The notes under the pieces: model-generated | What the model was told of the DNA's origin: nothing | Database searches by the model: none | What the model saw: only the letters and a program-made list of their open reading frames with translations | Translations under genes and position numbers: made by a program | Part shown: piece after piece, positions 1 through 61,008 of the stretch | Layout: each line of letters begins with the position of its first letter | How positions within the stretch are numbered: the stretch's first letter is position 1 | Source: Nemertoderma westbladi | Taxonomy: Eukaryota; Animalia; Xenacoelomorpha | NCBI GenBank assembly: GCA_032718475.1 | Contig: JAUCBJ010000465.1 | Span: 1 to 61,008, forward strand | DNA length: 61,008 nt | Reading direction: 5' to 3'

Positions 1-821
1 ATTCGTGAGATTAGTTAATGAGTATGATTATCAAGTTAAATTAGTTCGTTAAGTTAGGTAACAGTTTATACTTTCGATAATTCAAGCAGTTTACGGTACA
101 GCAGTATCTATCCAAAAAATGCCGGTGTTTCTGGCTTAGACAGCAATAACAACAAAGTATCAAGAAAAAACAGTAAGACTGAACACTCTCCTTATGATCG
201 GCAGGAAAGCTACACGTCGACAGGAAAAACCGCCCTGATTGGCCCAAGCCAAACAAAGAACCACGCGTCCAATGGCTGTTTCCATGTCAGCAACCAGCTG
301 CTAGATGTCGTAATATGAATCATCACGGCTAAGCTGTGAAAGGTGGTTGGTGCATTACAAGTTTTTTGTCTTACCATGTCCGCTAAAACACGTATATAGC
401 AGAATGATTTTTATGTCCGTTAAAACACCTGTAAAGGTACCTTGCGGGCGAGGGGAATATATATACAGTTAGGAAACCCTTTTTAGAGTATTCCAGCGCC
501 TGGGGGGGAACTGGCCAGCAAAGGCAAACGTATCAGTTATCCCACAAAAGCTTTTACAGAAGTAATTACACATATATTATGCCGTTACCGGTCTGTTTAT
601 TCAGTTGTCAGTTTCAGTGCAGACCGGCATTATAGTTTTACCGTCATTGCGGTGCTGCCATATACCGATTTATTATTCCCGTACTCTGTTATCCAATTTG
701 CTATCATCACTTTTATATTATACTCAGTTGAACATCAAACTCTAACTTTTCCGTATCCACCCATCAGCCTGCTGTGACGCGTAAGAACTTAACCCGGTCG
801 GGATCCCTTGATCCCGTCACA
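1..821 (+). mobile_element. Probable LTR (3' part; 5' end not located, probably upstream of the window), related to the solo LTR at 32490-33055
   Basis: Ends CGGGATCCCTTGATCCCGTCACA at 821, closely resembling the end CGGGATCCTCTCGGATCCCGTCACA of the TSD-flanked solo LTR at 33055; the preceding ~100 bp are also similar. No 5' TG end or TSD found. Confidence 0.5.
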
Positions 822-1573
822 AGAATAAAGACTTATTAATCTTTAAAATATCATATAATGGTATTTAAAGTGCTAGAAAATTGGTAATCAAATTGTAAAT
901 TAGATTATTGCTGGAAATCCAATGCAGTTTTCCTTCGTGGGTTGATATATAAATATGAGTTATATTTTAGTTTTATCTATACGTTTTAACTCAGATATGT
1001 TGGAAAATATCTGAGTTATGGGAATTGGAAGTTTCATGAACTTGCTTCCGCTGCAGGCCATTTATTCTATTTAATAAATGCACAATATTCTGGAACAATT
1101 TGTTTATCTCTTACGTACAGTAGTTACAATGTGGGAAGGCTGTTTGGTAACACAGCTTGTGGTGAAGGCGTCTATATTCAATACTTTATGTATATATAGT
1201 ACGCTTTGGGTAGAAGTGTTGTCGCGCGTTCTTTATCCAGTTTTTGCCGATACAAAGGCTGGTCCAGCTGCTGTTCATGGCAATAAAGATCGCTTGTCTA
1301 TTGGCGCAGAATGTCCTGTATTGGCGAGGAATATCCTGTATTCTGTGAGAACTCCGGGAATAAATACGCTGGGATATTTAGTAACGAGGTTCCGGTTAAG
1401 GAATTTCACCGAGAAATCGTTGATACAAAATCGATGCAGCGGATGGGTGGACTAACATTAAAAAAATATTCCACTAAGGGGCGTAATATTGAACTAGAGA
1501 GGTGGCATTTACATACCGGTACCTGGATAAATTTACTTTGGCATTATGTTGGCATTATTTTAGTAGTGGCCTG

Positions 1574-1614
1574 CCAATCCTATTGGATGTGGCACAAAGC
1601 TGTATGTATATAAA
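1574..1614 (+). promoter_or_regulatory. Candidate Pol II core promoter of the MS4A-like gene
   Basis: CCAAT (1574-1578), ATTGG (1582-1586) and TATATAAA (1607-1614) lie upstream of a candidate non-coding exon ending AAG|GTGAGT at 1790; intron 1791-1929 ends TTTTAG just before the ATG-containing exon. Confidence 0.45.
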
Positions 1615-1957
1615 GCTCGCAATTCTATTGGATAAGCAAGCGTCACGGTTCTGGCCCTGATTATATTACAGACTATAACTTATAGTGGTGTTATACCATC
1701 AACATCAATTCTGATTTTAATTAATTTTTATTAATTAATTCTTGAAAATAAAAAACTCTTATATTGTTTTAATATAATATTGATAATAAGGTGAGTGTGT
1801 AATAGTCTAGTGTAGGTCTATAATAACTTATACTTCATACTTAATGATGATCGTGTCTAGGGCATACTTTCTATGTTTTTATATTTCGTTATTGGATCGT
1901 CTTATTTAGCTGCGTTTATTTTGTTTTAGAATCGAATCGAAAGAAGATCCATAAAAC

Positions 1958-2050
1958 ATGACTACTGTAAACAGCGCCGAGCCGCCCGGATACAGTCGAT
2001 GGTGCAGCATGCAAGGAAAAAAGTCCCAGTTCAAATACAAAGCCGTGCTG
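1958..2050 (+). CDS. MS4A-like coding exon 1 (MTTVNSAEPPGYSRWCSMQGKKSQFKYKAVL)
   Basis: ATG at 1958, donor CTG|GTGAGT, phase 0. Confidence 0.75.
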
Positions 2051-5000
2051 GTGAGTTTCAAGGAAAAAGTCCCAGTTCAAATACAAAGCAGTGCTGGTGA
2101 GTTTCAAGGGAAAAAGTCCCAGTTCAAATACAAAGCCATGCTGGTGAGTTTCAAGGAAAAAAGTCCCAATTCAAATACAAAGCCATGCTGGTGAGTTTTA
2201 CGGGAAAAAGTCCCAGTTCAAATACAAAATACAAAGCCATGCTGGTGAGTTTCAAGGAAAAAAGTCCCAATTCAAATACAAAGCCATGCTGGTGATTTTT
2301 ATGGGAAAAAGTCCCAGTTCAAATACAAAATACAAAGCAGTGCTGGTGAGTTTCAAGGAAAAAAGTCCCAGTTCAAATACAAAGCCGTGCTGGTGAGTTT
2401 CAAGGAAAAAGTCCCAGTTCAAATACAAAGCAGTGCTGGTGAGTTTCAAGGAAAAAAGTCCCAGTTCAAATACAAAGCCGGGCTAGTGAGTTTCAATGAA
2501 AAAAGTCCCAGTTCCAATACAAAGCCGTGCTGGTGAGTTTCAAGGGAAAAAGTCCCAGTTCAAATACAAAGCCATGCTGGTGAGTTTCAAGGAAAAAAGT
2601 CCCAATTCAAATACAAAGCCATGCTGGTGAGTTTTACGGGAAAAAGTCCCAGTTCAAATACAAAATACAAAGCCATGCTGGTGAGTTTCAAGGAAAAAAG
2701 TCCCAATTCAAATACAAAGCCATGCTGGTGATTTTTATGGGAAAAAGTCCCAGTTCAAATACAAAATACAAAGCAGTGCTGGTGAGTTTCAAGGAAAAAA
2801 GTCCCAGTTCAAATACAAAGCCGGGCTAGTGAGTTTCAAAGAAAAAAGTCCCAGTTCAAATACAAAACCGTGCTGGTGAGTTTCAATAAAAAAAGTCCCA
2901 ATTCAAATACAAAGCCATGCTGGTGAGTTTTACGGGAAAAAGTCCCAGTTCAAATACAAAATACAAAGCCGTGCTGGAGAGTTTCAAGGAAAAGAGTCCC
3001 AGGTCAAATACAAAGCCGTGCTGGTGAGTTTCAAGAAAAAGAGTCCCAGTTCAAAAACAAAGCCGTGCTGGTGAGTTTCAAGAAAAAAGTCCCAGTTCAA
3101 ATACAAAGCCGTGCTGGTGAGTTTCAAGGAAAAGAGTCCCAGTTCAAATACAAAGCCGTGCTGGTGAGTTTCAAGGAAAAAAGTCCCAGTTCAAATACAA
3201 AGCCGTGCTGGTGAGTTTCAAGGAAAAAGTCCCAGTTCAAATACAAAGCCATGCTGGTGAGTTTCAAGGCAAAAAGTCCCAGTTCAAATACAAAGCCGTG
3301 CTGGTGAGTTTCAAGGAAAAAAGTCCCAGTTCAAATACAAAGCCGTGCTGGTGAGTTTCAAGGCAAAAAGTCCCAGTTCAAATACAAAGCCGTGCTGGTG
3401 AGTTTCAAGGAAAAAAAGTCCCAGTTCAAATACAAAGCCGTGCTGGTGAGTTTCCGTGGATAAACTAAATGCAGAATAATTCTACTAATGGAATTATGGA
3501 GTATAGATTAATTATGCAACCTTGGTGGGATAAATATTTCTCCATTTGACGCAACACCGCCGCGGCCGCTATGAGGGAGGTGAATACCGCGGCCGCTCCT
3601 AAAGCCGCAGGCCATCGCTAACTATATAGGTTAACTTGGGATTCTGGGGGACTTTTCGATGAAGGAACAGACCAAATTTTTTTATTTTCTCACCAGGGGA
3701 GCGGCTCGGAATTCTAAGATATTAGCGACTCTAACATTATTAAATCTAACCCTTCGACGGACACGGCGGACAAAAATCCGTCATTTTTTCGACAATTTTA
3801 AAATTTTTTTGAAAGGCGCTCTACAGTGGCTCGAAAAAACCCTAGGTTATTGCTTAGCCGACGCCGGGATACGATAGAAGGGATTAATTAGTGAATTCGT
3901 TTTTTTTTTCAAAAAAGATTACCACGCCTTTTTTCCGAAAATGTCCGTCAAAGTTGAAAAAACGGACAAAATGACTTTGCGGGATCCGCTATAACTCGGC
4001 TAATATTAATCGTACGGGGACGAAAGTAACGCGGTTGGAAAGGGGAAGAGTGGTACTACCTTCGTATCGAATGGGGGTAAGATATTTATTAAAATTTCGG
4101 GTGGAAAAAGGGGCTGTAAATTTGTACGTTTTTGTCCGTCTTTTTTGGAAAACTTATTTCCGAAATGTTTAATTCGACAACGCGGGTAGGAATCCACTAA
4201 TTCTTTTATGAAACTCGTAGAAGACCATTGGGGCTACGTTCCTATCGAATGGGGGTACAAAAAATATGTCGGCAATAGGGGCCAAAAAGGGCCAGAATTT
4301 GTAAAGTAGTTTTTATCGAATAATTTTTTATTTTTAACTTTAGTTGGTTAAGGTACATTCTATACAGTCAATATCCATACGGGGAATTCAAATATCCTAT
4401 CGGTTTTGCTCCAAGGATGATATTAAAAAAATGAGGGCCAAAATTATAATTTCGCGCTTCAAACTTGCTTCGCGGGAAATCGTCTAGCTCGAAAACTACT
4501 TAACTTACGGGAGATTTGTTTACACTGACTTATAGTGCGTTAAATTATCTATCTAACAGCGTTAATCACAGCGCCGGAGGTATTATAAAACTGGAGCGGC
4601 AGGCGATCGTGTGAAATATAATATTTATAAAAAGGGACGAAAAATTTTTTTTTTAACAAATCGCTATTCCATTATAATTTAGCGTATTGCGCCAAAAGTA
4701 CCTGTAAAAAGTTTCAAATTAACTCCGCTATCTTTTATCTTAACATATATAATTAAAATTACGAATTTTAAGGGTCGAAAAATATCGCGTTATTTTGGCC
4801 CTTTTTTTAATTTTTTTGGGGTCAAAAATAACCCCTTCTCAAAAGATTAAGAAAAAAATTACGGCAAAGAATATACCAATATTATTGAATTTGGACCACC
4901 AGAACCGAAGTTAGAGCGATTTTAGTGAAAAAATAAAAATAATTTTTTTTGCAAAAAAATTAAGAATGGTCAGGTCAATATTGGATTTCGAACCCGCGAA

Positions 5001-8000
5001 CTTAGGTTTCATTAACGTGATTGATAACCACTAGACTATGTGACCAAGAGAATTTGAAATTTTCGAGTGACTATTTTAAACATAAATAACTTCGGTTCTA
5101 CTGGGCCGTTTGATCTGAAACTTTTTTCATTATATAGAGGATAGATTGTAGTGTGTGAAATAGGATAAAACTTGGGAAAAGACTTATGTGCACTTAGTGC
5201 AAAATGCACTTAAATAGTGAACATTTTTTCGATATTTCAAACACTGTTATTTCCAGTTCTATTCATCGTAGAATGTTATTTTTTGGATTAAAATGTAGTT
5301 TGGAATGATTTCTAACTATAATCGTAACATTTGTTTAACTTTTTATGTCTATAAAGTGACTTAAAAATGTCCATGAATATGGTCCAAAATCGCAAATCCA
5401 GATTTATTAAATTGGATTTTTGACACTTTTAGCGACTGACACTTGATCATACACCATCGTAGATCGGTAGAGGATAAACATAAGTTTGTTAAATAAGAGC
5501 CACCATTACGATCTGCTAAAGTGCATTTGTACAAATAAGTGTGCAAAAGTGCAAATTTTTTAATAAGGTCAAATTATATAGTATTGGGTTCTTTTCTTTG
5601 CAGATACTTTATTTTCATATTAATATGTTGTTTGAACCTTACTGAGCGCATTAGGGGATATGCGTACAAATAACCGGCCCTTATGAGGCTTCGATTGGGT
5701 AAATTAATAAAACATAAGGTTGTATAGTATAATATTCAAAAACCAGTGTGATATTAAATGCACTTTAAAAATAAATAGAAATCAAATAACAATTGGACCA
5801 CACAATTAAAAACTCGCACAATTTTGTACTTATTATATCGCTTCAAATTAATTCAACAGTGGATATTTGTGGGAAGGGGGAAGTTTGGTGAACTGCATTT
5901 ATGCAGTGAATCCAAACTTCCCCCTTTGATATATCATATACTTAAGACATGCTAGGGTGATGGGGAAATATTTGTTACTGTCACACTTTGCTTCCATTTA
6001 TCCTATCCTTTATTATTACCCCAGTCAGATAAGAGATAATAAATCAGTAAAAACTAAACTAAACTGTCTTTCATGCAAACAAATTTCTAACTAAAGACGG
6101 GTGAATGACCATGACCATGGAAATAATTTTAAATATAATTGTATATCAACTATTTGGGGAGGCTTCCAAGTTAAACCCGAAAACAATTATTTTGTTACAA
6201 ATATAGTAAATAACGTTGTATGTTCTTCTTCCTCTCATTATAAAATATAAATGAAATATCTCAGATAGCTATGCCCAGTAACATTTCACAACCAAAATAT
6301 TTAAGTGTGAAAAGTGTAGGCCTACCACACTCCGCCCAAACAACCGCAAACGCATAGCCAACAAATTTAACAAAAGGTTACATACATGTTGGGTTCATGA
6401 CGAGATGAGTGAAAATTGATCGCGTAATATAAAGTAAAAAATTAAGAGACGGGCTGGCTCTCCTCCACTTTCTTACCCAATGGATATGTTGTTGTAATAA
6501 TCTAATATTGGGGCGCCTTTCTCTCGGTTTGTTGGTTAAAGAATATATAAAAGATGAGAAAGGCCCTAACAAATTAAATAAACTGAAGAAGATCCTCAGT
6601 ATTCTAGTCAGCATTACTTTAACATAAATTATTCCAAGTTGCTGTATGGCCACCGAGCTGCATTGTCCACCAGTAAAAACGACCGTCACCCGCTGAAGCA
6701 ACGTCACAGATATACTGACACTGGTACCGGTGCCGGTACAGCCCAGTATCGACGAGCAGATGATGCTGCTGAAACAACATCACAGAATGATGTACTGACA
6801 CTATGGTACCGGTGCCGGTACTGCAGTACTGCGCAGTATCGACAGGCAGATGATGCTGCTGAAACAACATCACAGAATGATGTACTGACACTATGGTACC
6901 GGTGCCGGTACTGCAGTACTGCGCAGTATCGACAAGCAGATGATGCTGCTGAAACAACATCACCGAATGATGTACTGACACTATGGTACCGGTGCCGCTA
7001 CTGCGCAGTATCGACAAGCAGATGATGCTGCTGAAACAACATCACAGAATGATGTACTGACACTATGGTACCGGAACCGGTATAGCAGTACTGCGCAGTA
7101 TCGACAAGCAGATGATGCTGCTGAAACAACATCACAGAATGATGTACTGACACTATGGTACCGGTGCCGCTACTGCGCAGTATCGACAGGCAGATGATTC
7201 CGCTTTCTGAGATGAACAAAACAAAACCGCAGGCCACGCACTTAAATTACATTCGCCACACTCGAAGATTCCAAGGACGAAGGCTCAGAGACTTAACGAC
7301 CTGTCAGCTTCCATGGCTACCATGGATGTGTGACACTGCATTATTTGTGGTGGTGATACATCATCATGGAATTGTGTGGATGTCGATCCATTTAGCCTAC
7401 ATGTTGTTGTCTCGTTAATGTATGTAGTACCTTCTATTAGAGCACGTATTAGTAAACATCTCGCTTTCTATTGTGTAGCAAACCTTGTCGGTTGCCAGAA
7501 TTTACGATAATAAATGTATGGGTTTTAGGTCTTCCAATTCAATGTCTGGTATAATTGACAATCACTGACATATAAGTCGCCTCTGACATTTAATCGCGCG
7601 CTCCATTGTATCATATATTTTATAGCCACACGTCCCATCCTCTAATCAGGCCTTCTATTAATGTATTGTTTAATGCCATGGTTAAGCATATGTGCTCAGA
7701 TAATTTTCCCACTACTGTGCCTGTGTTGAGGAATGTGATTGAACTTGGCAATAACTGTATGTAAATCTTTGGATGGGCTGACATTTAAACATTATTTTAT
7801 TCCTATTTGTTGGGTTGTAGGTACTGCAATTATAAACTATAGCAATATGGTAATGGTACTGTACTCTGCATAATTATAATATACTGTAAATTATTCAGTT
7901 TCGTACTTCCAGATTATTGTCCATTTAATCAAGTTGGTCGTTTATTCAACAATAACAGTTTGGCAATGAAGAGAATGTTTCAGAATGACCTTTGCAATAT

Positions 8001-11000
8001 TAATACAAAGTTTATTAACTCAAATAAATACATTAAATATATGTCATAGTAGGAAAGATGTCATGTTATATAATTTTTTGTATATTTTTTTTAGGTTCTC
8101 AGTTTGATCCAGCTTGGGATTTCAGGACTCCTTGTGTGCGCTGGAGGTCACGCGATGGCTATGATGGGAGCCGTTGGTGGTGGAGTCGTGGTTGGCGGTG
8201 TACTGGTGAGTTGGTGGTGGAATCGTGGTTGGCGGTATACTGGTGAGTTGGTGGTGTACTGGTGAGTTGGCGGTGTACTGGTGAGTTTGCGGTGTACAGG
8301 TGAGTTGGCGGTGTACTGGTGAGTTGGCGGTGTACTGGTGAGTTGGTGGTGTACTGGTGAGTTGGTGGTGGAATCGTGGTTGGTGGTATACTGGTGAGTT
8401 GGTGGTGTACTGGTGAGTTGGTGGTGTACTGGTGAGTTGGCGGTGTACAGGTGAGTTGGCGGTGTACTGGTGAGTTGGCGGTGTACTGGTGAGTTGGCGG
8501 TGGAACCATGGTTAGAGGGGTACTGGTGATTTGGTGGTAGAAGCATGGCTGGCGGTGTACGGGTGAGTTGGTGGTGTACTGGTGAGTTGGCGGTGTACTG
8601 GTGAGTTGGTAGTGTAAGTACTGGTAGATTGGTGGTGGAATTATGGTTGGCGGTGTATACTGGTGAGGTTACTTAAATATGTTTTTGGACTGAAGCAATT
8701 CGTGTAAAAATATTTAACTCGCCACGAAAGGGGATCGAATTCGTGTCTGCCACTTAGAATGCAAATCTCCTACCCACTACTGTACCCACTGCTACCTCCT
8801 ACCCACTACTGTACCCACTGCTACCTCCTACCCACTACTGTACCCACTGCTACCTCCTACCCACTACTGTACCCACTGCTACCTCCTACCCACTACTGTA
8901 CCCACTGCTACCTCCTACCCACTACTGTACCCACTGCTACCTCCTACCCACTACTGTACCCACTGCTACCTCCTACCCACTACTGTACCCACTGCTACCT
9001 CCTACCCACTACAGTACCCACTGCTACCTCCTACCCACTACTGTACCCACTGCTACCTCCTACCCACTACTGTACCCACTGCTACCTCCTACCCACTACT
9101 GTACCCACTGCTACCTCCTACCCACTACTGTACCCACTGCTACCTCCTACCCACTACAGTACCCACTGCTACCTCCTACCCACTACTGTACCCACTGCTA
9201 CCTCCTACCCACTACTGTACCCACTGCTACCTCCTACCCACTACAGTACACCACGGTACACCAATTACTAGGGAAGCCAACTTGCGGTAATTGTCGATAA
9301 ACATTTCGATACTTTTTTTATTATTTACTCTTCTGTGTTTTGAATAATTTATAAATTTGTTTTCCAGTTCATGATAACTGCTGTGATCGGTATTATAGCT
9401 TCGCAAAGGAAGTCTACTGGCATGGTGAGTGTAAATTATAAAGTTGACCATACTGGCCATATTACTGTATATAATTTTATACATTATATTAGGCCCTAAC
9501 CTACAAGTAACTAACCTACAACACATTAAACAAAATCTGGACAATTTAGACTTGATTCACCTATTACCCTGCTGCATTAAGTATCCCTGCCCATGACTAT
9601 AACACTATCAAAATGAACAATCAAGATTATTATTAATAATTGGATGCGATTATATTTCAGGTTGTTAGTCTTTTGGTGATGTGTATTATTAGCTTCCTTG
9701 TCTGTATTGTGCTCGTATGCATTGGTGCTGCAAAGTCGGGGTAAGTTGATATTTAATAAAAATTTTCTATTCTGTCATCTATTCTTTTAATTTATATTTT
9801 AACATCAGTTAATTGTCATCATCAGGTAATTTATGATACTTATAAGAGAGTTAACGAAGGGATTAAACTGTGACAAGTATAAGCCTACAATGCACACATC
9901 TCCAACCAGACACTATATAACATTGGAGGTGTCAATGTAAATAAATTGTGCTTGCCAATTTTGGATGGATTGCATGGTGTAGGCATAGTATTTTTGTTAA
10001 GCCGGCATAGCATCTCAATGTGCAGTTTCAAAGCAGCAGGCCGATTACGATTAATGCACAGATATGCGTTCTTACAATCATTTTCAGTAATAGTTTTATG
10101 ATAACAAAATGTTCTGCATCTACTTCTTCCCGATTTGCTGAGGAACATAAATGAAAAAAAAGTAAAGTAAAGTTTCCTTCGTCCATTTGGCCGTGGATTA
10201 TTCCCAGTGTGGCCCGCCCAGAACTATACGAAACTGGTACTCATTCACCTACCATTTAAGGCTGCAGGGTGTGGTCCCTGGCTCTGTTTAAACTTTAAAA
10301 CATTAAAGCCGAACGAAAACTACCTTTATCCCCTTGTGGGGATTGAACAGACGTCCTCCGGAGAGATGTGAATACAAGGCAACATATCTAACCAAACCAC
10401 TACACCAAGGTGGGACATTAGAGTAGTAGACCTTGCCTGATATAAAAACAAACCATTATCCTACTTGCAGGGTGTAGTTTTTGTGAGTTCTAGTATTGTT
10501 CCTAAAATAAACTCAATATCAAGTTGCCCTCTGTTGCATTAGTCTACTCCACAGTTGAAGACACCACTGATGAATATGTTTTTGGTTGAGTCGAATTTGT
10601 TAGATCTTTTACCACTAATATGATACCTTTAAGTATTAACTATAAGAGGTATACTAGGTAACACCTTGGTGTAGTGGTTGCATTGAATTCACATCTCCCG
10701 TAGGTCGTGGGTTCGATCCTCACATGGACCAGGGCAGTTTTCGTTTCGGCACGAATGCTTTAAAGGTACCAGCCAGGGCGCATCTCTGCCTTGCATCCTT
10801 AAGTTGTAGCTAAATTAGTACTGGAGGTTCCTCTGGGGAGTAAAGTTCTTGGGGGATCGCACTGGAAATAAGTCGTCAGACTTTGTGCGTAAACACTGGC
10901 CTAACGCCGAAGAAAATTTACTTTTACTTTTTACTTTTATAAGAGGAAACTTTGGATTTTAATTGGCCCAGAAGACATCAAGGGTTACACCTATAACACC

Positions 11001-14000
11001 ATTCTAACAGAAATGGGTACTTACTTTTAGACCTAATGGAAGAATGTGAATTGATACCAACAAACAACACATTCGAAAAGAGTAAGGGGAAGCTATGGAC
11101 CTTCCAATACCCTAATGGAACCAAAGCACAACTGGATTACATCCTTATAAACAAAAAGTGGAGAAACAGCATGATCAACTGCGAGGCATACAGCTCGTTC
11201 AACCTAATTGGTTCGGACCACATAATTGTGACTGCAGAGATCAGACTCAGTTTGAGAGCCAGCAAATCCAGGACAAGCAAGCAAATCAACTATGACTGGG
11301 AGAAACTCAGAACTGACAATGCAGTTGAGGATGCTTACACAGTAGAAGATCAAAACCGCTTTAAAACACTTCAGTCAATGGATGAAGACCAGTCCACCGA
11401 TTCAATATACCAGAATATAATAACAGCCCACAAGGAATCAGCTCCTGTATGTAAGAGGCATATCCCCCAGAAACCCAAACGAAAACAGTATGTGCCATGG
11501 CAAAACTCTGAGGTTACTTGTAAGAGAGAAGATCTTATGATAGCCTACAAAGTAAAAACCGAACAACCAACAACCGAAAACATTAACAAGGTTGAGAAAG
11601 CTAAGGACGATCTTAAATTGGCCTACAACATCAGCCAGGAAAAGTACATACAGGATAAAACTGAAGCAATTACAACTGCTCACATAAAGCAACAATCAAG
11701 AGTTACCTGGCAAACTGTAAATGAGGTATATGGTCGGAAAAGTTGTGCAAAGGGGCGCCTCAAAGCCGATAGTCCTGAAGAACGTGTTGGGAAGTGGAAA
11801 AATCAAATCAGCAACTTGTTTGGGCAGCCACCAAACATCGCGGTCAGCCCTACAAGGAAAATATATGACAAGACACTACCTATAGAAACAGGGGACTTCA
11901 CACCTGCCGAACTCCAAAGAAGCATTAAAAGCATGTCCAATAATAAAGCGAGTGGATTAGATGAAATCTCCGCGGAGGTATGGAAAACAGGAGTGCTAAA
12001 CAGACCATTATTGAATGTTTGCAACCGGATGTTAAAAGGGGAGAAGCCACCACCAATTTGGACTAAAGGTCAACTAAAGCCTCTCCCCAAGAAAGGAGAC
12101 CTCGGTGTACCAACAAACTATCGTGGGATCTGTCTGCTTGTGGTAGCTGCCAAAATATACAATAAAATGATTCTATATAGGATTAGACCTCACATAGAGA
12201 AACTACTGCGTAAGAGCCAAAACGGATTTCGACCAAATATATCAACAATAGCTCAGATACTTGCACTACAGAGACTGACTGAAGGAATTAAGTCAAAGAA
12301 TCTCCCCGCAGTTATGACTTTTGTGGACTTCAAGAAGGCATTCGACTCCATTCATAGAGGTATAATGCTTGAAATCCTAAGAGCTTATGGAATACCAGAA
12401 GTAATTGTTGCTGGCATTGGATTGTTATATTGTGACACAGAAGCACAGGTACTCTCACCAGATGGTGAAACTGAGTTTTTCTCAAACCTGGTTGGCATAC
12501 TGTAAGGTGACACATTAGCACCATTACTATTTGTAATTGTACTGGATTACCCAATGAGGACGGCCACAAGGGGTGAAGATCTGGGATTCACACTTCAAGA
12601 ACGCAGAAGAAGTAGATATCCGGCAACTACAGTCACAGATACCGACTTTGCGGATGACATCGCCCTGCTTTCTAATACGCTAGCAGATGCACAGCTTCTA
12701 CTAAATAAAGTGGAGAGAGCTGCAAAGGAGGTTGGATTGCATATAAATGCTACCAAGACCAAATTCATGACTTTTAATGTTGATGGCAACTTGACAACCA
12801 TTGATAATAATCAACTAAGGAAGGTTGATGACTTCCAGTACCTAGGATTATGGATAGAGAGTAGCAAAAAGGACATATAAGTTAGGAAAGCAAAGGCTTG
12901 GTTAGCTTTATTAAAAATGGATACCATCTGGAAATCAGATCTCTCCAGGCACCTGAAGACTAAGTTCTTTCGAGCAACAATGGAAAGTGTATTTTTATAT
13001 GGGGTGAGACCTGGACACTGACTAAATCACTTGAACAACGAATTGATGGTTGCTACACAAGACTACTAAGGGCAGCCCTAAACATCAGCTGGAGACAACA
13101 CATGACAAACGCCGAGCTTTATGGTACAATACCACCTGTATCAACCACCCTCCGTGAATGCAGATTAACCCTATTACCACTGGGGGGGGGGGGCCGAATC
13201 GGCCCCTTCCTAGTTTTTAGTTGCTGTAACTATGCAACCACATTACGTACCGGCCCAATTTTTTTGTGAGAATTAGCCAAATTTAATGCCGCATCTTTTG
13301 CAAAAAACGCCGTTGCAATTGGATTTCTACTTTTCCATTTGGGTGCCACCTCAAAATTTGGTCTCCAGCACCAAATTTTTTGAAATTTTCGAATTTTACA
13401 AAGTCATTCGTGATTTAGTAATTATTTATGTTTGGGCTATTTTTATTTATTTTTATTGGTTTGGATCACTCTAATGCTCTATACAAGTATGTAAGTGTAG
13501 TGGTACGTCATTTTTGGAGCACCAAATTTAGGGCGTGGCACTTTAAAATTTCAAAATTACTTTATTCGGAAAATTTACTAAAGTTCTGATTTCGAAGCAT
13601 TTTTATTGGTTTTCTGGAGCGCTGAATCGATTAAAAGTAGTATAGAAGCCTGAAGACTTAGTGGTTCGCCATTTTTGGTGCACCAAAATTAGGGCGTGGC
13701 ACTTCAAATTTTGAAAAATACGAGATTCGGAAAATACACTAAAGTTTTGATTTGCAAAGCATTTTTATAGGTTTCCTGGAGCGCTGAATCGATTGAAAGT
13801 AATATAGAAGCCTGAAGACTTAGTGGTTCGCCATTTTTGGTGCACCAAAATTAGGGCGTGGCACTTCAAATTTTGAAAAATACGAGATTCGGAAAATTCA
13901 CTAAACACTAAAGTTTTGATTTCAAAAAATGGCTAACTTCTAAGTCTTCAGGCTTCTATATTACTTTCAATCGATTCAGCGGTCTGGAAAACCTATATAA

Positions 14001-17000
14001 ATTTTGGTACAATTTTGGTTTATTTTCCGAATCTCGTATTTTTCAAAATTTGAAGTGCCACGCCCTAATTTTGGTGCACCAAAAATGGCGAACCACTAAG
14101 TCTTCAGGCTTCTATATTACTTTCAATCGATTCAGCGGCACAGAAAACCCATAAAGATGCGTTGAAATAAAAAAATTAGGGGCATTTTCTGAATATCTAA
14201 TTTTTCAAAATTTGAAGTGCCACGCCCACTTCTTAGGTGCACGAAAAATAGCATCCACTTCAATTTTTGGAAGTGGAATATAATCACATTCGATTCAGCG
14301 TCTTGAAAAACCTACTAAATCCAGCCAACACTGCCACACTATTAGTTTTTAGAAAACGAAAAATTTTGTAATTTTGTCCTGGGACTACTGTTATTTTTCA
14401 TCAAAATTATGAGTCCCTGCTTATGAAATTTTAACTTTTTAAGGTTTGGTAGTGTTCATCTATAGTTGTTTCACCAACAGCCCAAATTTTGTAGGATTTC
14501 ATTGGACGACTACAAAAATATAGTGGGTGGGCCGAATCGCCCCCCCCCCCCCCCCCCCCCCCCAGTGGGGCTAATGGTCAAAACACCCCAGTGGTAATAG
14601 GGTTAAGATTCAGTGGGCACTGCTGCCGAAGTAAAGACGAGGTCATACCAGATATACTTTTCTGGCAACCAACTCATGGAAAGCGTAGTCGCGGATGACC
14701 GACTATAACATATATAGATCAACTTGAAAGGGATCCTGAACATGGGAAAAATGAAATTGCGACAACTATGGAGAATTGAGAAGCCTGGAAGAATTTTATT
14801 TCCACTGTCCGAGTTCGCTCGACTTAGTAGTAGTTGTATAAGAGGAAACTTTATCCAATATGCTCAACTGGTCAAAACTAGGAGTGAGAATGCTCAACTG
14901 AGATATATCTGTAGCTTTATTAATTTGTGCACTTTAACGTTATTTTGTGCTTTTCTTGTGCTGTTTATGTTTTGTTCTCATATTGTCTTTGATTTTGTGT
15001 GTATCTCTTGGGAAAGTCATATCTAGGCGTAATCTGGAATACTCAGTCAATAATGACACCTTTTTAATTACAAATAATTACTAAGAGGAGTTTCAGATTA
15101 CATTTATTGAGGATTTAAAAGGACCATATATGTATCCTGTCAGTACGTGCGTGGATGTACTGACAAATCATGTATTCTGAAGCGGCAGGTTCTTCCTATT
15201 ATTTCAGGCAGAACTTCCACAAAACAGAACAAAACAGGACAAAACAGCGCTCTCCAAAAAGACACCATGATACATTCAGGTTCAGCAATTTGATATAGGC
15301 GTATACGTTTACATATTAATTACCATTTAAACCTCCAATTTATTATATATGGCTGCTAAGTTACCCACTACAGTAGTACCACTACAAGCACAACCTGTTA
15401 AAAAAATCTTTATGTGCCTCAGTATGAAACAAGAACAACAATTCAAAATTATCAGACAGCATTCGTTGTTATGTGACCCTATATTAGTCACCAGGAGTAG
15501 GCCAACTGGTTCTCCAGCAGACGAGGTTTGGATAAACACCTTGGTGAACAGAAATTCCCACTTGCGAAGCGAAGCGTCAAGATGTTGAGGGTTGATGAAG
15601 GTATTTTATTCTTCCCAGAGTTCGTCATTGGGATGGCGCCTGTAGCAGCAACATGTGTAGCTTTTAAGCATATATGAATTCTGATTCGTATTTCTGTCTT
15701 AATCATTACCGGTATCATCAATACGTCTTTGATTTCACTAGATGTTTTAGATTAATGAGAATGAACAACTACATTATAACAAGCAAGGCTGTAATTGTGG
15801 GACTAACCTTTCCTAACATCTTCTAATAGAAGAAGCAAAATCAGTCAAACTCATATTGGTTGTTTCAGCATCATTTTATTTTATATATTTTCAAAATTTA
15901 CATTCGGGTATTAGTTTATTCAACTATGTGATGCTTAATTATTATTATTATATTTTTTAATTATATCGGTATCATTTTCCCCACCTTAAGAGTGGCATAA
16001 CACACATTTTAGATTTTCTCATTATTGGAATGTTTTTACTTCCCTCATAATAAGATTTCCTTCTGTAATTTATTTATATAATTCCATTCTAGCCATGGCG
16101 GCCATGGTGGACATGATTATGACACCTATTATAACCAAAATGGAAACATGGGTTGGGACATGGGTTGGGGGGGAAGAGGAGATCTCTCAGGTAGAATGGT
16201 GGAAGAATTGCTCCAGGATGACGAGTGGACTAACATCATAAGGGAACGCTACTCAGAAGATATGGATAGCGGTGAAGATGAGAAGTCAGTGGAAAACACC
16301 GTAGCACCAACCTACCCAGGTATTTAGTAGTACAGTACCGTAGCACCAACCTACCCAGGTATTCAGTATAAATTGTTGACCGGTTTAGAATGTTCAACTA
16401 TAAGTCGTATTTACATCCACCTTCGCACAGTCATGCAGAGAACTCTGATAACAATAATTAAATACGCCATACATTAAAAAAAACCCAAGTAATTAAATAT
16501 TAACAAAAGAAAATTCATTATTTAAATTCGCAGTAAATTCGATTTTTTCGCAGCAAATTCAGGTGTTAAATTTGTCTCTAAAAGAATCTAAGTTTGACTT
16601 TAACTTACTATAATCTACGTATTGAACTGAATCTGAAATTCCTCATGTTTTGTACTTTGTGATATGTTTTTCTACTTGTTAATTAAATAATTTATACGTT
16701 TATATTTTAGATTCAATAACAATTGGAGGTCAAACCATTCAGGTGACTGACATCGTGAATTATCTGCGTGAAAATAAAATAAAACAATGGCCATTCCTAT
16801 TGCATTTAATGCAAAGTGCCAAACCGACTATTGAGCAAGAGATCGCGAAGTTGGAAACAGTTCTTACAGCCAAAGATATACCACAGGAATTTATTGACAA
16901 TATGAAAACCAATCTTGCCACCCTCGATTTCCCAGGATTTATCGAGATCTTGGCCACCAAGATGTCCATGCACACACCTGAGGATATTACGCGATTGTAC

Positions 17001-20000
17001 CTCCATCGGGATTTGGTCAAACACGCTGGTAAGTCCCTCATCGAAGAAGGACATTGTCCTGATCCCGATAGGCTCAAGAAAGCTGGACCTATTGCACCTG
17101 AAATAATGCATGTGTTAGCGAAAATGAAACTCACAGGAGTGACGTTGAAAGGCAATCCAGTAGAAATGATTTGCTCAAATGGAGAAGATAAGATGTTTAA
17201 AAAGGCGGTCGGAGTAATAATGGTGAAATACACTATGCTGAAGAGAGCGGTGTTGGGAATGCTGCGTTTGGGAGGCCCTGTTCCACTTCCCATGGGAATG
17301 GGAGGAATGCAAGAAGGAATGATGAAAGGTATGTCGGGTTATGGCAGTGGATCTTCTGAAGGGCACGGTGAATCTAGTAGAGGGCGTGATGAATATAGTA
17401 GAGGGCATGGTGAATCTAGTGGCAGCAACGAGGGAAAGGATGATATGGCTGAAATTCTTCAAGGAATGAAAGGAGGCCGAGGCGAGAGTGACATGCCTCT
17501 CCCACACGGTGGTCCTGTAAGTTTCTGCTTAAAATATTATATATAATTGCATTTAATTTAATTTATTTTATTTAATTATTGCTAATTTTGATATTCTTGT
17601 ATTAACAGTTTAACTTCATTTTTTTTACCTTTACTCCATAGAGCTGTTGGAATAAACAGCAAATGTACACGTAGCTAACTAACTAACTTAATTAACTTAA
17701 TTAAGATAAAAATAAGCCTCAGCGGTACCGGGTGAAGTTTACCTATCTGCTATACCTTAATATTTTATTAATAATTATTTCCGTATTTTTCTGTCCCGTG
17801 CAATAGCAATATTTATTGTCTAATGTTACAGGGAAATTACGGTAAAGCCCCTGTTTATGTGTTGGGCTTCTTTGTTGTAGTCCACCTGATCCTCATTGTC
17901 GTTGTGGCTATCCTCTGTATCCGAGCTATCTGCCTGAGTCGAAAAAGAAGATGTTATGATGTCAAGGCGGTTTCAGTACCTCATGGTTAGTAAATATAGA
18001 CTACCCAACTGTGTCTGTAACTCATACTACCCCATTATCAAATTAATTCTATATAAATAATACTTTTTTTAATCTATGCCCTCATGCGGAGCAATTCTAT
18101 TCTATAGAATACCGCTATATTAATATCGCCCTACCAAATATTCTCCAATGTGAATTATTCATAATATTTAGATCTCGAGTACAAATCGCCATCGCAGTTC
18201 GACCAGGATGTGAAAAGAAATGGAGCTTTCAAGGCGACTCCTACTATGGTAGTTCCAAGGATGCCAGGTGTAAACGGTAAAGGTAAGTCAATGCAATGGT
18301 AGTTCCAAGGATGCCAGGTGTAAACGGTAAAGGTAAGTCAATGCAATGGTAGTTCCAAGGATGCCAGGTGTAAATGGTAAAGGTAAGTCAATAAAATGGT
18401 AGTTCCAAGGATGCCAGGTGTAAACGGTAAAGGTAAGTCAATGCAACAGTAGTTCCAAGGGTGCCAGGTGTAAATGGTAAAGGTAAGTCAATAAAATGGT
18501 AGTTCCAAGGATGCCAGGTGTAAACGGTAAAGGTAAGTCAATGCGATGCTAGTTTCAAGGATGCCAGGTGTAAATGGTAAAGGTAAGTCAATAAAATGAT
18601 AGTTCCAAGGATGCCAGGTGTAAACGGTAAAGGTAAGTCAATGCGATGGTAGTTTCAAGGATGCCAGGTGTAAATGGTAAAGGTAAGTCAATGCAATGGT
18701 AGTTCCAAGGATGCCAGGTGTAAATGGTAACGATAAGTCAATAAAATGGTAGTTCCAAGGATGCCAGGTGTAAACGGTAAAGGTAAGTCAATGCAACAGT
18801 AGTTCCAAGGGTGCCAGGTGTAAATGGTAAAGGTAAGTCAATAAAATGGTAGTTCCAAGGATGCCAGGTGTAAACAGTAAAGGTAAGTCAATGCGATGGT
18901 AGTTCCAAGGATGCCAGGTGTAAACGGTAAAGGTAAGTCAATGCGATGGTAGTTCAGGTGTAAACAGTAAAAGTAAGTCAATGCAATGGTAGTTCCATGG
19001 ATGCCAGGTGTAAACGGTAAAGGTAAGTCAATAAAATGGTAGTTCAGGTGTAAATGGTAAAGGTAAGTCAATGCGATGGATGGTAGTTCCAACAATGCCA
19101 GGTGTAATCGGTAAAGGTAAGTCAATGCGATGGTAGTTCCATGTTCCAAGGATGTCAGGTGTAAATGGTAAAGGTAAGTCAATAAAATGGTAGTTCCAAG
19201 GATGCCAGGTGTAAACGGTAAAGGTAAGTCAATGCAATGGTAGTACCAAGGATGCCATGTGTAAATGGTAAAGGTAAGTCAATGTAATGGTAGTACCAAG
19301 GATGCCAGGTGTAAATGGTAAAGGTAAGTCAATGCAACGGTAGTTCCAATGATTCCAGGTGTAAATGGTAAAGGTAAGTCAATGCAACGGTAGTTCCAAT
19401 GATTCCAGGTGTAAATGGTAAAGGTAAGCCAATGCAACGGTAGTTCCAATGATTCCAGGTGTAAATGGTAAAGGTAAGTAAATAAAATAGTAGTTCCAAG
19501 GATGCCAGGTGTAAATGGTAAATGTAAGTCAATAAAATGGTAGTTCCAAGGATGCCCGGTGTAAATGGTAAAGGTAAGTCCCTAGAATGGTAGTTCCAAG
19601 GATGCCAGGTGTAAACGGTAATGGTAAGTCAATGCAACGGTAGTTCCAATGATTCCAGGTGTAAATGTTAAAGGTAAGTCAATGCGATGGTTGGTAGTTC
19701 CAAGGATGCCAGGTGTAAATGGTAAAGGTAAGTAAATTACATGGTAGTTCCAAGGATGCCAGGTGTAAACGGTAAAGGTAAAAGGTAAGTCAATAAAATG
19801 GTAGTTCAGGTGTAAATGGTAAAGGTAAGTCAATGCGATGGATAGTAGTTCCAACAATGCCAGGTGTAAATGGTAATGATAAGTCAATGCGATGGTAGTT
19901 CCAAGGATGCCATTCACATTCAATAAACGGGCAGTGAAAATGGAGGGCTCTTTGATTTCGATGAGTACCTACACTATGAATGATGTGGCACGGTAAAGAT

Positions 20001-20931
20001 ATAACACCATAAACAAAGATGCCATGCTTCCAATGGGACTTCACGAATTGTCGTTCATAAAGTGAACGGAAACCGAAAGTTTAATAACAGATTGAGCAAT
20101 GGCGGTGAGCGCTTGTACGGGTAGATAGCGATGTTGACGCACCTGTACCGGTTACGATACTGCAGTTGCAAAGATCTTCCGTCGGAACCACAGCATCCAC
20201 GGCGAAAAGATCCGGAATATCTAATAAAATAGATTTCGACAGTAATAAACCTCGCCATACTGGAACGTAGTTAACGTCCTCATGCAGTCATGGTCTCTAA
20301 TCTTGTGATACGATAGAGCGGTTTCAGAAGCAAACTTCAATCGATATGTCAACTGCCTCTCAGCCATTATATTCATTTATGATAAAATCTTACAAGTTGC
20401 CTACAGTATACCTATACACAGTTACATAGGCTACTGTGGAACCTAAAACTTAGTTTACAATATCAGTTCAGTCAGTCAATAGGTAGGCCTATCTACTTGC
20501 AAAGCGCGAACCGGACCAAAGTAGAAAGTTTAGATTACCAAATCAGCAAGTTGAAGTAGAGACTATGGTAGGCCTACTGTAATTATATATACGAGTTGAC
20601 ATGCAGAACAAACAAAATTCCGATATTTTGAAACTCTTAATCGGAATAATTTACTTACTGTATATATTAAAATAATTTACATTACCAGTGATTTGACAAA
20701 ATGATATGGCGTAATTGTGTACTTGTGTAGTTGACTTTTTACTTATAGGCAAGCGCGAAAGGGCATTTACCTATTTTTAATACGACACAATTAGGCCTAC
20801 CTAATCATGGATATAATAATATGGAATTTGCCTCTACAGACCCCGGTGTAGGTAAATAAAGTATTACAATTTCTGTTCTAGGTGCGGCCACACAGGATCC
20901 TCCACTCTACAAGGAACAAACTTCAGACTGA
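1958..20931 (+). CDS. CD20/MS4A-like four-transmembrane protein, 562 aa; join(1958..2050,8095..8205,9368..9424,9661..9740,16093..16319,16711..17516,17832..17985,18172..18282,20882..20931)
   Basis: All 8 introns are GT-AG with compatible phases (0,0,0,2,1,0,1,1); 1689 nt with no internal stop. Hydrophobic segments AVLVLSLIQLGISGLLVCAG, GVVVGGVLFMITAVIGIIA, MVVSLLVMCIISFLVCIVLVCIGA and VYVLGFFVVVHLILIVVVAILCIRAIC match the CD20-like pattern. Family call is by eye. Confidence 0.82.
2012..3454 (+). repeat. Minisatellite, 46-48 bp unit (some units with a 6-bp AAATAC duplication), ~30 copies; unit = end of exon 1 + splice donor
   Basis: Unit CAAGGAAAAAAGTCCCAGTTCAAATACAAAGCCGTGCTG|GTGAGTTT read directly; a higher-order block around 2101-2460 recurs around 2540-2850. 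Confidence 0.95.
3560..5690. mobile_element. Putative non-autonomous DNA-transposon-derived sequence (boundaries unresolved)
   Basis: CpG-containing, homopolymer-rich non-coding composition like the interiors of the MITEs in this window; no TIR or TSD pair found. Confidence 0.25.
4973..5045 (-). pseudogene. Degenerate tRNA-like sequence / SINE head
   Basis: 73 nt on the minus strand, GGTCA...TGACC ends, A-box-like TAGTCTAGTGG and B-box-like GGTTCGAAATCC; stems are poorly paired. Confidence 0.4.
5874..5926. repeat. 53-bp hairpin (collapsed MITE-like)
   Basis: Arms AAGGGGGAAGTTTGG / CCAAACTTCCCCCTT with inner ACTGCAT / ATGCAGT. Confidence 0.6.
6700..7197. repeat. Minisatellite, 90/81-bp unit, ~5.5 copies
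   Basis: Unit GTATCGACAAGCAGATGATGCTGCTGAAACAACATCACAGAATGATGTACTGACACTATGGTACCGGTGCCGGTACTGCAGTACTGCGCA; explains the repetitive ORFs at 6619-7418. Confidence 0.92.
8095..8205 (+). CDS. MS4A-like coding exon 2 (TM1 and start of TM2)
   Basis: T-rich tract + AG at 8093-8094; VLSLIQLGISGLLVCAGGHAMAMMGAVGGGVVVGGVL; donor CTG|GTGAGT. Confidence 0.85.
8173..8667 (+). repeat. Minisatellite, 19-bp unit (37-bp long variant), ~20 donor copies; unit = end of exon 2 + splice donor
   Basis: Unit GTTGGCGGTGTACTG|GTGA; the long variant adds the exon-derived GTTGGTGGTGGAATCGTG. Confidence 0.93.
8767..9249. repeat. Minisatellite, 29-bp unit, ~16 near-perfect copies
   Basis: Unit CTCCTACCCACTACTGTACCCACTGCTAC; explains ORF 8759..9271. 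Confidence 0.95.
9368..9424 (+). CDS. MS4A-like coding exon 3 (FMITAVIGIIASQRKSTGM)
   Basis: TTTTCCAG| acceptor, ATG|GTGAGT donor, 57 nt, phase 0/0. Confidence 0.85.
9661..9740 (+). CDS. MS4A-like coding exon 4 (TM3)
   Basis: TTTCAG| acceptor, GG|GTAAGT donor; VVSLLVMCIISFLVCIVLVCIGAAKS(G). Confidence 0.85.
10160..10416 (-). mobile_element. tRNA-derived SINE copy
   Basis: Reverse complement has A-box TGGTGTAGTGG, a degenerate B-box and a (TTTAC)n tail; alignable by eye to the + strand copy at 10650-10937. Confidence 0.75.
10650..10937 (+). mobile_element. tRNA-derived SINE copy
   Basis: A-box TGGTGTAGTGG, B-box GGTTCGATCC, tail TTTACTTTTACTTTTTACTTT; flanked by TATAAGAGG at 10641 and 10938 (probable TSD). 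Confidence 0.8.
11036..13164 (+). pseudogene. Disrupted RTE endonuclease/reverse transcriptase ORF
   Basis: ORFs 11036..12505 and 12554..12880; stop inside the GIL*GD (QG) motif, another stop at 12878-12880 and a frameshift near 13005. Confidence 0.9.
13169..14602. mobile_element. Non-autonomous piggyBac-type DNA transposon (1434 bp)
   Basis: TTAA TSD (13165-13168, 14603-14606), 17-bp TIR CCCTATTACCACTGGGG, internal direct and inverted repeats; removing it restores the LINE reading frame. Confidence 0.93.
16093..16319 (+). CDS. MS4A-like coding exon 5 (Gly/His/acidic start of the large loop)
   Basis: TTCTAG| acceptor phase 2; GHGGHGGHDYDTYY...VAPTYP; donor CAG|GTATTT phase 1. Confidence 0.8.
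16298..16363 (+). repeat. Two-copy duplication (39-bp period) of exon 5 end + donor
   Basis: ACCGTAGCACCAACCTACCCAG|GTATT at 16298-16324 and 16337-16363. Confidence 0.92.
16711..17516 (+). CDS. MS4A-like coding exon 6 (806 nt, helical domain plus G/M/S/E-rich linker)
   Basis: TTTTAG| acceptor, same frame as ORF 16743..17546, donor CCT|GTAAGT. Confidence 0.88.
17832..17985 (+). CDS. MS4A-like coding exon 7 (TM4 and basic stop-transfer RKRR)
   Basis: TTACAG| acceptor; GNYGKAPVYVLGFFVVVHLILIVVVAILCIRAICLSRKRRCYDVKAVSVPH; donor ATG|GTTAGT. Confidence 0.85.
18172..18282 (+). CDS. MS4A-like coding exon 8
   Basis: TTTAG| acceptor; DLEYKSPSQFDQDVKRNGAFKATPTMVVPRMPGVNGK; donor AAG|GTAAGT. Confidence 0.8.
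18246..19912 (+). repeat. Minisatellite, 50-bp unit, ~33 copies; unit = end of exon 8 + consensus splice donor
   Basis: Unit ATGGTAGTTCCAAGGATGCCAGGTGTAAACGGTAAAG|GTAAGTCAATGCA. Confidence 0.95.
20882..20931 (+). CDS. MS4A-like last coding exon (GAATQDPPLYKEQTSD*)
   Basis: TTTCTGTTCTAG| acceptor, phase 1 fits exon 8; TGA ends at 20931; AT-rich 3' region with AATAAA at 21488-21493. Confidence 0.72.
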
Positions 20932-21545
20932 GTAACCGTTGCTATGCAACGATTCAACTCTCAAAAACAACCAAACTCACAAACTTTATTTATTTACAAA
21001 GTTACCAAGTTACGTAGATGACTTAGGCACTGTATATAAAAACACATTTGAAATTTTTGAAGCATGCCATAGTGTAGGCCACTTCTTTGTAGAGATTAGA
21101 TTATTTGCTTTGATATATTTCATGGTTTTACATAATTTATTTATCGTATCACAATAATTGTAGGCAACGATAATCATTTTCTATTCATTATTTGTGTAAC
21201 TTGATTGTTTTACAAAATGAATTCATTATTATAACCTATTTCACTGACTTGTAAATATATTATTCTCATCCCAATCAACTATATAACTTATTTTTTTTTG
21301 AGATGTGTTATTTTCTGCCATGCGTTATCGTTATTTCCTGGATATTAGCAACAACATAATTATTATTACCTGGGTATACATTTAATGGTGGCGCCATAAA
21401 AAAATGGATTGACAGTTGACACTAGTGCCGGGACTAGCGGCCGTTAAGGAACATACCTACCTTTTATTTCATTCAAAAACAGTTAACAATAAACATAACA
21501 ATGTATTCAGATTAAGAAGGTAGTTCCGAGCCCATATCTTCATGT

Positions 21546-22853
21546 TCTGCTGTCCAGGTGGGAAACCACTGCTAGAGAGCAGGAACAATCCTGTCTGCTG
21601 TACAGGTGGAGAACCACTGCTAGAATGCAGGAACAATCCTGTCCAGATGGAGAAACACTGCTAGAGAGCAGGAACAATTGTGTCTGCTGACCAGGTGGAG
21701 AACCACTGCTAGAGAGCAGGAACAATCCTGTCCAGATGCAGAAACACTGCTAGAGAGCAGGAACAATTGTGTCTGCTGACCAGGTGGAGAACCACTGCTA
21801 GAGAGCAGGAACAATCCTGTCTGTTGTCCAGGTGGGGAACCACTGCTAGAGTGCAGGAACAATCCTGTCTGCTGTTCAGGCGGAGAACCACTGCTAGATA
21901 GCAGGAACAATCCTATCTGCTGTCCAGATGGAGAACCACTGCTAGAGAGCAGGAACAATCCTGTCCAGATGCAGAAACACTGCTAGAGAGCAGGAACAAT
22001 TGTGTCTGCTGACCAGGTGGAGAACCACTGCTAGAGAGCAGGAACAATCCTGTCCAGATGCAGAAACACTGCTAGAGAGCAGGAACAATTGTGTCTGCTG
22101 ACCAGGTGGAGAACCACTGCTAGAGAGCAGGAACAATCCTGTCTGTTGTCCAGGTGGGGAACCACTGCTAGAGTGCAGGAACAATCCTGTCTGCTGTTCA
22201 GGCGGAGAACCACTGCTAGATAGCAGGAACAATCCTATCTGCTGTCCAGATGGAGAACCACTGCTAGAATGCAGGAACAATCCTGTCTGCTGTCCAGGTG
22301 GGGAACCACTGCTAGAGAGCAGGAACAATTCAGTCTGCTGTCCAGGTGGAGAACCACTGCTAAAGTGCAGGAACAATTCAGTCTGCTGTCCAGGTGGAGA
22401 ACCACTGCTAGAGAGCAGGAACAATTCTGTCTGCTGTCCAGGTGGATAACCACTGCTAGAGAGCAGGAACAATTCTGTCTGCTGTACAGGTGGAGAATCA
22501 CTGATAGAGAGCAGGAACAATTCAGTCTGCTGTCCTGGTGGAGAACCACTGCTAGATAGCAGGAACAATTCAGTCTGCTGTCCAGGTGGAGAACCACTGC
22601 TAGAGAGCAGGAACAATTCAGTCTGCTGTCCAGGTGGAGAACCACTGCTAGAGAGCAGGAACAATTCAGTCTGCTGTCCAGATGGAGAACCACTGCTAGA
22701 GAGCAGGAACAATTCAGTCTGCTGTCCAGGTGGAGAACCACTGCTAGAGAGCAGGAACAATTCAGTCTGCTGTCCAGATGGAGAACCACTGCTAGAGAGC
22801 AGGAACAATTCAGTCTGCTGTCCAGGTGGAGAACCACTGCTAGAGAGCAGGAA
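21546..22853. repeat. Minisatellite, 48-bp unit (41-bp variants), ~28 copies
   Basis: Unit GTCTGCTGTCCAGGTGGAGAACCACTGCTAGAGAGCAGGAACAATTCA; explains the ORFs at 21540-22837. Confidence 0.95.
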
Positions 22854-22933
22854 TAAACAAAAAAACTAAAACAATAAACGAGAGTTACGGATATTTTAGA
22901 ATATATTAATAGAGAATCAGCAGTCAGATATAT

Positions 22934-23128
22934 GCTACAGGACCTAACTCTACAGGACCTAATGCGCCAAGACCTAAAGCTACATGACCTAATGCGCCAG
23001 GACCTAACGCTACAGGACCTAAAGCTACGAGCCCTAATTCGTCAGGACCTAATGCGCCAGGACCTAACGCTACAGGACCTAATGCGCCAGGACCTAACGC
23101 TACAGGACCTAATGCGCCAGGACCTAAA
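22934..23128. repeat. 15-bp minisatellite, ~13 copies
   Basis: Alternating CAGGACCTAATGCGC / CAGGACCTAACGCTA. Confidence 0.9.
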
Positions 23129-25424
23129 GTATACCGATTTGGTATACCAATATATTGTGCTACGACGTCCTGACGTAGCGGTTCTACGACGCAGCAGTGC
23201 TACGTGGAAATCATATAATGGGTTGTCTAAAGGTCTTGGGACCATATATCCCATTTTGGCACTTCTAGAGGGAAAATTGAAGAGTTATCAAAAAAGAAAG
23301 ACAAGCAAACGGTTGTTATTTGTTATTGTTATTGACTTAGACGTCAGTCTGTCAGTATACAATGATTCGAATACTGTACATTTGTGTCTGCTGTTGATAA
23401 CAATAATTTGTTCCTGTTTGACTACTGTACATGCAATTCATTATCTGCCATTTGTTGCTTTTTCTATCTTGTAATGTAATGTGTTTAAATTGTAGCTGGG
23501 ACCTGCCGGGGTCAAGGGTCATACATTATCGCATCATTGCGAAATTTTATTGTGTTAGTATTGTGTTAGTGTCAATAACATACTGTACAACATACTAAAA
23601 AATAATCCTACACCTATTTCATAGTTATAATTTATATTTTTAGTAGTAGAGGTCTATTACTTAACCATATGGTTGTATCTCTCTTGCTGGTTTTGTAAAT
23701 TATCTACTGTCATACTAAATATCTCGAAAACTAACTGCTCTACTCTTTTTTTGGAGGTTTCTACCCCAACTAAATCGATGATTGCGATTCGAATGGTGCT
23801 ATGTTTGAGTCTGTGGGATCAATAGAACCAATATTTTCGGCGAAATTTAAAATTATTCTGTTTGCGGCTACATATATTTCAATATGATCCATTTAATTAT
23901 TGTGTATTAAAGGCCAATAGCCCGATGAAAATTGTTAATTCAAGCTAAATTTACGTGTGGCTAAGTCAACACGAATAGTTCCCAAAAGGCACTTTGGCAT
24001 TTAATTGTAAATCATTATTAGTGATGATATTAACTGTACTACATTATACAGTACGCCTAAGTGTCTGAGTGTACATAGCATAGTAAGCATAGTTTAGTTC
24101 CCCATCTCGGCCTTAAATTAAATTAAAGCATACTACCTATAGCATTAGCTTGATTGAACATGCTTAAATATGAAATGAATTACACCGCGCAATTATTGTA
24201 GGTCATACTGTCGAGGCATTTAAGACAAGATTAATTTTACAGTTCTCAATGGTAATATAAAGTTCGATCGCGTAACCCAATTTCGAAGTTCAAACACCCC
24301 ACTAGACCTAGTCAGTCGTAAAGTACTAATTGCCTCGGTGTACCCACGAATCCGTGGGAGCACTTATACAACGGATCGTTACTTTGATACAATAGGTGGG
24401 ACGTAAAGTACAGTAGATATTGATGGCTGTAAACTGAAATTAGGGGGGGGGGGGGTATGTTGTAATATACGTGTAGACAGTTCCGTTTCACTACGTTGTA
24501 TGCAAGTATTCGTAATTATGACTTATTATGAATTAATAATGAAACATTTGTGAAAGGTCTAGGTATAGGGTAAGTATACTTATTACTCGTACTATTGAAT
24601 CGATATTGCTATACATTGATCTTAAATATATTTGTTATGAATGCTTGTGTTCGTGTTGGTAAATAATATTACAGTGTTGGATGTCATACACACTCAATAC
24701 GTTTGAACCGTTGTCGCCTGTAGGGCAATACTCGAAGTTAGCAACTCACCTATTATGGTGGTAAATAAAACGAGATGTTTCCTTTAAACAATGTTAATAC
24801 ATAATGAGCAACAACGATAATAACAGCAATAATAACAATAAATCAATGTTAACTATGTAAGTATGTAAGATAAGCATGTAAAAGGGTAAGTAAGTGAAAG
24901 TAAGGTAATAGTCTAGACCTCTTAAATCTTATGAGGTCTATTTACGGGGTTTGAGGGTAATAATATGAAGGTTACGCCTACAAAATGAACTAAATCTAAA
25001 CTATAAATACAATTGTCACAGAAGGACGGTCACTGGTAGTAGTAGCCAATGAGGACCCACAAACACGAAAGCAACACTACTCGCTATCTGTAAGCTGAGT
25101 GCAGACTTTCTGAGCCGACCAATAGGAGAAATAGGCAGACTAAATACAAATGTCAGATTTACCAGCACGAATAAGTAGTGGGGCTAGCCGTGTATCTGAA
25201 TAGCTATATTGCTGTACACAACACATATTATACAGTAACACTAGCGTTACATAGATTTTGGGGCTTGTGGAGCTGCATCAAAACATACCTACTGTATTTA
25301 ATGTAAATCTTTTATAAAAAAGTTTTTATAAAAAATTCCAGATTATAGTATGAAACTGTCAATACGGTAGGCCTATTACATTTGTATTATATACAATAAT
25401 AATGTCGCTCCATTCATTTAAATT

Positions 25425-27279
25425 TTTTTTTTATATAGGGGTGAATAATTAAATTCTAGAATATTAATTTTATAAATATATATCATTATAATTTAATTTA
25501 TATAGTAAATAACGAATGACTCATTGATAACATCACATAAATACAAACTCAGTTAGGTACAGTTCGTAGGTAATCGAATCCATTGATAAATCAATAGTTG
25601 GTAAGTTGGGGACTAAATTGGATATAGTGGAAGGCTGAGCTGGGGTCGGATGTAGTTGGCTCTAGAGGAGTAGGATCTCGTTGAGGTCTGCCTTGGCTGG
25701 TAGGGTACCAAGCACAGCGGTGGCGTTTCCCCGGACAATGGCCATCGACAACCTCTGGAAGAGAAATGTGGTCGCCCTTGGTTCGGCGGATTTTAGCGAG
25801 ATGCGGCGGCCGATCTCTCGAAGGATTTGTGTTCCTTCACTACCGATATCACCTAGGGTCTCGACAGCAATGGTGGTGAAGTGGTAGTTGTGCTGGAGCT
25901 CGGTATATTTTCTTAATTTTGCAGATTCGGCAGATGCGGCAGCGGCACCTGCTGTAGAGGAAGTGCCTGGAAGGTGGGACGCGGCCAGGGTGTCCCTGCA
26001 TGTGAAGTCCCACACGAGAGGTTTTCCTGTAGCCCATGGTGCAAGAGTCATTCCGTCCGGCACCTTACCATCGTGGGACAGACCTCGCGGCTCGAGGGTA
26101 GAAACAACTCCTGCAGAGGTTAGGGCACGATGGATTATATCATTGGCCTCTGCGTGGCGGGTGAATTTACCATAATTGTGGATACACAAGAGGCCATGGG
26201 TGGCCCATCTGTCTACTAGACCGCCACAACCACGGCAGTTATGCTCGACGCTGATAGGGGCTCCGAGACGCAGCGCTACACCTACTCGGAGCTGGTCGTC
26301 CTCGAGACGGAGACCAAGAGATGAGATAGGCATGGCATGGAGCCAGTCGCCTGCATGGTCTGCCACTGAAGCTAGAAGGCGTGCCTTGTGTGATGGGGAC
26401 TTCGCTCCATCAAGGATTTTCTTTGAGGCAGTAACATCCAATGGATTGCTCCAGGCTTTCTGGAATATGGGGTTGATAGGTACTTCGTAGTCTGTTGGAA
26501 GGGCTCTCAGGCCTTGGTCGAACCAGTGGTTGGGTGCTTCGATGATCGGTGGTGGAAGAAGGGATTGTAGTAGGGGACCGCATCCTGAGAACGAAGCCAA
26601 AAAGGCCGGTATTGAGATGTCCCTCGTACTGCTTACCCCAAGGCCACCAAGAGCGATGGGTAGAGAGGCTTGACGCCAAGTGATGTCATCCAGCTGGATA
26701 TTGAGTGCGATTTCCAGAGCTTTTTTGATGGTCTCATCGAAGATGTCAAGCTGTGGTGATGTGAAGCATGGAGCACATCTAAGTGTGTACATTAGCTTCG
26801 GGATTGCAAAACAGTGTCTCAGAAGGTAAAGGGCATCATGTGCAGAAAGTAGATGAAGACGGCTAGCGAAGGTAGATAGTTCAAGGTGTTTCTGCACCAA
26901 GACTGTTTCCAAGGCCTTATCACCAAGTGGTGCACCTAGAAGGATGGATTCTTCGAAATCAAATGGTTTAATGTCTGGGGTGATGGATTGAAATGTGGCG
27001 AGGGTGGATTCCTTCAAACTCTTAGGAAAGTCCTTGTGGAAGATGAGTTCGCATTTAGAGGGTTTGATCGATAGACCCAACTTAGCTGCTTCACTGATGA
27101 TGGTCTTCAAATTTTCAGCAACTGAAAGGGCGGACCCACCTAGGGAGCCATCGTCAAGAAACCAAACATTGAAGATACAGTTTAAAGAGTCCACAAACCC
27201 GTGGATGTCGGAGCTGAAGAAGAGGGAAGCCAAAGGATCACCCTGCTGGCTGCCATTGTCGGAGTTAATAATCTCCTTG
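25425..27279 (-). mobile_element. 5'-truncated CRE-clade (RLE-type) non-LTR retrotransposon
   Basis: RT motifs QQGDPL and WFLDDG, CCHC knuckle (CRGCG...HGL.C), RH, PDG, D-T--D and AE--K--KY restriction-like endonuclease motifs; 3' UTR and poly(A); TSD CCATTCATTTAAATT at 25410-25424 and 27280-27294. Confidence 0.9.
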
Positions 27280-27287
27280 CCATTCAT
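25662..27287 (-). CDS. Uninterrupted 541-aa partial RT + RLE endonuclease ORF of the CRE-like element (copy 1)
   Basis: ORF track; lacks the N-terminal RT motifs; ATG lies within the TSD. Confidence 0.7.
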   Translation of the reverse strand: MNGKEIINSDNGSQQGDPLASLFFSSDIHGFVDSLNCIFNVWFLDDGSLGGSALSVAENLKTIISEAAKLGLSIKPSKCELIFHKDFPKSLKESTLATFQSITPDIKPFDFEESILLGAPLGDKALETVLVQKHLELSTFASRLHLLSAHDALYLLRHCFAIPKLMYTLRCAPCFTSPQLDIFDETIKKALEIALNIQLDDITWRQASLPIALGGLGVSSTRDISIPAFLASFSGCGPLLQSLLPPPIIEAPNHWFDQGLRALPTDYEVPINPIFQKAWSNPLDVTASKKILDGAKSPSHKARLLASVADHAGDWLHAMPISSLGLRLEDDQLRVGVALRLGAPISVEHNCRGCGGLVDRWATHGLLCIHNYGKFTRHAEANDIIHRALTSAGVVSTLEPRGLSHDGKVPDGMTLAPWATGKPLVWDFTCRDTLAASHLPGTSSTAGAAAASAESAKLRKYTELQHNYHFTTIAVETLGDIGSEGTQILREIGRRISLKSAEPRATTFLFQRLSMAIVRGNATAVLGTLPAKADLNEILLL

Positions 27288-27574
27288 TTAAATTATGTTT
27301 ATTCCTTTATTATTACGTCACGTGAACGTGAAGTAAACAAAATTGCACCCTAACACCACGTATGAGTAATTTCAATGAAATGAAATGTAATATAAGTAGA
27401 TTTGAGAGTCAGGATCAGGGAAGGGGAACGGAAAGACAGGCTAGCTAATTAGCAGGGCTGGTAGACGCTAGTGCTATCCACCGTATTCCGCATGATGTGG
27501 GGGGCACTAATCAGACACAGACTCAGTCAATGAGACAGGGGGGGGGGGGGGGGGGACTGAACGCAAATCCCATC

Positions 27575-27742
27575 TTGGCGAATTAATATCCCGCCTCAAT
27601 GTTAAATTCTCAATTCATAGGGAAAGGAGCAGGAGCAGGAGCAGGTTACAGTGGCTCGTTATTTTAACCAAAACAATAAACTAAACACAATAGAACAGGT
27701 TACAGTTTTATTTTTGAGAATTATCAGCTGTTATTTGCGTCG
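27575..27742 (+). repeat. Dispersed non-coding repeat family (core CAGGTTACAGTGG...TAACCAAAACAATAAAC)
   Basis: Related copies at ~33705, ~41047, ~49097-49252 (inverted), ~54152, ~56628 and ~57841. Confidence 0.7.
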
Positions 27743-28859
27743 AATTTCCCCTGGAGAGGGATTAATTATTGCGTCGAAAGTCCCCCCTATCTGCAGTCAA
27801 TACGGCGAATGAATATTAATACTATGTTGAACTACTGTACAATAACTACAGTAAGTAATACAGTACTTTATCAATTAGCACTTATACAGTAAAGTGTTCT
27901 TAAATAAGGATAAAGTTCTTTAGGCCTACCCGGTGCCCGGATCTCAGCGAATAAAGAATTTCAACTAAATTCCAGAATGCCAAAGTGCCTTTGGGGAACT
28001 GTTAGAATCATTCTACAGTTCCCCAAAAGCACTCTGGCATTTACGCTGGTGGCTGTTTGCAATTATTTAGGTACCTGGAAAATGCCAAAATGCCAAAGTG
28101 CCTTTTGGGAACTAACTATTCCTGTGACTTAGCCACACGTCTAAATTTAAACTAAAACATCATGCAGACTGCAAATAATCGAAATTTTAAATGGGTAATT
28201 TTTTTTAAAGTTTTATAATATTATTAATATAATTATAATAATTTAATAATTTATAATTGTTAATTAAAAGACAATAGCTCATTCAAATATTAAAAAAAAA
28301 TTTTCTGAAATTACTATTGCGTGGTGTTCTGAAAAAAAAATTTGAGGTAGGTATTTTTTTTTTACTAAAAGTCGATTTAAACGCACTGTGATTTACATAC
28401 GATAACTATTTCATATGAGCACTTTATATTGCAGTAGGCTATTATTGTAGAATTTCAAGCTGGTTCCATGTTCTAGTGATAGGCATACTACTACAGTTGT
28501 ACAGTTGTAGGCCTACTAACTGAACTAATATTACTGTATTAACACAGTAACATGCCCAGCTGCCCAGATTTTAATCAGAATCAGAATCCCATTTCAATTT
28601 CAATGTCAATATTCCGACAGTCTGACAATCCTGCAGTCCGACTGTCCGACATCCGATGATGGATGACTGACAGACTGAATGATAAGCAACGTTAGTACGT
28701 CAGTACGTGGATTTCTACAGCTAAAAACGACAGAATCCAGCCAGCATCTGGCATACCGGTACCTTCTCAAAAAGACATAATCTGTAAACAGGCTTCGACT
28801 TTTACTATTACTGCCTATTGAATATTGACAAAAAGCGCGCCACACGGGCCCTGCAGCGG

Positions 28860-28950
28860 GTCACTACTCAGTCTCTAGACGACTTCAACTTAAACCTTCC
28901 CAACACCTACAACCTCCTGTTGGCCCCCAAATCGACAGTTTCCAGTATCG
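28860..28950 (+). other. Candidate 5' non-coding exon of zinc-finger gene copy 1 (copy 2 ends at 42422)
   Basis: CpG-richer segment ending TCG|GTGAGT at 28950; start position is approximate. Confidence 0.4.
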
Positions 28951-29559
28951 GTGAGTTACTATTATTTGTATTGTAAACATCGTTTTAGTCCGTATTGCCC
29001 CCAAACTGGTCAGAGTAATTGTTTATTTATAGTGACAGTTATGATGGTTCTGAGTTTAGTTTTTGTTTTTTAGGGTTTTTATCTGATTTAATTAAATTCA
29101 ATCTAGCCTGAAGCCTTTCTCACCAAATAACAAATATAATATACGAAGCCTATTTCCCAAACTCACCGAATTGCAAACAAAACTCCAGAATAGAAACATC
29201 CCATTTTTAGCTTTGTCAGAGAAATGGCTGGACTCTATTATCCAGAGGAAGAAATACAAATACAAGGGAATTCATTCTGCGTCGCACAAGTTATTGTGAT
29301 TACTCTGGATTCCCGAATAGACGGGGCGACACGGATATTATTTTTTTTAAAAAAATCCACCCACAATTCTCTTATTCCAGACACCCCGACTATTAAGTTT
29401 TTCTAAAAAATTTAGTACATTTTTTATTATGAGTAAATAAACGTTTATTCTCATAGATAAGGTAACCAGATAAGGTAACACATGGAACAAAATAGCAATA
29501 TTACATATTAATAATTACCTACTTAAAAAGAGAGACGGAAATTCGAATTCTGGATGGAC

Positions 29560-30300
29560 TATTTCCACGATTATTCACTTAATAATATTCATTTATTGAA
29601 TATTTCTTGTACCTCACAACAGAATGCACATAATTTAGGTAACTCCGGTAAATTACAATGAAACAGGTTATTTATGGATGTATAATTACTGAAACCAAAT
29701 TTACAGCGCAGGTCTTTAGTGTAATCACAGTGTAATAGCACGTGTTCTTCTTCCTGTACTACACCCAGCTCACATGAACATATGCGGTCGCTTGGCGTAC
29801 GTGACCACCTTCCTTTTTGCGCTACGTAGGTTGTGTGAGAATGTACGAAATCTCGTAAAAGCTATCCTCTGGTAATCGGATATGCACAAAGTGCTATTTG
29901 AGTAGATTTCGTTCGAGCATAATTGAAGGTTTATATTTTCACGGTACAATCTAAACTTTGTAGCCGTTGTCGAATTATTAACTACTTTCCACCTTAGTGC
30001 CTTTAACGAGTAGGCCTCCACATCTATATCGCAGGCAGTACTAAGTAACTGGAACATTTTTATGTTAGAATCCGATGTTAATTTAAATATTTGCTTGATG
30101 GGTAACGATTCATCTAATATTCTTGAATATGGTAACCCGCTTTCTAACAGGCATATATCATTCGGGGTAGTTATTCGTACACCTAATAGAGATTTTATTG
30201 CTTTCATATACAAAGTGTCTATAATCTTAAACTTCATATCGATAGTACATAAATCTATATATATCTATATTACATATCGGAATCGCTGTCTTATAAATAG
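29560..30300 (-). mobile_element. Degraded LINE 3' fragment (RTE-X-like C-terminus) in the zinc-finger intron
   Basis: KSLLGVRITTPNDICLLESG, TRFRTFSHNL, then frameshifted ICSC...QEEEHVLLHC zinc-binding motif. Confidence 0.7.
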
Positions 30301-30657
30301 GTCCTACCTATTGCGTCTATCACTTTAAAATATTCCGTTTTTCGAGACACTCCATAATCACATTAATCAGTGCTGCAATATTTTCTAAGACCCCTTTACA
30401 GGTTATAATATTTCAGTCAGTATCAGTAATTAATGGTGCTTATTTTATATTTTATGTTTTTTTAGTAATTTAAGTATCAAACCTCACACGTATTAATTTA
30501 CAATATCGAATCGAAAATCTTATTTATTTACATATATGAATTTAAAACTACAGTAATTAGCAAGTTCTATTGACTAATTATTGCATTAATTACTTCAATT
30601 ATTCTCGTTTCCAATATTCTCCATTATTAATCCACTCCACTCCATTATTTTCTCTAG

Positions 30658-31235
30658 GCGACCAATCTCAACCATTTCCTGATGATTCAGACATGCTCGC
30701 TTCAGACGATGACGTAACACCCGGAAGTATGAATAATCCCTTCGACCAACCTGGTCCCTCTGGGATTCAACCCCAGGACATTATAAAAGGAAGCCGCAGC
30801 AAAAAGAAACCCTTCGGTTGTGATACTTGTGATAAAGCGTTCGCATGGAACAGCAACCTAATTCAACACCAACGGGTCCACACTGGCGAGCGTCCTTACC
30901 AATGCGGCATCTGCTACGAACGTTTCTCTCGTCTAAGCCACCTAACCGTGCACAAGCGGAGCCACAGTGGGGAGAGACCGTATAACTGCAATGAGTGCCA
31001 GAAACGTTTCTCTCACCTAGGCAACCTAACCGTGCACAAGCGGAGCCACAGTGGGGAGAGACCGTATAACTGCAATGAGTGCCAGAAACGTTTCGCTCAA
31101 CTAAGCAACCTAACCAGGCACAAGAGGACGCATTCCGGAGAACGTCCGTCCGTACGTATAATTTTATATGGGCATACTACAGAAAACGCTTCAATATTTT
31201 TGAATGTAACGGGCAAATACCTCTCGAACTTTTGA
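30658..31235 (+). CDS. C2H2 zinc-finger exon, copy 1: four fingers, truncated at the duplication breakpoint
   Basis: TTTCTCTAG| acceptor at 30657, in-frame ATG at 30693, four CxxC...HxxxH fingers with TGERP/SGERP linkers; homology to copy 2 ends at ~31157. Either reads through to a stop at 31235 or splices at 31151. Confidence 0.85.
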
Positions 31236-31619
31236 CTCCAGATCAAATAATTTTTTTGCTAATGTTAGCATGCTCCGCGCCGCCCGACGAACGTGTTACT
31301 TATTTTATTTTGTTATTTATGTAAATGTTTTAAGCCGGTAGGCACCTAGTTATATTGTATCTTGTTATCAGATATATAGTGGCTGAAGTTGGTCGCATGT
31401 AAAAATTGACCTCCAGCGGAAATTGGTCGCAAATAACAGCTGAATACGGGCAAAAATTCAACTGTAACCATTGCTATTCACTCTGGTTTATCGTTTTGGT
31501 TAGAATAGCCTGCTACTGTATCCAGCTCATTTCCCTAAGTTGTTAATGTCAACGTTGGCGTTGATTGTATTTATTATAATTGTGGAACTTTGAAAAAAAA
31601 TTTGTTTATTTTCATTTAG

Positions 31620-34600
31620 GACGCCGCTCGTTTAGGAAACAAAAAGAAGAAACAAATGAAATTGAATGAAGAAAAATTAAAATCGCGAAGTTTGTCAGCC
31701 GAGAAAGTGCCGAATGGTAAGTTCAGTTGAGAGAAAAATACGTGGGCGTTGCGTTGTGAGGTTCACAGTTTAATCGTAATTTATATTATTTAAATTTTTA
31801 TATTATTCTTATTTAAAGTTAATTAAAATAAGCCAGCATATGCTGTGTGCATATATCCTTTGTGGGACCTTTGTACAGGACAATCCAAACAAGCTTAGCT
31901 TACGGGTTTATGTTATTTCAACCGCTGCGCTGGCTTGTTGCCCTCCTGCGGGAAACTGGATAACTGCTGAGTCACTCAAATTATATTTCAGATTTTTGAG
32001 AAACCACTTGTGTATCAAGTTTTGTTTAATTTCATCAAAGGGTGACAGACATACGACATTAGGCCTCAGACAGAAAGACATATCGACTGGAAGATATCGG
32101 TAACTGTACCTACCAATATGCTAAGCAGTTACTTCGTCGCTCGATATACAACAATAGAGCCGCTCAACAGCGGGATACTTACTGTAAGAATATCAGGGAT
32201 ACTTTCTGTAAAAATCTCAGAATACATTACACTAACTGACATACTGAATGACATACTGACTGATAATTATCTAGGTTAAGGCACTTCCTGCCAGGCGATT
32301 TTGATGAAATTTTGCAAGTACATTGCTTTGGTGGTTCATAATCGCGTTACAAAATTTCAGATCGATTCTATGTGTGGTATTCGATATATTTAGTTTTTTG
32401 ACATTGTTTTGTCGCGAAATTAAAAGCAATGGTAAAATAACAGCTGGTGTTCATGATGAAATATGGCTTAATATGTTATACACAGTCATTGTTAGCTTAT
32501 CCAATTCCGCTAACACAAACCCATAGAGTGAGCCATAAAGCAATATTGGAAGCACGAGGTTGATTACCAATCAACCTCGTGTCATCCCAGTAAACGGGGA
32601 CAATAGGCCCCAAAGGAGACACACACAATAAGGGTCAGGGGTTACTCCCCTGACAAGAGAGAGAATAGCTGGGGTGAACGGGAAACACACCAGGGAAGGT
32701 GAAGGGGCGAGAAGTGGGATATTAGCCAATGGGGGGACAGCATCGACTAGGTACACTAATGTGGCCAACCGTGCAGTATATTACCTGTTGGTGCTCCCCT
32801 ATTCAGTCAGTTATCTCAGTCGGTCAGTACAGTCAGGTAGTACGGTGACAGTTAGGACCGTCACCGCCGTCATCACATTACCGGTACCAGTGCAGCAGTA
32901 TTCAGTGCTATCTGCTATTGTACCTATACACTATATGTTATCTCAATTTATATCCTTAACAACAACGTCAGAACAACAACTCTTTTCATCCACACGGCGG
33001 GGACGCGTACGTAACCAACACCGGATAAACCGGGATCCTCTCGGATCCCGTCACAGTCATAGAAAAACGTGTTGGTTGCCAAGTTTTACTAGTAGGCTAT
33101 AAGGAAAGGCAATGTTTACTCACACATAAGCTGTGGGTTTCTAATGTATTACCCCATAAGATGATTGCTCTCCCAGTGCTTTGTAAGGGTATATCTACAA
33201 TAAGGAAACTAAATTGATTATTTGGCTCTATTCGTTGTTATTTAGTTGTTGTTTTATTTTTAATTTAGTTAATTTAGTTTTAAAATTGTTGATTTAGTTG
33301 TAGAAGAAATAGTAGAGGAAATGGAGGCTTCTTCTAAGGAAGCGGAGAGTGAGGCGGAAATGGAGGCTTCTTCTACGGAAGCGGAGAGTGAGGCGGAAAT
33401 GGAGGCTTCTTCTACGGAAGCGGAGAGTGAGGCGGAAATGGAGGCTTCTTCTACGGAAGCGGAGAGTGAGGCGGAAATGGAGGCTTCTTCTACGGAAGCG
33501 GAGAGTGAGGCGGAAATGGAAGGCGATATCAACCCGCTTCAAGATGTTAGTTATAGGCCTAATTCTAATAAAAATAAATAAATAATTATCTATATTAAAA
33601 TATATAACCCCCAACTCAGGCAACAACTATTACTATCTCGGCTATTGTGTTGCTGCCGTTCCCACACCGTACACCCCAATTTACGTTATTTATTTAAGGT
33701 AAGGAACAGGTTACTGTGGCACGCTATTCTAACCAAAACAATAAACTAAAGTCAATAGAACACGACCCCCTCCATAATCCATATCTGTAACAAATTATGA
33801 AGCGGTGATTGGTAACCTAATTCAATAACGATTTGTCTTTAATATTATTATCTTGATTTTTTTAATTGAATTAATTTTAATTATTGTGGGTTTTATCGGT
33901 TGTTACATCTACTACTCTACAGGAACTTATTGCGGCGGAGCGACAACGCAAAGCGGTTGAGGATGAGCGAGACGAGTTGGCGGAAGAGACGGCCGGGATA
34001 GCTAGTAACCGTGGCAACGCACTCGACGAGAAACGCCGCCGACACGAGTTTGAGAAACGCCGACTCAAGTCGAAAATACAACATTTGGAAAACGATCTGG
34101 AGGAGGAGCGATCATACGTATCGTGGCTCCAAGAAAAGTTAGAATGTTCAAATATATATTTCTATCTAATAATATTTGTCGCTATCAGTTATTGTTTAAG
34201 TTTAGGTAATCCTACATCAAACTTTGTGTTGCAGGTCGAACAAGTCGCAGCAGCAAGTAGATACGCTGACCACTGCCCTAGCAACCGAACGATCTATCAC
34301 GCAGAAGCAAGTAGATATGCTGACCACTGACCTAGCAACCGAACGATCTATCCAGCAGAAGCTTGACAACGACATACTCATGTTGGAACGACAGAATCGC
34401 GACCTCCAGCAGAAGCTGCAGAAGTCGCGAATGAGAACAACGATCCAGGGACTGGAGCAGAAGCTCAACCAGCAAGCTGATATGAACAAGGAGCAGGTAG
34501 GTGGAGGTGTACAACTCTTAAACACCTCCCAGTGGGTTGTCGATCACATAAACTGCAGCTGGTTTGGGTTATAAACACCCACAATCTCTCTGGTAGCACG

Positions 34601-35024
34601 ATTTATCAATGAATATACGTTAGAGGTTACAGCCCAAACAATTATAACTCTATTGGTTGCAACCCAGATGTGATCCCATTGGTTACTAAAATCCAACCCT
34701 GCTGACTTACATATTGTAGCGACAACTATTATACCTAACAACAGTTACACATACACAGTTTGTTGTTGTTCCATTAGATATCCTAGGTTACTGGATTACA
34801 ATTAATTTGTTGTTGATTAGGTTGATAAATACAACCACCGGCTGAAAGCGCAGAAGAGGCAGTTGGAAGAAACAGAGGATGAGGCAACGCGGCTTAAGAG
34901 AAAATGGCAGAGGAAGTTCGATGACGTTACCGAACAGAATGACAGGTTACAGAGAGAAGTTACAACTCTACGTAACAAAGCTGCAGACACCAGCGACGGT
35001 GGGGACACACCCGACGGTGACTAA
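31620..35024 (+). CDS. Motor-less non-muscle myosin II heavy-chain tail-like coiled-coil protein; exons 31620..31716 (internal ATG 31656), 33298..33545, 33923..34137, 34235..34496, 34821..35024
   Basis: GT-AG introns with matching phases (1,0,2,0) and no stops. ELIAAERQRKAVEDERDELAEE, EKRRLKSKIQHLENDLEEE, LERQNRDL, KEQVDKYNHRLKAQKRQLEETEDEA and REVTTLRNK are collinear with the C-terminal rod of MYH9/MYH10/zipper as I recall it. AATAAA at 35108-35113. Confidence 0.78.
32490..33055 (+). mobile_element. Solo LTR, 566 bp
   Basis: TGT...ACA termini, 5-bp TSD GTCAT (32485-32489, 33056-33060); lies in an intron of the myosin-tail gene. Confidence 0.85.
33316..33520 (+). repeat. Coding 39-bp tandem repeat x5 (MEASSTEAESEAE)
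   Basis: Unit ATGGAGGCTTCTTCTACGGAAGCGGAGAGTGAGGCGGAA, in frame within exon 33298..33545. Confidence 0.92.
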
Positions 35025-38000
35025 GATTAGTTGCCTAGCAACCAGACACACAAACTATTCCCGCACATGGCTGCTCTTATTCTGCTGAAGCTTCATTGGT
35101 TCTGGTTAATAAATTAATTGTTGTGCCTAAAAACCTGTTTTAAACAAATGACCCCACCCATACCAACCTGCTGTCTGTCCCATGTCTAGAATCGGTAGCT
35201 ATTTTTTAGTATTTAATAATGATATCAGTTTGATATTTAGTATTTAATGATATCAGTATAAGTCTGCCAAATGGGGGTATTAATTATATATCGTGTGCAA
35301 ATTAATTAGTTTGGTATTAATTAATAATTGTTATTGGGGTTCTTTATTAATTAATTTGTGCTGGTGTGTCTATTACTTGTGCTTGCGAATTTATGCTGAG
35401 TTTGTAATTAATTAATCCGCTTTCTCATCTAATTATCTAACAATCTTTTAGATGGGCCATAATTTTTGGTTTCTATATTTTAATATTATTATTGTAGGCC
35501 TACAATATTTGCCATAACTTAGCTCAACCATTATTTGATTTCCTGAAACTTAAATTATAACCATTCCTATATTGCATGAAGCTTGTTATAGTGATAGTAT
35601 ATATTTAATTAATTAAACCATCCTAATATCATATTCCACAAATAGAATGAAAATCCAGAAATATCCTAGTGTGGTGCCAGTGTTGTTGTAGGTTTAGAAG
35701 TCTATTGATTTTCGTCTCCTTTGGTATGAATCACATACGTAAAGGTTTTGGTTAATAGCTAAAGAAATTATTGTTAAAAACCAATAATTAGCGACCCAAT
35801 CATTCAATTAAGAGTCCCTATTAGAGCTTGTGACGTCACATCATTATGATTTTTTATAAATAGTTTTCATTAATAACATTCACTGGATGTAAAATGTTAT
35901 TTGTATTGATTTCGGTTTATGATTTAATGATAAATTATCGACTATATTGTGGAATTTGTTTGGTTTCAATTATTTGACGCGATTTTAGGAAATTCAGCGT
36001 TTGAATCATTCCAAGATAGACTATTTATCCGTATTAATAATTGTATTGGCGTAGAAACTTGTGCGGAATTATTTACGCCCCCTAGTGACGCGGTAGCCCA
36101 ACGATTTACTATGCCCAGCTCCATCTAGTGGTATTTTGTTATATTGCCGAATTCTTTGGGTGTGTTTGTGTCCGACGCTAGGCGGATTTTAGCTTAGGTA
36201 TATCAAATAATTTCCACGTACATTGTCTTGTCTCTTTTGTCAGCTATATATGTTATTATAAAATAATTATATTATTATATTTACTATTATATTATTTACA
36301 GTGATTTGAGTATTATAATATTGGATACAGAATGACGTCACTTTAACTTTTTGTTATGTTTATTGAAGGCGCACATCACAATTGGAAAATAAAAGGTTGT
36401 GGAAATATACATTCTGAAAATCGCGAATTCATACAACAAGGGAGACAACCCCCCCCCCCCCCCCCCCCCCATTTTTGCGGTAGCTAATATAATTGTGCTA
36501 CAGCCACGTTTTATTTTCTACCTCTAACAACTATTATAGTCCAAAATTGGGGTCTGGGTTTTACCTGTAAATAAATGAGAAATTTTAAACAGCCACAGGG
36601 AATAAATCTGTCAAAGACAAATTTCTGTGGTAGATTTATGGCTGAAATATAACGACAGGTATAGCTGTACTGTATGTGTCGTCTTCCTTGTGAGGTTATT
36701 TGAAAGGTCGTTACGATAACACTATTTGTAACTAAGTGATGCGTACTTAATTTAGGGCACGTGTTGTAACACTAAGTTACCAATTTAAATGACAATCAAC
36801 TTGTCCTAATTTCAATTATCACAGAAATGTAGGGGATGAGACGTTCGATAGATTTAAAGATATTACTGTATGTTAAGTACCTCGCGAAATGTAACTGATA
36901 AAATAATAAATAGGTTTCGGTGTCCGTTTCACACGACGATGCGAACTCGATCATGTAATCGTGCAACGGGAAAATATATAGTTATTAATTTGTCAGAAGT
37001 TAATTGCTCCACAGACACATACAGATTGCCTCGATTTATAAATCGCACGGATATACGGGGCCTTACTCCTTATATGGTATTACGCAGACTGCCAATTAAT
37101 GAAATTCAAATAAACTATAGAAATTGATGGTTGCACGTATTTACTCAATGGCATTCGAATCTAGGTGTACCTATAATTCCTTGCATAGATCACGAATATC
37201 ATACACACAATGTTCACAAATTTAAACGAAATACCAAATACGTTGTACCAAATATTAAATGTCACACCGCACTTACGTACTAAAGAAGAGTATCCGTTAC
37301 TGTTGATGCCCCACTAGTTCATTCAAGCCGATTGCCTCGATTTACAAGTCGCTCAGATAGACGAGGCCTTACTCCGTGCAAGTTTGTAGGTTTTACACAC
37401 GAAGAGTAACAGGATACTTCAACCTTATCAATAAGGCGTCAACAAAGTAGTACTTGGCCCGTAATATAAAGTAAAACGATCAATCAGAAAACTACGTAGT
37501 TTCAGTCCTACACGTATTAATTCCAGTTTATTCACGAACAAAATCACTAACGTAGGTAAGAACGTCCGAGCGTGCACTCTCATAGAACCTACCTTAAGCT
37601 AGTTGGTTGTTTGATGTTGCAAAGTACCGTACTTTATTTCATCAAAGTAACAAGAGAACGACTATTACTGTCGAGGCATTTAAGACAAGATTAATTTTAC
37701 AGTTCTCAATGGTAATATAAAGTTCGATCGCGTAACCCAATTTCGAAGTTCAAACACCCCACTAGACCTAGTCAGTCGTAAAGTACTAATTGCCTCGGTG
37801 TACCCACGAATCCGTGGGAGCACTTATACAACGGATCGTTACTTTGATACAATAGGTGGGACGTAAAGTACAGTAGATATTGATGGCTGTAAACTGAAAT
37901 TAGGGGGGGATATGTTGTAATATACGTGTAGACAGTTCCGTTTCACTACGTTGTATGCAAGTATTCGTAATTATGACTTATTATGAATTAATAATGAAAC

Positions 38001-38896
38001 ATTTGTGAAAGGTCTAGGTATAGGGTAAGTATACTTATTACTCGTACTATTGAATCGATATTGCTATACATTGATCTTAAATATATTTGTTATGAATGCT
38101 TGTGTTCGTGTTGGTAAATAATATTACAGTGTTGGATGTCATACACACTCAATACGTTTGAACCGTTGTCGCCTGTAGGGCAATACTCGAAGTTAGCAAC
38201 TCACCTATTATGGTGGTAAATAAAACGAGATGTTTCCTTTAAACAATGTTAATACATAATGAGCAACAACGATAATAACAGCAATAATAACAATAAATCA
38301 ATGTTAACTATGTAAGTATGTAAGATAAGCATGTAAAAGGTAAGTAAGTGAAAGTAAGTGAAAGTAAGTAAGTAAGGTAATAGTCTAGACCTCTTAGATC
38401 TTATGAGGTCTATTTACGGGGTTTGAGGGTAATAATATGAAGGTTACGCCTACAAAATGAACTAAATCTAAACTATAAATACAATTGTCACAGAAGGACG
38501 GCCACTGGTAGTAGTAGCCAATGAGGACCCACAAACACGAAAGCAACACTACTCGCTATCTGTAAGCTGAGTGCAGACTTTCTGAGCCGACCAATAGGAG
38601 AAATAGGCAGACTAAATACAAATATCAGATTTACCAGCACGAATAAGTAGTGGGGCTAGCCGTGTATCTGAATAGCTATATTGCTGTACACAACACATAT
38701 TATACAGTAACACTAGCGTTACATAGATTTTGGGGCTTGTGGAGCTGCATCAAAACATACCTACTGTATTTAATGTAAATCTTTTATAAAAAAGTTTTTA
38801 TAAAAAATTCCAGATTATAGTATGAAACTGTCAATACGGTAGGCCTATTACATTTGTATTATATACAATAATAATGTCGCTCCATTCATTTAAATT

Positions 38897-40751
38897 TTTT
38901 TTTTATATAGGGGTGAATAATTAAATTCTAGAATATTAATTTTATAAATATATATCATTATAATTTAATTTATATAGTAAATAACGAATGACTCATTGAT
39001 AACATCACATAAATACAAACTCAGTTAGGTACAGTTCGTAGGTAATCGAATCCATTGATAAATCAATAGTTGGTAAGTTGGGGACTAAATTGGATTTAGT
39101 GGAAGGCTGAGCTGGGGTCGGATGTAGTTGGCTCTAGAGGAGTAGGATCTCGTTGAGGTCTGCCTTGGCTGGTAGGGTACCAAGCACAGCGGTGGCGTTT
39201 CCCCGGACAATGGCCATCGACAACCTCTGGAAGAGAAATGTGGTCGCCCTTGGTTCGGCGGATTTTAGCGAGATGCGGCGGCCGATCTCTCGAAGGATTT
39301 GTGTTCCTTCGCTACCGATATCACCTAGGGTCTCGACAGCAATGGTGGTGAAGTGGTAGTTGTGCTGGAGCTCGGTATATTTTCTTAATTTTGCAGATTC
39401 GGCAGATGCGGCAGCGGCACCTGCTGTAGAGGAAGTGCCTGGAAGGTGGGACGCGGCCAGGGTGTCCCTGCATGTGAAGTCCCACACGAGAGGTTTTCCT
39501 GTGGCCCATGGTGCAAGAGTCATTCCGTCCGGCACCTTACCATCGTGGGACAGACCTCGCGGCTCGAGGGTAGAAACAACTCCTGCAGAGGTTAGGGCAC
39601 GATGGATTATATCATTGGCCTCTGCGTGGCGGGTGAATTTCCCATAATTGTGGATACACGAGAGGCCATGGGTGGCCCATCTGTCTACTAGACCGCCACA
39701 ACCACGGCAGTTATGCTCGACGCTGATAGGGGCTCCGAGACGCAGCGCTACACCTACTCGGAGCTGGTCGTCCTCGAGACGGAGACCAAGAGATGAGATA
39801 GGCATGGCATGGAGCCAGTCGCCTGCATGGTCTGCCACTGAAGCTAGAAGGCGTGCCTTGTGTGATGGGGACTTCGCTCCATCAAGGATTTTCTTTGAGG
39901 CAGTAACATCCAATGGATTGCTCCAGGCTTTCTGGAATATGGGGTTGATAGGTACTTCGTAGTCTGTTGGAAGGGCTCTCAGGCCTTGGTCGAACCAGTG
40001 GTTGGGTGCTTCGATGATCGGTGGTGGAAGAAGGGATTGTAGTAGGGGACCGCATCCTGAGAACGAAGCCAAAAAGGCCGGTATTGAGATGTCCCTCGTA
40101 CTGCTTACCCCAAGGCCACCAAGAGCGATGGGTAGAGAGGCTTGACGCCAAGTGATGTCATCCAGCTGGATATTGAGTGCGATTTCCAGAGCTTTTTTGA
40201 TGGTCTCATCGAAGATGTCAAGCTGTGGTGATGTGAAGCATGGAGCACATCTAAGTGTGTACATTAGCTTCGGGATTGCAAAACAGTGTCTCAGAAGGTA
40301 AAGGGCATCATGTGCAGAAAGTAGATGAAGACGGCTAGCGAAGGTAGATAGTTCAAGGTGTTTCTGCACCAAGACTGTTTCCAAGGCCTTATCACCAAGT
40401 GGTGCACCTAGAAGGATGGATTCTTCGAAATCAAATGGTTTAATGTCTGGGGTGATGGATTGAAATGTGGCGAGGGTGGATTCCTTCAAACTCTTAGGAA
40501 AGTCCTTGTGGAAGATGAGTTCGCATTTAGAGGGTTTGATCGATAGACCCAACTTAGCTGCTTCACTGATGATGGTCTTCAAATTTTCAGCAACTGAAAG
40601 GGCGGACCCACCTAGGGAGCCATCGTCAAGAAACCAAACATTGAAGATACAGTTTAAAGAGTCCACAAACCCGTGGATGTCGGAGCTGAAGAAGAGGGAA
40701 GCCAAAGGATCACCCTGCTGGCTGCCATTGTCGGAGTTAATAATCTCCTTG
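38897..40751 (-). mobile_element. 5'-truncated CRE-clade retrotransposon (duplicated copy; ORF 39134..40759)
   Basis: Same truncation point, TSD and flanks as 25425-27279, so it was copied with the segment rather than inserted independently. Confidence 0.9.
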
Positions 40752-43031
40752 CCATTCATTTAAATTATGTTTATTCCTTTATTATTACGTCACGTGAACG
40801 TGAAGTAAACAAAATTGCACCCTAACACCACGTATGAGTAATTTCAATGAAATGAAATGTAATATAAGTAGATTTGAGAGTCAGGATCAGGGAAGGGGAA
40901 CGGAAAGACAGGCTAGCTAATTAGCAGGGCTGGTAGACGCTAGTGCTATCCACCGTATTCCGCATGATGTGGGGGGCACTAATCAGACACAGACTCAGTC
41001 AATGAGACAGGGGGGGGGGGGGGGGGGACTGAACGCAAATCCCATCTTGGCGAATTAATATCCCGCCTCAATGTTAAATTCTCAATTCATAGGGAAAGGA
41101 GCAGGAGCAGGAGCAGGTTACAGTGGCTCGTTATTTTAACCAAAACAATAAACTAAACACAATAGAACAGGTTACAGTTTTATTTTTGAGAATTATCAGC
41201 TGTTATTTGCGTCGAATTTCCCCTGGAGAGGGATTAATTATTGCGTCGAAAGTCCCCCCTATCTGCAGTCAATACGGCGAATGAATATTAATACTATGTT
41301 GAACTACTGTACAATAACTACAGTAAGTAATACAGTACTTTATCAATTAGCACTTATACAGTAAAGTGTTCTTAAATAAGGATAAAGTTCTTTAGGCCTA
41401 CCCGGTGCCCGGATCTCAGCGAATAAAGAATTTCAACTAAATTCCAGAATGCCAAAGTGCCTTTGGGGAACTGTTAGAATCATTCTACAGTTCCCCAAAA
41501 GCACTCTGGCATTTACGCTGGTGGCTGTTTGCAATTATTTAGGTACCTGGAAAATGCCAAAATGCCAAAGTGCCTTTTGGGAACTAACTATTCCTGTGAC
41601 TTAGCCACACGTCTAAATTTAAACTAAAACATCATGCAGACTGCAAATAATCGAAATTTTAAATGGGTAATTTTTTTTAAAGTTTTATAATATTATTAAT
41701 ATAATTATAATAATTTAATAATTTATAATTGTTAATTAAAAGACAATAGCTCATTCAAATATTAAAAAAAAATTTTCTGAAATTACTATTGCGTGGTGTT
41801 CTGAAAAAAAAATTTGAGGTAGGTATTTTTTTTTTACTAAAAGTCGATTTAAACGCACTGTGATTTACATACGATAACTATTTCATATGAGCACTTTATA
41901 TTGCAGTAGGCTATTATTGTAGAATTTCAAGCTGGTTCCATGTTCTAGTGATAGGCATACTACTACAGTTGTACAGTTGTAGGCCTACTAACTGAACTAA
42001 TATTACTGTATTAACACAGTAACATGCCCAGCTGCCCAGATTTTAATCAGAATCAGAATCCCATTTCAATTTCAATGTCAATATTCCGACAGTCTGACAA
42101 TCCTGCAGTCCGACTGTCCGACATCCGATGATGGATGACTGACAGACTGAATGATAAGCAACGTTAGTACGTCAGTACGTGGATTTCTACAGCTAAAAAC
42201 GACAGAATCCAGCCAGCATCTGGCATACCGGTACCTTCTCAAAAAGACATAATCTGTAAACAGGCTTCGACTTTTACTATTACTGCCTATTGAATATTGA
42301 CAAAAAGCGCGCCACACGGGCCCTGCAGCGGGTCACTACTCAGTCTCTAGACGACTTCAACTTAAACCTTCCCAACACCTACAACCTCCTGTTGGCCCCC
42401 AAATCGACAGTTTCCAGTATCGGTGAGTTACTATTATTTGTATTGTAAACATCGTTTTAGTCCGTATTGCCCCCAAACTGGTCAGAGTAATTGTTTATTT
42501 ATAGTGACAGTTATGATGGTTCTGAGTTTAGTTTTTGTTTTTTAGGGTTTTTATCTGATTTAATTAAATTCAATCTAGCCTGAAGCCTTTCTCACCAAAT
42601 AACAAATATAATATACGAAGCCTATTTCCCAAACTCACCGAATTGCAAACAAAACTCCAGAATAGAAACATCCCATTTTTAGCTTTGTCAGAGAAATGGC
42701 TGGACTCTATTATCCAGAGGAAGAAATACAAATACAAGGGAATTCATTCTGCGTCGCACAAGTTATTGTGATTACTCTGGATTCCCGAATAGACGGGGCG
42801 ACACGGATATTATTTTTTTTAAAAAAATCCACCCACAATTCTCTTATTCCAGACACCCCGACTATTAAGTTTTTCTAAAAAATTTAGTACATTTTTTATT
42901 ATGAGTAAATAAACGTTTATTCTCATAGATAAGGTAACCAGATAAGGTAACACATGGAACAAAATAGCAATATTACATATTAATAATTACCTACTTAAAA
43001 AGAGAGACGGAAATTCGAATTCTGGATGGAC

Positions 43032-43772
43032 TATTTCCACGATTATTCACTTAATAATATTCATTTATTGAATATTTCTTGTACCTCACAACAGAATGCA
43101 CATAATTTAGGTAACTCCGGTAAATTACAATGAAACAGGTTATTTATGGATGTATAATTACTGAAACCAAATTTACAGCGCAGGTCTTTAGTGTAATCAC
43201 AGTGTAATAGCACGTGTTCTTCTTCCTGTACTACACCCAGCTCACATGAACATATGCGGTCGCTTGGCGTACGTGACCACCTTCCTTTTTGCGCTACGTA
43301 GGTTGTGTGAGAATGTACGAAATCTCGTAAAAGCTATCCTCTGGTAATCGGATATGCACAAAGTGCTATTTGAGTAGATTTCGTTCGAGCATAATTGAGG
43401 GTTTATATTTTCACGGTACAATCTAAACTTTGTAGCCGTTGTCGAATTATTAACTACTTTCCACCTTAGTGCCTTTAACGAGTAGGCCTCCACATCTATA
43501 TCGCAGGCAGTACTAAGTAACTGGAACATTTTTATGTTAGAATCCGATGTTAATTTAAATATTTGCTTGATGGGTAACGATTCATCTAATATTCTTGAAT
43601 ATGGTAACCCGCTTTCTAACAGGCATATATCATTCGGGGTAGTTATTCGTACACCTAATAGAGATTTTATTGCTTTCATATACAAAGTGTCTATAATCTT
43701 AAACTTCATATCGATAGTACATAAATCTATATATATCTATATTACATATCGGAATCGCTGTCTTATAAATAG
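43032..43772 (-). mobile_element. Degraded RTE-X-like LINE fragment (duplicated copy)
   Basis: ORF 43242..43709 is almost identical to 29770..30237. Confidence 0.7.
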
Positions 43773-44130
43773 GTCCTACCTATTGCGTCTATCACTTTAA
43801 AATATTCCGTTTTTCCGAGACACTCCATAATCACATTAATCAGTGCTGCAATATTTTCTAAGACCCCTTTACAGGTTATAATATTTCAGTCAGTATCAGT
43901 AATTAATGGTGCTTATTTTATATTTTATGTTTTTTTAGTAATTTAAGTATCAAACCTCACACGTATTAATTTACAATGTCGAATCGAAAATCTTATTTAT
44001 TTACATATATGAATTTAAAACTACAGTAATTAGCAAGTTCTATTGACTAATTATTGCATTAATTACTTCAATTATTCTCGTTTCCAATATTCTCCATTAT
44101 TAATCCACTCCACTCCATTATTTTCTCTAG

Positions 44131-44792
44131 GCGACCAATCTCAACCATCACCTGATGATTCAGACATGCTCGCTTCAGACGATGACGTAACACCCGGAAG
44201 TATGAATAATCCCTTCGACCAACCTGGTCCCTCTGGGATTCAACCCCAGGACATTATAAAAGGAAGCCGCAGCAAAAAGAAACCCTTCGGTTGTGATACT
44301 TGTGATAAAGCGTTCGCATGGAACAGCAACCTAATTCAACACCAACGGGTCCACACTGGCGAGCGTCCTTACCAATGCGGCATCTGCTACGAACGTTTCT
44401 CTCGTCTAAGCCACCTAACCGTGCACAAGCGGAGCCACAGTGGGGAGAGACCGTATAACTGCAATGAGTGCCAGAAACGTTTCCAACAACTAGGCCACCT
44501 AACCAAGCACAAGAGGACGCATTCCGGAGAACGTCCGTACGTGTGCGACACGTGTGGGAAGGAATTTACGGAGAGCTGCAATCTAATGCGCCACAAAAGA
44601 ATTCACACGAAAGATCGACCGTACGTGTGCGAGACGTGCGGGAAGGAATTTACGCAGAGCAGCAATCTACAAACTCATAAGAGATCACATACAGGGGAAC
44701 GACCGTTTAGCTGCGATACATGCGGGAAATGTTTCCTCCACCGACATCATGTAAAGGGCCACAAATGTATCCGCAGCGGGGAGACTCTGTAA
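44131..44792 (+). CDS. C2H2 zinc-finger protein, copy 2: five canonical fingers plus one degenerate finger
   Basis: Acceptor at 44130, in-frame ATG at 44166, TGERP-type linkers, stop at 44792, frameshifted relic of a further finger (NCNVCKKRFS) just after the stop, AATAAA near 44878. Confidence 0.88.
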
Positions 44793-45174
44793 CTGTAATG
44801 TTTGTAAGAAACGTTTCTCAACTTCCATGTATATTGGTAGATATAAGTGTTGTATGAATAATATAATATCATAATCCAATAAATGTCATTTAATTTTAAT
44901 TATTAATCTTCCAACATTTAAGACAAGTCGTACAACACCGTGTAATAATAATAACTTCAATACAGCAATAATACATAAATCACAATTCTAGACCTAACAG
45001 TAGACACCATAGCTCCCTGGTTGCAGTTTAAACTAGTAAACTATATATTAAGACGTTAGTTGTAGATTGAACTGCTACGTGCGCCTTTTGTTATAATGAT
45101 TAATAAAGGTTGTCTAGGGACTGGCCTAGCGGCCCGATAAGGAGCCGATATTGTATTTCATAAAAACTGTCAAT

Positions 45175-45750
45175 TGGTTGCGGTTACCAAGTTACAAATC
45201 TGAGTTTTTGGTTACAAATCTCTTTCTGGATACAAATCTGAGAATCCTGTAACAATTTAGTGTTCTCGGTTACAAATCGAAGCACCTTGGTACGAATCTG
45301 TTCTCACAATTATGATAATGATCAATGAAATGAAATGAAATTGGAGTACCTTGTTACAAATCTTAGTTTATGGTTGTGAATCTGACTTTCTGGTTTCGAA
45401 TCTGAGTTACCATTAATGAATCTGAGAACCTGGTTGGTTACGAATGGGAGTTCCCAGTTACGAATCTCGGTACCTGGTTACAAATCTGTGTTCCCACGTA
45501 AAATCAGTGTTTGGTTACAAAGATGAGCACCCAGTTACGAATTTATGTCTCTGGTTATGATTTGTAGTTACTGGTCACAGATCAGAGCACCCAGTTTTAA
45601 ATCTGAGTTCCAGGTAATAAATTCAACTGCCCAGTTACAAATCTAAGTTGTCAGAAACAAATCCAAGAACCCAGTAACAAATGCCATGAGAATATCAAAA
45701 TATCCAGTAACGAATTCAAGTACTCAATTACAAATCTGAGTGTCAGTTAC
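45175..45750. repeat. Degenerate ~20-bp tandem repeat
   Basis: Recurring core GGTTACAAATCTGAG. Confidence 0.8.
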
Positions 45751-46871
45751 CTTTTTATCAGCCAGCACTACCCCATACTAATACTGTAATTTGCACATGT
45801 TGAGCATTTATTTTATAAAAAAATTTGCAACATGATAGTAAACAAAGTTAACAAACAATGAAAATCTGTTCCTAATAATTATTTAATTAGTTAGGCCAAC
45901 ATATATCCTGTCTAAATCAAAATAATAATACCGAAATAAACCGTGATGCATTTTACTCCACCGTCAATTAATTTAAACAATGAAAAGGAACAAGACAATC
46001 TTTTTAATCTTCTTCTATAATATTTAACGTCCACATCCGCTGTACAACGAATAGGTCATTAAATTACTTTATTATAATAAACCAAATTAAATATAAAGTT
46101 TAAAATTGAAAAAAAAAATCACTCTACGGCATAAAATTAATGTATCAACCAAAATCACGATTGTATAACATCCCGCATAGCAACATAACATATTCAACAA
46201 TAACATAATCAATAACTAAGGGGCGAGCCACGAAGTGAATGAACCTTACAGTTTAGAATGGACAAATTAACATTGTCCCTCTCTCTGCCTGGATCAAATT
46301 TCGGTCGTCAATATCTCATTAACAGCTCGTGTAGTTAGTGTAACGGAATCAGACATTTCGGGATTTCCACCCCCGGGATCCCAAATTTGGGAATCGGGAT
46401 AATTTCGAATTAAATTTTAATTAATTAGATATATGAATATGAAACGGGTTTTGGGTAACTTTATATATCTTTCCAAAATCTTTTCTTCAGAGTTGGCTAT
46501 ACAAAGAGCAATCAATGTTTACCAAAATTAATATATTAAAACATTTTAAGCGTACAGTGCCTATTTGGTCGGTTCTAAAACTGTATGCTTCGGTAAGGTT
46601 AAATGACCTCGTGTGCTCTAACTCCGTACAAGGTGTACTTAATAATTACAATAATAGAATAATACAAACCAACCGCTACCAAATTAATTGGCGAAATAAA
46701 TTACAAACATCATCTACTACCCTAAATCCAAGTTCTATGTGATACTATTTCAGCACCGATTGATATACTGTAAAATAAATGAAGTATAAATAAATAGTGC
46801 ATGCAATATATAGTAATAGTAATTAATCGTTTAATAAATAATTACTTGATTCAGTATATTAAAACCCTTAA

Positions 46872-47686
46872 ACTGGTGGAAACTCATGAGTTTTGGGAGG
46901 GCCAATTCCGCTTGGTGGGAATTTTTATAATGGTAGTATCTGACTTGGTGAGAACTCATATTTGAGTTTATGGACTTGGTAGAGATTATATTTATTCCTA
47001 TTCCTCCTTGGTGAGAGTTTTTATTATATTTATACAGCTCAAAAAAAATAAATAGTATATAATAAAATAGTAATAAATATATAAGTAATAAATAAATAGT
47101 AAATTAAAGAATTGAATGCGGAATTATGTCAGTTTGGAACTCATTAAAAGAATGGCTTGAAAATTATCCGAACAATCTATGAATGTAAAAATGTAAGTGT
47201 TGAAATGTTCTTTATCGAATAAGACTAATTAATAATTATTTTAAAATATATAGCTGCGAATTAGTAAATTAGCGATATACTGCGTAATATATTATATATC
47301 ATCTGAAAGAGGAGAAAATTACCTACATACAGTTTGTTTCGGTGACTTATAACAATGAAACGGCCATTATTTGAAATTTGACAATTTTCCCACGCTTTAC
47401 TACCGTGTTGTTTAGCATCGTCTGGAGTCGATTTAACTACTGTTGTAAAGCTCATCAACAGCACAATACAATGGGCCTGGTGACGTTGACAGAAAAGTCA
47501 ATGCTACCTTCATGACAGCTGATAAACAAAAGTATAGCCGAAACTCATATGTGAGTTGAAACCAAGTCAGAACGGTTTTACTGTAACTCATATGAGTTTT
47601 CACCCAGTCAGAATAGATTGAAGGAAAAGTTCCCACCAAGTAGAACTTACTCTCATTAAACTCATATTTGAGTTTTCACCAAGTGG
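46872..47686. mobile_element. Old MITE-like element with ~110-bp imperfect TIRs
   Basis: TGGTG(G/A)AAACTCA..TGAGTTT and CTTGGTGGGAA motifs occur inverted at both ends. Confidence 0.5.
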
Positions 47687-47689
47687 AGA

Positions 47690-48900
47690 TGCGAGAAAAG
47701 GGCTGATAAAACTGTTCAGAGTCCTCCATGCAGCATGATAAATGCTGAAAATAACATTTGAAGTTGTTCAGTTCAGAAGGCTTTGTGCAATATGAGAATG
47801 CCGAAAATAGCTGTTGAAACTGTTCAGAGGCCTTCGTGCAGCATGATAAATGCTGAAAAAGGCTGTTGAAACCGCTAAAAGGCCTTCATGCAGCATGATA
47901 AATGCTGAAAATGGCTGTTGAAACTGCTAAAAGGCCTTCATGCAGCATAAGAAATACTAAAAAGAGCTGATAAGACTGTTCAGATCCTTCATGCAGCATG
48001 ATAAATGCTGAAAATAACATTTGAAGTTGTTCAGAGGGCTTTGTGCAATATGAGAATGTAGAAAATAGCTGTTGAAACTGTTCAGATGCCTTCGTGCAGC
48101 ATGATAAATGCCGAAAAGGGCTTTTGAAATTGCTAAAAGGCCTTCATGCAGCATGATAAATATTGAAATGAGCTGATAAAACTGTTCAGAGTCCTCAAGG
48201 CATCATGATAAATGTTGAAAATAACATTTGAAGTTGTTCAGAGGACTTCGTGCAGTATGAGAATGCCGAAAATAGCTGTTGCATCTGTTTAGAGGCCTTC
48301 GTGCAGCATGGGAAATGCTGAAAAGAGCTGTTGAATCTGTTAAAAGCCCTCGTGCAGCATGAGAAATACTGAGAAGAGCACATAAAACTGTTCAGAATCC
48401 TTCATGCAGCATGATAAATGCTGAAAAGAACAGTTGAAATTGTTCCGACTTCCGAGGGCTTCGTGCAACATGAGAAATGTTGAAAATAGCTGTTAGAACT
48501 GTTCAGACAGTCAGAGACCTTCATGATCATGAGTTCATGCAGCATGAGAAAGGCTGAAAAGAGCTGTTGAAACTGTTAAAAGGAATTCGTAAAGCATGAT
48601 AAATGCTGAAATGAGCTGTTTAAATTGTTCAGAGGTCTTTGTGCAGCTTCATAAATACAGAAATAGCTGCGAAATTATCCAGGCCTTCGCGCCTGTAAAA
48701 GGCTTTGAAACTGTAAAAGGTTTTGAAACTGTTCTGAAGCCTTTGCGATCGTCGCAATTTTCCAACCATGCAAACACGAATTATTGAAACAATTCAGAGG
48801 CCTTCGTGTGTTCGTGCAACATGGGAAATACTGAAAAGGACTTTTAAAACGGTTGTTAAACAAATACTGAAACTAAATGCCAAATAATATAAATGCTGAA
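47690..48900. repeat. Satellite, ~52-bp diverged monomer, ~23 copies with higher-order structure
   Basis: Consensus GCAGCATGATAAATGCTGAAAATAGCTGTTGAAACTGTTCAGAGGCCTTCGT. Confidence 0.88.
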
Positions 48901-50048
48901 ATGATCAGACCACCCTGAAAACATACAGTAGCTGTTAACACTGTAACATGCCAAGCCAAACAGCCAAACGCCAATACTGATAAACAACAACACTCAGACA
49001 CTGGGCAGCTGGGAGGTATCAGAGATGGTTGGGGAGAACTACCGGTACTATTATTTATTTATTACTTCTTTAAAAAAAGGGGGGGGGGGGAAACTGGACG
49101 CAAATAACAGATGATTACTCTCAAAAATAAAACTGTAACCTGTTCTATTGTGTTAGTTTATTTTTTTGGTTAAAATAATGTGCCACTGTAACCTGCTCCT
49201 TTCCATAAATTGAGAATTTAACAATGAGGCTGGATATTAATTTTCGCCAAGGCGACAAACTGACAAAATTGTTTGAAAGAATGAGTCCGTCAGGTTTCAT
49301 TGTCATATTAGTTCAGACAGTCCCATACTGCCATAAAAGCATAACGCAAACCATAACCCCTTCTGCTATCTGGCTATGTGATTTTTTTGTGCGCCGAACG
49401 CGACGCGGCGCGGACAAAAATGTGCGCCTGCGCAGTCGGAAACAGTGCAAAATCCGCGTGCGCAGCAGAAAAACTGCGCGAGATTGGCCCGCGAAGCAGA
49501 AATTCTGCACGAGATTGGCGCGCACAGCAGAAATACTGCGCGAAATCTCCTACCACCTAGACCTGCCTGCCTACTGGTCGAAGCACACCCAGACACCAAG
49601 TAAGAGGCTTATTACTGTATTATCTCATATCTGTATTACTGTATTGTCATTACCCTGTTTGCTGTTACCGGTAGTCGGCAGACTGCCAGGCAGGGGTAGG
49701 CGTAGGCCTACTGGCCTACTTACTGACTTGTGCTGTAGTCGTGTAGTGCAAGTCTGAGCCGCGCTATCAATTTTCTGAGCCTGCCTGCCTGCAGGCCTGT
49801 GCGGTGCCGCGCTCTCAATTTTCTGCGCCTGCTCCAAATTCTGGAAAAAATTGTGCGCCGAACACGTTCGGCATAAGCCTACATGCCCTACTTAGCAGAA
49901 TGGCCACAACCCGATAACCACCTGACTGCCTGTGACCACCAGCTGACCAGACTGCCAGAGCTGCAGAGACCACCCGCACCCACTGACTGACTGACGCTGA
50001 CCCAGCCACATGGCTGCCTCTGCCTGGCTGCCTGGAGCCTGGACCACT

Positions 50049-53000
50049 CAGTAGGGAACATACCCTTAACAGCTTAAATAAGCTCCAAAAGTGGGTTCTT
50101 ATTTAAGGAAAATGGCTCTTATTTAGGGGTTTTTGGGCCTTTTTTGGATATTTTTTCGACATAATATGCAAGAACTTGTTTCAGTAAAAAATACCGCATA
50201 ATTTTATTTCACAATATAAAAGTTGGTTCTTTCTTGAACATAATGCAAAAAACCAGAAAACATTTCACCGTCCGGTTTTTTTTTCTACAAGTGTTTTAAA
50301 ATTGCATCAAAAATACGACCAGTTCCTAAATAAGAGGGATTTTTTAAATTTAGGCCTACCTTATTTAAGACATCGAAATTGTACACATAAATACTAAAAG
50401 TCCTTAAATAAGAACTTTTTGACATGGGTTTCTTATTTAGGTATACAATTTCATTCCAAAATCTGCATATTCCTTAAATAAATTAAATATTTCTCATTTC
50501 TCATATATTAAATTAAATAAATTAAATTAAATATCCTTATATAATGTATCTTATAACCTCGTCTCCCAGCCCCGTTCTCCTTCTGCCCTTATCTGCTTAT
50601 GACAGTATGACAGTTATGACCTACCTGCCTGCCTAACCTTGACAGGACATTGCAAGATGCAGAGATAAGGGAGCTTCTGAGCTTAATTGGATAGGTGCAA
50701 AAATGCACAACGAGCAACAATGACCAAAAAATAGCAACAACGAGCAACAAATGAACAATGAGTAACAAAACAACGAGCAACAACGAGCAACAATGCAGCA
50801 ATGAGCAACAACGAGTAACATTGTGCAACAATGAGCAATAATAAAGTACAACAACGAGCAATAATGAGGAACAACGACTGAACGAGTAACAATGAGCAAC
50901 TACCGACTACGAACTACGAGTAACATTGAGCAACAACGAGCAAAAGTGAGCAATAATAAAGTACAACAACGAGCAACAATAAGTAACAGCGAGAAACAGC
51001 GATCAACAATGAGGAACAACGACTGAACGAGCAATAATAAAGTGCAACAACGAGAAACAACGACCAATAATTAGGACTCGAGGAACAACGAGTAACAATG
51101 AGCAACAATGACAATGAGTAACAACGAGTAACATTGAGCAATAATAATTTTAATAAAGTATAACAACGAGTACCATTGAGCAACAAAGAGCAACAATGAG
51201 AAATACTGAGCAACAATGAGCAATAATAAAGAACAACAACGAGCAATAATGAGCAACAACGACTGAACGAGCAACAACGAGTTATATTGAGCAACGAGTT
51301 ATATTGAGCAGCAATGAGCAATAATAAAGCTGTAAAGTACAACAACGAGCAACAATGAGCAACAACGACTGAACGAGCAACAACGAGTAATATTGAGCAA
51401 CAATGAGCAATAATAAAGTACAACAACGAGAAACAACGAGCAACAATGAGGAACAACGATTGAACGAGCAATAATAAAGTACAACAACGAGCAACAATGA
51501 GCAACAGCGAGCAATAATAGAGTACAACGAGCAACAATGAGCAATAATAAAGAACAACAACGAGCAACAATGAGCAATAATAAAGAACAACAACGAGCAA
51601 CAATGAGCAACAACGAGAAACATTGAGCAATAATGAGCAACAACGACTGAACGAGCAATACAACGAGTTATATTGAGCAACAACGAGTTATATTGAGCAA
51701 CAATGAGCAATAATAAAGTACAACAACGAGCAACAATGAGCAACAACGAGTAATATTGAGCAACAATGAGCAATAATAAAGTACAACAACGAGAAACAAC
51801 GATTGAACGAGCAATAATAAAGTGCAACAACGAGCAACAATGAGCAACAGCGAGCAATAATAGAGTACAACGAGCAACAACGAGCAATAATAAAGTACAA
51901 CTAACGAGCAACAATGAGCACCAACAAGCAGCAATGAGCAACAATGACCAACAATGAGGAAAAATGACCAACAACGAGAAATAATAAAGCACAACAAGCA
52001 GCAATGAGCAAGAACGAGCAACAAACTGCGTCGAACCGGATTGAATGTGGGGGAGAGCCACGTTCAAGTGAGCGAAGCCTTAGCTGGGGGTGCTATTAAC
52101 TATTTTATGGGTGCTATTAACGAGTTGTCTGTTGTTGTTGTACATTTTTTATCGCTAATAACTCGGTCATTCCTTGATGAAATTAAACGAAATTTAGTAT
52201 GTATGTAGTCTGTCAAAAGATTAGAAATAATCTGAAGTTTGGTGGGCCCCCTATCAGCTAGGGCTAGCTAAGGCTTTGATCACTTCATGCTGCGCAAAGG
52301 TCCCACGAACGTGTCCCACTCCTGCCTTAGCCAGTTGAGCCAAAACGTCATCCAGTCCTGCAGTCATCATCTTTAACCTTCATAACGTCTATCAGCTGCC
52401 TGACCGAACCATCTTTGTTCCTATTGACATGACATTGACATTGGTTTTTCACACCTTTCAAGTACAACATTGTGGACAATCCATCAAAGTGGGGCGTAAC
52501 GCGGAGCAGAAGAGGAAATGCAGGACACAAGTTCGTTTTTCGAAACTGTGCGGCGATGTCCAGTTACTTGAGTCATGTCTCATCGAAATACGTGACAATG
52601 TATGTGCGCTCAGATGGGCGATGGGCTATTCTTTTGAATATCAATGGGCTGTTCTATGCTACCATGTGAGGTAAGAATGCCAGTGCTAGCAACTTCATTA
52701 TGATACGATATTCTATAGAGGATTTATAGAGTGCAGTGCAACCATAGTCCTTATCCTTAACCCAACAATTAGCAATATACAGACTGACATAAATCAAAGA
52801 ATTATGAAAGAAGTGTAACACATACTGTAAGGAATAAGGAATATTTATTTTATTTAAGGAATGTGCAGATTTTGGAATACAAGTGTATTCCTAAATAAGA
52901 AACCCAGGTCAAAAAGTTCTTATTTAGGGACTTTTAGTATTTATGTGTACAAATTTCGATATCTTAAATAAGGTAAATTTAAAAAATCCCCCTTATTTAG

Positions 53001-53268
53001 GAACTAGTCGTATTTTTGATGCAATTTTAAAACGCTTGTAGAAAAAAAACCGGACGGTGAAATGTTTTCTGGTTTTTTGCTTTATGTTCAAGAAAGACCC
53101 AACTTTTACATTGTGAAATAAAATTATGCGGTATTTTTTCCTGAAACAAGTTATTGCATATTATATCGAAAAAATATCCAAAAAAGGCCCAAAAACCCCT
53201 AAATAAGAGCCATTTTCCTTAAATAAGAACCCACTTTTGGAGCTTATTTAAGGGTATGTTCCCTACTG
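50049..53268. mobile_element. Non-autonomous DNA transposon with ~440-bp TIRs and 5-bp TSD (Transib-like by TSD length)
   Basis: CAGTAGGGAACATACCCTTAA...TTAAGGGTATGTTCCCTACTG; TSD CCACT at 50044-50048 and 53269-53273. Superfamily assignment is tentative. Confidence 0.88.
50705..52025. repeat. Low-complexity CAA/ACGAG/ATGAG satellite
   Basis: Mosaic of ACGAGCAACAATGAGCAATAATAAAGTACAACA; source of the many L/V/C-rich minus-strand ORFs. Confidence 0.92.
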
Positions 53269-53283
53269 CCACTGCTGCACTGT

Positions 53284-55197
53284 CAGTCGGTGAGAAGTCA
53301 AAAATTGGACTTGAGTCCAAAATTGGACTTCGACTCCAGTTCAAGTCCAAATTTGGACTTCTGTGAGTCCAATATTGGACTTCAAATCAGCCAATTGTTC
53401 CAGGGCCTCGGTTAATTGGATCGGGCGGGATTTTATTTTTTTAATCGAAAGTATATCAAAAAATAAGAGTTTTGAACAGGGGGACCTGAAATTCACCAGG
53501 GGGAACTTTTTTTATAAGGCTTTGAATTATTACAAAAGTCCAATATTGGACTTTAAGTCCAATTTTGGACGTGATATTGAGAATCAAACTTAAAGGTACA
53601 TGAAGCATGACAGATGAGAGACAGCCAGACAGCTATTAAGTAATGGAAAGTTACCTTTGCAGCTCTCTGTATGTATCTTCAGCGTACTGTACTTAGAATA
53701 TAATCTGATAACAGGATAATGGTACATTCTAGCATTCTAGGTAGGCCTACTTTGTACTTTACTTTTAGTATATTGTTTAGTTTACATTTATGTTATTTCT
53801 AACCTTACAGCCTTATGTCCCCAGGACTTTAGAGTCTTTAGGACTAGATTGGATTATGCTCCAAAAAATATTTAATTACAAATTATAATTGGTGGAAACT
53901 GGTACCAATGCCAGGTTTGCCAACTGCAGCTGCTGCTAAGGCTAACTACAGTACAAGCTACGCTACGATTTCGTCTAAGCCTATGGGAGCCCTATCAGAA
54001 AGAAATACTACAAGTTGATGCTACCACCATCTCTTCTAATTTTTCCATACAACAGGAAGGGTATTTTAAAACGGCTGGATAATGAAAGGGGATTAACTGA
54101 TTAACGTGTTGGGGTCTTCACATAATAAAACATGAACCAATTGGGGGAAAGGAACAGGTTACAGAGGCAGGCTTTTCTAACTAAAACAATAAACGGCCAC
54201 TTTTGACTTTACCAATTGAAGGAGCCCTATCACCACATACAGACATAGGGCATGTGCTTATACATACAGAAGCAGGCTTTTCTAACCAACTACTACTACA
54301 ATCGGCATGCTGCATTGCAGCTGCATTATATATATAGGCCCTATTAAGAATGCTGTGCCGGCTTGTTGACAAAATTGCGCCTCCACAACTCCCTTACAGC
54401 TTATCACCCATGACATTTGTTAGATCATCCGCATCTCCAAGGCCAGTGTCCTTTAAGACAGTAAGAAAGATGCGTCTCAAGAAAGTCATGGGCTGTCCAC
54501 CATGCTTATTCACTCCATGAGGTGCACTGGCTGGTCCTCACAGTGAAAGCAATGTCCTGCAAAGCGGAGACGGCTTTGTTCTAGTGTCAAGCTTGGCAGC
54601 TTGGGGGAACCAATGAGACACCTCCAACTCCAACTCATGTTATATAGCGTCTGGTTGGAGATGTGTGCATTGTACTTGACACAGTGAACCTAATCCAAAC
54701 AATTAGTCAATAAACATTAACTCAATAACATAATAGGTTACAGTTTACAGTAGTCTTATTTTTGCCTTACGAAAATACCACAGGTATGGGTATGAATGAA
54801 CTAGGCCTATACAGCTATAACTCAACTACCGCGGTACGGTATACACCGCTAACTGGCTAAGGCAGTAAGGCTACCGCAAAGTCATACCACTACCGCAAAA
54901 AGTAACTACTGATGTCTGACTGTATTTATGCGATCCCTGCCTGCCTGCTTATAATACTTAGAATAATTAATTTGATCATTAAAATAATGTTGCATTGTCA
55001 GATTGTAATTATGTAATATGCATGATATGTATGTACTGATGCGGGATGCAGTTTTAATTTAAATACCGATATATACAGTATACAGTATGGGTACACTTGG
55101 AGTTGTACTCAAGTCCAATATTGGACTTCGGAGTCCAAAATTGGACTTGAAGTCTAAAATTGGACTTGAAGTCCAATTTTTGACTTCTCACCGACTG
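53284..55197. mobile_element. Non-autonomous DNA transposon, ~29-bp TIR, 5-bp TSD
   Basis: CAGTCGGTGAGAAGTCAAAAATTGGACTT at both ends; TSD ACTGT at 53279-53283 and 55198-55202; subterminal palindromes AAGTCCAATATTGGACTT. Confidence 0.9.
54400..54690 (-). mobile_element. RTE LINE 3' relic
   Basis: Minus-strand HISNQTLY...RLRFAGHCF...LKDTGL; a ~45-bp related piece lies at ~9886-9933 on +. Confidence 0.65.
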
Positions 55198-55207
55198 ACT
55201 GTACGTG

Positions 55208-55975
55208 CCAGGTTGGAATTCATGCATGAGCGCGCAGGTACGCTTTGTTGTTTTGAGATCACCGCGCACATGAAATTGGCTCGTCGCGCACCTCATCATC
55301 CATACAAAATCGCGCAGCTCATGTCATGCATATCTCAAAAAATCGTGCAGGTCATATGAACAATTTTACATTCCTATTTTACAGCTTTGAGCGTTTTAAG
55401 CTTATCTTAGTATCGTAGCTTATCTTGTCTGTCTGTACGTTGAATCTACATAATACATGTAATTTTTGCAACATCAAAATTGTTAATATTAAAAAATATT
55501 TTTTGAATCCACTACATTTACATTTGAAAATACATTACTCTACTGTATAAAATTTGAATAAATACCGTATGCAATAGTTAAGTCATACTTATAATACATT
55601 TGTCTACACTTTCTTTTCCGACTTTACCTGTTTACTAACGAAACATAGGCAATAGGCATAGGCCTAATAACAATAGAGTACTGTCACTGTAGTTAAAAAA
55701 AATAGACAAATTCAGCTCCGGTTGCCTGTACAGTATTACAGTATTATGGAGAAATGATTTGACAGTTTGAAGAATTGTAAATGAGAAATAACGCGAGCGA
55801 AGCGAGCGAAATTTTTTTGTGTATTTTCGTGATTTCAATTAATTTGTGGCGCGCATCAGAGCTGCGCGCTGAGGCGCAACGCGCACCTGTCTCACCCAAA
55901 TGCGCAACGCGCATCTGGTTTGCGGTCATTCGTGCAGGTACGCGTCCGAGGTTTGCAGCATGAATTCCAACCTGG
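55208..55975. mobile_element. hAT-like MITE, 768 bp
   Basis: 18-bp TIR CCAGGTTGGAATTCATGC; 8-bp TSD TGTACGTG at 55200-55207 and 55976-55983. Confidence 0.88.
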
Positions 55976-56249
55976 TGTACGTGTACAGTTATCAGCAGCA
56001 ACGTACATACTACATACGTCATACGTCAGGATGGAGGTCTGTAGTCTGGTAGTCAGGTAGCCTAGTTGAGTTACCGGTCAGCCGGTACCGGACCATCTGA
56101 CTGCTAACTTGCATCAGCTAACTTGCATCAGTCAGCTTGTCAGTAGTGACAAGACAACTGGACTGGACTGGAACTCATCAGCTGACAATGCAAGTTGACT
56201 TGTTCCGTTGTTTTGAGTGTACAAATGAAATTAAAAGGCAAATTAAAGA

Positions 56250-58420
56250 TGAAAAATCAAAAACCTAAAAACCTAGTTTTAGGCTTTTTTCAAATTTTAG
56301 GTTTTTGACAAAAACCTACAAAAACCTAGGTTTACAAAAACCTACTTTGCCAGCCCTGTGCAGCCCTGACGGGTTCTGGTAAAATGAAAAGCGCGCCAGG
56401 CAGCCAGGTGACAGTGGCCAGTGCCAGCCATGACAGCATGACAGCATGAGCCCATGACATTCAATGCTCGCCAACCATTCACCAATAAATTTCGCAATTA
56501 TTAGGTACTTACTGTCAGACTGTCTGACTGACTGTATTATACTGTTATATAGTAGGCCTAATAATTTATCAGTTTATACTGCAGCAGACTTACAGTATTA
56601 AAGGTTATCGTTCATATGCATACCGATGGTGTTACAGTGGTGGTGTTTTCTAACCAAAACAATAAACTAATCTCCATTACTTAATTAACGGAAAGCCTAT
56701 ATGGAATATTGACAAAAAGCGCGCCACACGGATTCTGGTTAAACGAAAAGCGCGCCAGCCATGACATTCAATGTGCGCCAATCATTGAAAGATTGACCAT
56801 TAAATTTTGCAATTATTGTAATCATTTATCAGTTTATACTGCAGTACCACTCCTACTGTCCTACAGTATTTTAACATGAAAATGCGAGCCCTGCGAGCAA
56901 GAAAATTTTGCAGAAACGTAAACATGAATAGGCGTAAAGTACTGAAGTAATACTGTAATAGGGCCTATTCAGAATTCAGATAGAGATAGTAGGTCAACCG
57001 AAGGTTTTTAAATACATATGTGATTAAACTGTTAAATCGCGAGCGTAGCGAGCAATAAAATTTTAACATTTTTGGGTCAACCGACTATTTATACCTACAG
57101 ATGTGATTATGAATTACATCGGAGTGTAGCGAGCACGGAAAATCTGCTGAATCGTGGTTTTAGGCTATATTGGCAGATTGGTGTGAACAATTGAAAAACC
57201 TTTCAAACAAGTCATATTTTGAAAGACATTAAAACTTTGGCCTGATTGGCCATGATGATTAACGTGGATTGGATACGGTACCTTCAATGCCCAATCTGTC
57301 GGTTTGTCCACAATGTGGGAGTGCAAAACAGTTCAAGGCCAGAAGGCACGGAACTACTTCTATAGGCAGATAGGTTAATAAACAAATACTGTAATAAAAT
57401 ATCACTGTATGTAATCAAATATCCCTATTCTATTATAGTTTAGTCATTAGAATGATGAATAAGAGTAGAGCGCATAGGCAGATAGGCAGGTATAATACAC
57501 AAACGCGAGCGAAGCGAGCGAAACATTTTAAGGCCTAGGCCTAACTCTTTTTAAAATAAGACTCTACTGACTGGTAGACCGATATAATTTGAAGTAGAGT
57601 GGCTGGATATGTTGTACAGTTGTATGTTGCCATGCCAATGCATTTTGCTACTGTACTAGTGTAGGCCTACATGACATCAATTTCCGCGCCAGGATCCTCA
57701 ATGCGCGCCACACACCCCTGTTCCTTCACGCCAGGATCCTAAATGCGCGCCACACGCCCCTGTCCCTTCGCGCCATGATCCTAAATGCGCGCCACACATG
57801 TTTAGCAAACTCTACATAAATTCCAACCTGGACGGAAAGGAGCAGGTTACAGTGGTGGGCTTTTCTAACCAAAACAATAAACATTATCTCAATAACATAG
57901 GGTATTTCATACCGGTACTTATAGTCTTATTTTTGCAATACGAAAATACCATCCAGCCATCGGTACGGATATGAACTATAATTGTATTAAAATATTAAAA
58001 GGCGAGCGTAGCGAGCAAATAAATTTTGCAGAAATATTAAGATTAATACAATATTAGTCAGCTAGTTTGTCATAGGTCAAGGTCAACCAACTGTTTTTAA
58101 ATACAGATGTCATTAAAGAAAATTGCGAGCAAGAAAATTTTAACATTTATAGTACCTGTAGTAGGCCAACCAACTGTTTTCAAATATCAGAATATAGAAT
58201 ATGATTGATTATTGATTAAATTGAGAGCGTAGCGAGCATGAGAATGTGGTTTTATATTGGTTTGAACATTTGAAACAACTCATGTAGGTTAATAAACAGA
58301 TACAGTAGCCTAATACAGTACCGGTAATAGTAATACAGTAATAGGCTGATAGGGAAATTGAAATAATGGATATGAGTAGGATATAATTACAAATGCGAGC
58401 GAAAATTTTTAACTCTTTTT
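56250..58420. repeat. Mosaic of MITE fragments with internal direct repeats
   Basis: Orphan TIR-like ends (GCCAGCCCTG at 56358; AATTCCAACCTGG near 57831), repeated GCGAGCG(A/T)AGCGAGC motifs, duplicated blocks near 56370/56730 and 56990/58075, and a ~41-bp x3 repeat near 57685-57800. Confidence 0.55.
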
Positions 58421-58479
58421 AAACATAGGTCTACTGACAGACTGACTGACTGATATAGGCCTACACCATACAGCCATAA

Positions 58480-59780
58480 CCCTTAATTAGCTCGATAGCT
58501 CGATTATTTATATAAACTCATATCTAAATCGCAACATGGGTTCCTAAAGAAACGGTCTACCTGTACTCAATTATTGGAATGTACAACTGATTGGTGCAAT
58601 TTATTAGATAGTCGACAGAGCACGGACCACGGACACAATTTATATTGATTTTGCGAAAGCTTTTGATTCTGTTGTACATACAGACATCTGAAATTATTAT
58701 CTAAATTATCGGCATATGGTATATCTGGAGATTTATTATTGTGGTTATCGGCGTTTTTATCTGATCGTAGCCAACGTGTTGTTGTTGGAAATAGTTTTTG
58801 CGATGTCTGCTATGTACTATCTGGTACCCCTCAAGCTGTCAAGGTAGCGTACTTGGCCCTATATTGTTAGTGTTATTTATTAATGACCTACCTAATATAA
58901 TCGGTAATAGTGTATCATGCAAATTGTTCGCCGACGATGTAAAGCTGTATGCGCGCTCGTCCGATAATTTGCAACTCGCTGAAGCTATATCTGCTTTGGA
59001 AAAGTGGGCTGACTGGCTGATACATGGCAACTCAAAATTGCTGCTCATAAGTGCACCGTGCTTTACATCGGTTCGGCAGACCGAAGTGATACGCAGTACA
59101 TGCTGACATGTTAGGTGGTAAATTTTTAAAGAATGACACTTCTTGTAGAGACCTGGGTATTACAATGTGTAGTTCTCTTAATTTCGATGTTTATTGTCGT
59201 GAACAAGCTGCCAAGGCCCTAAAAATGACAAATTTGATTTTCAAGTGCTTTTTAACTTCGAATCGTTCTGCATTAATTACGGCTTTTAAATCTTATGTGC
59301 GTCCCTTATTAGAGTACTGTACGCCTATATGGTCTCCTTTTCATTTAGGTTGTATAGACTTACTTGAGTGGGTACAGAGATATTTTACGCGTCGCCTTTT
59401 TAAACGTTGTAATTTAGATTGTACAGTAAGCTATTTGAATCGAATTAACGTATTACAACTTCAACCCCTGGAAGTGCGCCGCATAATTTTTGACCTCAAG
59501 ATGACCTTCGCTCTTTCGAACAACGAAGTCGACCTAAACTTCGCTGACTTCCTTACCTTGGCCCCTAGGGGTGGGTTGAGAGGTCACGACCGTAAACTGT
59601 TTCATAAACAGTCGCGCTTGCAGATGTGCAAAAATAATTTTTCCCATAGAGTGGTGCCCATTTGGATGGAACTCGCTTCCAGCTGAAGTTGTAAATTGCC
59701 GTAATAAACTGTTATTTTCTCTAAGACTCAAAGAAATTAACCTACTTTCTTTTTGTAAGTTTAACCGGGATTTAGTGTAA
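58480..59780 (+). mobile_element. 5'-truncated, frameshifted CR1-clade LINE
   Basis: SQHGFLKKRST, YIDFAKAFDSV, QGSVLGP, LFADDVKLY, YVRPLLEYCTPIWSP, VQRYFTR, LRGHDRKL across ORFs 58798..59106 and 59108..59686. Confidence 0.92.
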
Positions 59781-60144
59781 TTATTGTAATTTCATTTGTA
59801 AATATAATATGTTTTTTATCTGTTCTACTTTATGTTTTTATCATATCTTTTATAATATCTACATACTATTAATTGATATCTGCCTTCTATATCTATATTT
59901 GTAATAATGTCATTTGTTATTCTGTACTACTTGGAACTCATGTATACGTTTTTAATTTAATATGGCATATTGTTACGTTTTTTATAAGATTTGTAAATTT
60001 TTAATAATATGCTGCTCTAGTGTACTGTTTATAGTATTTACCTGCATAATTTCAATATTTTTACTTCATTTCCGTTTAAATTTCCACTTGACAGTCAGGG
60101 AGATCATCAATTTTGGGGTTACCCCAAATTTCGAATTCTGGTAA

Positions 60145-60399
60145 TAGACTGTCGAAAATTGGGGTTTTTTGTTCAAATTTGAGGTATTTTTAGGCTCATA
60201 ATATCGAGTGTTGCTGCGACTTAGGGAAACTGTTGGAGCAACTTCTACTTTTAATATGTTAAAATATAATGTAAAATAAGAACTTTTATCGATGTAATAA
60301 ATTATTTCACCGATGCAAACATGCTTTTATTGGGGGCGAAAATTGAAATTTGAGGTTAAACCTCAAATTTGAGACAAAACCTCAAATTTCGCCAGTCTT
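60145..60399. mobile_element. Small MITE with ~38-bp imperfect TIRs
   Basis: AGACTGTCGAAAATTGGGGTTTTTTGTTCAAATTTGAGG matches the reverse complement of the right end, AGACTGGCGAAATTTGAGGTTTTGTCTCAAATTTGAGG. Confidence 0.5.
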
Positions 60400-61008
60400 T
60401 ACAACATCACCAGCCTGCCAGCAGTAGAGTGTGGCAGTAGGCTTTGCTGCTTAGTGCTTATAGAGCTTGGTGAGAATGGGTGACAAGTGTAACCTGTGAC
60501 ATGACATGTATGCAGGGTAGGCTTAACCTTACAGCACAGCAACTTACAGTCAATAACTTTAATGATTGTTAACTCCGTTAGTGATTGGTGAGGAAAATGC
60601 AGAAGACTAGAGAAATTCGCTATCCTTACAGCCTTCTGGCCTTACTATTGGTAAGAAGAACAATAGACCAAATCCTCACTGTTGCGAGATTCAAGCTCAC
60701 ACAGCTGCACAGTCACAGACTCAGGAAGGGATTCCAGAATTTGGAAGTTTACATATTCTGGCATTCATATGTCTGTATGTTCTGTTGATCATTCATATCA
60801 CACATCTTCGGGAAAAAAATATGTTTTATGGTTGTTGATGTCCTCTTTAAAACTTTGTATATCAAATTAAGCCATTCCTCTCCTGACAGCCTGAAGACTT
60901 AGGCTATGTAATATTCGCCTGCCCTAGCTCTATCTGTCAATTGGAATACTGTCTTTCTTCCACAGTTTGGAGCCCATTTCTAGAGAAATGTTGCCGCAAA
61001 GGTTGTGA

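Follow-up and report, generated by a model that had tools for sequence, protein, structure and literature searches.

The end of a coding exon, together with its 5' splice site, has been copied in tandem at four of the eight coding donors, and at none of the nine acceptors, of a predicted gene of Nemertoderma westbladi. The gene lies within the 61,008-nucleotide stretch of DNA analysed here, hereafter the window. In each case the repeated unit consists of an exon end plus its donor, the first unit lies inside the open frame and the later donors break that frame. We consider that these structures probably go back to four local tandem duplications across exon ends, three of which have grown to minisatellites, and that they persist as neutral "mirages" through likely use of the first donor.

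All four arrays are on the plus strand, and their first units contain the predicted 3' ends of coding exons (2050, 8205, 16319 and 18282). Arrays 1, 2 and 4 were called by TRF, whereas the 39-bp duplication of array 3 was missed by TRF and found by an exact-word search. With the first units placed at exon ends, these searches confirmed the claim of the preliminary description that all four consist of the exon end and donor of one predicted gene, and that half of its coding donors are duplicated. Array 1 (2012 to 3454; TRF, 47 bp x 30.0) repeats the last 39 nt of exon 1 and 8 nt of intron. It holds 30 junction copies, 29 of them with GT, and includes a 436-bp higher-order block. Array 2 (8173 to 8667) has a 37-bp unit of 33 exon and 4 intron nt with a 19-bp sub-unit; GT is present in all of its 19 junction copies and its G skew is strong (0.70). 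Array 4 (18246 to 19912; TRF, 50 bp x 33.4) repeats the last 37 nt of exon 8 and 13 nt of intron, holds 34 junction copies, 32 with GT, and terminates midway in an exon-derived stretch. The first unit showed 0, 0 and 1 differences from the array consensus in arrays 1, 2 and 4, respectively. Array 3 (16298 to 16363) is a single duplication with 39-bp spacing, made of 22 exon nt, the donor and a spacer, with 27 identical bases; its second donor, at 16358, sits past an in-frame stop. It had been described as an amplification: the duplication is real, but two copies do not amount to an amplification.

The donors of the first units read, from array 1 to array 4, CTG/GTGAGT, CTG/GTGAGT, CAG/GTATT and AAG/GTAAGT (the slash marks the junction). 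Counted at up to three mismatches, the arrays contain 30+19+2+34 = 85 junction copies, the four authentic ones included, in agreement with the "roughly 85" potential donors estimated beforehand. GT is kept in 82 of them, having been destroyed at 2976, 18732 and 19878, and 67 are identical to the authentic 9-mer. Intron contributes 8/47, 4/37, 17/39 and 13/50 nt of the units and exon the rest (P = 0.04 against a uniform expectation). None of the units had a match more than 2 kb away within the window, indicating that the arrays are local; a dispersed satellite or transposon origin was thereby ruled out. From the varied units and higher-order blocks we infer that the arrays are not an assembly artefact. 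Mixed unit lengths and the 436-bp block point, in this one sequence, to past turnover; a search for a second allele found none.

The host gene is predicted to comprise nine exons and 562 codons, all on the plus strand, and to encode a tetraspan membrane protein with four hydrophobic segments. Predicted coding exon 1 (1930 to 2050, ATG at 1958) is an internal exon, a non-coding donor being located upstream at 1790. It is followed by exon 2 (8095 to 8205, 111 nt), which covers the greater part of hydrophobic segment 1 along with the start of segment 2, exon 3 (9368 to 9424, 57 nt), exon 4 (9661 to 9740, 80 nt), encoding segment 3, and exon 5 (16093 to 16319, 227 nt), which contains in-frame tandem duplications of 9 and 12 bp. 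Exon 6 (16711 to 17516, 806 nt) has a 287-codon open frame, exon 7 (17832 to 17985) encodes segment 4 and exon 8 (18172 to 18282) measures 111 nt; the donors of exons 3, 4, 6 and 7 carry no duplication. The predicted last coding exon (20882 to 20931) brings the stop, with AATAAA at 21488, and encodes a PPxY-like motif. Joining the nine predicted exons left no stop codon in frame. Against background GT sites, all eight coding donors rank within the best 3%. Codon periodicity reached a chi2 of 40.4 over the eight small exons, whereas none of 2000 overlapping pieces of intron exceeded 11.6. Kyte-Doolittle hydrophobic runs at residues 27-50, 51-82, 83-117 and 461-497 account for the four predicted membrane-spanning segments. 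Segment 1 begins within the first unit of array 1, and the first unit of array 2 codes for the middle of segment 2; both segments run on across the junctions. An intronic LINE was also found, its named relatives being from Amphiura (43-44%), Branchiostoma floridae (41%) and Saccostrea (39%).

Homologs of exon 6 were found neither among 2165 candidates of 470-2000 aa, nor among 1.84 billion representatives, nor in metagenome contigs, where a pattern search gave 75 matches. An Atlas search with exons 6 and 2 and a coiled-coil exon search gave no match, a PDB search returned nothing meaningful (best E 0.67 and 1.9), and a single-sequence AlphaFold prediction of 197 residues had a pLDDT of 46. As these searches yielded no array-free ortholog for exon 6, the direction from exon to array is a probable one, which counts against the neutral origin favoured below. 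On the exon layout that we assume for MS4A genes, the host gene can be likened to MS4A/CD20-like tetraspan proteins: three N-terminal hydrophobic segments are encoded on short phase-0 exons, including one of 57 nt, and are followed by a large loop and then a fourth segment. The loop differs, however, being of about 345 residues and without homolog. The Pfam CD20 profile did not match exons 1, 2, 4, 5, 6 and 7, scanned separately in frame as short pieces. According to the accessible part of one report, clear MS4A genes are absent from invertebrates and short membrane-segment matches are unspecific (PMC2826416).

Of the 81 extra donors, 80 would bring about an early stop if used. The full frame is kept by the first donor only in arrays 2 to 4, and by the first and third donors in array 1. 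These predicted frames bear out the earlier argument that the first donor must usually be the one used. The best acceptor-like AG within each array was equalled or exceeded by 17-27% of background AGs; with acceptors this weak, the possibility that array copies act as micro-exons was rejected. Splicing likely passes over the additional copies, in line with what is known from lancelets and humans; first-donor use is here an expectation borrowed from other species.

The preliminary description had treated this arrangement as new, but it already has a name. On their predicted junctions, the arrays belong to the known class of "mirages", in which a unit spanning an exon-intron boundary is repeated head-to-tail; as in that class, the splice signal recurs in many but not all copies (82/85 with GT). 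The accessible parts of two reports (PMC3087553, PMC3902484) describe lancelet mirages in Adh3, troponin C (TnC), the globins BflGb6 and BflGb9, and PGBD5, which reportedly leave splicing undisturbed, and for which both length instability and normal splicing have been demonstrated. In the same parts, unit sizes are given as 10-72 bp for Adh3 and 60 and 108 bp for PGBD5, a gene with two arrays whose first units abut 5' splice sites, and the copies in BflGb6, which has an acceptor-side array, as 81-100% alike. As far as these accounts extend, the N. westbladi arrays share with lancelet mirages a boundary-spanning unit, a repeated splice signal, overlapping unit sizes and the presence of more than one array per gene (PGBD5). 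They differ in affecting four donors of one gene with up to 34 copies, whereas the lancelet globins and PGBD5 have 2-7 copies, and in lying on the donor side only, whereas lancelet arrays occur on both sides. Normal splicing and length instability were observed in lancelets; in the present gene, normal splicing is a prediction from sequence.

Human genes offer a second precedent, described in the available part of PMC1557585: F7 intron 7 (37 bp, 5-9 copies), CBS intron 13 (15-20), 6-16 intron 2 (25 pseudo-sites), LMNB2 (100 bp, 10-15) and PDGF intron 4 (81 bp, 16-18). The most upstream of the 5-9 identical F7 donors is the sole one used, and 50 constructs demonstrated that selection is oriented 5' to 3'; the choice of the first donor has thus already been shown experimentally. 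Only the first donor is used in F7, LMNB2 and PDGF, while two pseudo-donors are also used in 6-16 and CBS. The human VNTRs resemble our arrays in having the authentic donor in the first unit, identical intronic pseudo-donors after it and similar copy numbers. They differ in that each gene has one array rather than four, in that the F7 unit (4 exon and 33 intron nt) is mostly intron whereas the units here are mostly exon, and in that donor use was measured there, whereas here it is predicted from the sequence. The mechanism generating mirages is called unclear in the accessible part of PMC3087553, and that of PMC10078293 contained nothing on boundary-spanning arrays. No genome-wide test of mirage formation was found in the literature searched, which left subscription papers largely uncovered.

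The neutral origin that we favour may be pictured as follows. The region would often make short tandem duplications, seeded by the GC-richer exon DNA at least as often as by intron DNA. A duplication wholly within an exon would survive only if in frame. One with its 3' end past the donor would instead place the new copies in the intron, where slippage or unequal exchange could expand them freely. The first donor would then be chosen through exon definition and 5'-to-3' selection, copies without a good acceptor defining no exons, and the rare use of later donors would yield early-stop messages, likely degraded or harmless. The arrays would thus likely persist because the spliceosome likely keeps to the first donor and the later copies leave with the intron. 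This origin is favoured by the mostly-exon units, by first units close to consensus, by the weak acceptors inside the arrays, by donor columns without excess conservation and by the F7 and lancelet precedents. It is also favoured by the in-frame duplications of 9, 12 and 21 bp in exons (coding 1.8 per kb vs intron 0.8 per kb, p = 0.2, not significant) and by the other large arrays of the region, 0/10 of which had a plus-strand donor-like 9-mer scoring at least 7. Against it count the borrowed first-donor use, the additional use of two pseudo-donors in 6-16 and CBS, and the lower per-copy variation at donor positions (2.4% vs 5.8% elsewhere, copies being non-independent). Furthermore, a neutral filter accounts for survival but not for the excess over the intron background (P = 2.8e-3), and the acceptor-side array of BflGb6 weakens the case for a strict donor-only survival rule.

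This excess was found under several null models, with a within-gene P of about 1e-4 to 3e-3. The value was 1.5e-4 for four of ten arrays at donors and 3e-4 to 1.3e-3 after GC matching and transposon removal. The most generous null, which rests on one exonic event, gave the P of 2.8e-3 for four or more and 0.02 for three or more. Within the gene, four arrays are thus unlikely to be a coincidence, as had been argued, in a window chosen post hoc. Because that choice was made out of about 250,000 windows, per-gene P values of 1e-4 to 1e-3 are expected by chance somewhere.

The same clustering would be explained by a lineage-specific bias of repeat birth or expansion towards 5' splice sites, donors acting as mutational hot spots and the arrays still being silent; we regard this as possible though doubtful. 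Breaks or slippage at sites of polymerase pausing or U1 loading, or G-rich exon ends, are tentative examples of routes to such a bias. In this lineage, tandem duplications would preferentially arise so as to end, on the 3' side, a few bases beyond a 5' splice site, and splicing or transcription at donors would steer germline minisatellites, a proposal to which we give a rather low probability. The bias would fit the distribution of arrays over donors and acceptors (4/8 vs 0/9; for 4/8 vs 0/8, Fisher p = 0.077), the within-gene P values, and the unit 3' ends, all four of which lie 4-17 nt beyond the donor. Arrays 2 and 4 are moreover G-skewed with two-tier G4-like motifs, and G4 motifs are reportedly enriched close to splice junctions in the accessible part of PMC9065059. 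However, array 1 has neither G skew nor G4 motif, none of the seven other predicted donors in the window carries an array, and the post hoc choice of window applies here in full. The F7 unit has the opposite geometry, and neighbouring arrays originated in non-junction DNA, one of them in a tRNA-like SINE end.

The preliminary description had also suggested that the arrays are retained for a function, whether as platforms for loading U1, as decoy donors or as a dial on expression coupled to NMD, which we consider very improbable. The retention of GT in most copies and the lower per-copy variation at donors would agree with it. So would the second copy of array 4, whose use would place a stop 30 nt ahead of the junction, below the NMD limit of 50-55 nt, and could yield a stable isoform without the PPxY-like tail. 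Yet donor positions did not prove more conserved than other unit positions. In arrays 1, 2 (21-nt core) and 4 (33 of 34 copies), 13 of 66 distinct alleles fell on donor columns, which number 27 out of 118 (p = 0.66, with low power), and 10/27 donor columns were variable compared with 42/91 others (p = 0.51). A decoy or U1-loading function is therefore unsupported. The three GT-killing changes, the frame-shifting unit lengths, a copy number ranging from 2 to 34 and the reported silence of most lancelet and human cases also argue against retention. RNA folds of two array starts were ordinary (z 0.43 and -0.03) and neither Rfam nor ARAGORN gave any hit, on which grounds a structured RNA was rejected.

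It is hardly credible that intronic minisatellites with a chance donor motif came first and captured exon ends, or that the gene is dead or its model wrong in part: no exon tested has a homolog, Pfam family or confident fold, but a random 45-mer, when repeated in tandem, contains a donor-like site on the plus strand in only 3.8% of cases, the hydrophobic segments encoded in the opening units of arrays 1 and 2 continue over the junctions, and the stop-free exons, high-ranking donors and strong codon periodicity support the gene.

As it stands, the locus shows a known oddity in dense form, four arrays in one gene going beyond the cases compared. Because a single transcript would carry four independent series of 2-34 nearly identical donors, it provides a natural experiment on how strict the first-donor rule is outside mammals and lancelets, and such arrays are a trap for gene prediction. 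The finding would carry greater weight if, genome-wide, arrays started at donors more often than exon composition and survival can explain. If donor-steered birth were true, genes with four independent arrays would bear its mark and offer a natural setting for studying how the first donor is selected from dozens of identical sites.

The window is animal DNA with a GC content of about 39%, and it contains LINEs, zinc-finger genes and numerous tandem repeats. The host gene, a predicted gene on the plus strand, was built from an open frame and GT-AG joins. Its nine exons lie at 1958-2050 (coding part of exon 1), 8095-8205, 9368-9424, 9661-9740, 16093-16319, 16711-17516, 17832-17985, 18172-18282 and 20882-20931, giving 562 codons without internal stop and four hydrophobic segments. 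By simple scores, all eight donors fell within the top 3% of GT sites in the window, and five of eight acceptors did so among AG sites. By chance, an open frame of 287 codons would occur about 1.5e-4 times in the window. Codon-position bias was strong; for the eight small exons alone chi2 was 40.4, and none of 2000 overlapping intron pieces exceeded 11.6. The layout resembles that of MS4A/CD20-like tetraspans. MS4A/CD20-type matches in invertebrates are unspecific, as PMC2826416 warns. Exon 6 (806 nt), with a predicted helical region and a Met/Gly/Ser-rich stretch, had no relative among 1.84 billion representatives and may encode an orphan loop of a tetraspan-like protein. Since the exons tested revealed no homolog, family or confident fold, the gene is well predicted yet unproven.

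Four arrays begin within exons 1, 2, 5 and 8 and extend into the following intron. Their units comprise 39 exon and 8 intron nt (array 1, 2012-3454), 33 and 4 nt with a 19-bp sub-unit (array 2, 8173-8667), 22 and 17 nt (array 3, 16298-16363), and 37 and 13 nt (array 4, 18246-19912). They contain 30, 19, 2 and 34 copies of the exon-intron junction respectively. The repetition of exon end plus donor at four predicted exons, as proposed in the preliminary description, is real: GT is intact in 82 of 85 copies and lost in three, and the authentic 9-mer is identical in 67. The first, exon-embedded unit differs from the consensus at 0, 0 and 1 positions (arrays 1, 2 and 4). Unit lengths of 40, 46, 54 and 57 nt, which are frame-breaking, occur among the copies. 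No unit matched elsewhere in the window beyond 2 kb. The other four coding donors, the host-gene acceptors (0/9) and seven further predicted donors in the window (0/7) are not copied nearby, every neighbouring sequence differing from them at 5 or more of 16 positions.

The number of such arrays was compared with three null models. When arrays were collapsed to one unit each, 0.34 of the 10 arrays of the host gene were expected to carry a donor (P=1.5e-4 for four or more, 3.3e-3 for three or more). In DNA cleared of transposons, a donor was present in 6.9% of 45-nt windows with a GC of 0.40 or more, leading to P values of 3e-4 (4 of 6), 1.3e-3 (4 of 8) and 3e-3 (3 of 5). The third model, built on one event, set the duplication rate of exon DNA at three times that of in-frame survivors, giving 2.8e-3 for four or more and 0.02 for three or more. 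Because P was low under all three, clustering at donors is non-random, inside the host gene only, the window having been picked as striking among about 250,000. The contrast between donors (4/8) and acceptors (0/8) gave p=0.077.

Tandem duplications of 9, 12 and 21 bp, in frame, were found in host-gene coding DNA, and of 39 and 54 bp in that of a neighbouring coiled-coil gene, suggesting that short duplications arise often in the region, coding DNA included. One starting in an exon and ending just 3' of the donor would leave the first donor and the mRNA untouched and send every new copy into the intron, where copies could grow through slippage and unequal exchange. Units are exon-heavy (P=0.04 against uniform placement), which, with the donor-only pattern, fits survival in the intron. 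The first 23 kb hold seven arrays with at least 5 copies and units of at least 15 bp, and the locus is therefore array-rich. Large arrays without donor motif lie at 6736-7198 (90-bp unit), 22932-23127 (15 bp), 47695-48669 (52 bp) and 50707-52024 (10 bp). An array at 8767-9254 (29-bp unit, 16.8 copies, 98% alike) repeats the minus-strand 5' end of a tRNA-like SINE, so that non-junction features also seed arrays here. Inspection by eye suggests A- and B-box-like motifs in this SINE end; ARAGORN and Rfam gave no match on the array.

This scenario would explain the survival and shape of the arrays better than their number, four. For this reason a mutational bias by which arrays are born preferentially at donors, as also proposed, keeps some weight, although we consider it improbable. 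The other proposal, retention as decoy donors or U1-loading sites, gained no positive support from donor columns (p=0.66), the three GT losses or RNA folding, in which the first parts of arrays 4 and 1 did no better than shuffles. Nor were donor positions (-3 to +6) of arrays 1, 2 and 4 conserved in excess, in a weak test that a twofold constraint would escape: of 66 distinct substitution alleles, 13 fell in donor columns, which make up 27 of the 118 (p=0.66), and 10/27 donor against 42/91 other columns were variable (p=0.51). When each copy is counted, donor columns vary less (2.4% against 5.8% elsewhere), but this count is inflated by non-independent copies, since higher-order duplication spreads changes across them.

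Use of an extra donor is predicted to cause an early stop in 80 of 81 cases, that is, at all later copies in arrays 2, 3 and 4 and all but copy 3 in array 1, which would lengthen the protein by 31 residues without a frame shift. The stop met in array 4 ends at 18302 and lies 30 nt upstream of the copy 2 junction and 80 nt upstream of that of copy 3. Given the 50-55 nt limit of the NMD rule, the copy 2 transcript might evade NMD, without the last exon and its PPxY-like motif. No strong acceptor was found inside the arrays, making definition of copies as exons unlikely.

Other features of the window were recorded. On the minus strand, a 48-bp array (21546-22853, 27.8 copies) has the look of an acceptor that was duplicated. 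A long pyrimidine tract precedes the first AG, at 22839, which ranks in the top 0.8% of AGs, and an exact 14-nt junction motif is kept in 15 copies. Some 110 nt beyond the final copy (21462-21571) there is a stop, together with AATAAA and the donor-like sequence AAG|GTAGGT. This array could be an acceptor-side mirage (a minisatellite whose unit spans an exon-intron boundary) of a putative antisense transcript, or chance. A short multi-exon gene at 31620-35025, which resembles part of a myosin tail (a PF01576 match that stayed below cut-off, with E about 1e-8), has in-frame coding repeats of 39 bp (x5.2) and 54 bp (x2.2) beginning just 3' of acceptors; none of its four clear donors is duplicated. 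A 6.9-kb direct segmental duplication (24206-31044 and 37666-44517, 99.4% identity) carries part of a non-LTR element along with a C2H2 zinc-finger gene; the finger arrays of the two copies differ, the first having an 84-bp finger repeat of 92% identity and an earlier end. In host-gene intron 4, a broken LINE (about 10990-14830; RVT_1, E 1e-14) is split by an insert of about 1.4 kb with inverted self-similarity (13510-14249), 162-bp repeats and G/C runs close to its ends; this insert is probably a DNA transposon of the non-autonomous kind. Throughout the window there are numerous 8-bp tandem duplications with two perfect copies, possibly transposon footprints.

Human minisatellites with a first unit across an exon-intron boundary, as described in PMC1557585, are those of F7, CBS, 6-16, LMNB2 and PDGF. 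In 50 F7 constructs pseudo-donors were functional but outcompeted by the most upstream donor, while two pseudo-sites are also used in 6-16 and CBS (PMC1557585). For lancelets, PMC3087553 and PMC3902484 describe mirages in Adh3, troponin C, two globins and PGBD5, one gene with two arrays being on record; splicing is reported as undisturbed, length instability is noted and the generating mechanism is called unclear. The host-gene arrays, at their predicted exon-intron boundaries, have the structure that defines mirages and are a real, dense case of this known type. No genome-wide test of array birth at donors was found in the literature covered, mostly open-access papers. The arrays raise a testable question, namely whether array birth at donors exceeds what composition and survival predict.

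Follow-up and report, generated by a model that had tools for sequence, protein, structure and literature searches.

A candidate zinc-finger/myosin-rod chimeric gene at a duplication breakpoint in Nemertoderma westbladi

A known case of a transcription-factor part carrying a myosin tail is CBFb-SMMHC, the CBFB-MYH11 product of inv(16) leukaemia; there, self-dimerisation depends on the assembly-competence domain, and the tail interacts with Sin3a/HDAC8 and recruits corepressors (PMC5323231). The assembly-competence region lies at 1875-1903 in myosin IIB; it is described as insufficient alone, the whole positively charged segment 1747-1932 being needed for efficient self-assembly (PMC2204051). 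On the zinc-finger side, the DUF3669 family is reported to have gained its oligomerising module from LINE-1 ORF1p (bioRxiv 2025.03.01.640934), and in young finger families under positive selection, as described in PMC10547256, change is concentrated at base-contacting residues. The locus described below bears on how tandem zinc-finger families outside vertebrates acquire effector or oligomerisation domains. Chimeric genes that are young and arose at the DNA level include Drosophila Sdic and jingwei.

The Nemertoderma westbladi sequence considered here (contig JAUCBJ010000465.1 of GCA_032718475.1) was analysed as one window of 61,008 nt, the forward strand of which carries all the features described below. 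The window is animal DNA rich in introns, with numerous tandem arrays and retroelement remnants. Within it, coding parts of two distinct parent genes stand in one predicted frame. The preferred reading, with a probability of roughly 0.45, is that a member of a zinc-finger family gained a coiled-coil oligomerisation tail and works like CBFb-SMMHC, by way of a spliced chimeric product. Among the titles and abstract openings listed from an open-access library, none describes a zinc-finger/myosin-tail gene.

The duplicated block and its fingers

Self-comparison within the window identifies 24206-31157 as a duplicate of 37666-44542, the two forming near-identical 6.9-kb copies whose flanks differ at both ends. 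Copy 1 (24206..31157) comprises a retroelement remnant, a promoter region, a first exon, an intron and a truncated zinc-finger exon; copy 2 (37666..44883) is an intact paralogue, with an ORF at 44166-44792 encoding 208 aa and six C2H2 fingers, followed by AATAAA at 44878. Up to 31010, the copies differ by 13 mismatches and 7 gap openings over 6,823 columns (0.19% divergence). The first exon (28720..28950, 5' end approximate) is non-coding, lacks an ATG, and ends at a donor cut between CG and GTGAGT; that a putative promoter region and a spliced non-coding exon are part of the duplicate argues for a spliced chimera. The gene upstream of the block is unrelated and terminates at its own stop (20931), for which reason it was rejected as a 5' partner.

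Contigs of sequencing runs were compared with the window; none of the six runs is recorded as RNA, and X4 is on record as “DNA?”. X4 and X5 nevertheless appear to behave like RNA: their depth peaks on exon bins, including the first exon, some contigs have spliced ends, and several intron bins have scant coverage or none. One X4 contig splices the first exon to the finger exon, and in three X5 contigs the loose end before 30657 matches the 3' end of the first exon in 10 of 11 letters, so that this two-exon structure is used by the zinc-finger family.

The truncated finger exon (30658..31151, ATG 30693) encodes four complete C2H2 fingers, all four with every ligand in the C-x2-C-x12-H-x3-H spacing and with canonical linkers (Pfam zf-C2H2, 79 bits against a cut-off of 25.2). 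Copy 1 breaks off exactly past a linker, leaving these fingers whole, which favours the chimera. Finger 3 spans 84 bp, its front being that of a finger 3 and its back that of a finger 2. Compared with finger 3 of copy 2, finger 4 shows 6 changes among the 27 helix bases and none among the other 57, so that the junction-side fingers may derive from an older paralogue. Of the differences listed for X4 and X5, which cover contig interiors, nine variable places concern finger 4, and every one of them lies in codon -2, -1, +2, +3 or +6 (P 1.3e-5 for all lying inside the 27-base helix), as is described for young finger families under positive selection (PMC10547256). Where fingers 3 and 4 depart from the neighbouring copy, they do so at contact codons alone, and these codons are hypervariable family-wide. 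The 150 bases immediately preceding the break have a history unlike that of the 6.8 kb ahead of them, and the junction could therefore predate what the near-identity suggests. In the 494-aa model discussed below, Pfam gave no match to an N-terminal effector domain of the KRAB, SCAN, BTB, ZAD or FiNZ type; for residues 1-45 of the finger protein no homologue was found, atlas matches reaching only 0.76-0.77.

The breakpoint and the proposed splice donor

At the breakpoint (31145..31159), TCCG stands twice (31145-31152) and is followed by five further copy 2 bases, after which homology stops at 31157. As the original prediction had it, the four-base duplication is accompanied by a phase-0 donor, counted from ATG 30693: the cut would fall between TCC and GTACGTAT at 31152, a 7/8 match to GTAAGTAT with 7 of 11 possible U1 pairs. 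It had also held that the duplication created this donor, and this needs amending, as the copy 2 linker already contains TCC before GTACGTGT, in phase 2 and with 6/11 U1 pairs. The donor was latent in copy 2, and the duplication re-phased it from phase 2 to phase 0. A Helitron or excision footprint was considered as the origin of the doubled TCCG.

The 7/11 pairs of this donor lie within the span of 6-8 shown by the five remaining donors of the exon model, a point in its favour; three observations count against it: the exon side (TCC) makes none of three possible pairs with U1, the copy 2 frame continues unspliced through TCC and GTACGTGT, and contigs of expressed-looking paralogues also continue through the linker (loose ends 31149-31153). 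GT-anchored donor-like sites matching in at least 7 of 8 positions occur at 0.53 per kb in the window, giving a probability of about 0.015-0.018 that the stretch from the last finger to the read-through stop would contain one in the correct phase by chance; since the copy 2 linker already carries the hexamer, what is truly coincidental is the shift of phase, with odds of about 1 in 3. Among phase-0 candidates with at least 7/11 U1 pairs and at least 40 open codons, taken from the upstream gene's stop to 31620, the 31152 donor is the nearest of six, and no other has so long an open frame that includes an ATG. Left unspliced, the frame would read through 31152..31235 to a stop and give a 180-aa product; a second, weaker in-frame donor follows 31205 (5/11 U1 pairs). 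The poly(A) signal of the copy 2-type 3' end has been lost: no AATAAA or ATTAAA occurs from 30658 to 31676, so that a transcript would have no canonical end before the next predicted exon.

A rearranged myosin II rod 3' of the break

That exon (B, 31620..31716) follows an acceptor whose AG ends at 31619, 468 nt from the donor. The exons 30693-31151, 31620-31716, 33298-33545, 33923-34137, 34235-34496 and 34821-35024 together give exactly 494 aa with a single stop at the end, in agreement with the predicted stop-free frame of about that length; it counts against the chimera that the model picks frame-keeping splice sites and that the locus itself was noticed for being open. An AATAAA at 35108..35113, 84 nt past the stop, is in its favour.

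The last three exons are recognisably myosin II rod. Exon D (33923..34137) corresponds to myosin-10 residues 1695-1755 and carries a 24-bp duplication; exon E (34235..34496) corresponds to 1762-1828 and has gained 54 bp by duplication, while 6 aa and, by inference, a further stretch of about 39 aa have been deleted; and exon F (34821..35024) is the rod end (1873-1928), with a 14-aa tail and the stop. Their 226 aa match the rod ends of myosin-10, -9 and -11. Pfam Myosin_tail_1 gives E values of 5e-7, 1e-8 and 2e-13 for the three, only the last passing the curated cut-off. The nearest library proteins (seven matches, 43-53% identity) are myosin II rod fragments, with no finger-rod protein among the seven; in homologue searches, none of 68 candidates passed for exon E and none of 154 for exon D. 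Rod pieces are all that the locus holds of myosin: head, neck and full-length rod are absent.

The original prediction treated the two preceding exons as modules in their own right, a “basic patch” (exon B) and “acidic repeats” (exon C, 33298..33545), and here it did not survive comparison with a deep X4 contig (depth 1482.6) matching 31662-31707 and 33314-33349. The loose ends of this contig around the first piece read EKKQRKFDQH before and ERCQSDVRQK after; for the second piece, the flanking X5 and X4 contig ends translate to RELDDVSRQR and KARSLEGDI, the latter running into the window's own EGDINPLQD directly before exon D. EKKQRKFDQH, ERCQSDVRQK and RELDDVSRQR we take to be myosin II rod. 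As the contig matches exons B and C, both are remodelled rod; an independent NLS module and a foreign acidic repeat were rejected for the same reason. On the sequence evidence, then, everything 3' of the break is one rearranged non-muscle myosin II rod fragment, and its retained introns mark it as a DNA-level fragment. Exon B has a 12-nt in-frame deletion relative to the deep contig and an in-frame ATG at 31656; its last 9 nt and its donor are absent from that contig, as are the first 16 nt of exon C. Within exon C, one 39-bp unit has expanded to 5.2 copies (33317-33520; five had been predicted), the first unit reading SKEAE and four units STEAE. Just inside the following intron, three AATAAA and one ATTAAA (33567..33599) overlap an in-frame stop at 33581, and a 279-aa isoform of fingers plus acidic spacer, ending at this cluster, is possible.

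Is the rod frame maintained? Four internal indels are visible at the DNA level: -12 nt in exon B and +153 nt in exon C, relative to the myosin contig, and the tandem duplications of 24 and 54 nt. Three more, measured against distant myosins only, are the -6 aa (in all four alignable homologues) and, by myosin-10 coordinates, about -39 and -3 aa. All four, and up to all seven, are in frame, which speaks for the chimera. The naive probabilities of this are 0.012 and 0.0005; repetitive coiled-coil DNA favours in-frame indels, and at 0.5 each the values are 0.06 and 0.008. The gap 31707-33314 is also bridged in phase, by a donor (31716) and an acceptor (33298) that both lie outside the myosin contig, a further point in favour, even if 5 of the 7 AGs near the acceptor share its phase. 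The open frame as such is a weak argument: over the 82 bases matching the myosin contig no difference is listed, so that stops are barely expected, and at 2-5% divergence the probability of no stop is 0.37-0.08. The two 54-bp units differ at four codons, all four non-synonymously, which fits relaxed selection. The description of the locus as newborn holds for the 5' 6.8-kb block alone, with its 13 mismatches; the history of the rod part and of fingers 3-4 is longer.

Between 31060 and 33355, the filtered X4 and X5 contigs contain six joints, which do not include 31151-31620 or 31716-33298, and both are also absent among the 15 of 37 joints listed; as the individuals sampled may lack this allele, this absence is weighed neither way. 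X4 depth over exons B and C is fully explained by the myosin contig and by a second contig, of depth 90.7, that loops over the 39-bp array, and 31620-31661 and 33298-33313 are thus uncovered in X4. The array is absent from the deep myosin contig; the array contig, which favours the chimera, means that some array-bearing copy is present in this RNA-like run, and it may derive from another copy. DNA contigs identical to the window at 31714-32220 have depths of 415.8 and 112.8, against 45.9 and 32.1 at 28600-28890 (3.5-9x), which hints weakly at several copies of the rod fragment, depth being no measure of copy number.

Possible function and competing explanations

If the chimera is made, one route is as follows. 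Transcription from the duplicated zinc-finger promoter would run through the break, since the copy 2-type 3' end is gone, and the latent linker donor, now in phase 0, would join the next acceptor (31151-31620). In the predicted 494-aa product, the fingers would bind DNA, an acidic spacer would follow, and the myosin coiled coil would mediate dimerisation; the rod may thereby supply an oligomerisation or cofactor surface otherwise missing from this short-N-terminus finger family. Predicted net charge is +10 over the first 153 aa and -31 over the acidic spacer, followed by a 226-aa interrupted coiled coil. The original prediction foresaw a possibly nuclear protein forming dimers or filaments; a nuclear location is, like the splice itself, a prediction, and of the two modes of assembly, dimerisation is plausible. 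Exon F covers the assembly-competence region (E 3.7e-9, 3 aa shorter), but the positively charged segment equivalent to 1747-1932 is interrupted by +18, -6, about -39 and -3 aa, which would make dimers or small oligomers likelier than filaments, and ordered bipolar myosin filaments unlikely. A broader version, more tentative, is that a fast-diversifying animal finger family recruited a non-muscle myosin II tail as an oligomerisation or repression module, forming a small, possibly multi-copy germline finger-rod family, of which this locus would be a member with its 5' end recently copied or overwritten.

Against a spliced product stands the possibility, distinctly less probable, of a non-functional juxtaposition: a truncated finger duplicate beside a young, decaying rod, with RNA stopping at 31235 and either degraded or yielding the 180-aa protein. 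The low divergence of the 5' block leaves selection no time to show, few stops would be expected in sequence so little diverged, the donor has a poor exon side and was latent in copy 2, all four changes between the 54-bp units are non-synonymous, and the region is full of tandem expansions. Such an accident does not readily account for in-frame rod indels numbering 4/4 to 7/7, for the phase agreement of two non-parental splice sites, for the array contig in X4 or for the AATAAA after the stop.

Somewhat less probable again, the rod may be a gene of its own, a headless myosin tail expressed from exon 1 with the fingers skipped, from a promoter of its own or from a 5' exon that other copies have kept, with the fingers a bystander. 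Splicing exon 1 to 31620 would make 31656 the first ATG, in frame for 329 aa; it replaces an AGG of the deep myosin contig, and the excess DNA depth at 31714-32220 weakly hints at further copies. That ATG has a C at -3, however, the acceptor at 30658 is the same as in the paralogue, with family contigs showing its use, and the phase-restoring duplication would be left unexplained. Very improbable, finally, is a mis-join of near-identical zinc-finger copies in the assembly: for all that the 6.9-kb copies are so similar and the family is multi-copy, the flanks of the two copies differ on each side, the junction has its own four-base duplication and distinct finger codons, and the DNA runs X1 and X2 cover 28600-33300 in 30 of 30 bins.

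The comparison with CBFb-SMMHC is one of “works like”, not of membership. Both would join a transcription-factor part to a C-terminal myosin II rod, exon F being the equivalent region; there the rearrangement is somatic, here the duplication is genomic; CBFb is a cofactor of RUNX1, whereas the 5' partner here is a DNA-binding C2H2 array with no CBFb domain; and the rod here is of non-muscle type, reshaped by indels and acidic expansion. The KRAB, SCAN, BTB, FiNZ and DUF3669 families resemble it as expanded young finger families with change at contact residues and an oligomeriser from an unrelated gene, but no known effector domain is found here, and the module would lie at the C-terminus, span several exons and stem from the gene of a cytoskeletal motor. 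From the myosin-9/-10 class, whose rod ends exons D-F match, the locus differs in having no head or neck, in missing most of the rod, and in its interrupted register and charge pattern. Like Sdic and jingwei, it has two parents and lies in a tandem setting with duplication breakpoints and with splice sites that were recruited or shifted in phase; here the joined transcript is predicted from DNA sequence, and selection on its product would be putative.

The two parental sources can be seen at base level, as can the breakpoint and the mutation that fixed the phase, and domain gain has perhaps been caught in the act. Should the junction prove unused, a hypervariable-contact finger family and a frame-preserving rod fragment would still be worth following. 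In humans, a fusion of transcription factor and myosin rod is a known oncoprotein; if the preferred reading is true, a tolerated germline version would represent co-option of the same architecture, and, if the finger-rod family is real, it would be a counterpart, natural and under selection, to the CBFb-SMMHC fusion of leukaemia.

The zinc-finger family around the finger exon

Around the four-finger exon (30658-31151) in the first copy of the duplicated block, the sequences at 31095-31118 and 30641-30950 belong to a large finger family, in which the backbones are homogeneous and the contact codons hypervariable. At the 5' end of this exon, summed contig depth in the two DNA runs was 1634 and 2731, against 41 and 62 for the promoter-side bin, these values being contig depths and not copy number; contig depth there was also very high in X4, a run that behaves like RNA and is recorded only as "DNA?". 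A homologue search with the N-terminus of the finger protein found none.

An unrelated gene and other repeats in the window

An unrelated gene lies on the forward strand at 16093-20931, with a 448-aa open frame that covers five exons (5' exons not included) and a membrane-spanning stretch predicted near its end; a Pfam search with its largest exon gave no match. Its 50-bp array (18246-19912, about 33 copies) has as its unit the 3' end of an exon plus that exon's GTAAGT donor, resulting in many repeated donors of changing phase.

Each duplicate block carries a 541-aa reverse-transcriptase-like ORF on the reverse strand (25662-27287 and 39134-40759), with a weak, below-cut-off match to RVT_1. 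Broken remnants of LINE-type reverse transcriptases lie on the forward strand at 10997-13269 (RVT_1, E 1e-14) and 58795-59686 (judged by eye). Other repeats include a large inverted repeat of 162-bp units (13498-14258) and a dispersed short family (27637-27756, 31411-31542, 33692-33762, 49089-49212, 54146-54289, 57834-57882), two copies of which sit in opposite orientation within introns of the rod gene.

Possible further copies, a possible short isoform and segment duplication in the myosin rod fragment

For the intron stretch 31714-32220, the DNA runs X1 and X2 both yielded contigs identical to the window, at a depth several-fold that of the promoter region; this stretch is possibly a multi-copy rod-fragment cassette. 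A cluster of poly(A) signals (three AATAAA and one ATTAAA, 33567-33599) overlaps the stop codon reached by reading through exon C, and could give rise to a short isoform consisting of fingers plus the acidic region.

In a pseudoscorpion protein record, retrotransposon-like sequence is fused to a piece of myosin II rod; this join may be a gene-calling fusion. Within the rod piece one segment is repeated in tandem, and exon E (34235-34496) has a duplication of this very segment; the record suggests that this part of the rod easily duplicates in frame.

Follow-up and report, generated by a model that had tools for sequence, protein, structure and literature searches.

Two young copies of a C2H2 zinc-finger gene in Nemertoderma westbladi differ in the recognition helices of their fingers

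Positive selection at the recognition helix positions -1, 3 and 6 has been reported among recent poly-zinc-finger paralogs of mammals, frog and fish, together with short gene-conversion tracts in a few genes, whereas the same study reports no selection signal for fly and mosquito (Emerson and Thomas 2009, PMC2604467). For mouse clusters, segmental duplication accompanied by finger gain, finger loss and new fingerprints has been described (Kauzlaric 2017, PMC5363842; PMC12575710). Wells et al. extend the link between zinc-finger genes and transposons across animals, present many families as uncharacterised and voice doubts about a simple defence role (PMC10547256). Hemipteran ZF271-like genes are described as carrying no domain besides their fingers and as including pseudogenes (PMC6444547). 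In PRDM9, finally, PR/SET, KRAB and SSXRD domains are described upstream of the array (10.64898/2026.09.07.749791).

The locus reported here, located in a window of 61,008 nucleotides (the whole stretch of DNA that was analysed), is one more case of an already known process and a new instance among the fast-evolving zinc-finger families. As far as they are described in PMC2604467, PMC5363842 and PMC12575710, the young poly-ZF and KRAB-ZNF clusters of vertebrates resemble it in their recent segmental duplicates, finger gain and loss and changes at -1, 2, 3 and 6, and also in short conversion tracts, truncated copies and retroelements inside the duplicated unit; unlike in these clusters, no KRAB domain was found in the frames searched here, and there are only 4-6 fingers. 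Lineage-restricted expansion with no close homolog elsewhere is a trait attributed to both the zebrafish FiNZ-ZNFs (PMC10547256) and the ZF271-like genes (PMC6444547), and the latter are also similar in being described without a non-finger domain and with pseudogenes among them. In contrast to the FiNZ-ZNFs, no FiNZ-type region was identified at this locus, and transposon repression, shown for FiNZ-ZNFs (PMC10547256), could be carried over to it by analogy only. The PRDM9 minisatellite, as described in PMC2779102, is alike in its variation at -2, -1, 3 and 6 on an unchanged framework and in the gain of an 84-bp unit. The PRDM9-like pattern proposed in a first-pass annotation of this DNA applies to the sites that vary, but it does not extend further: the array is not homogenised, neither PR/SET nor KRAB nor SSXRD was found in the frames searched, and the family has many copies.

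Self-comparison of the window revealed one long direct duplication (24206-31044 versus 37666-44517, 99.3% identity) of about 6.9 kb per copy, with a spacer of 6.5 kb of other DNA between the copies. Copy 1 (24206..31149, plus strand) comprises flank, a retroelement fragment, a candidate upstream exon, an intron and the zinc-finger exon up to a break; in copy 2 (37666..44538, plus strand) the gene runs on past the end of the segment. To the left of the segment the sequences of copy 1 and copy 2 are unrelated, and unrelated sequence lies on both sides of the copies. The 6,805 bases upstream of the variable helix contain 13 substitutions (0.19%) and 4 indels between the copies, which bears out an earlier statement that some 6.8 kb of flanks are nearly identical. 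These substitutions are unevenly distributed, with 9 of 12 events within the first 2 kb and a stretch of 3,739 bp that has none (p=0.0008; KS p=0.008), as is to be expected if the copies convert each other. No terminal inverted repeats bounding the segment were present among the 25 longest of 394 pairs, and there is thus no sign of a DNA transposon. Inside both copies, on the minus strand, lies a 541-codon open frame (25662..27287; copy 2: 39134-40759) that is likely a non-LTR retroelement fragment: its first match scored 0.97, RVT_1 occurs on 16-42% of the cluster members, and a Pfam search of the frame itself returned no match. Further reverse-transcriptase-like fragments were noticed at 10997-13269 (plus), 29589-30264 (minus) and 58795-59686 (plus), one of them inside the zinc-finger intron; the first has a Pfam RVT_1 match and the other two were recognised by eye only. 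Across the window, the CpG observed/expected ratio is 0.77, a value that suggests a non-vertebrate animal and in this respect sets the locus apart from the vertebrate clusters.

Each copy consists of a candidate upstream exon, an intron and an exon in which the C2H2 fingers are preceded by a short leader, acidic and rich in proline. The putative upstream exon, deduced from the sequence, occupies 28870..28951 (plus strand) in copy 1, with a GTGAGT donor at 28952, and about 42342-42423 in copy 2. It has no ATG, and its 5' end is uncertain, as it may begin at a start site near 28870 or at an acceptor at 28878. In the public sequencing run X4, the exon-2 acceptor is joined, at a loose end, to a stretch whose last letters are like those of the candidate exon. 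A 32-base motif located just upstream (28816-28847) recurs at 56700-56731 (31/32 identical) and could be a promoter element or a small repeat. The zinc-finger exon of copy 1 (30658..31235, plus strand) has its acceptor at 30657, its first in-frame ATG at 30693, four C2H2 fingers and a stop, giving a product of 180 aa that includes a 28-residue read-through tail. Its counterpart in copy 2 (44131..44792, plus strand) has an ATG at 44166, five C2H2 fingers, one C2HC finger and a stop at 44792, giving 208 aa when counted from this ATG, with AATAAA at 44878. At its 3' end, copy 2 retains a weak match to a finger that is out of frame (44773-44847, plus strand; E 0.17-0.34), a remnant suggestive of an older, longer array. 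With four and five units, both arrays contain at least three 28-residue C-x2-C-x12-H-x3-H units with TGEKP-like linkers, as tandem C2H2 (Kruppel-type) proteins do, and in the class test of both arrays Pfam zf-C2H2 and zf-H2C2_2 were above cut-off.

An N-terminal effector domain of the KRAB-, ZAD-, BTB- or SCAN-ZNF kind had no Pfam match in the upstream frames or the N-terminal part of the exon. Likewise, PR/SET, KRAB and SSXRD had no match in 148/148 plus-strand frames of at least 36 aa (13000-24300 and 31236-44130), a size limit that places smaller or more distant exons outside the reach of the search; one 14-residue SET_assoc match at 13912 was below cut-off. For the N-terminal 40 residues, homolog searches turned up nothing specific: one found no relative, in another the best 150 of 1463 hits matched through the fingers only, and atlas scores were at most 0.81.

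Identity between the copies stops at 31149, the sequence is unrelated from about 31150, and the reading frame of copy 1 stops 28 residues later. The break itself (31149..31260, plus strand) is made up of a 4-bp slip and a short filler, followed from about 31160 by the inside of a multi-copy repeat, other copies of which carry different letters before 31160. None of the remaining copy 1 fingers was found elsewhere in the window. Break, repeat and missing remainder together indicate that copy 1 is a 3'-truncated derivative; it may be a pseudogene, and its junction was possibly made by microhomology-guided repair. An extra finger had been ascribed to copy 1, and the 84-bp internal duplication behind it is real, but copy 1 has fewer fingers in all (four, as against five C2H2 and one C2HC).

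Fingers 1 and 2 (finger 2 of copy 1: 30897..30980, plus strand) are identical in the two copies. Finger 3 of copy 1 (30981..31064, plus strand; helix SHLGNLTV) is chimeric, its 5' half being as in finger 4 (31065..31148, plus strand; helix AQLSNLTR) and its 3' half as in finger 2, which is the product expected of an 84-bp unequal crossover. Between the units of the internal duplication (30919-31002 and 31003-31086) there are 4 nucleotide differences, each of them at position -1, 2 or 3. When finger 4 of copy 1 is compared with finger 3 of copy 2 (44454..44537, plus strand; helix QQLGHLTK), 6 nt differ in 4 codons, at helix positions -2, 2, 3 and 6 (numbered by canonical spacing); none of these codons is synonymous, and the other 24 are without difference. 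At the flank rate, 0.16 changes would be expected per finger (P(>=6)=2e-8; P(>=4 events)=2e-5), and the chance that all 4 changed codons fall within positions -2, -1, 2, 3 and 6 is 2.4e-4. The number and positions of these changes are as stated in the first-pass annotation, whose claim that all six are non-synonymous holds per codon and not per nucleotide step. Three of the six nucleotides sit in a single codon, that of position -2, and may be one event; in finger 3 of copy 2 this codon has the same letters as the codon next to it and is three steps away from the one that is commoner in the family. Serine or glycine at position 2 and asparagine or histidine at position 3, sites only 3 nt apart, occur within the window in all four pairings. 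Each finger has about 17 synonymous sites, and there are 0 synonymous framework changes beside the helix changes. CpG decay was ruled out as the cause of the changes at 2, 3 and 6, which lie outside CpG context, and so was adenine-targeted, DGR-like mutagenesis, as 14/26 variants involve A, just as chance gives. Position -2 is not a canonical base contact. Positions -1, 3 and 6 are described as contacting the main strand and position 2 the opposite strand, and selection on -2 is also reported for rodent Prdm9 (PMC2779102). A table in PMC5260015 pairs QSGNLTR with GAA and QSGHLTR with GGA; accordingly, replacing asparagine by histidine at position 3 is predicted to alter the middle base of the recognised triplet, giving roughly GGA in place of GAA.

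Four of the six listed public runs (X1-X4) contain the stretch or part of it; they represent three samples from three studies, X1 and X2 stemming from the same sample. Contigs from X1, X2 and X3 match the finger 3 helix of copy 1 without a single deviating letter. Finger 4 of copy 1 is present together with the downstream junction as an exact 125-base contig in X3 (31065-31189), and its helix recurs with one framework change in X1. For finger 3 of copy 2, the six letters of the helix occur together at one depth in X2 and X4. With each disputed helix in contigs of at least two samples, assembly error is very unlikely; the three helices named in the first-pass annotation are real, and the check for assembly errors, by which its observation would have been refuted, left the differences standing. 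X4 is without depth in the intron (30523-30645) and has a splice-like loose end; this run is likely transcript-derived despite its guessed DNA label, in which case the copy 2 helix would be expressed. No weight was given to gaps, namely to the end of X4 cover at 31160, to the copy 2 helix being unlisted in X1 and X3, or to the copy 1 finger 4 helix being unlisted in X2. Summed contig depth drops sharply over the helices, and contigs from the intron have several times the depth of those specific to a helix; contig depth was not taken as copy number. Within 30947-31050, the exact finger 3 contig of X1 has a depth of 858 and an adjoining contig with a 2-base deletion one of 834; X2, from the same sample, has a depth of 74 and no deletion, and the X1 pattern is possibly a library artefact.

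The organism contains many related sequences. At 80% likeness, 887, 1216, 820 and 365 contigs in the four runs fall on 30400-31600 (1.2 kb), part of them on repeats past 31160, and at single exon positions such as 30704, 19-34 contigs of each run agree on one alternative letter. These contig numbers and shared letters point to many paralogs. Hundreds of contigs in the four runs are 80-99% alike, and among the 120 homologs listed the best is at most 53% identical; a 26-nt framework motif had 0 matches in metagenome and viral contigs. With its many recent paralogs and, as judged from the homologs listed, no close orthologs in other lineages, this is a lineage-specific ZNF expansion, and the family is best read as a young, lineage-specific poly-zinc-finger family in which no effector domain was found in the regions searched. 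AQLSNLTR is not tied to a single framework: contig records 24, 8 and 31 carry this helix with 0, 1 and apparently 5 differences, respectively, in the framework. Besides the fingerprint of copy 2, six further combinations at -1/2/3 were obtained by phasing through shared depth and are to that extent deduced: Q-S-H, Q-S-N, Q-G-H, E-S-H, R-G-H and R-S-N. Paralogs reuse few residues at -1, 2, 3 and 6 in many combinations.

Variation across the family is suggestive of helix enrichment. Among the 26 variant rows listed for fingers 2-4 at 90% likeness, 11 lie at -1, 2, 3 or 6 (3.7 expected, p=5e-4) and, with position -2 included, 17 lie at one of the five positions (p=1e-7); after removal of the 6 rows explained by copy 2, the figures are 8/20 (p=0.004) and 11/20 (p=2e-4), respectively. 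Non-synonymous changes at contact positions are 3.7 to 6.1 times as frequent per site as synonymous changes (p=0.007 to 0.001), a ratio that comes from a biased variant table and not from a site model. Among the 40 of 390 rows listed at 80% likeness, 7 of the 13 with the best support within fingers 1-4 are at -2, -1 or 6. These family-level counts are biased, as variant rows from one contig are not independent and each of the 26 rows sits 31 or more letters in from the ends of some contig, which leaves framework differences near contig ends under-listed (5 for record 31 and 3 for record 32). As a control, 268 other zinc-finger proteins provided 471 within-protein finger pairs, rather than paralog pairs, that differ by 1-5 residues: 37% of the differences are at -1, 2, 3 and 6, or 42% with -2, and 12 of the 393 pairs with 3-5 differences (5/89 proteins) have all of them in the five positions. 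Helix enrichment as such is ordinary; its completeness at this locus is in the upper few percent and not unique.

On balance, we favour the explanation that the two genes are very young segmental duplicates from a multi-copy C2H2 family, the helices of which have probably been diversified by unequal crossover and short gene conversion, plus diversifying selection on DNA specificity. The extra finger of copy 1 would stem from crossing-over of finger 2 with the finger that follows it. Helix codons would travel between paralogs, because helix and flank histories disagree, and exchange between the copies is also indicated by the patchy flanks, by AQLSNLTR in several frameworks and by the -2 codon copying its neighbour. 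Selection would favour changes that alter DNA specificity: the four pairings at 3-nt spacing need repeated mutation or a tract end between the two sites, and together with the lack of synonymous framework change they argue for selection. Since copy 1 is possibly a pseudogene, selection may have acted on the donors and not on copy 1 itself. It speaks against this explanation that helix changes become enriched even if nothing but purifying selection on the framework is at work, as the control figure of 37% illustrates. Positive selection or inter-finger conversion had already been suggested from the two copies, and non-neutral change at recognition codons with a role for conversion or unequal crossover is upheld. 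The two-copy comparison is nevertheless misleading, because the copies belong to a larger, helix-sharing family and 6 nt need not equal six selected mutations since the duplication.

We consider it rather unlikely that copy 1 is simply a dying pseudogene that received its distal part from an older paralog by ectopic crossover, its framework being kept constant by purifying selection and diversifying selection playing no part. Such a history would suit a copy that is broken at a repeat, with patchily diverged flanks and a finger 4 helix that record 31 seems to show in a more diverged framework, and it would suit the generic enrichment of 37-42% in other proteins. An older donor should, however, have brought synonymous changes, of which there are 0 at the roughly 17 synonymous sites in finger 4; the tandem unit has 0 framework changes, and just 12 of the 393 near-identical pairs in other proteins confine their differences to the five helix positions. 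Point mutations driven by positive selection, all fixed since the split of the two copies and without any exchange, are somewhat less likely still, as one finger would have had to undergo about 5 events and its neighbour 3 within 0.19% divergence, and the same helix is found in other frameworks. Recurrent mutation is compatible with the four 2/3 combinations at 3-nt spacing, and most changes are single-nucleotide steps from commoner family codons, but the 3-nt difference in the -2 codon of copy 2 finger 3, identical to its neighbour, looks more like slippage or micro-conversion. We see hardly any likelihood that the gene is PRDM9 or a truncated paralog of it, with an array evolving through hotspot erosion. 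None of the 148 upstream frames matches SET/PR, KRAB or SSXRD, the family has many copies, and within-gene finger pairs more than 90% identical number 0/6 in copy 1 and 0/15 in copy 2 (0/21 in total; best 81% and 75%), and this stands against variable sites that include -2, -1, 3 and 6, as reported for rodent Prdm9 (PMC2779102), truncated Prdm9 paralogs reported in cnidarians, and the uncertain 5' end of the gene. Just as little credit is due to an assembly artefact in the form of two haplotypes or mis-called bases. It could be invoked on account of the 99.3% identity and close spacing of the copies, and one run may be the source sample, with read support covering the helices and the copy 1 junction but not the left junctions; yet every disputed helix recurs in a further sample, X3 bridges the copy 1 junction, and the copies are embedded in unrelated sequence.

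For the family favoured here, made up of young duplicates with exchanged and selected helices, repeats or transposons would, purely by analogy, be the likeliest class of targets, a suggestion that we hold with about as much doubt as confidence. The transposon arms race put forward in the first-pass annotation is plausible as a reasonable prior drawn from other families. A bolder idea, to which we give little credence, is that an effector-less family shuffles helix micro-cassettes of about 25 nt between paralogs on a frozen framework, yielding combinatorial specificities against young repeats, in likeness to the conversion-driven diversification of immune receptors; a narrow literature search found nothing on helix-restricted interlocus conversion in zinc-finger genes, which does not show that the idea is unpublished. 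At this locus, predicted zinc-finger specificity has been caught changing between copies that are only 0.19% apart. Published tests are reported to have detected such selection in the expansions of vertebrates, with fly and mosquito negative (PMC2604467); PMC10547256 describes many families of animals as uncharacterised. At genome scale, the family would be a clean setting for telling conversion and point mutation apart and for asking which targets are bound by proteins of an effector-less family.

Several other features of the window deserve mention. A 287-codon open frame with a Gly/Met/Ser-rich end (16683-17546, plus strand) resembles a genuine orphan-gene exon; it had no Pfam match and no homolog at E<=0.001. 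Between the two copies, three frames at 33881-35021 (plus strand) match the myosin tail family and apparently represent a piece of a myosin heavy chain gene that is broken and stands alone. The region is rich in repeats, with several long minisatellite arrays, their periods being 47-52 and 10-20 bases, at 2012-3454, 18246-19912, 21546-22853, 47695-48669 and 50707-52024. A 454-base inverted repeat (92%; 50049-50501 and 52830-53268) surrounds a 10-base-period array and is possibly a foldback-like element.
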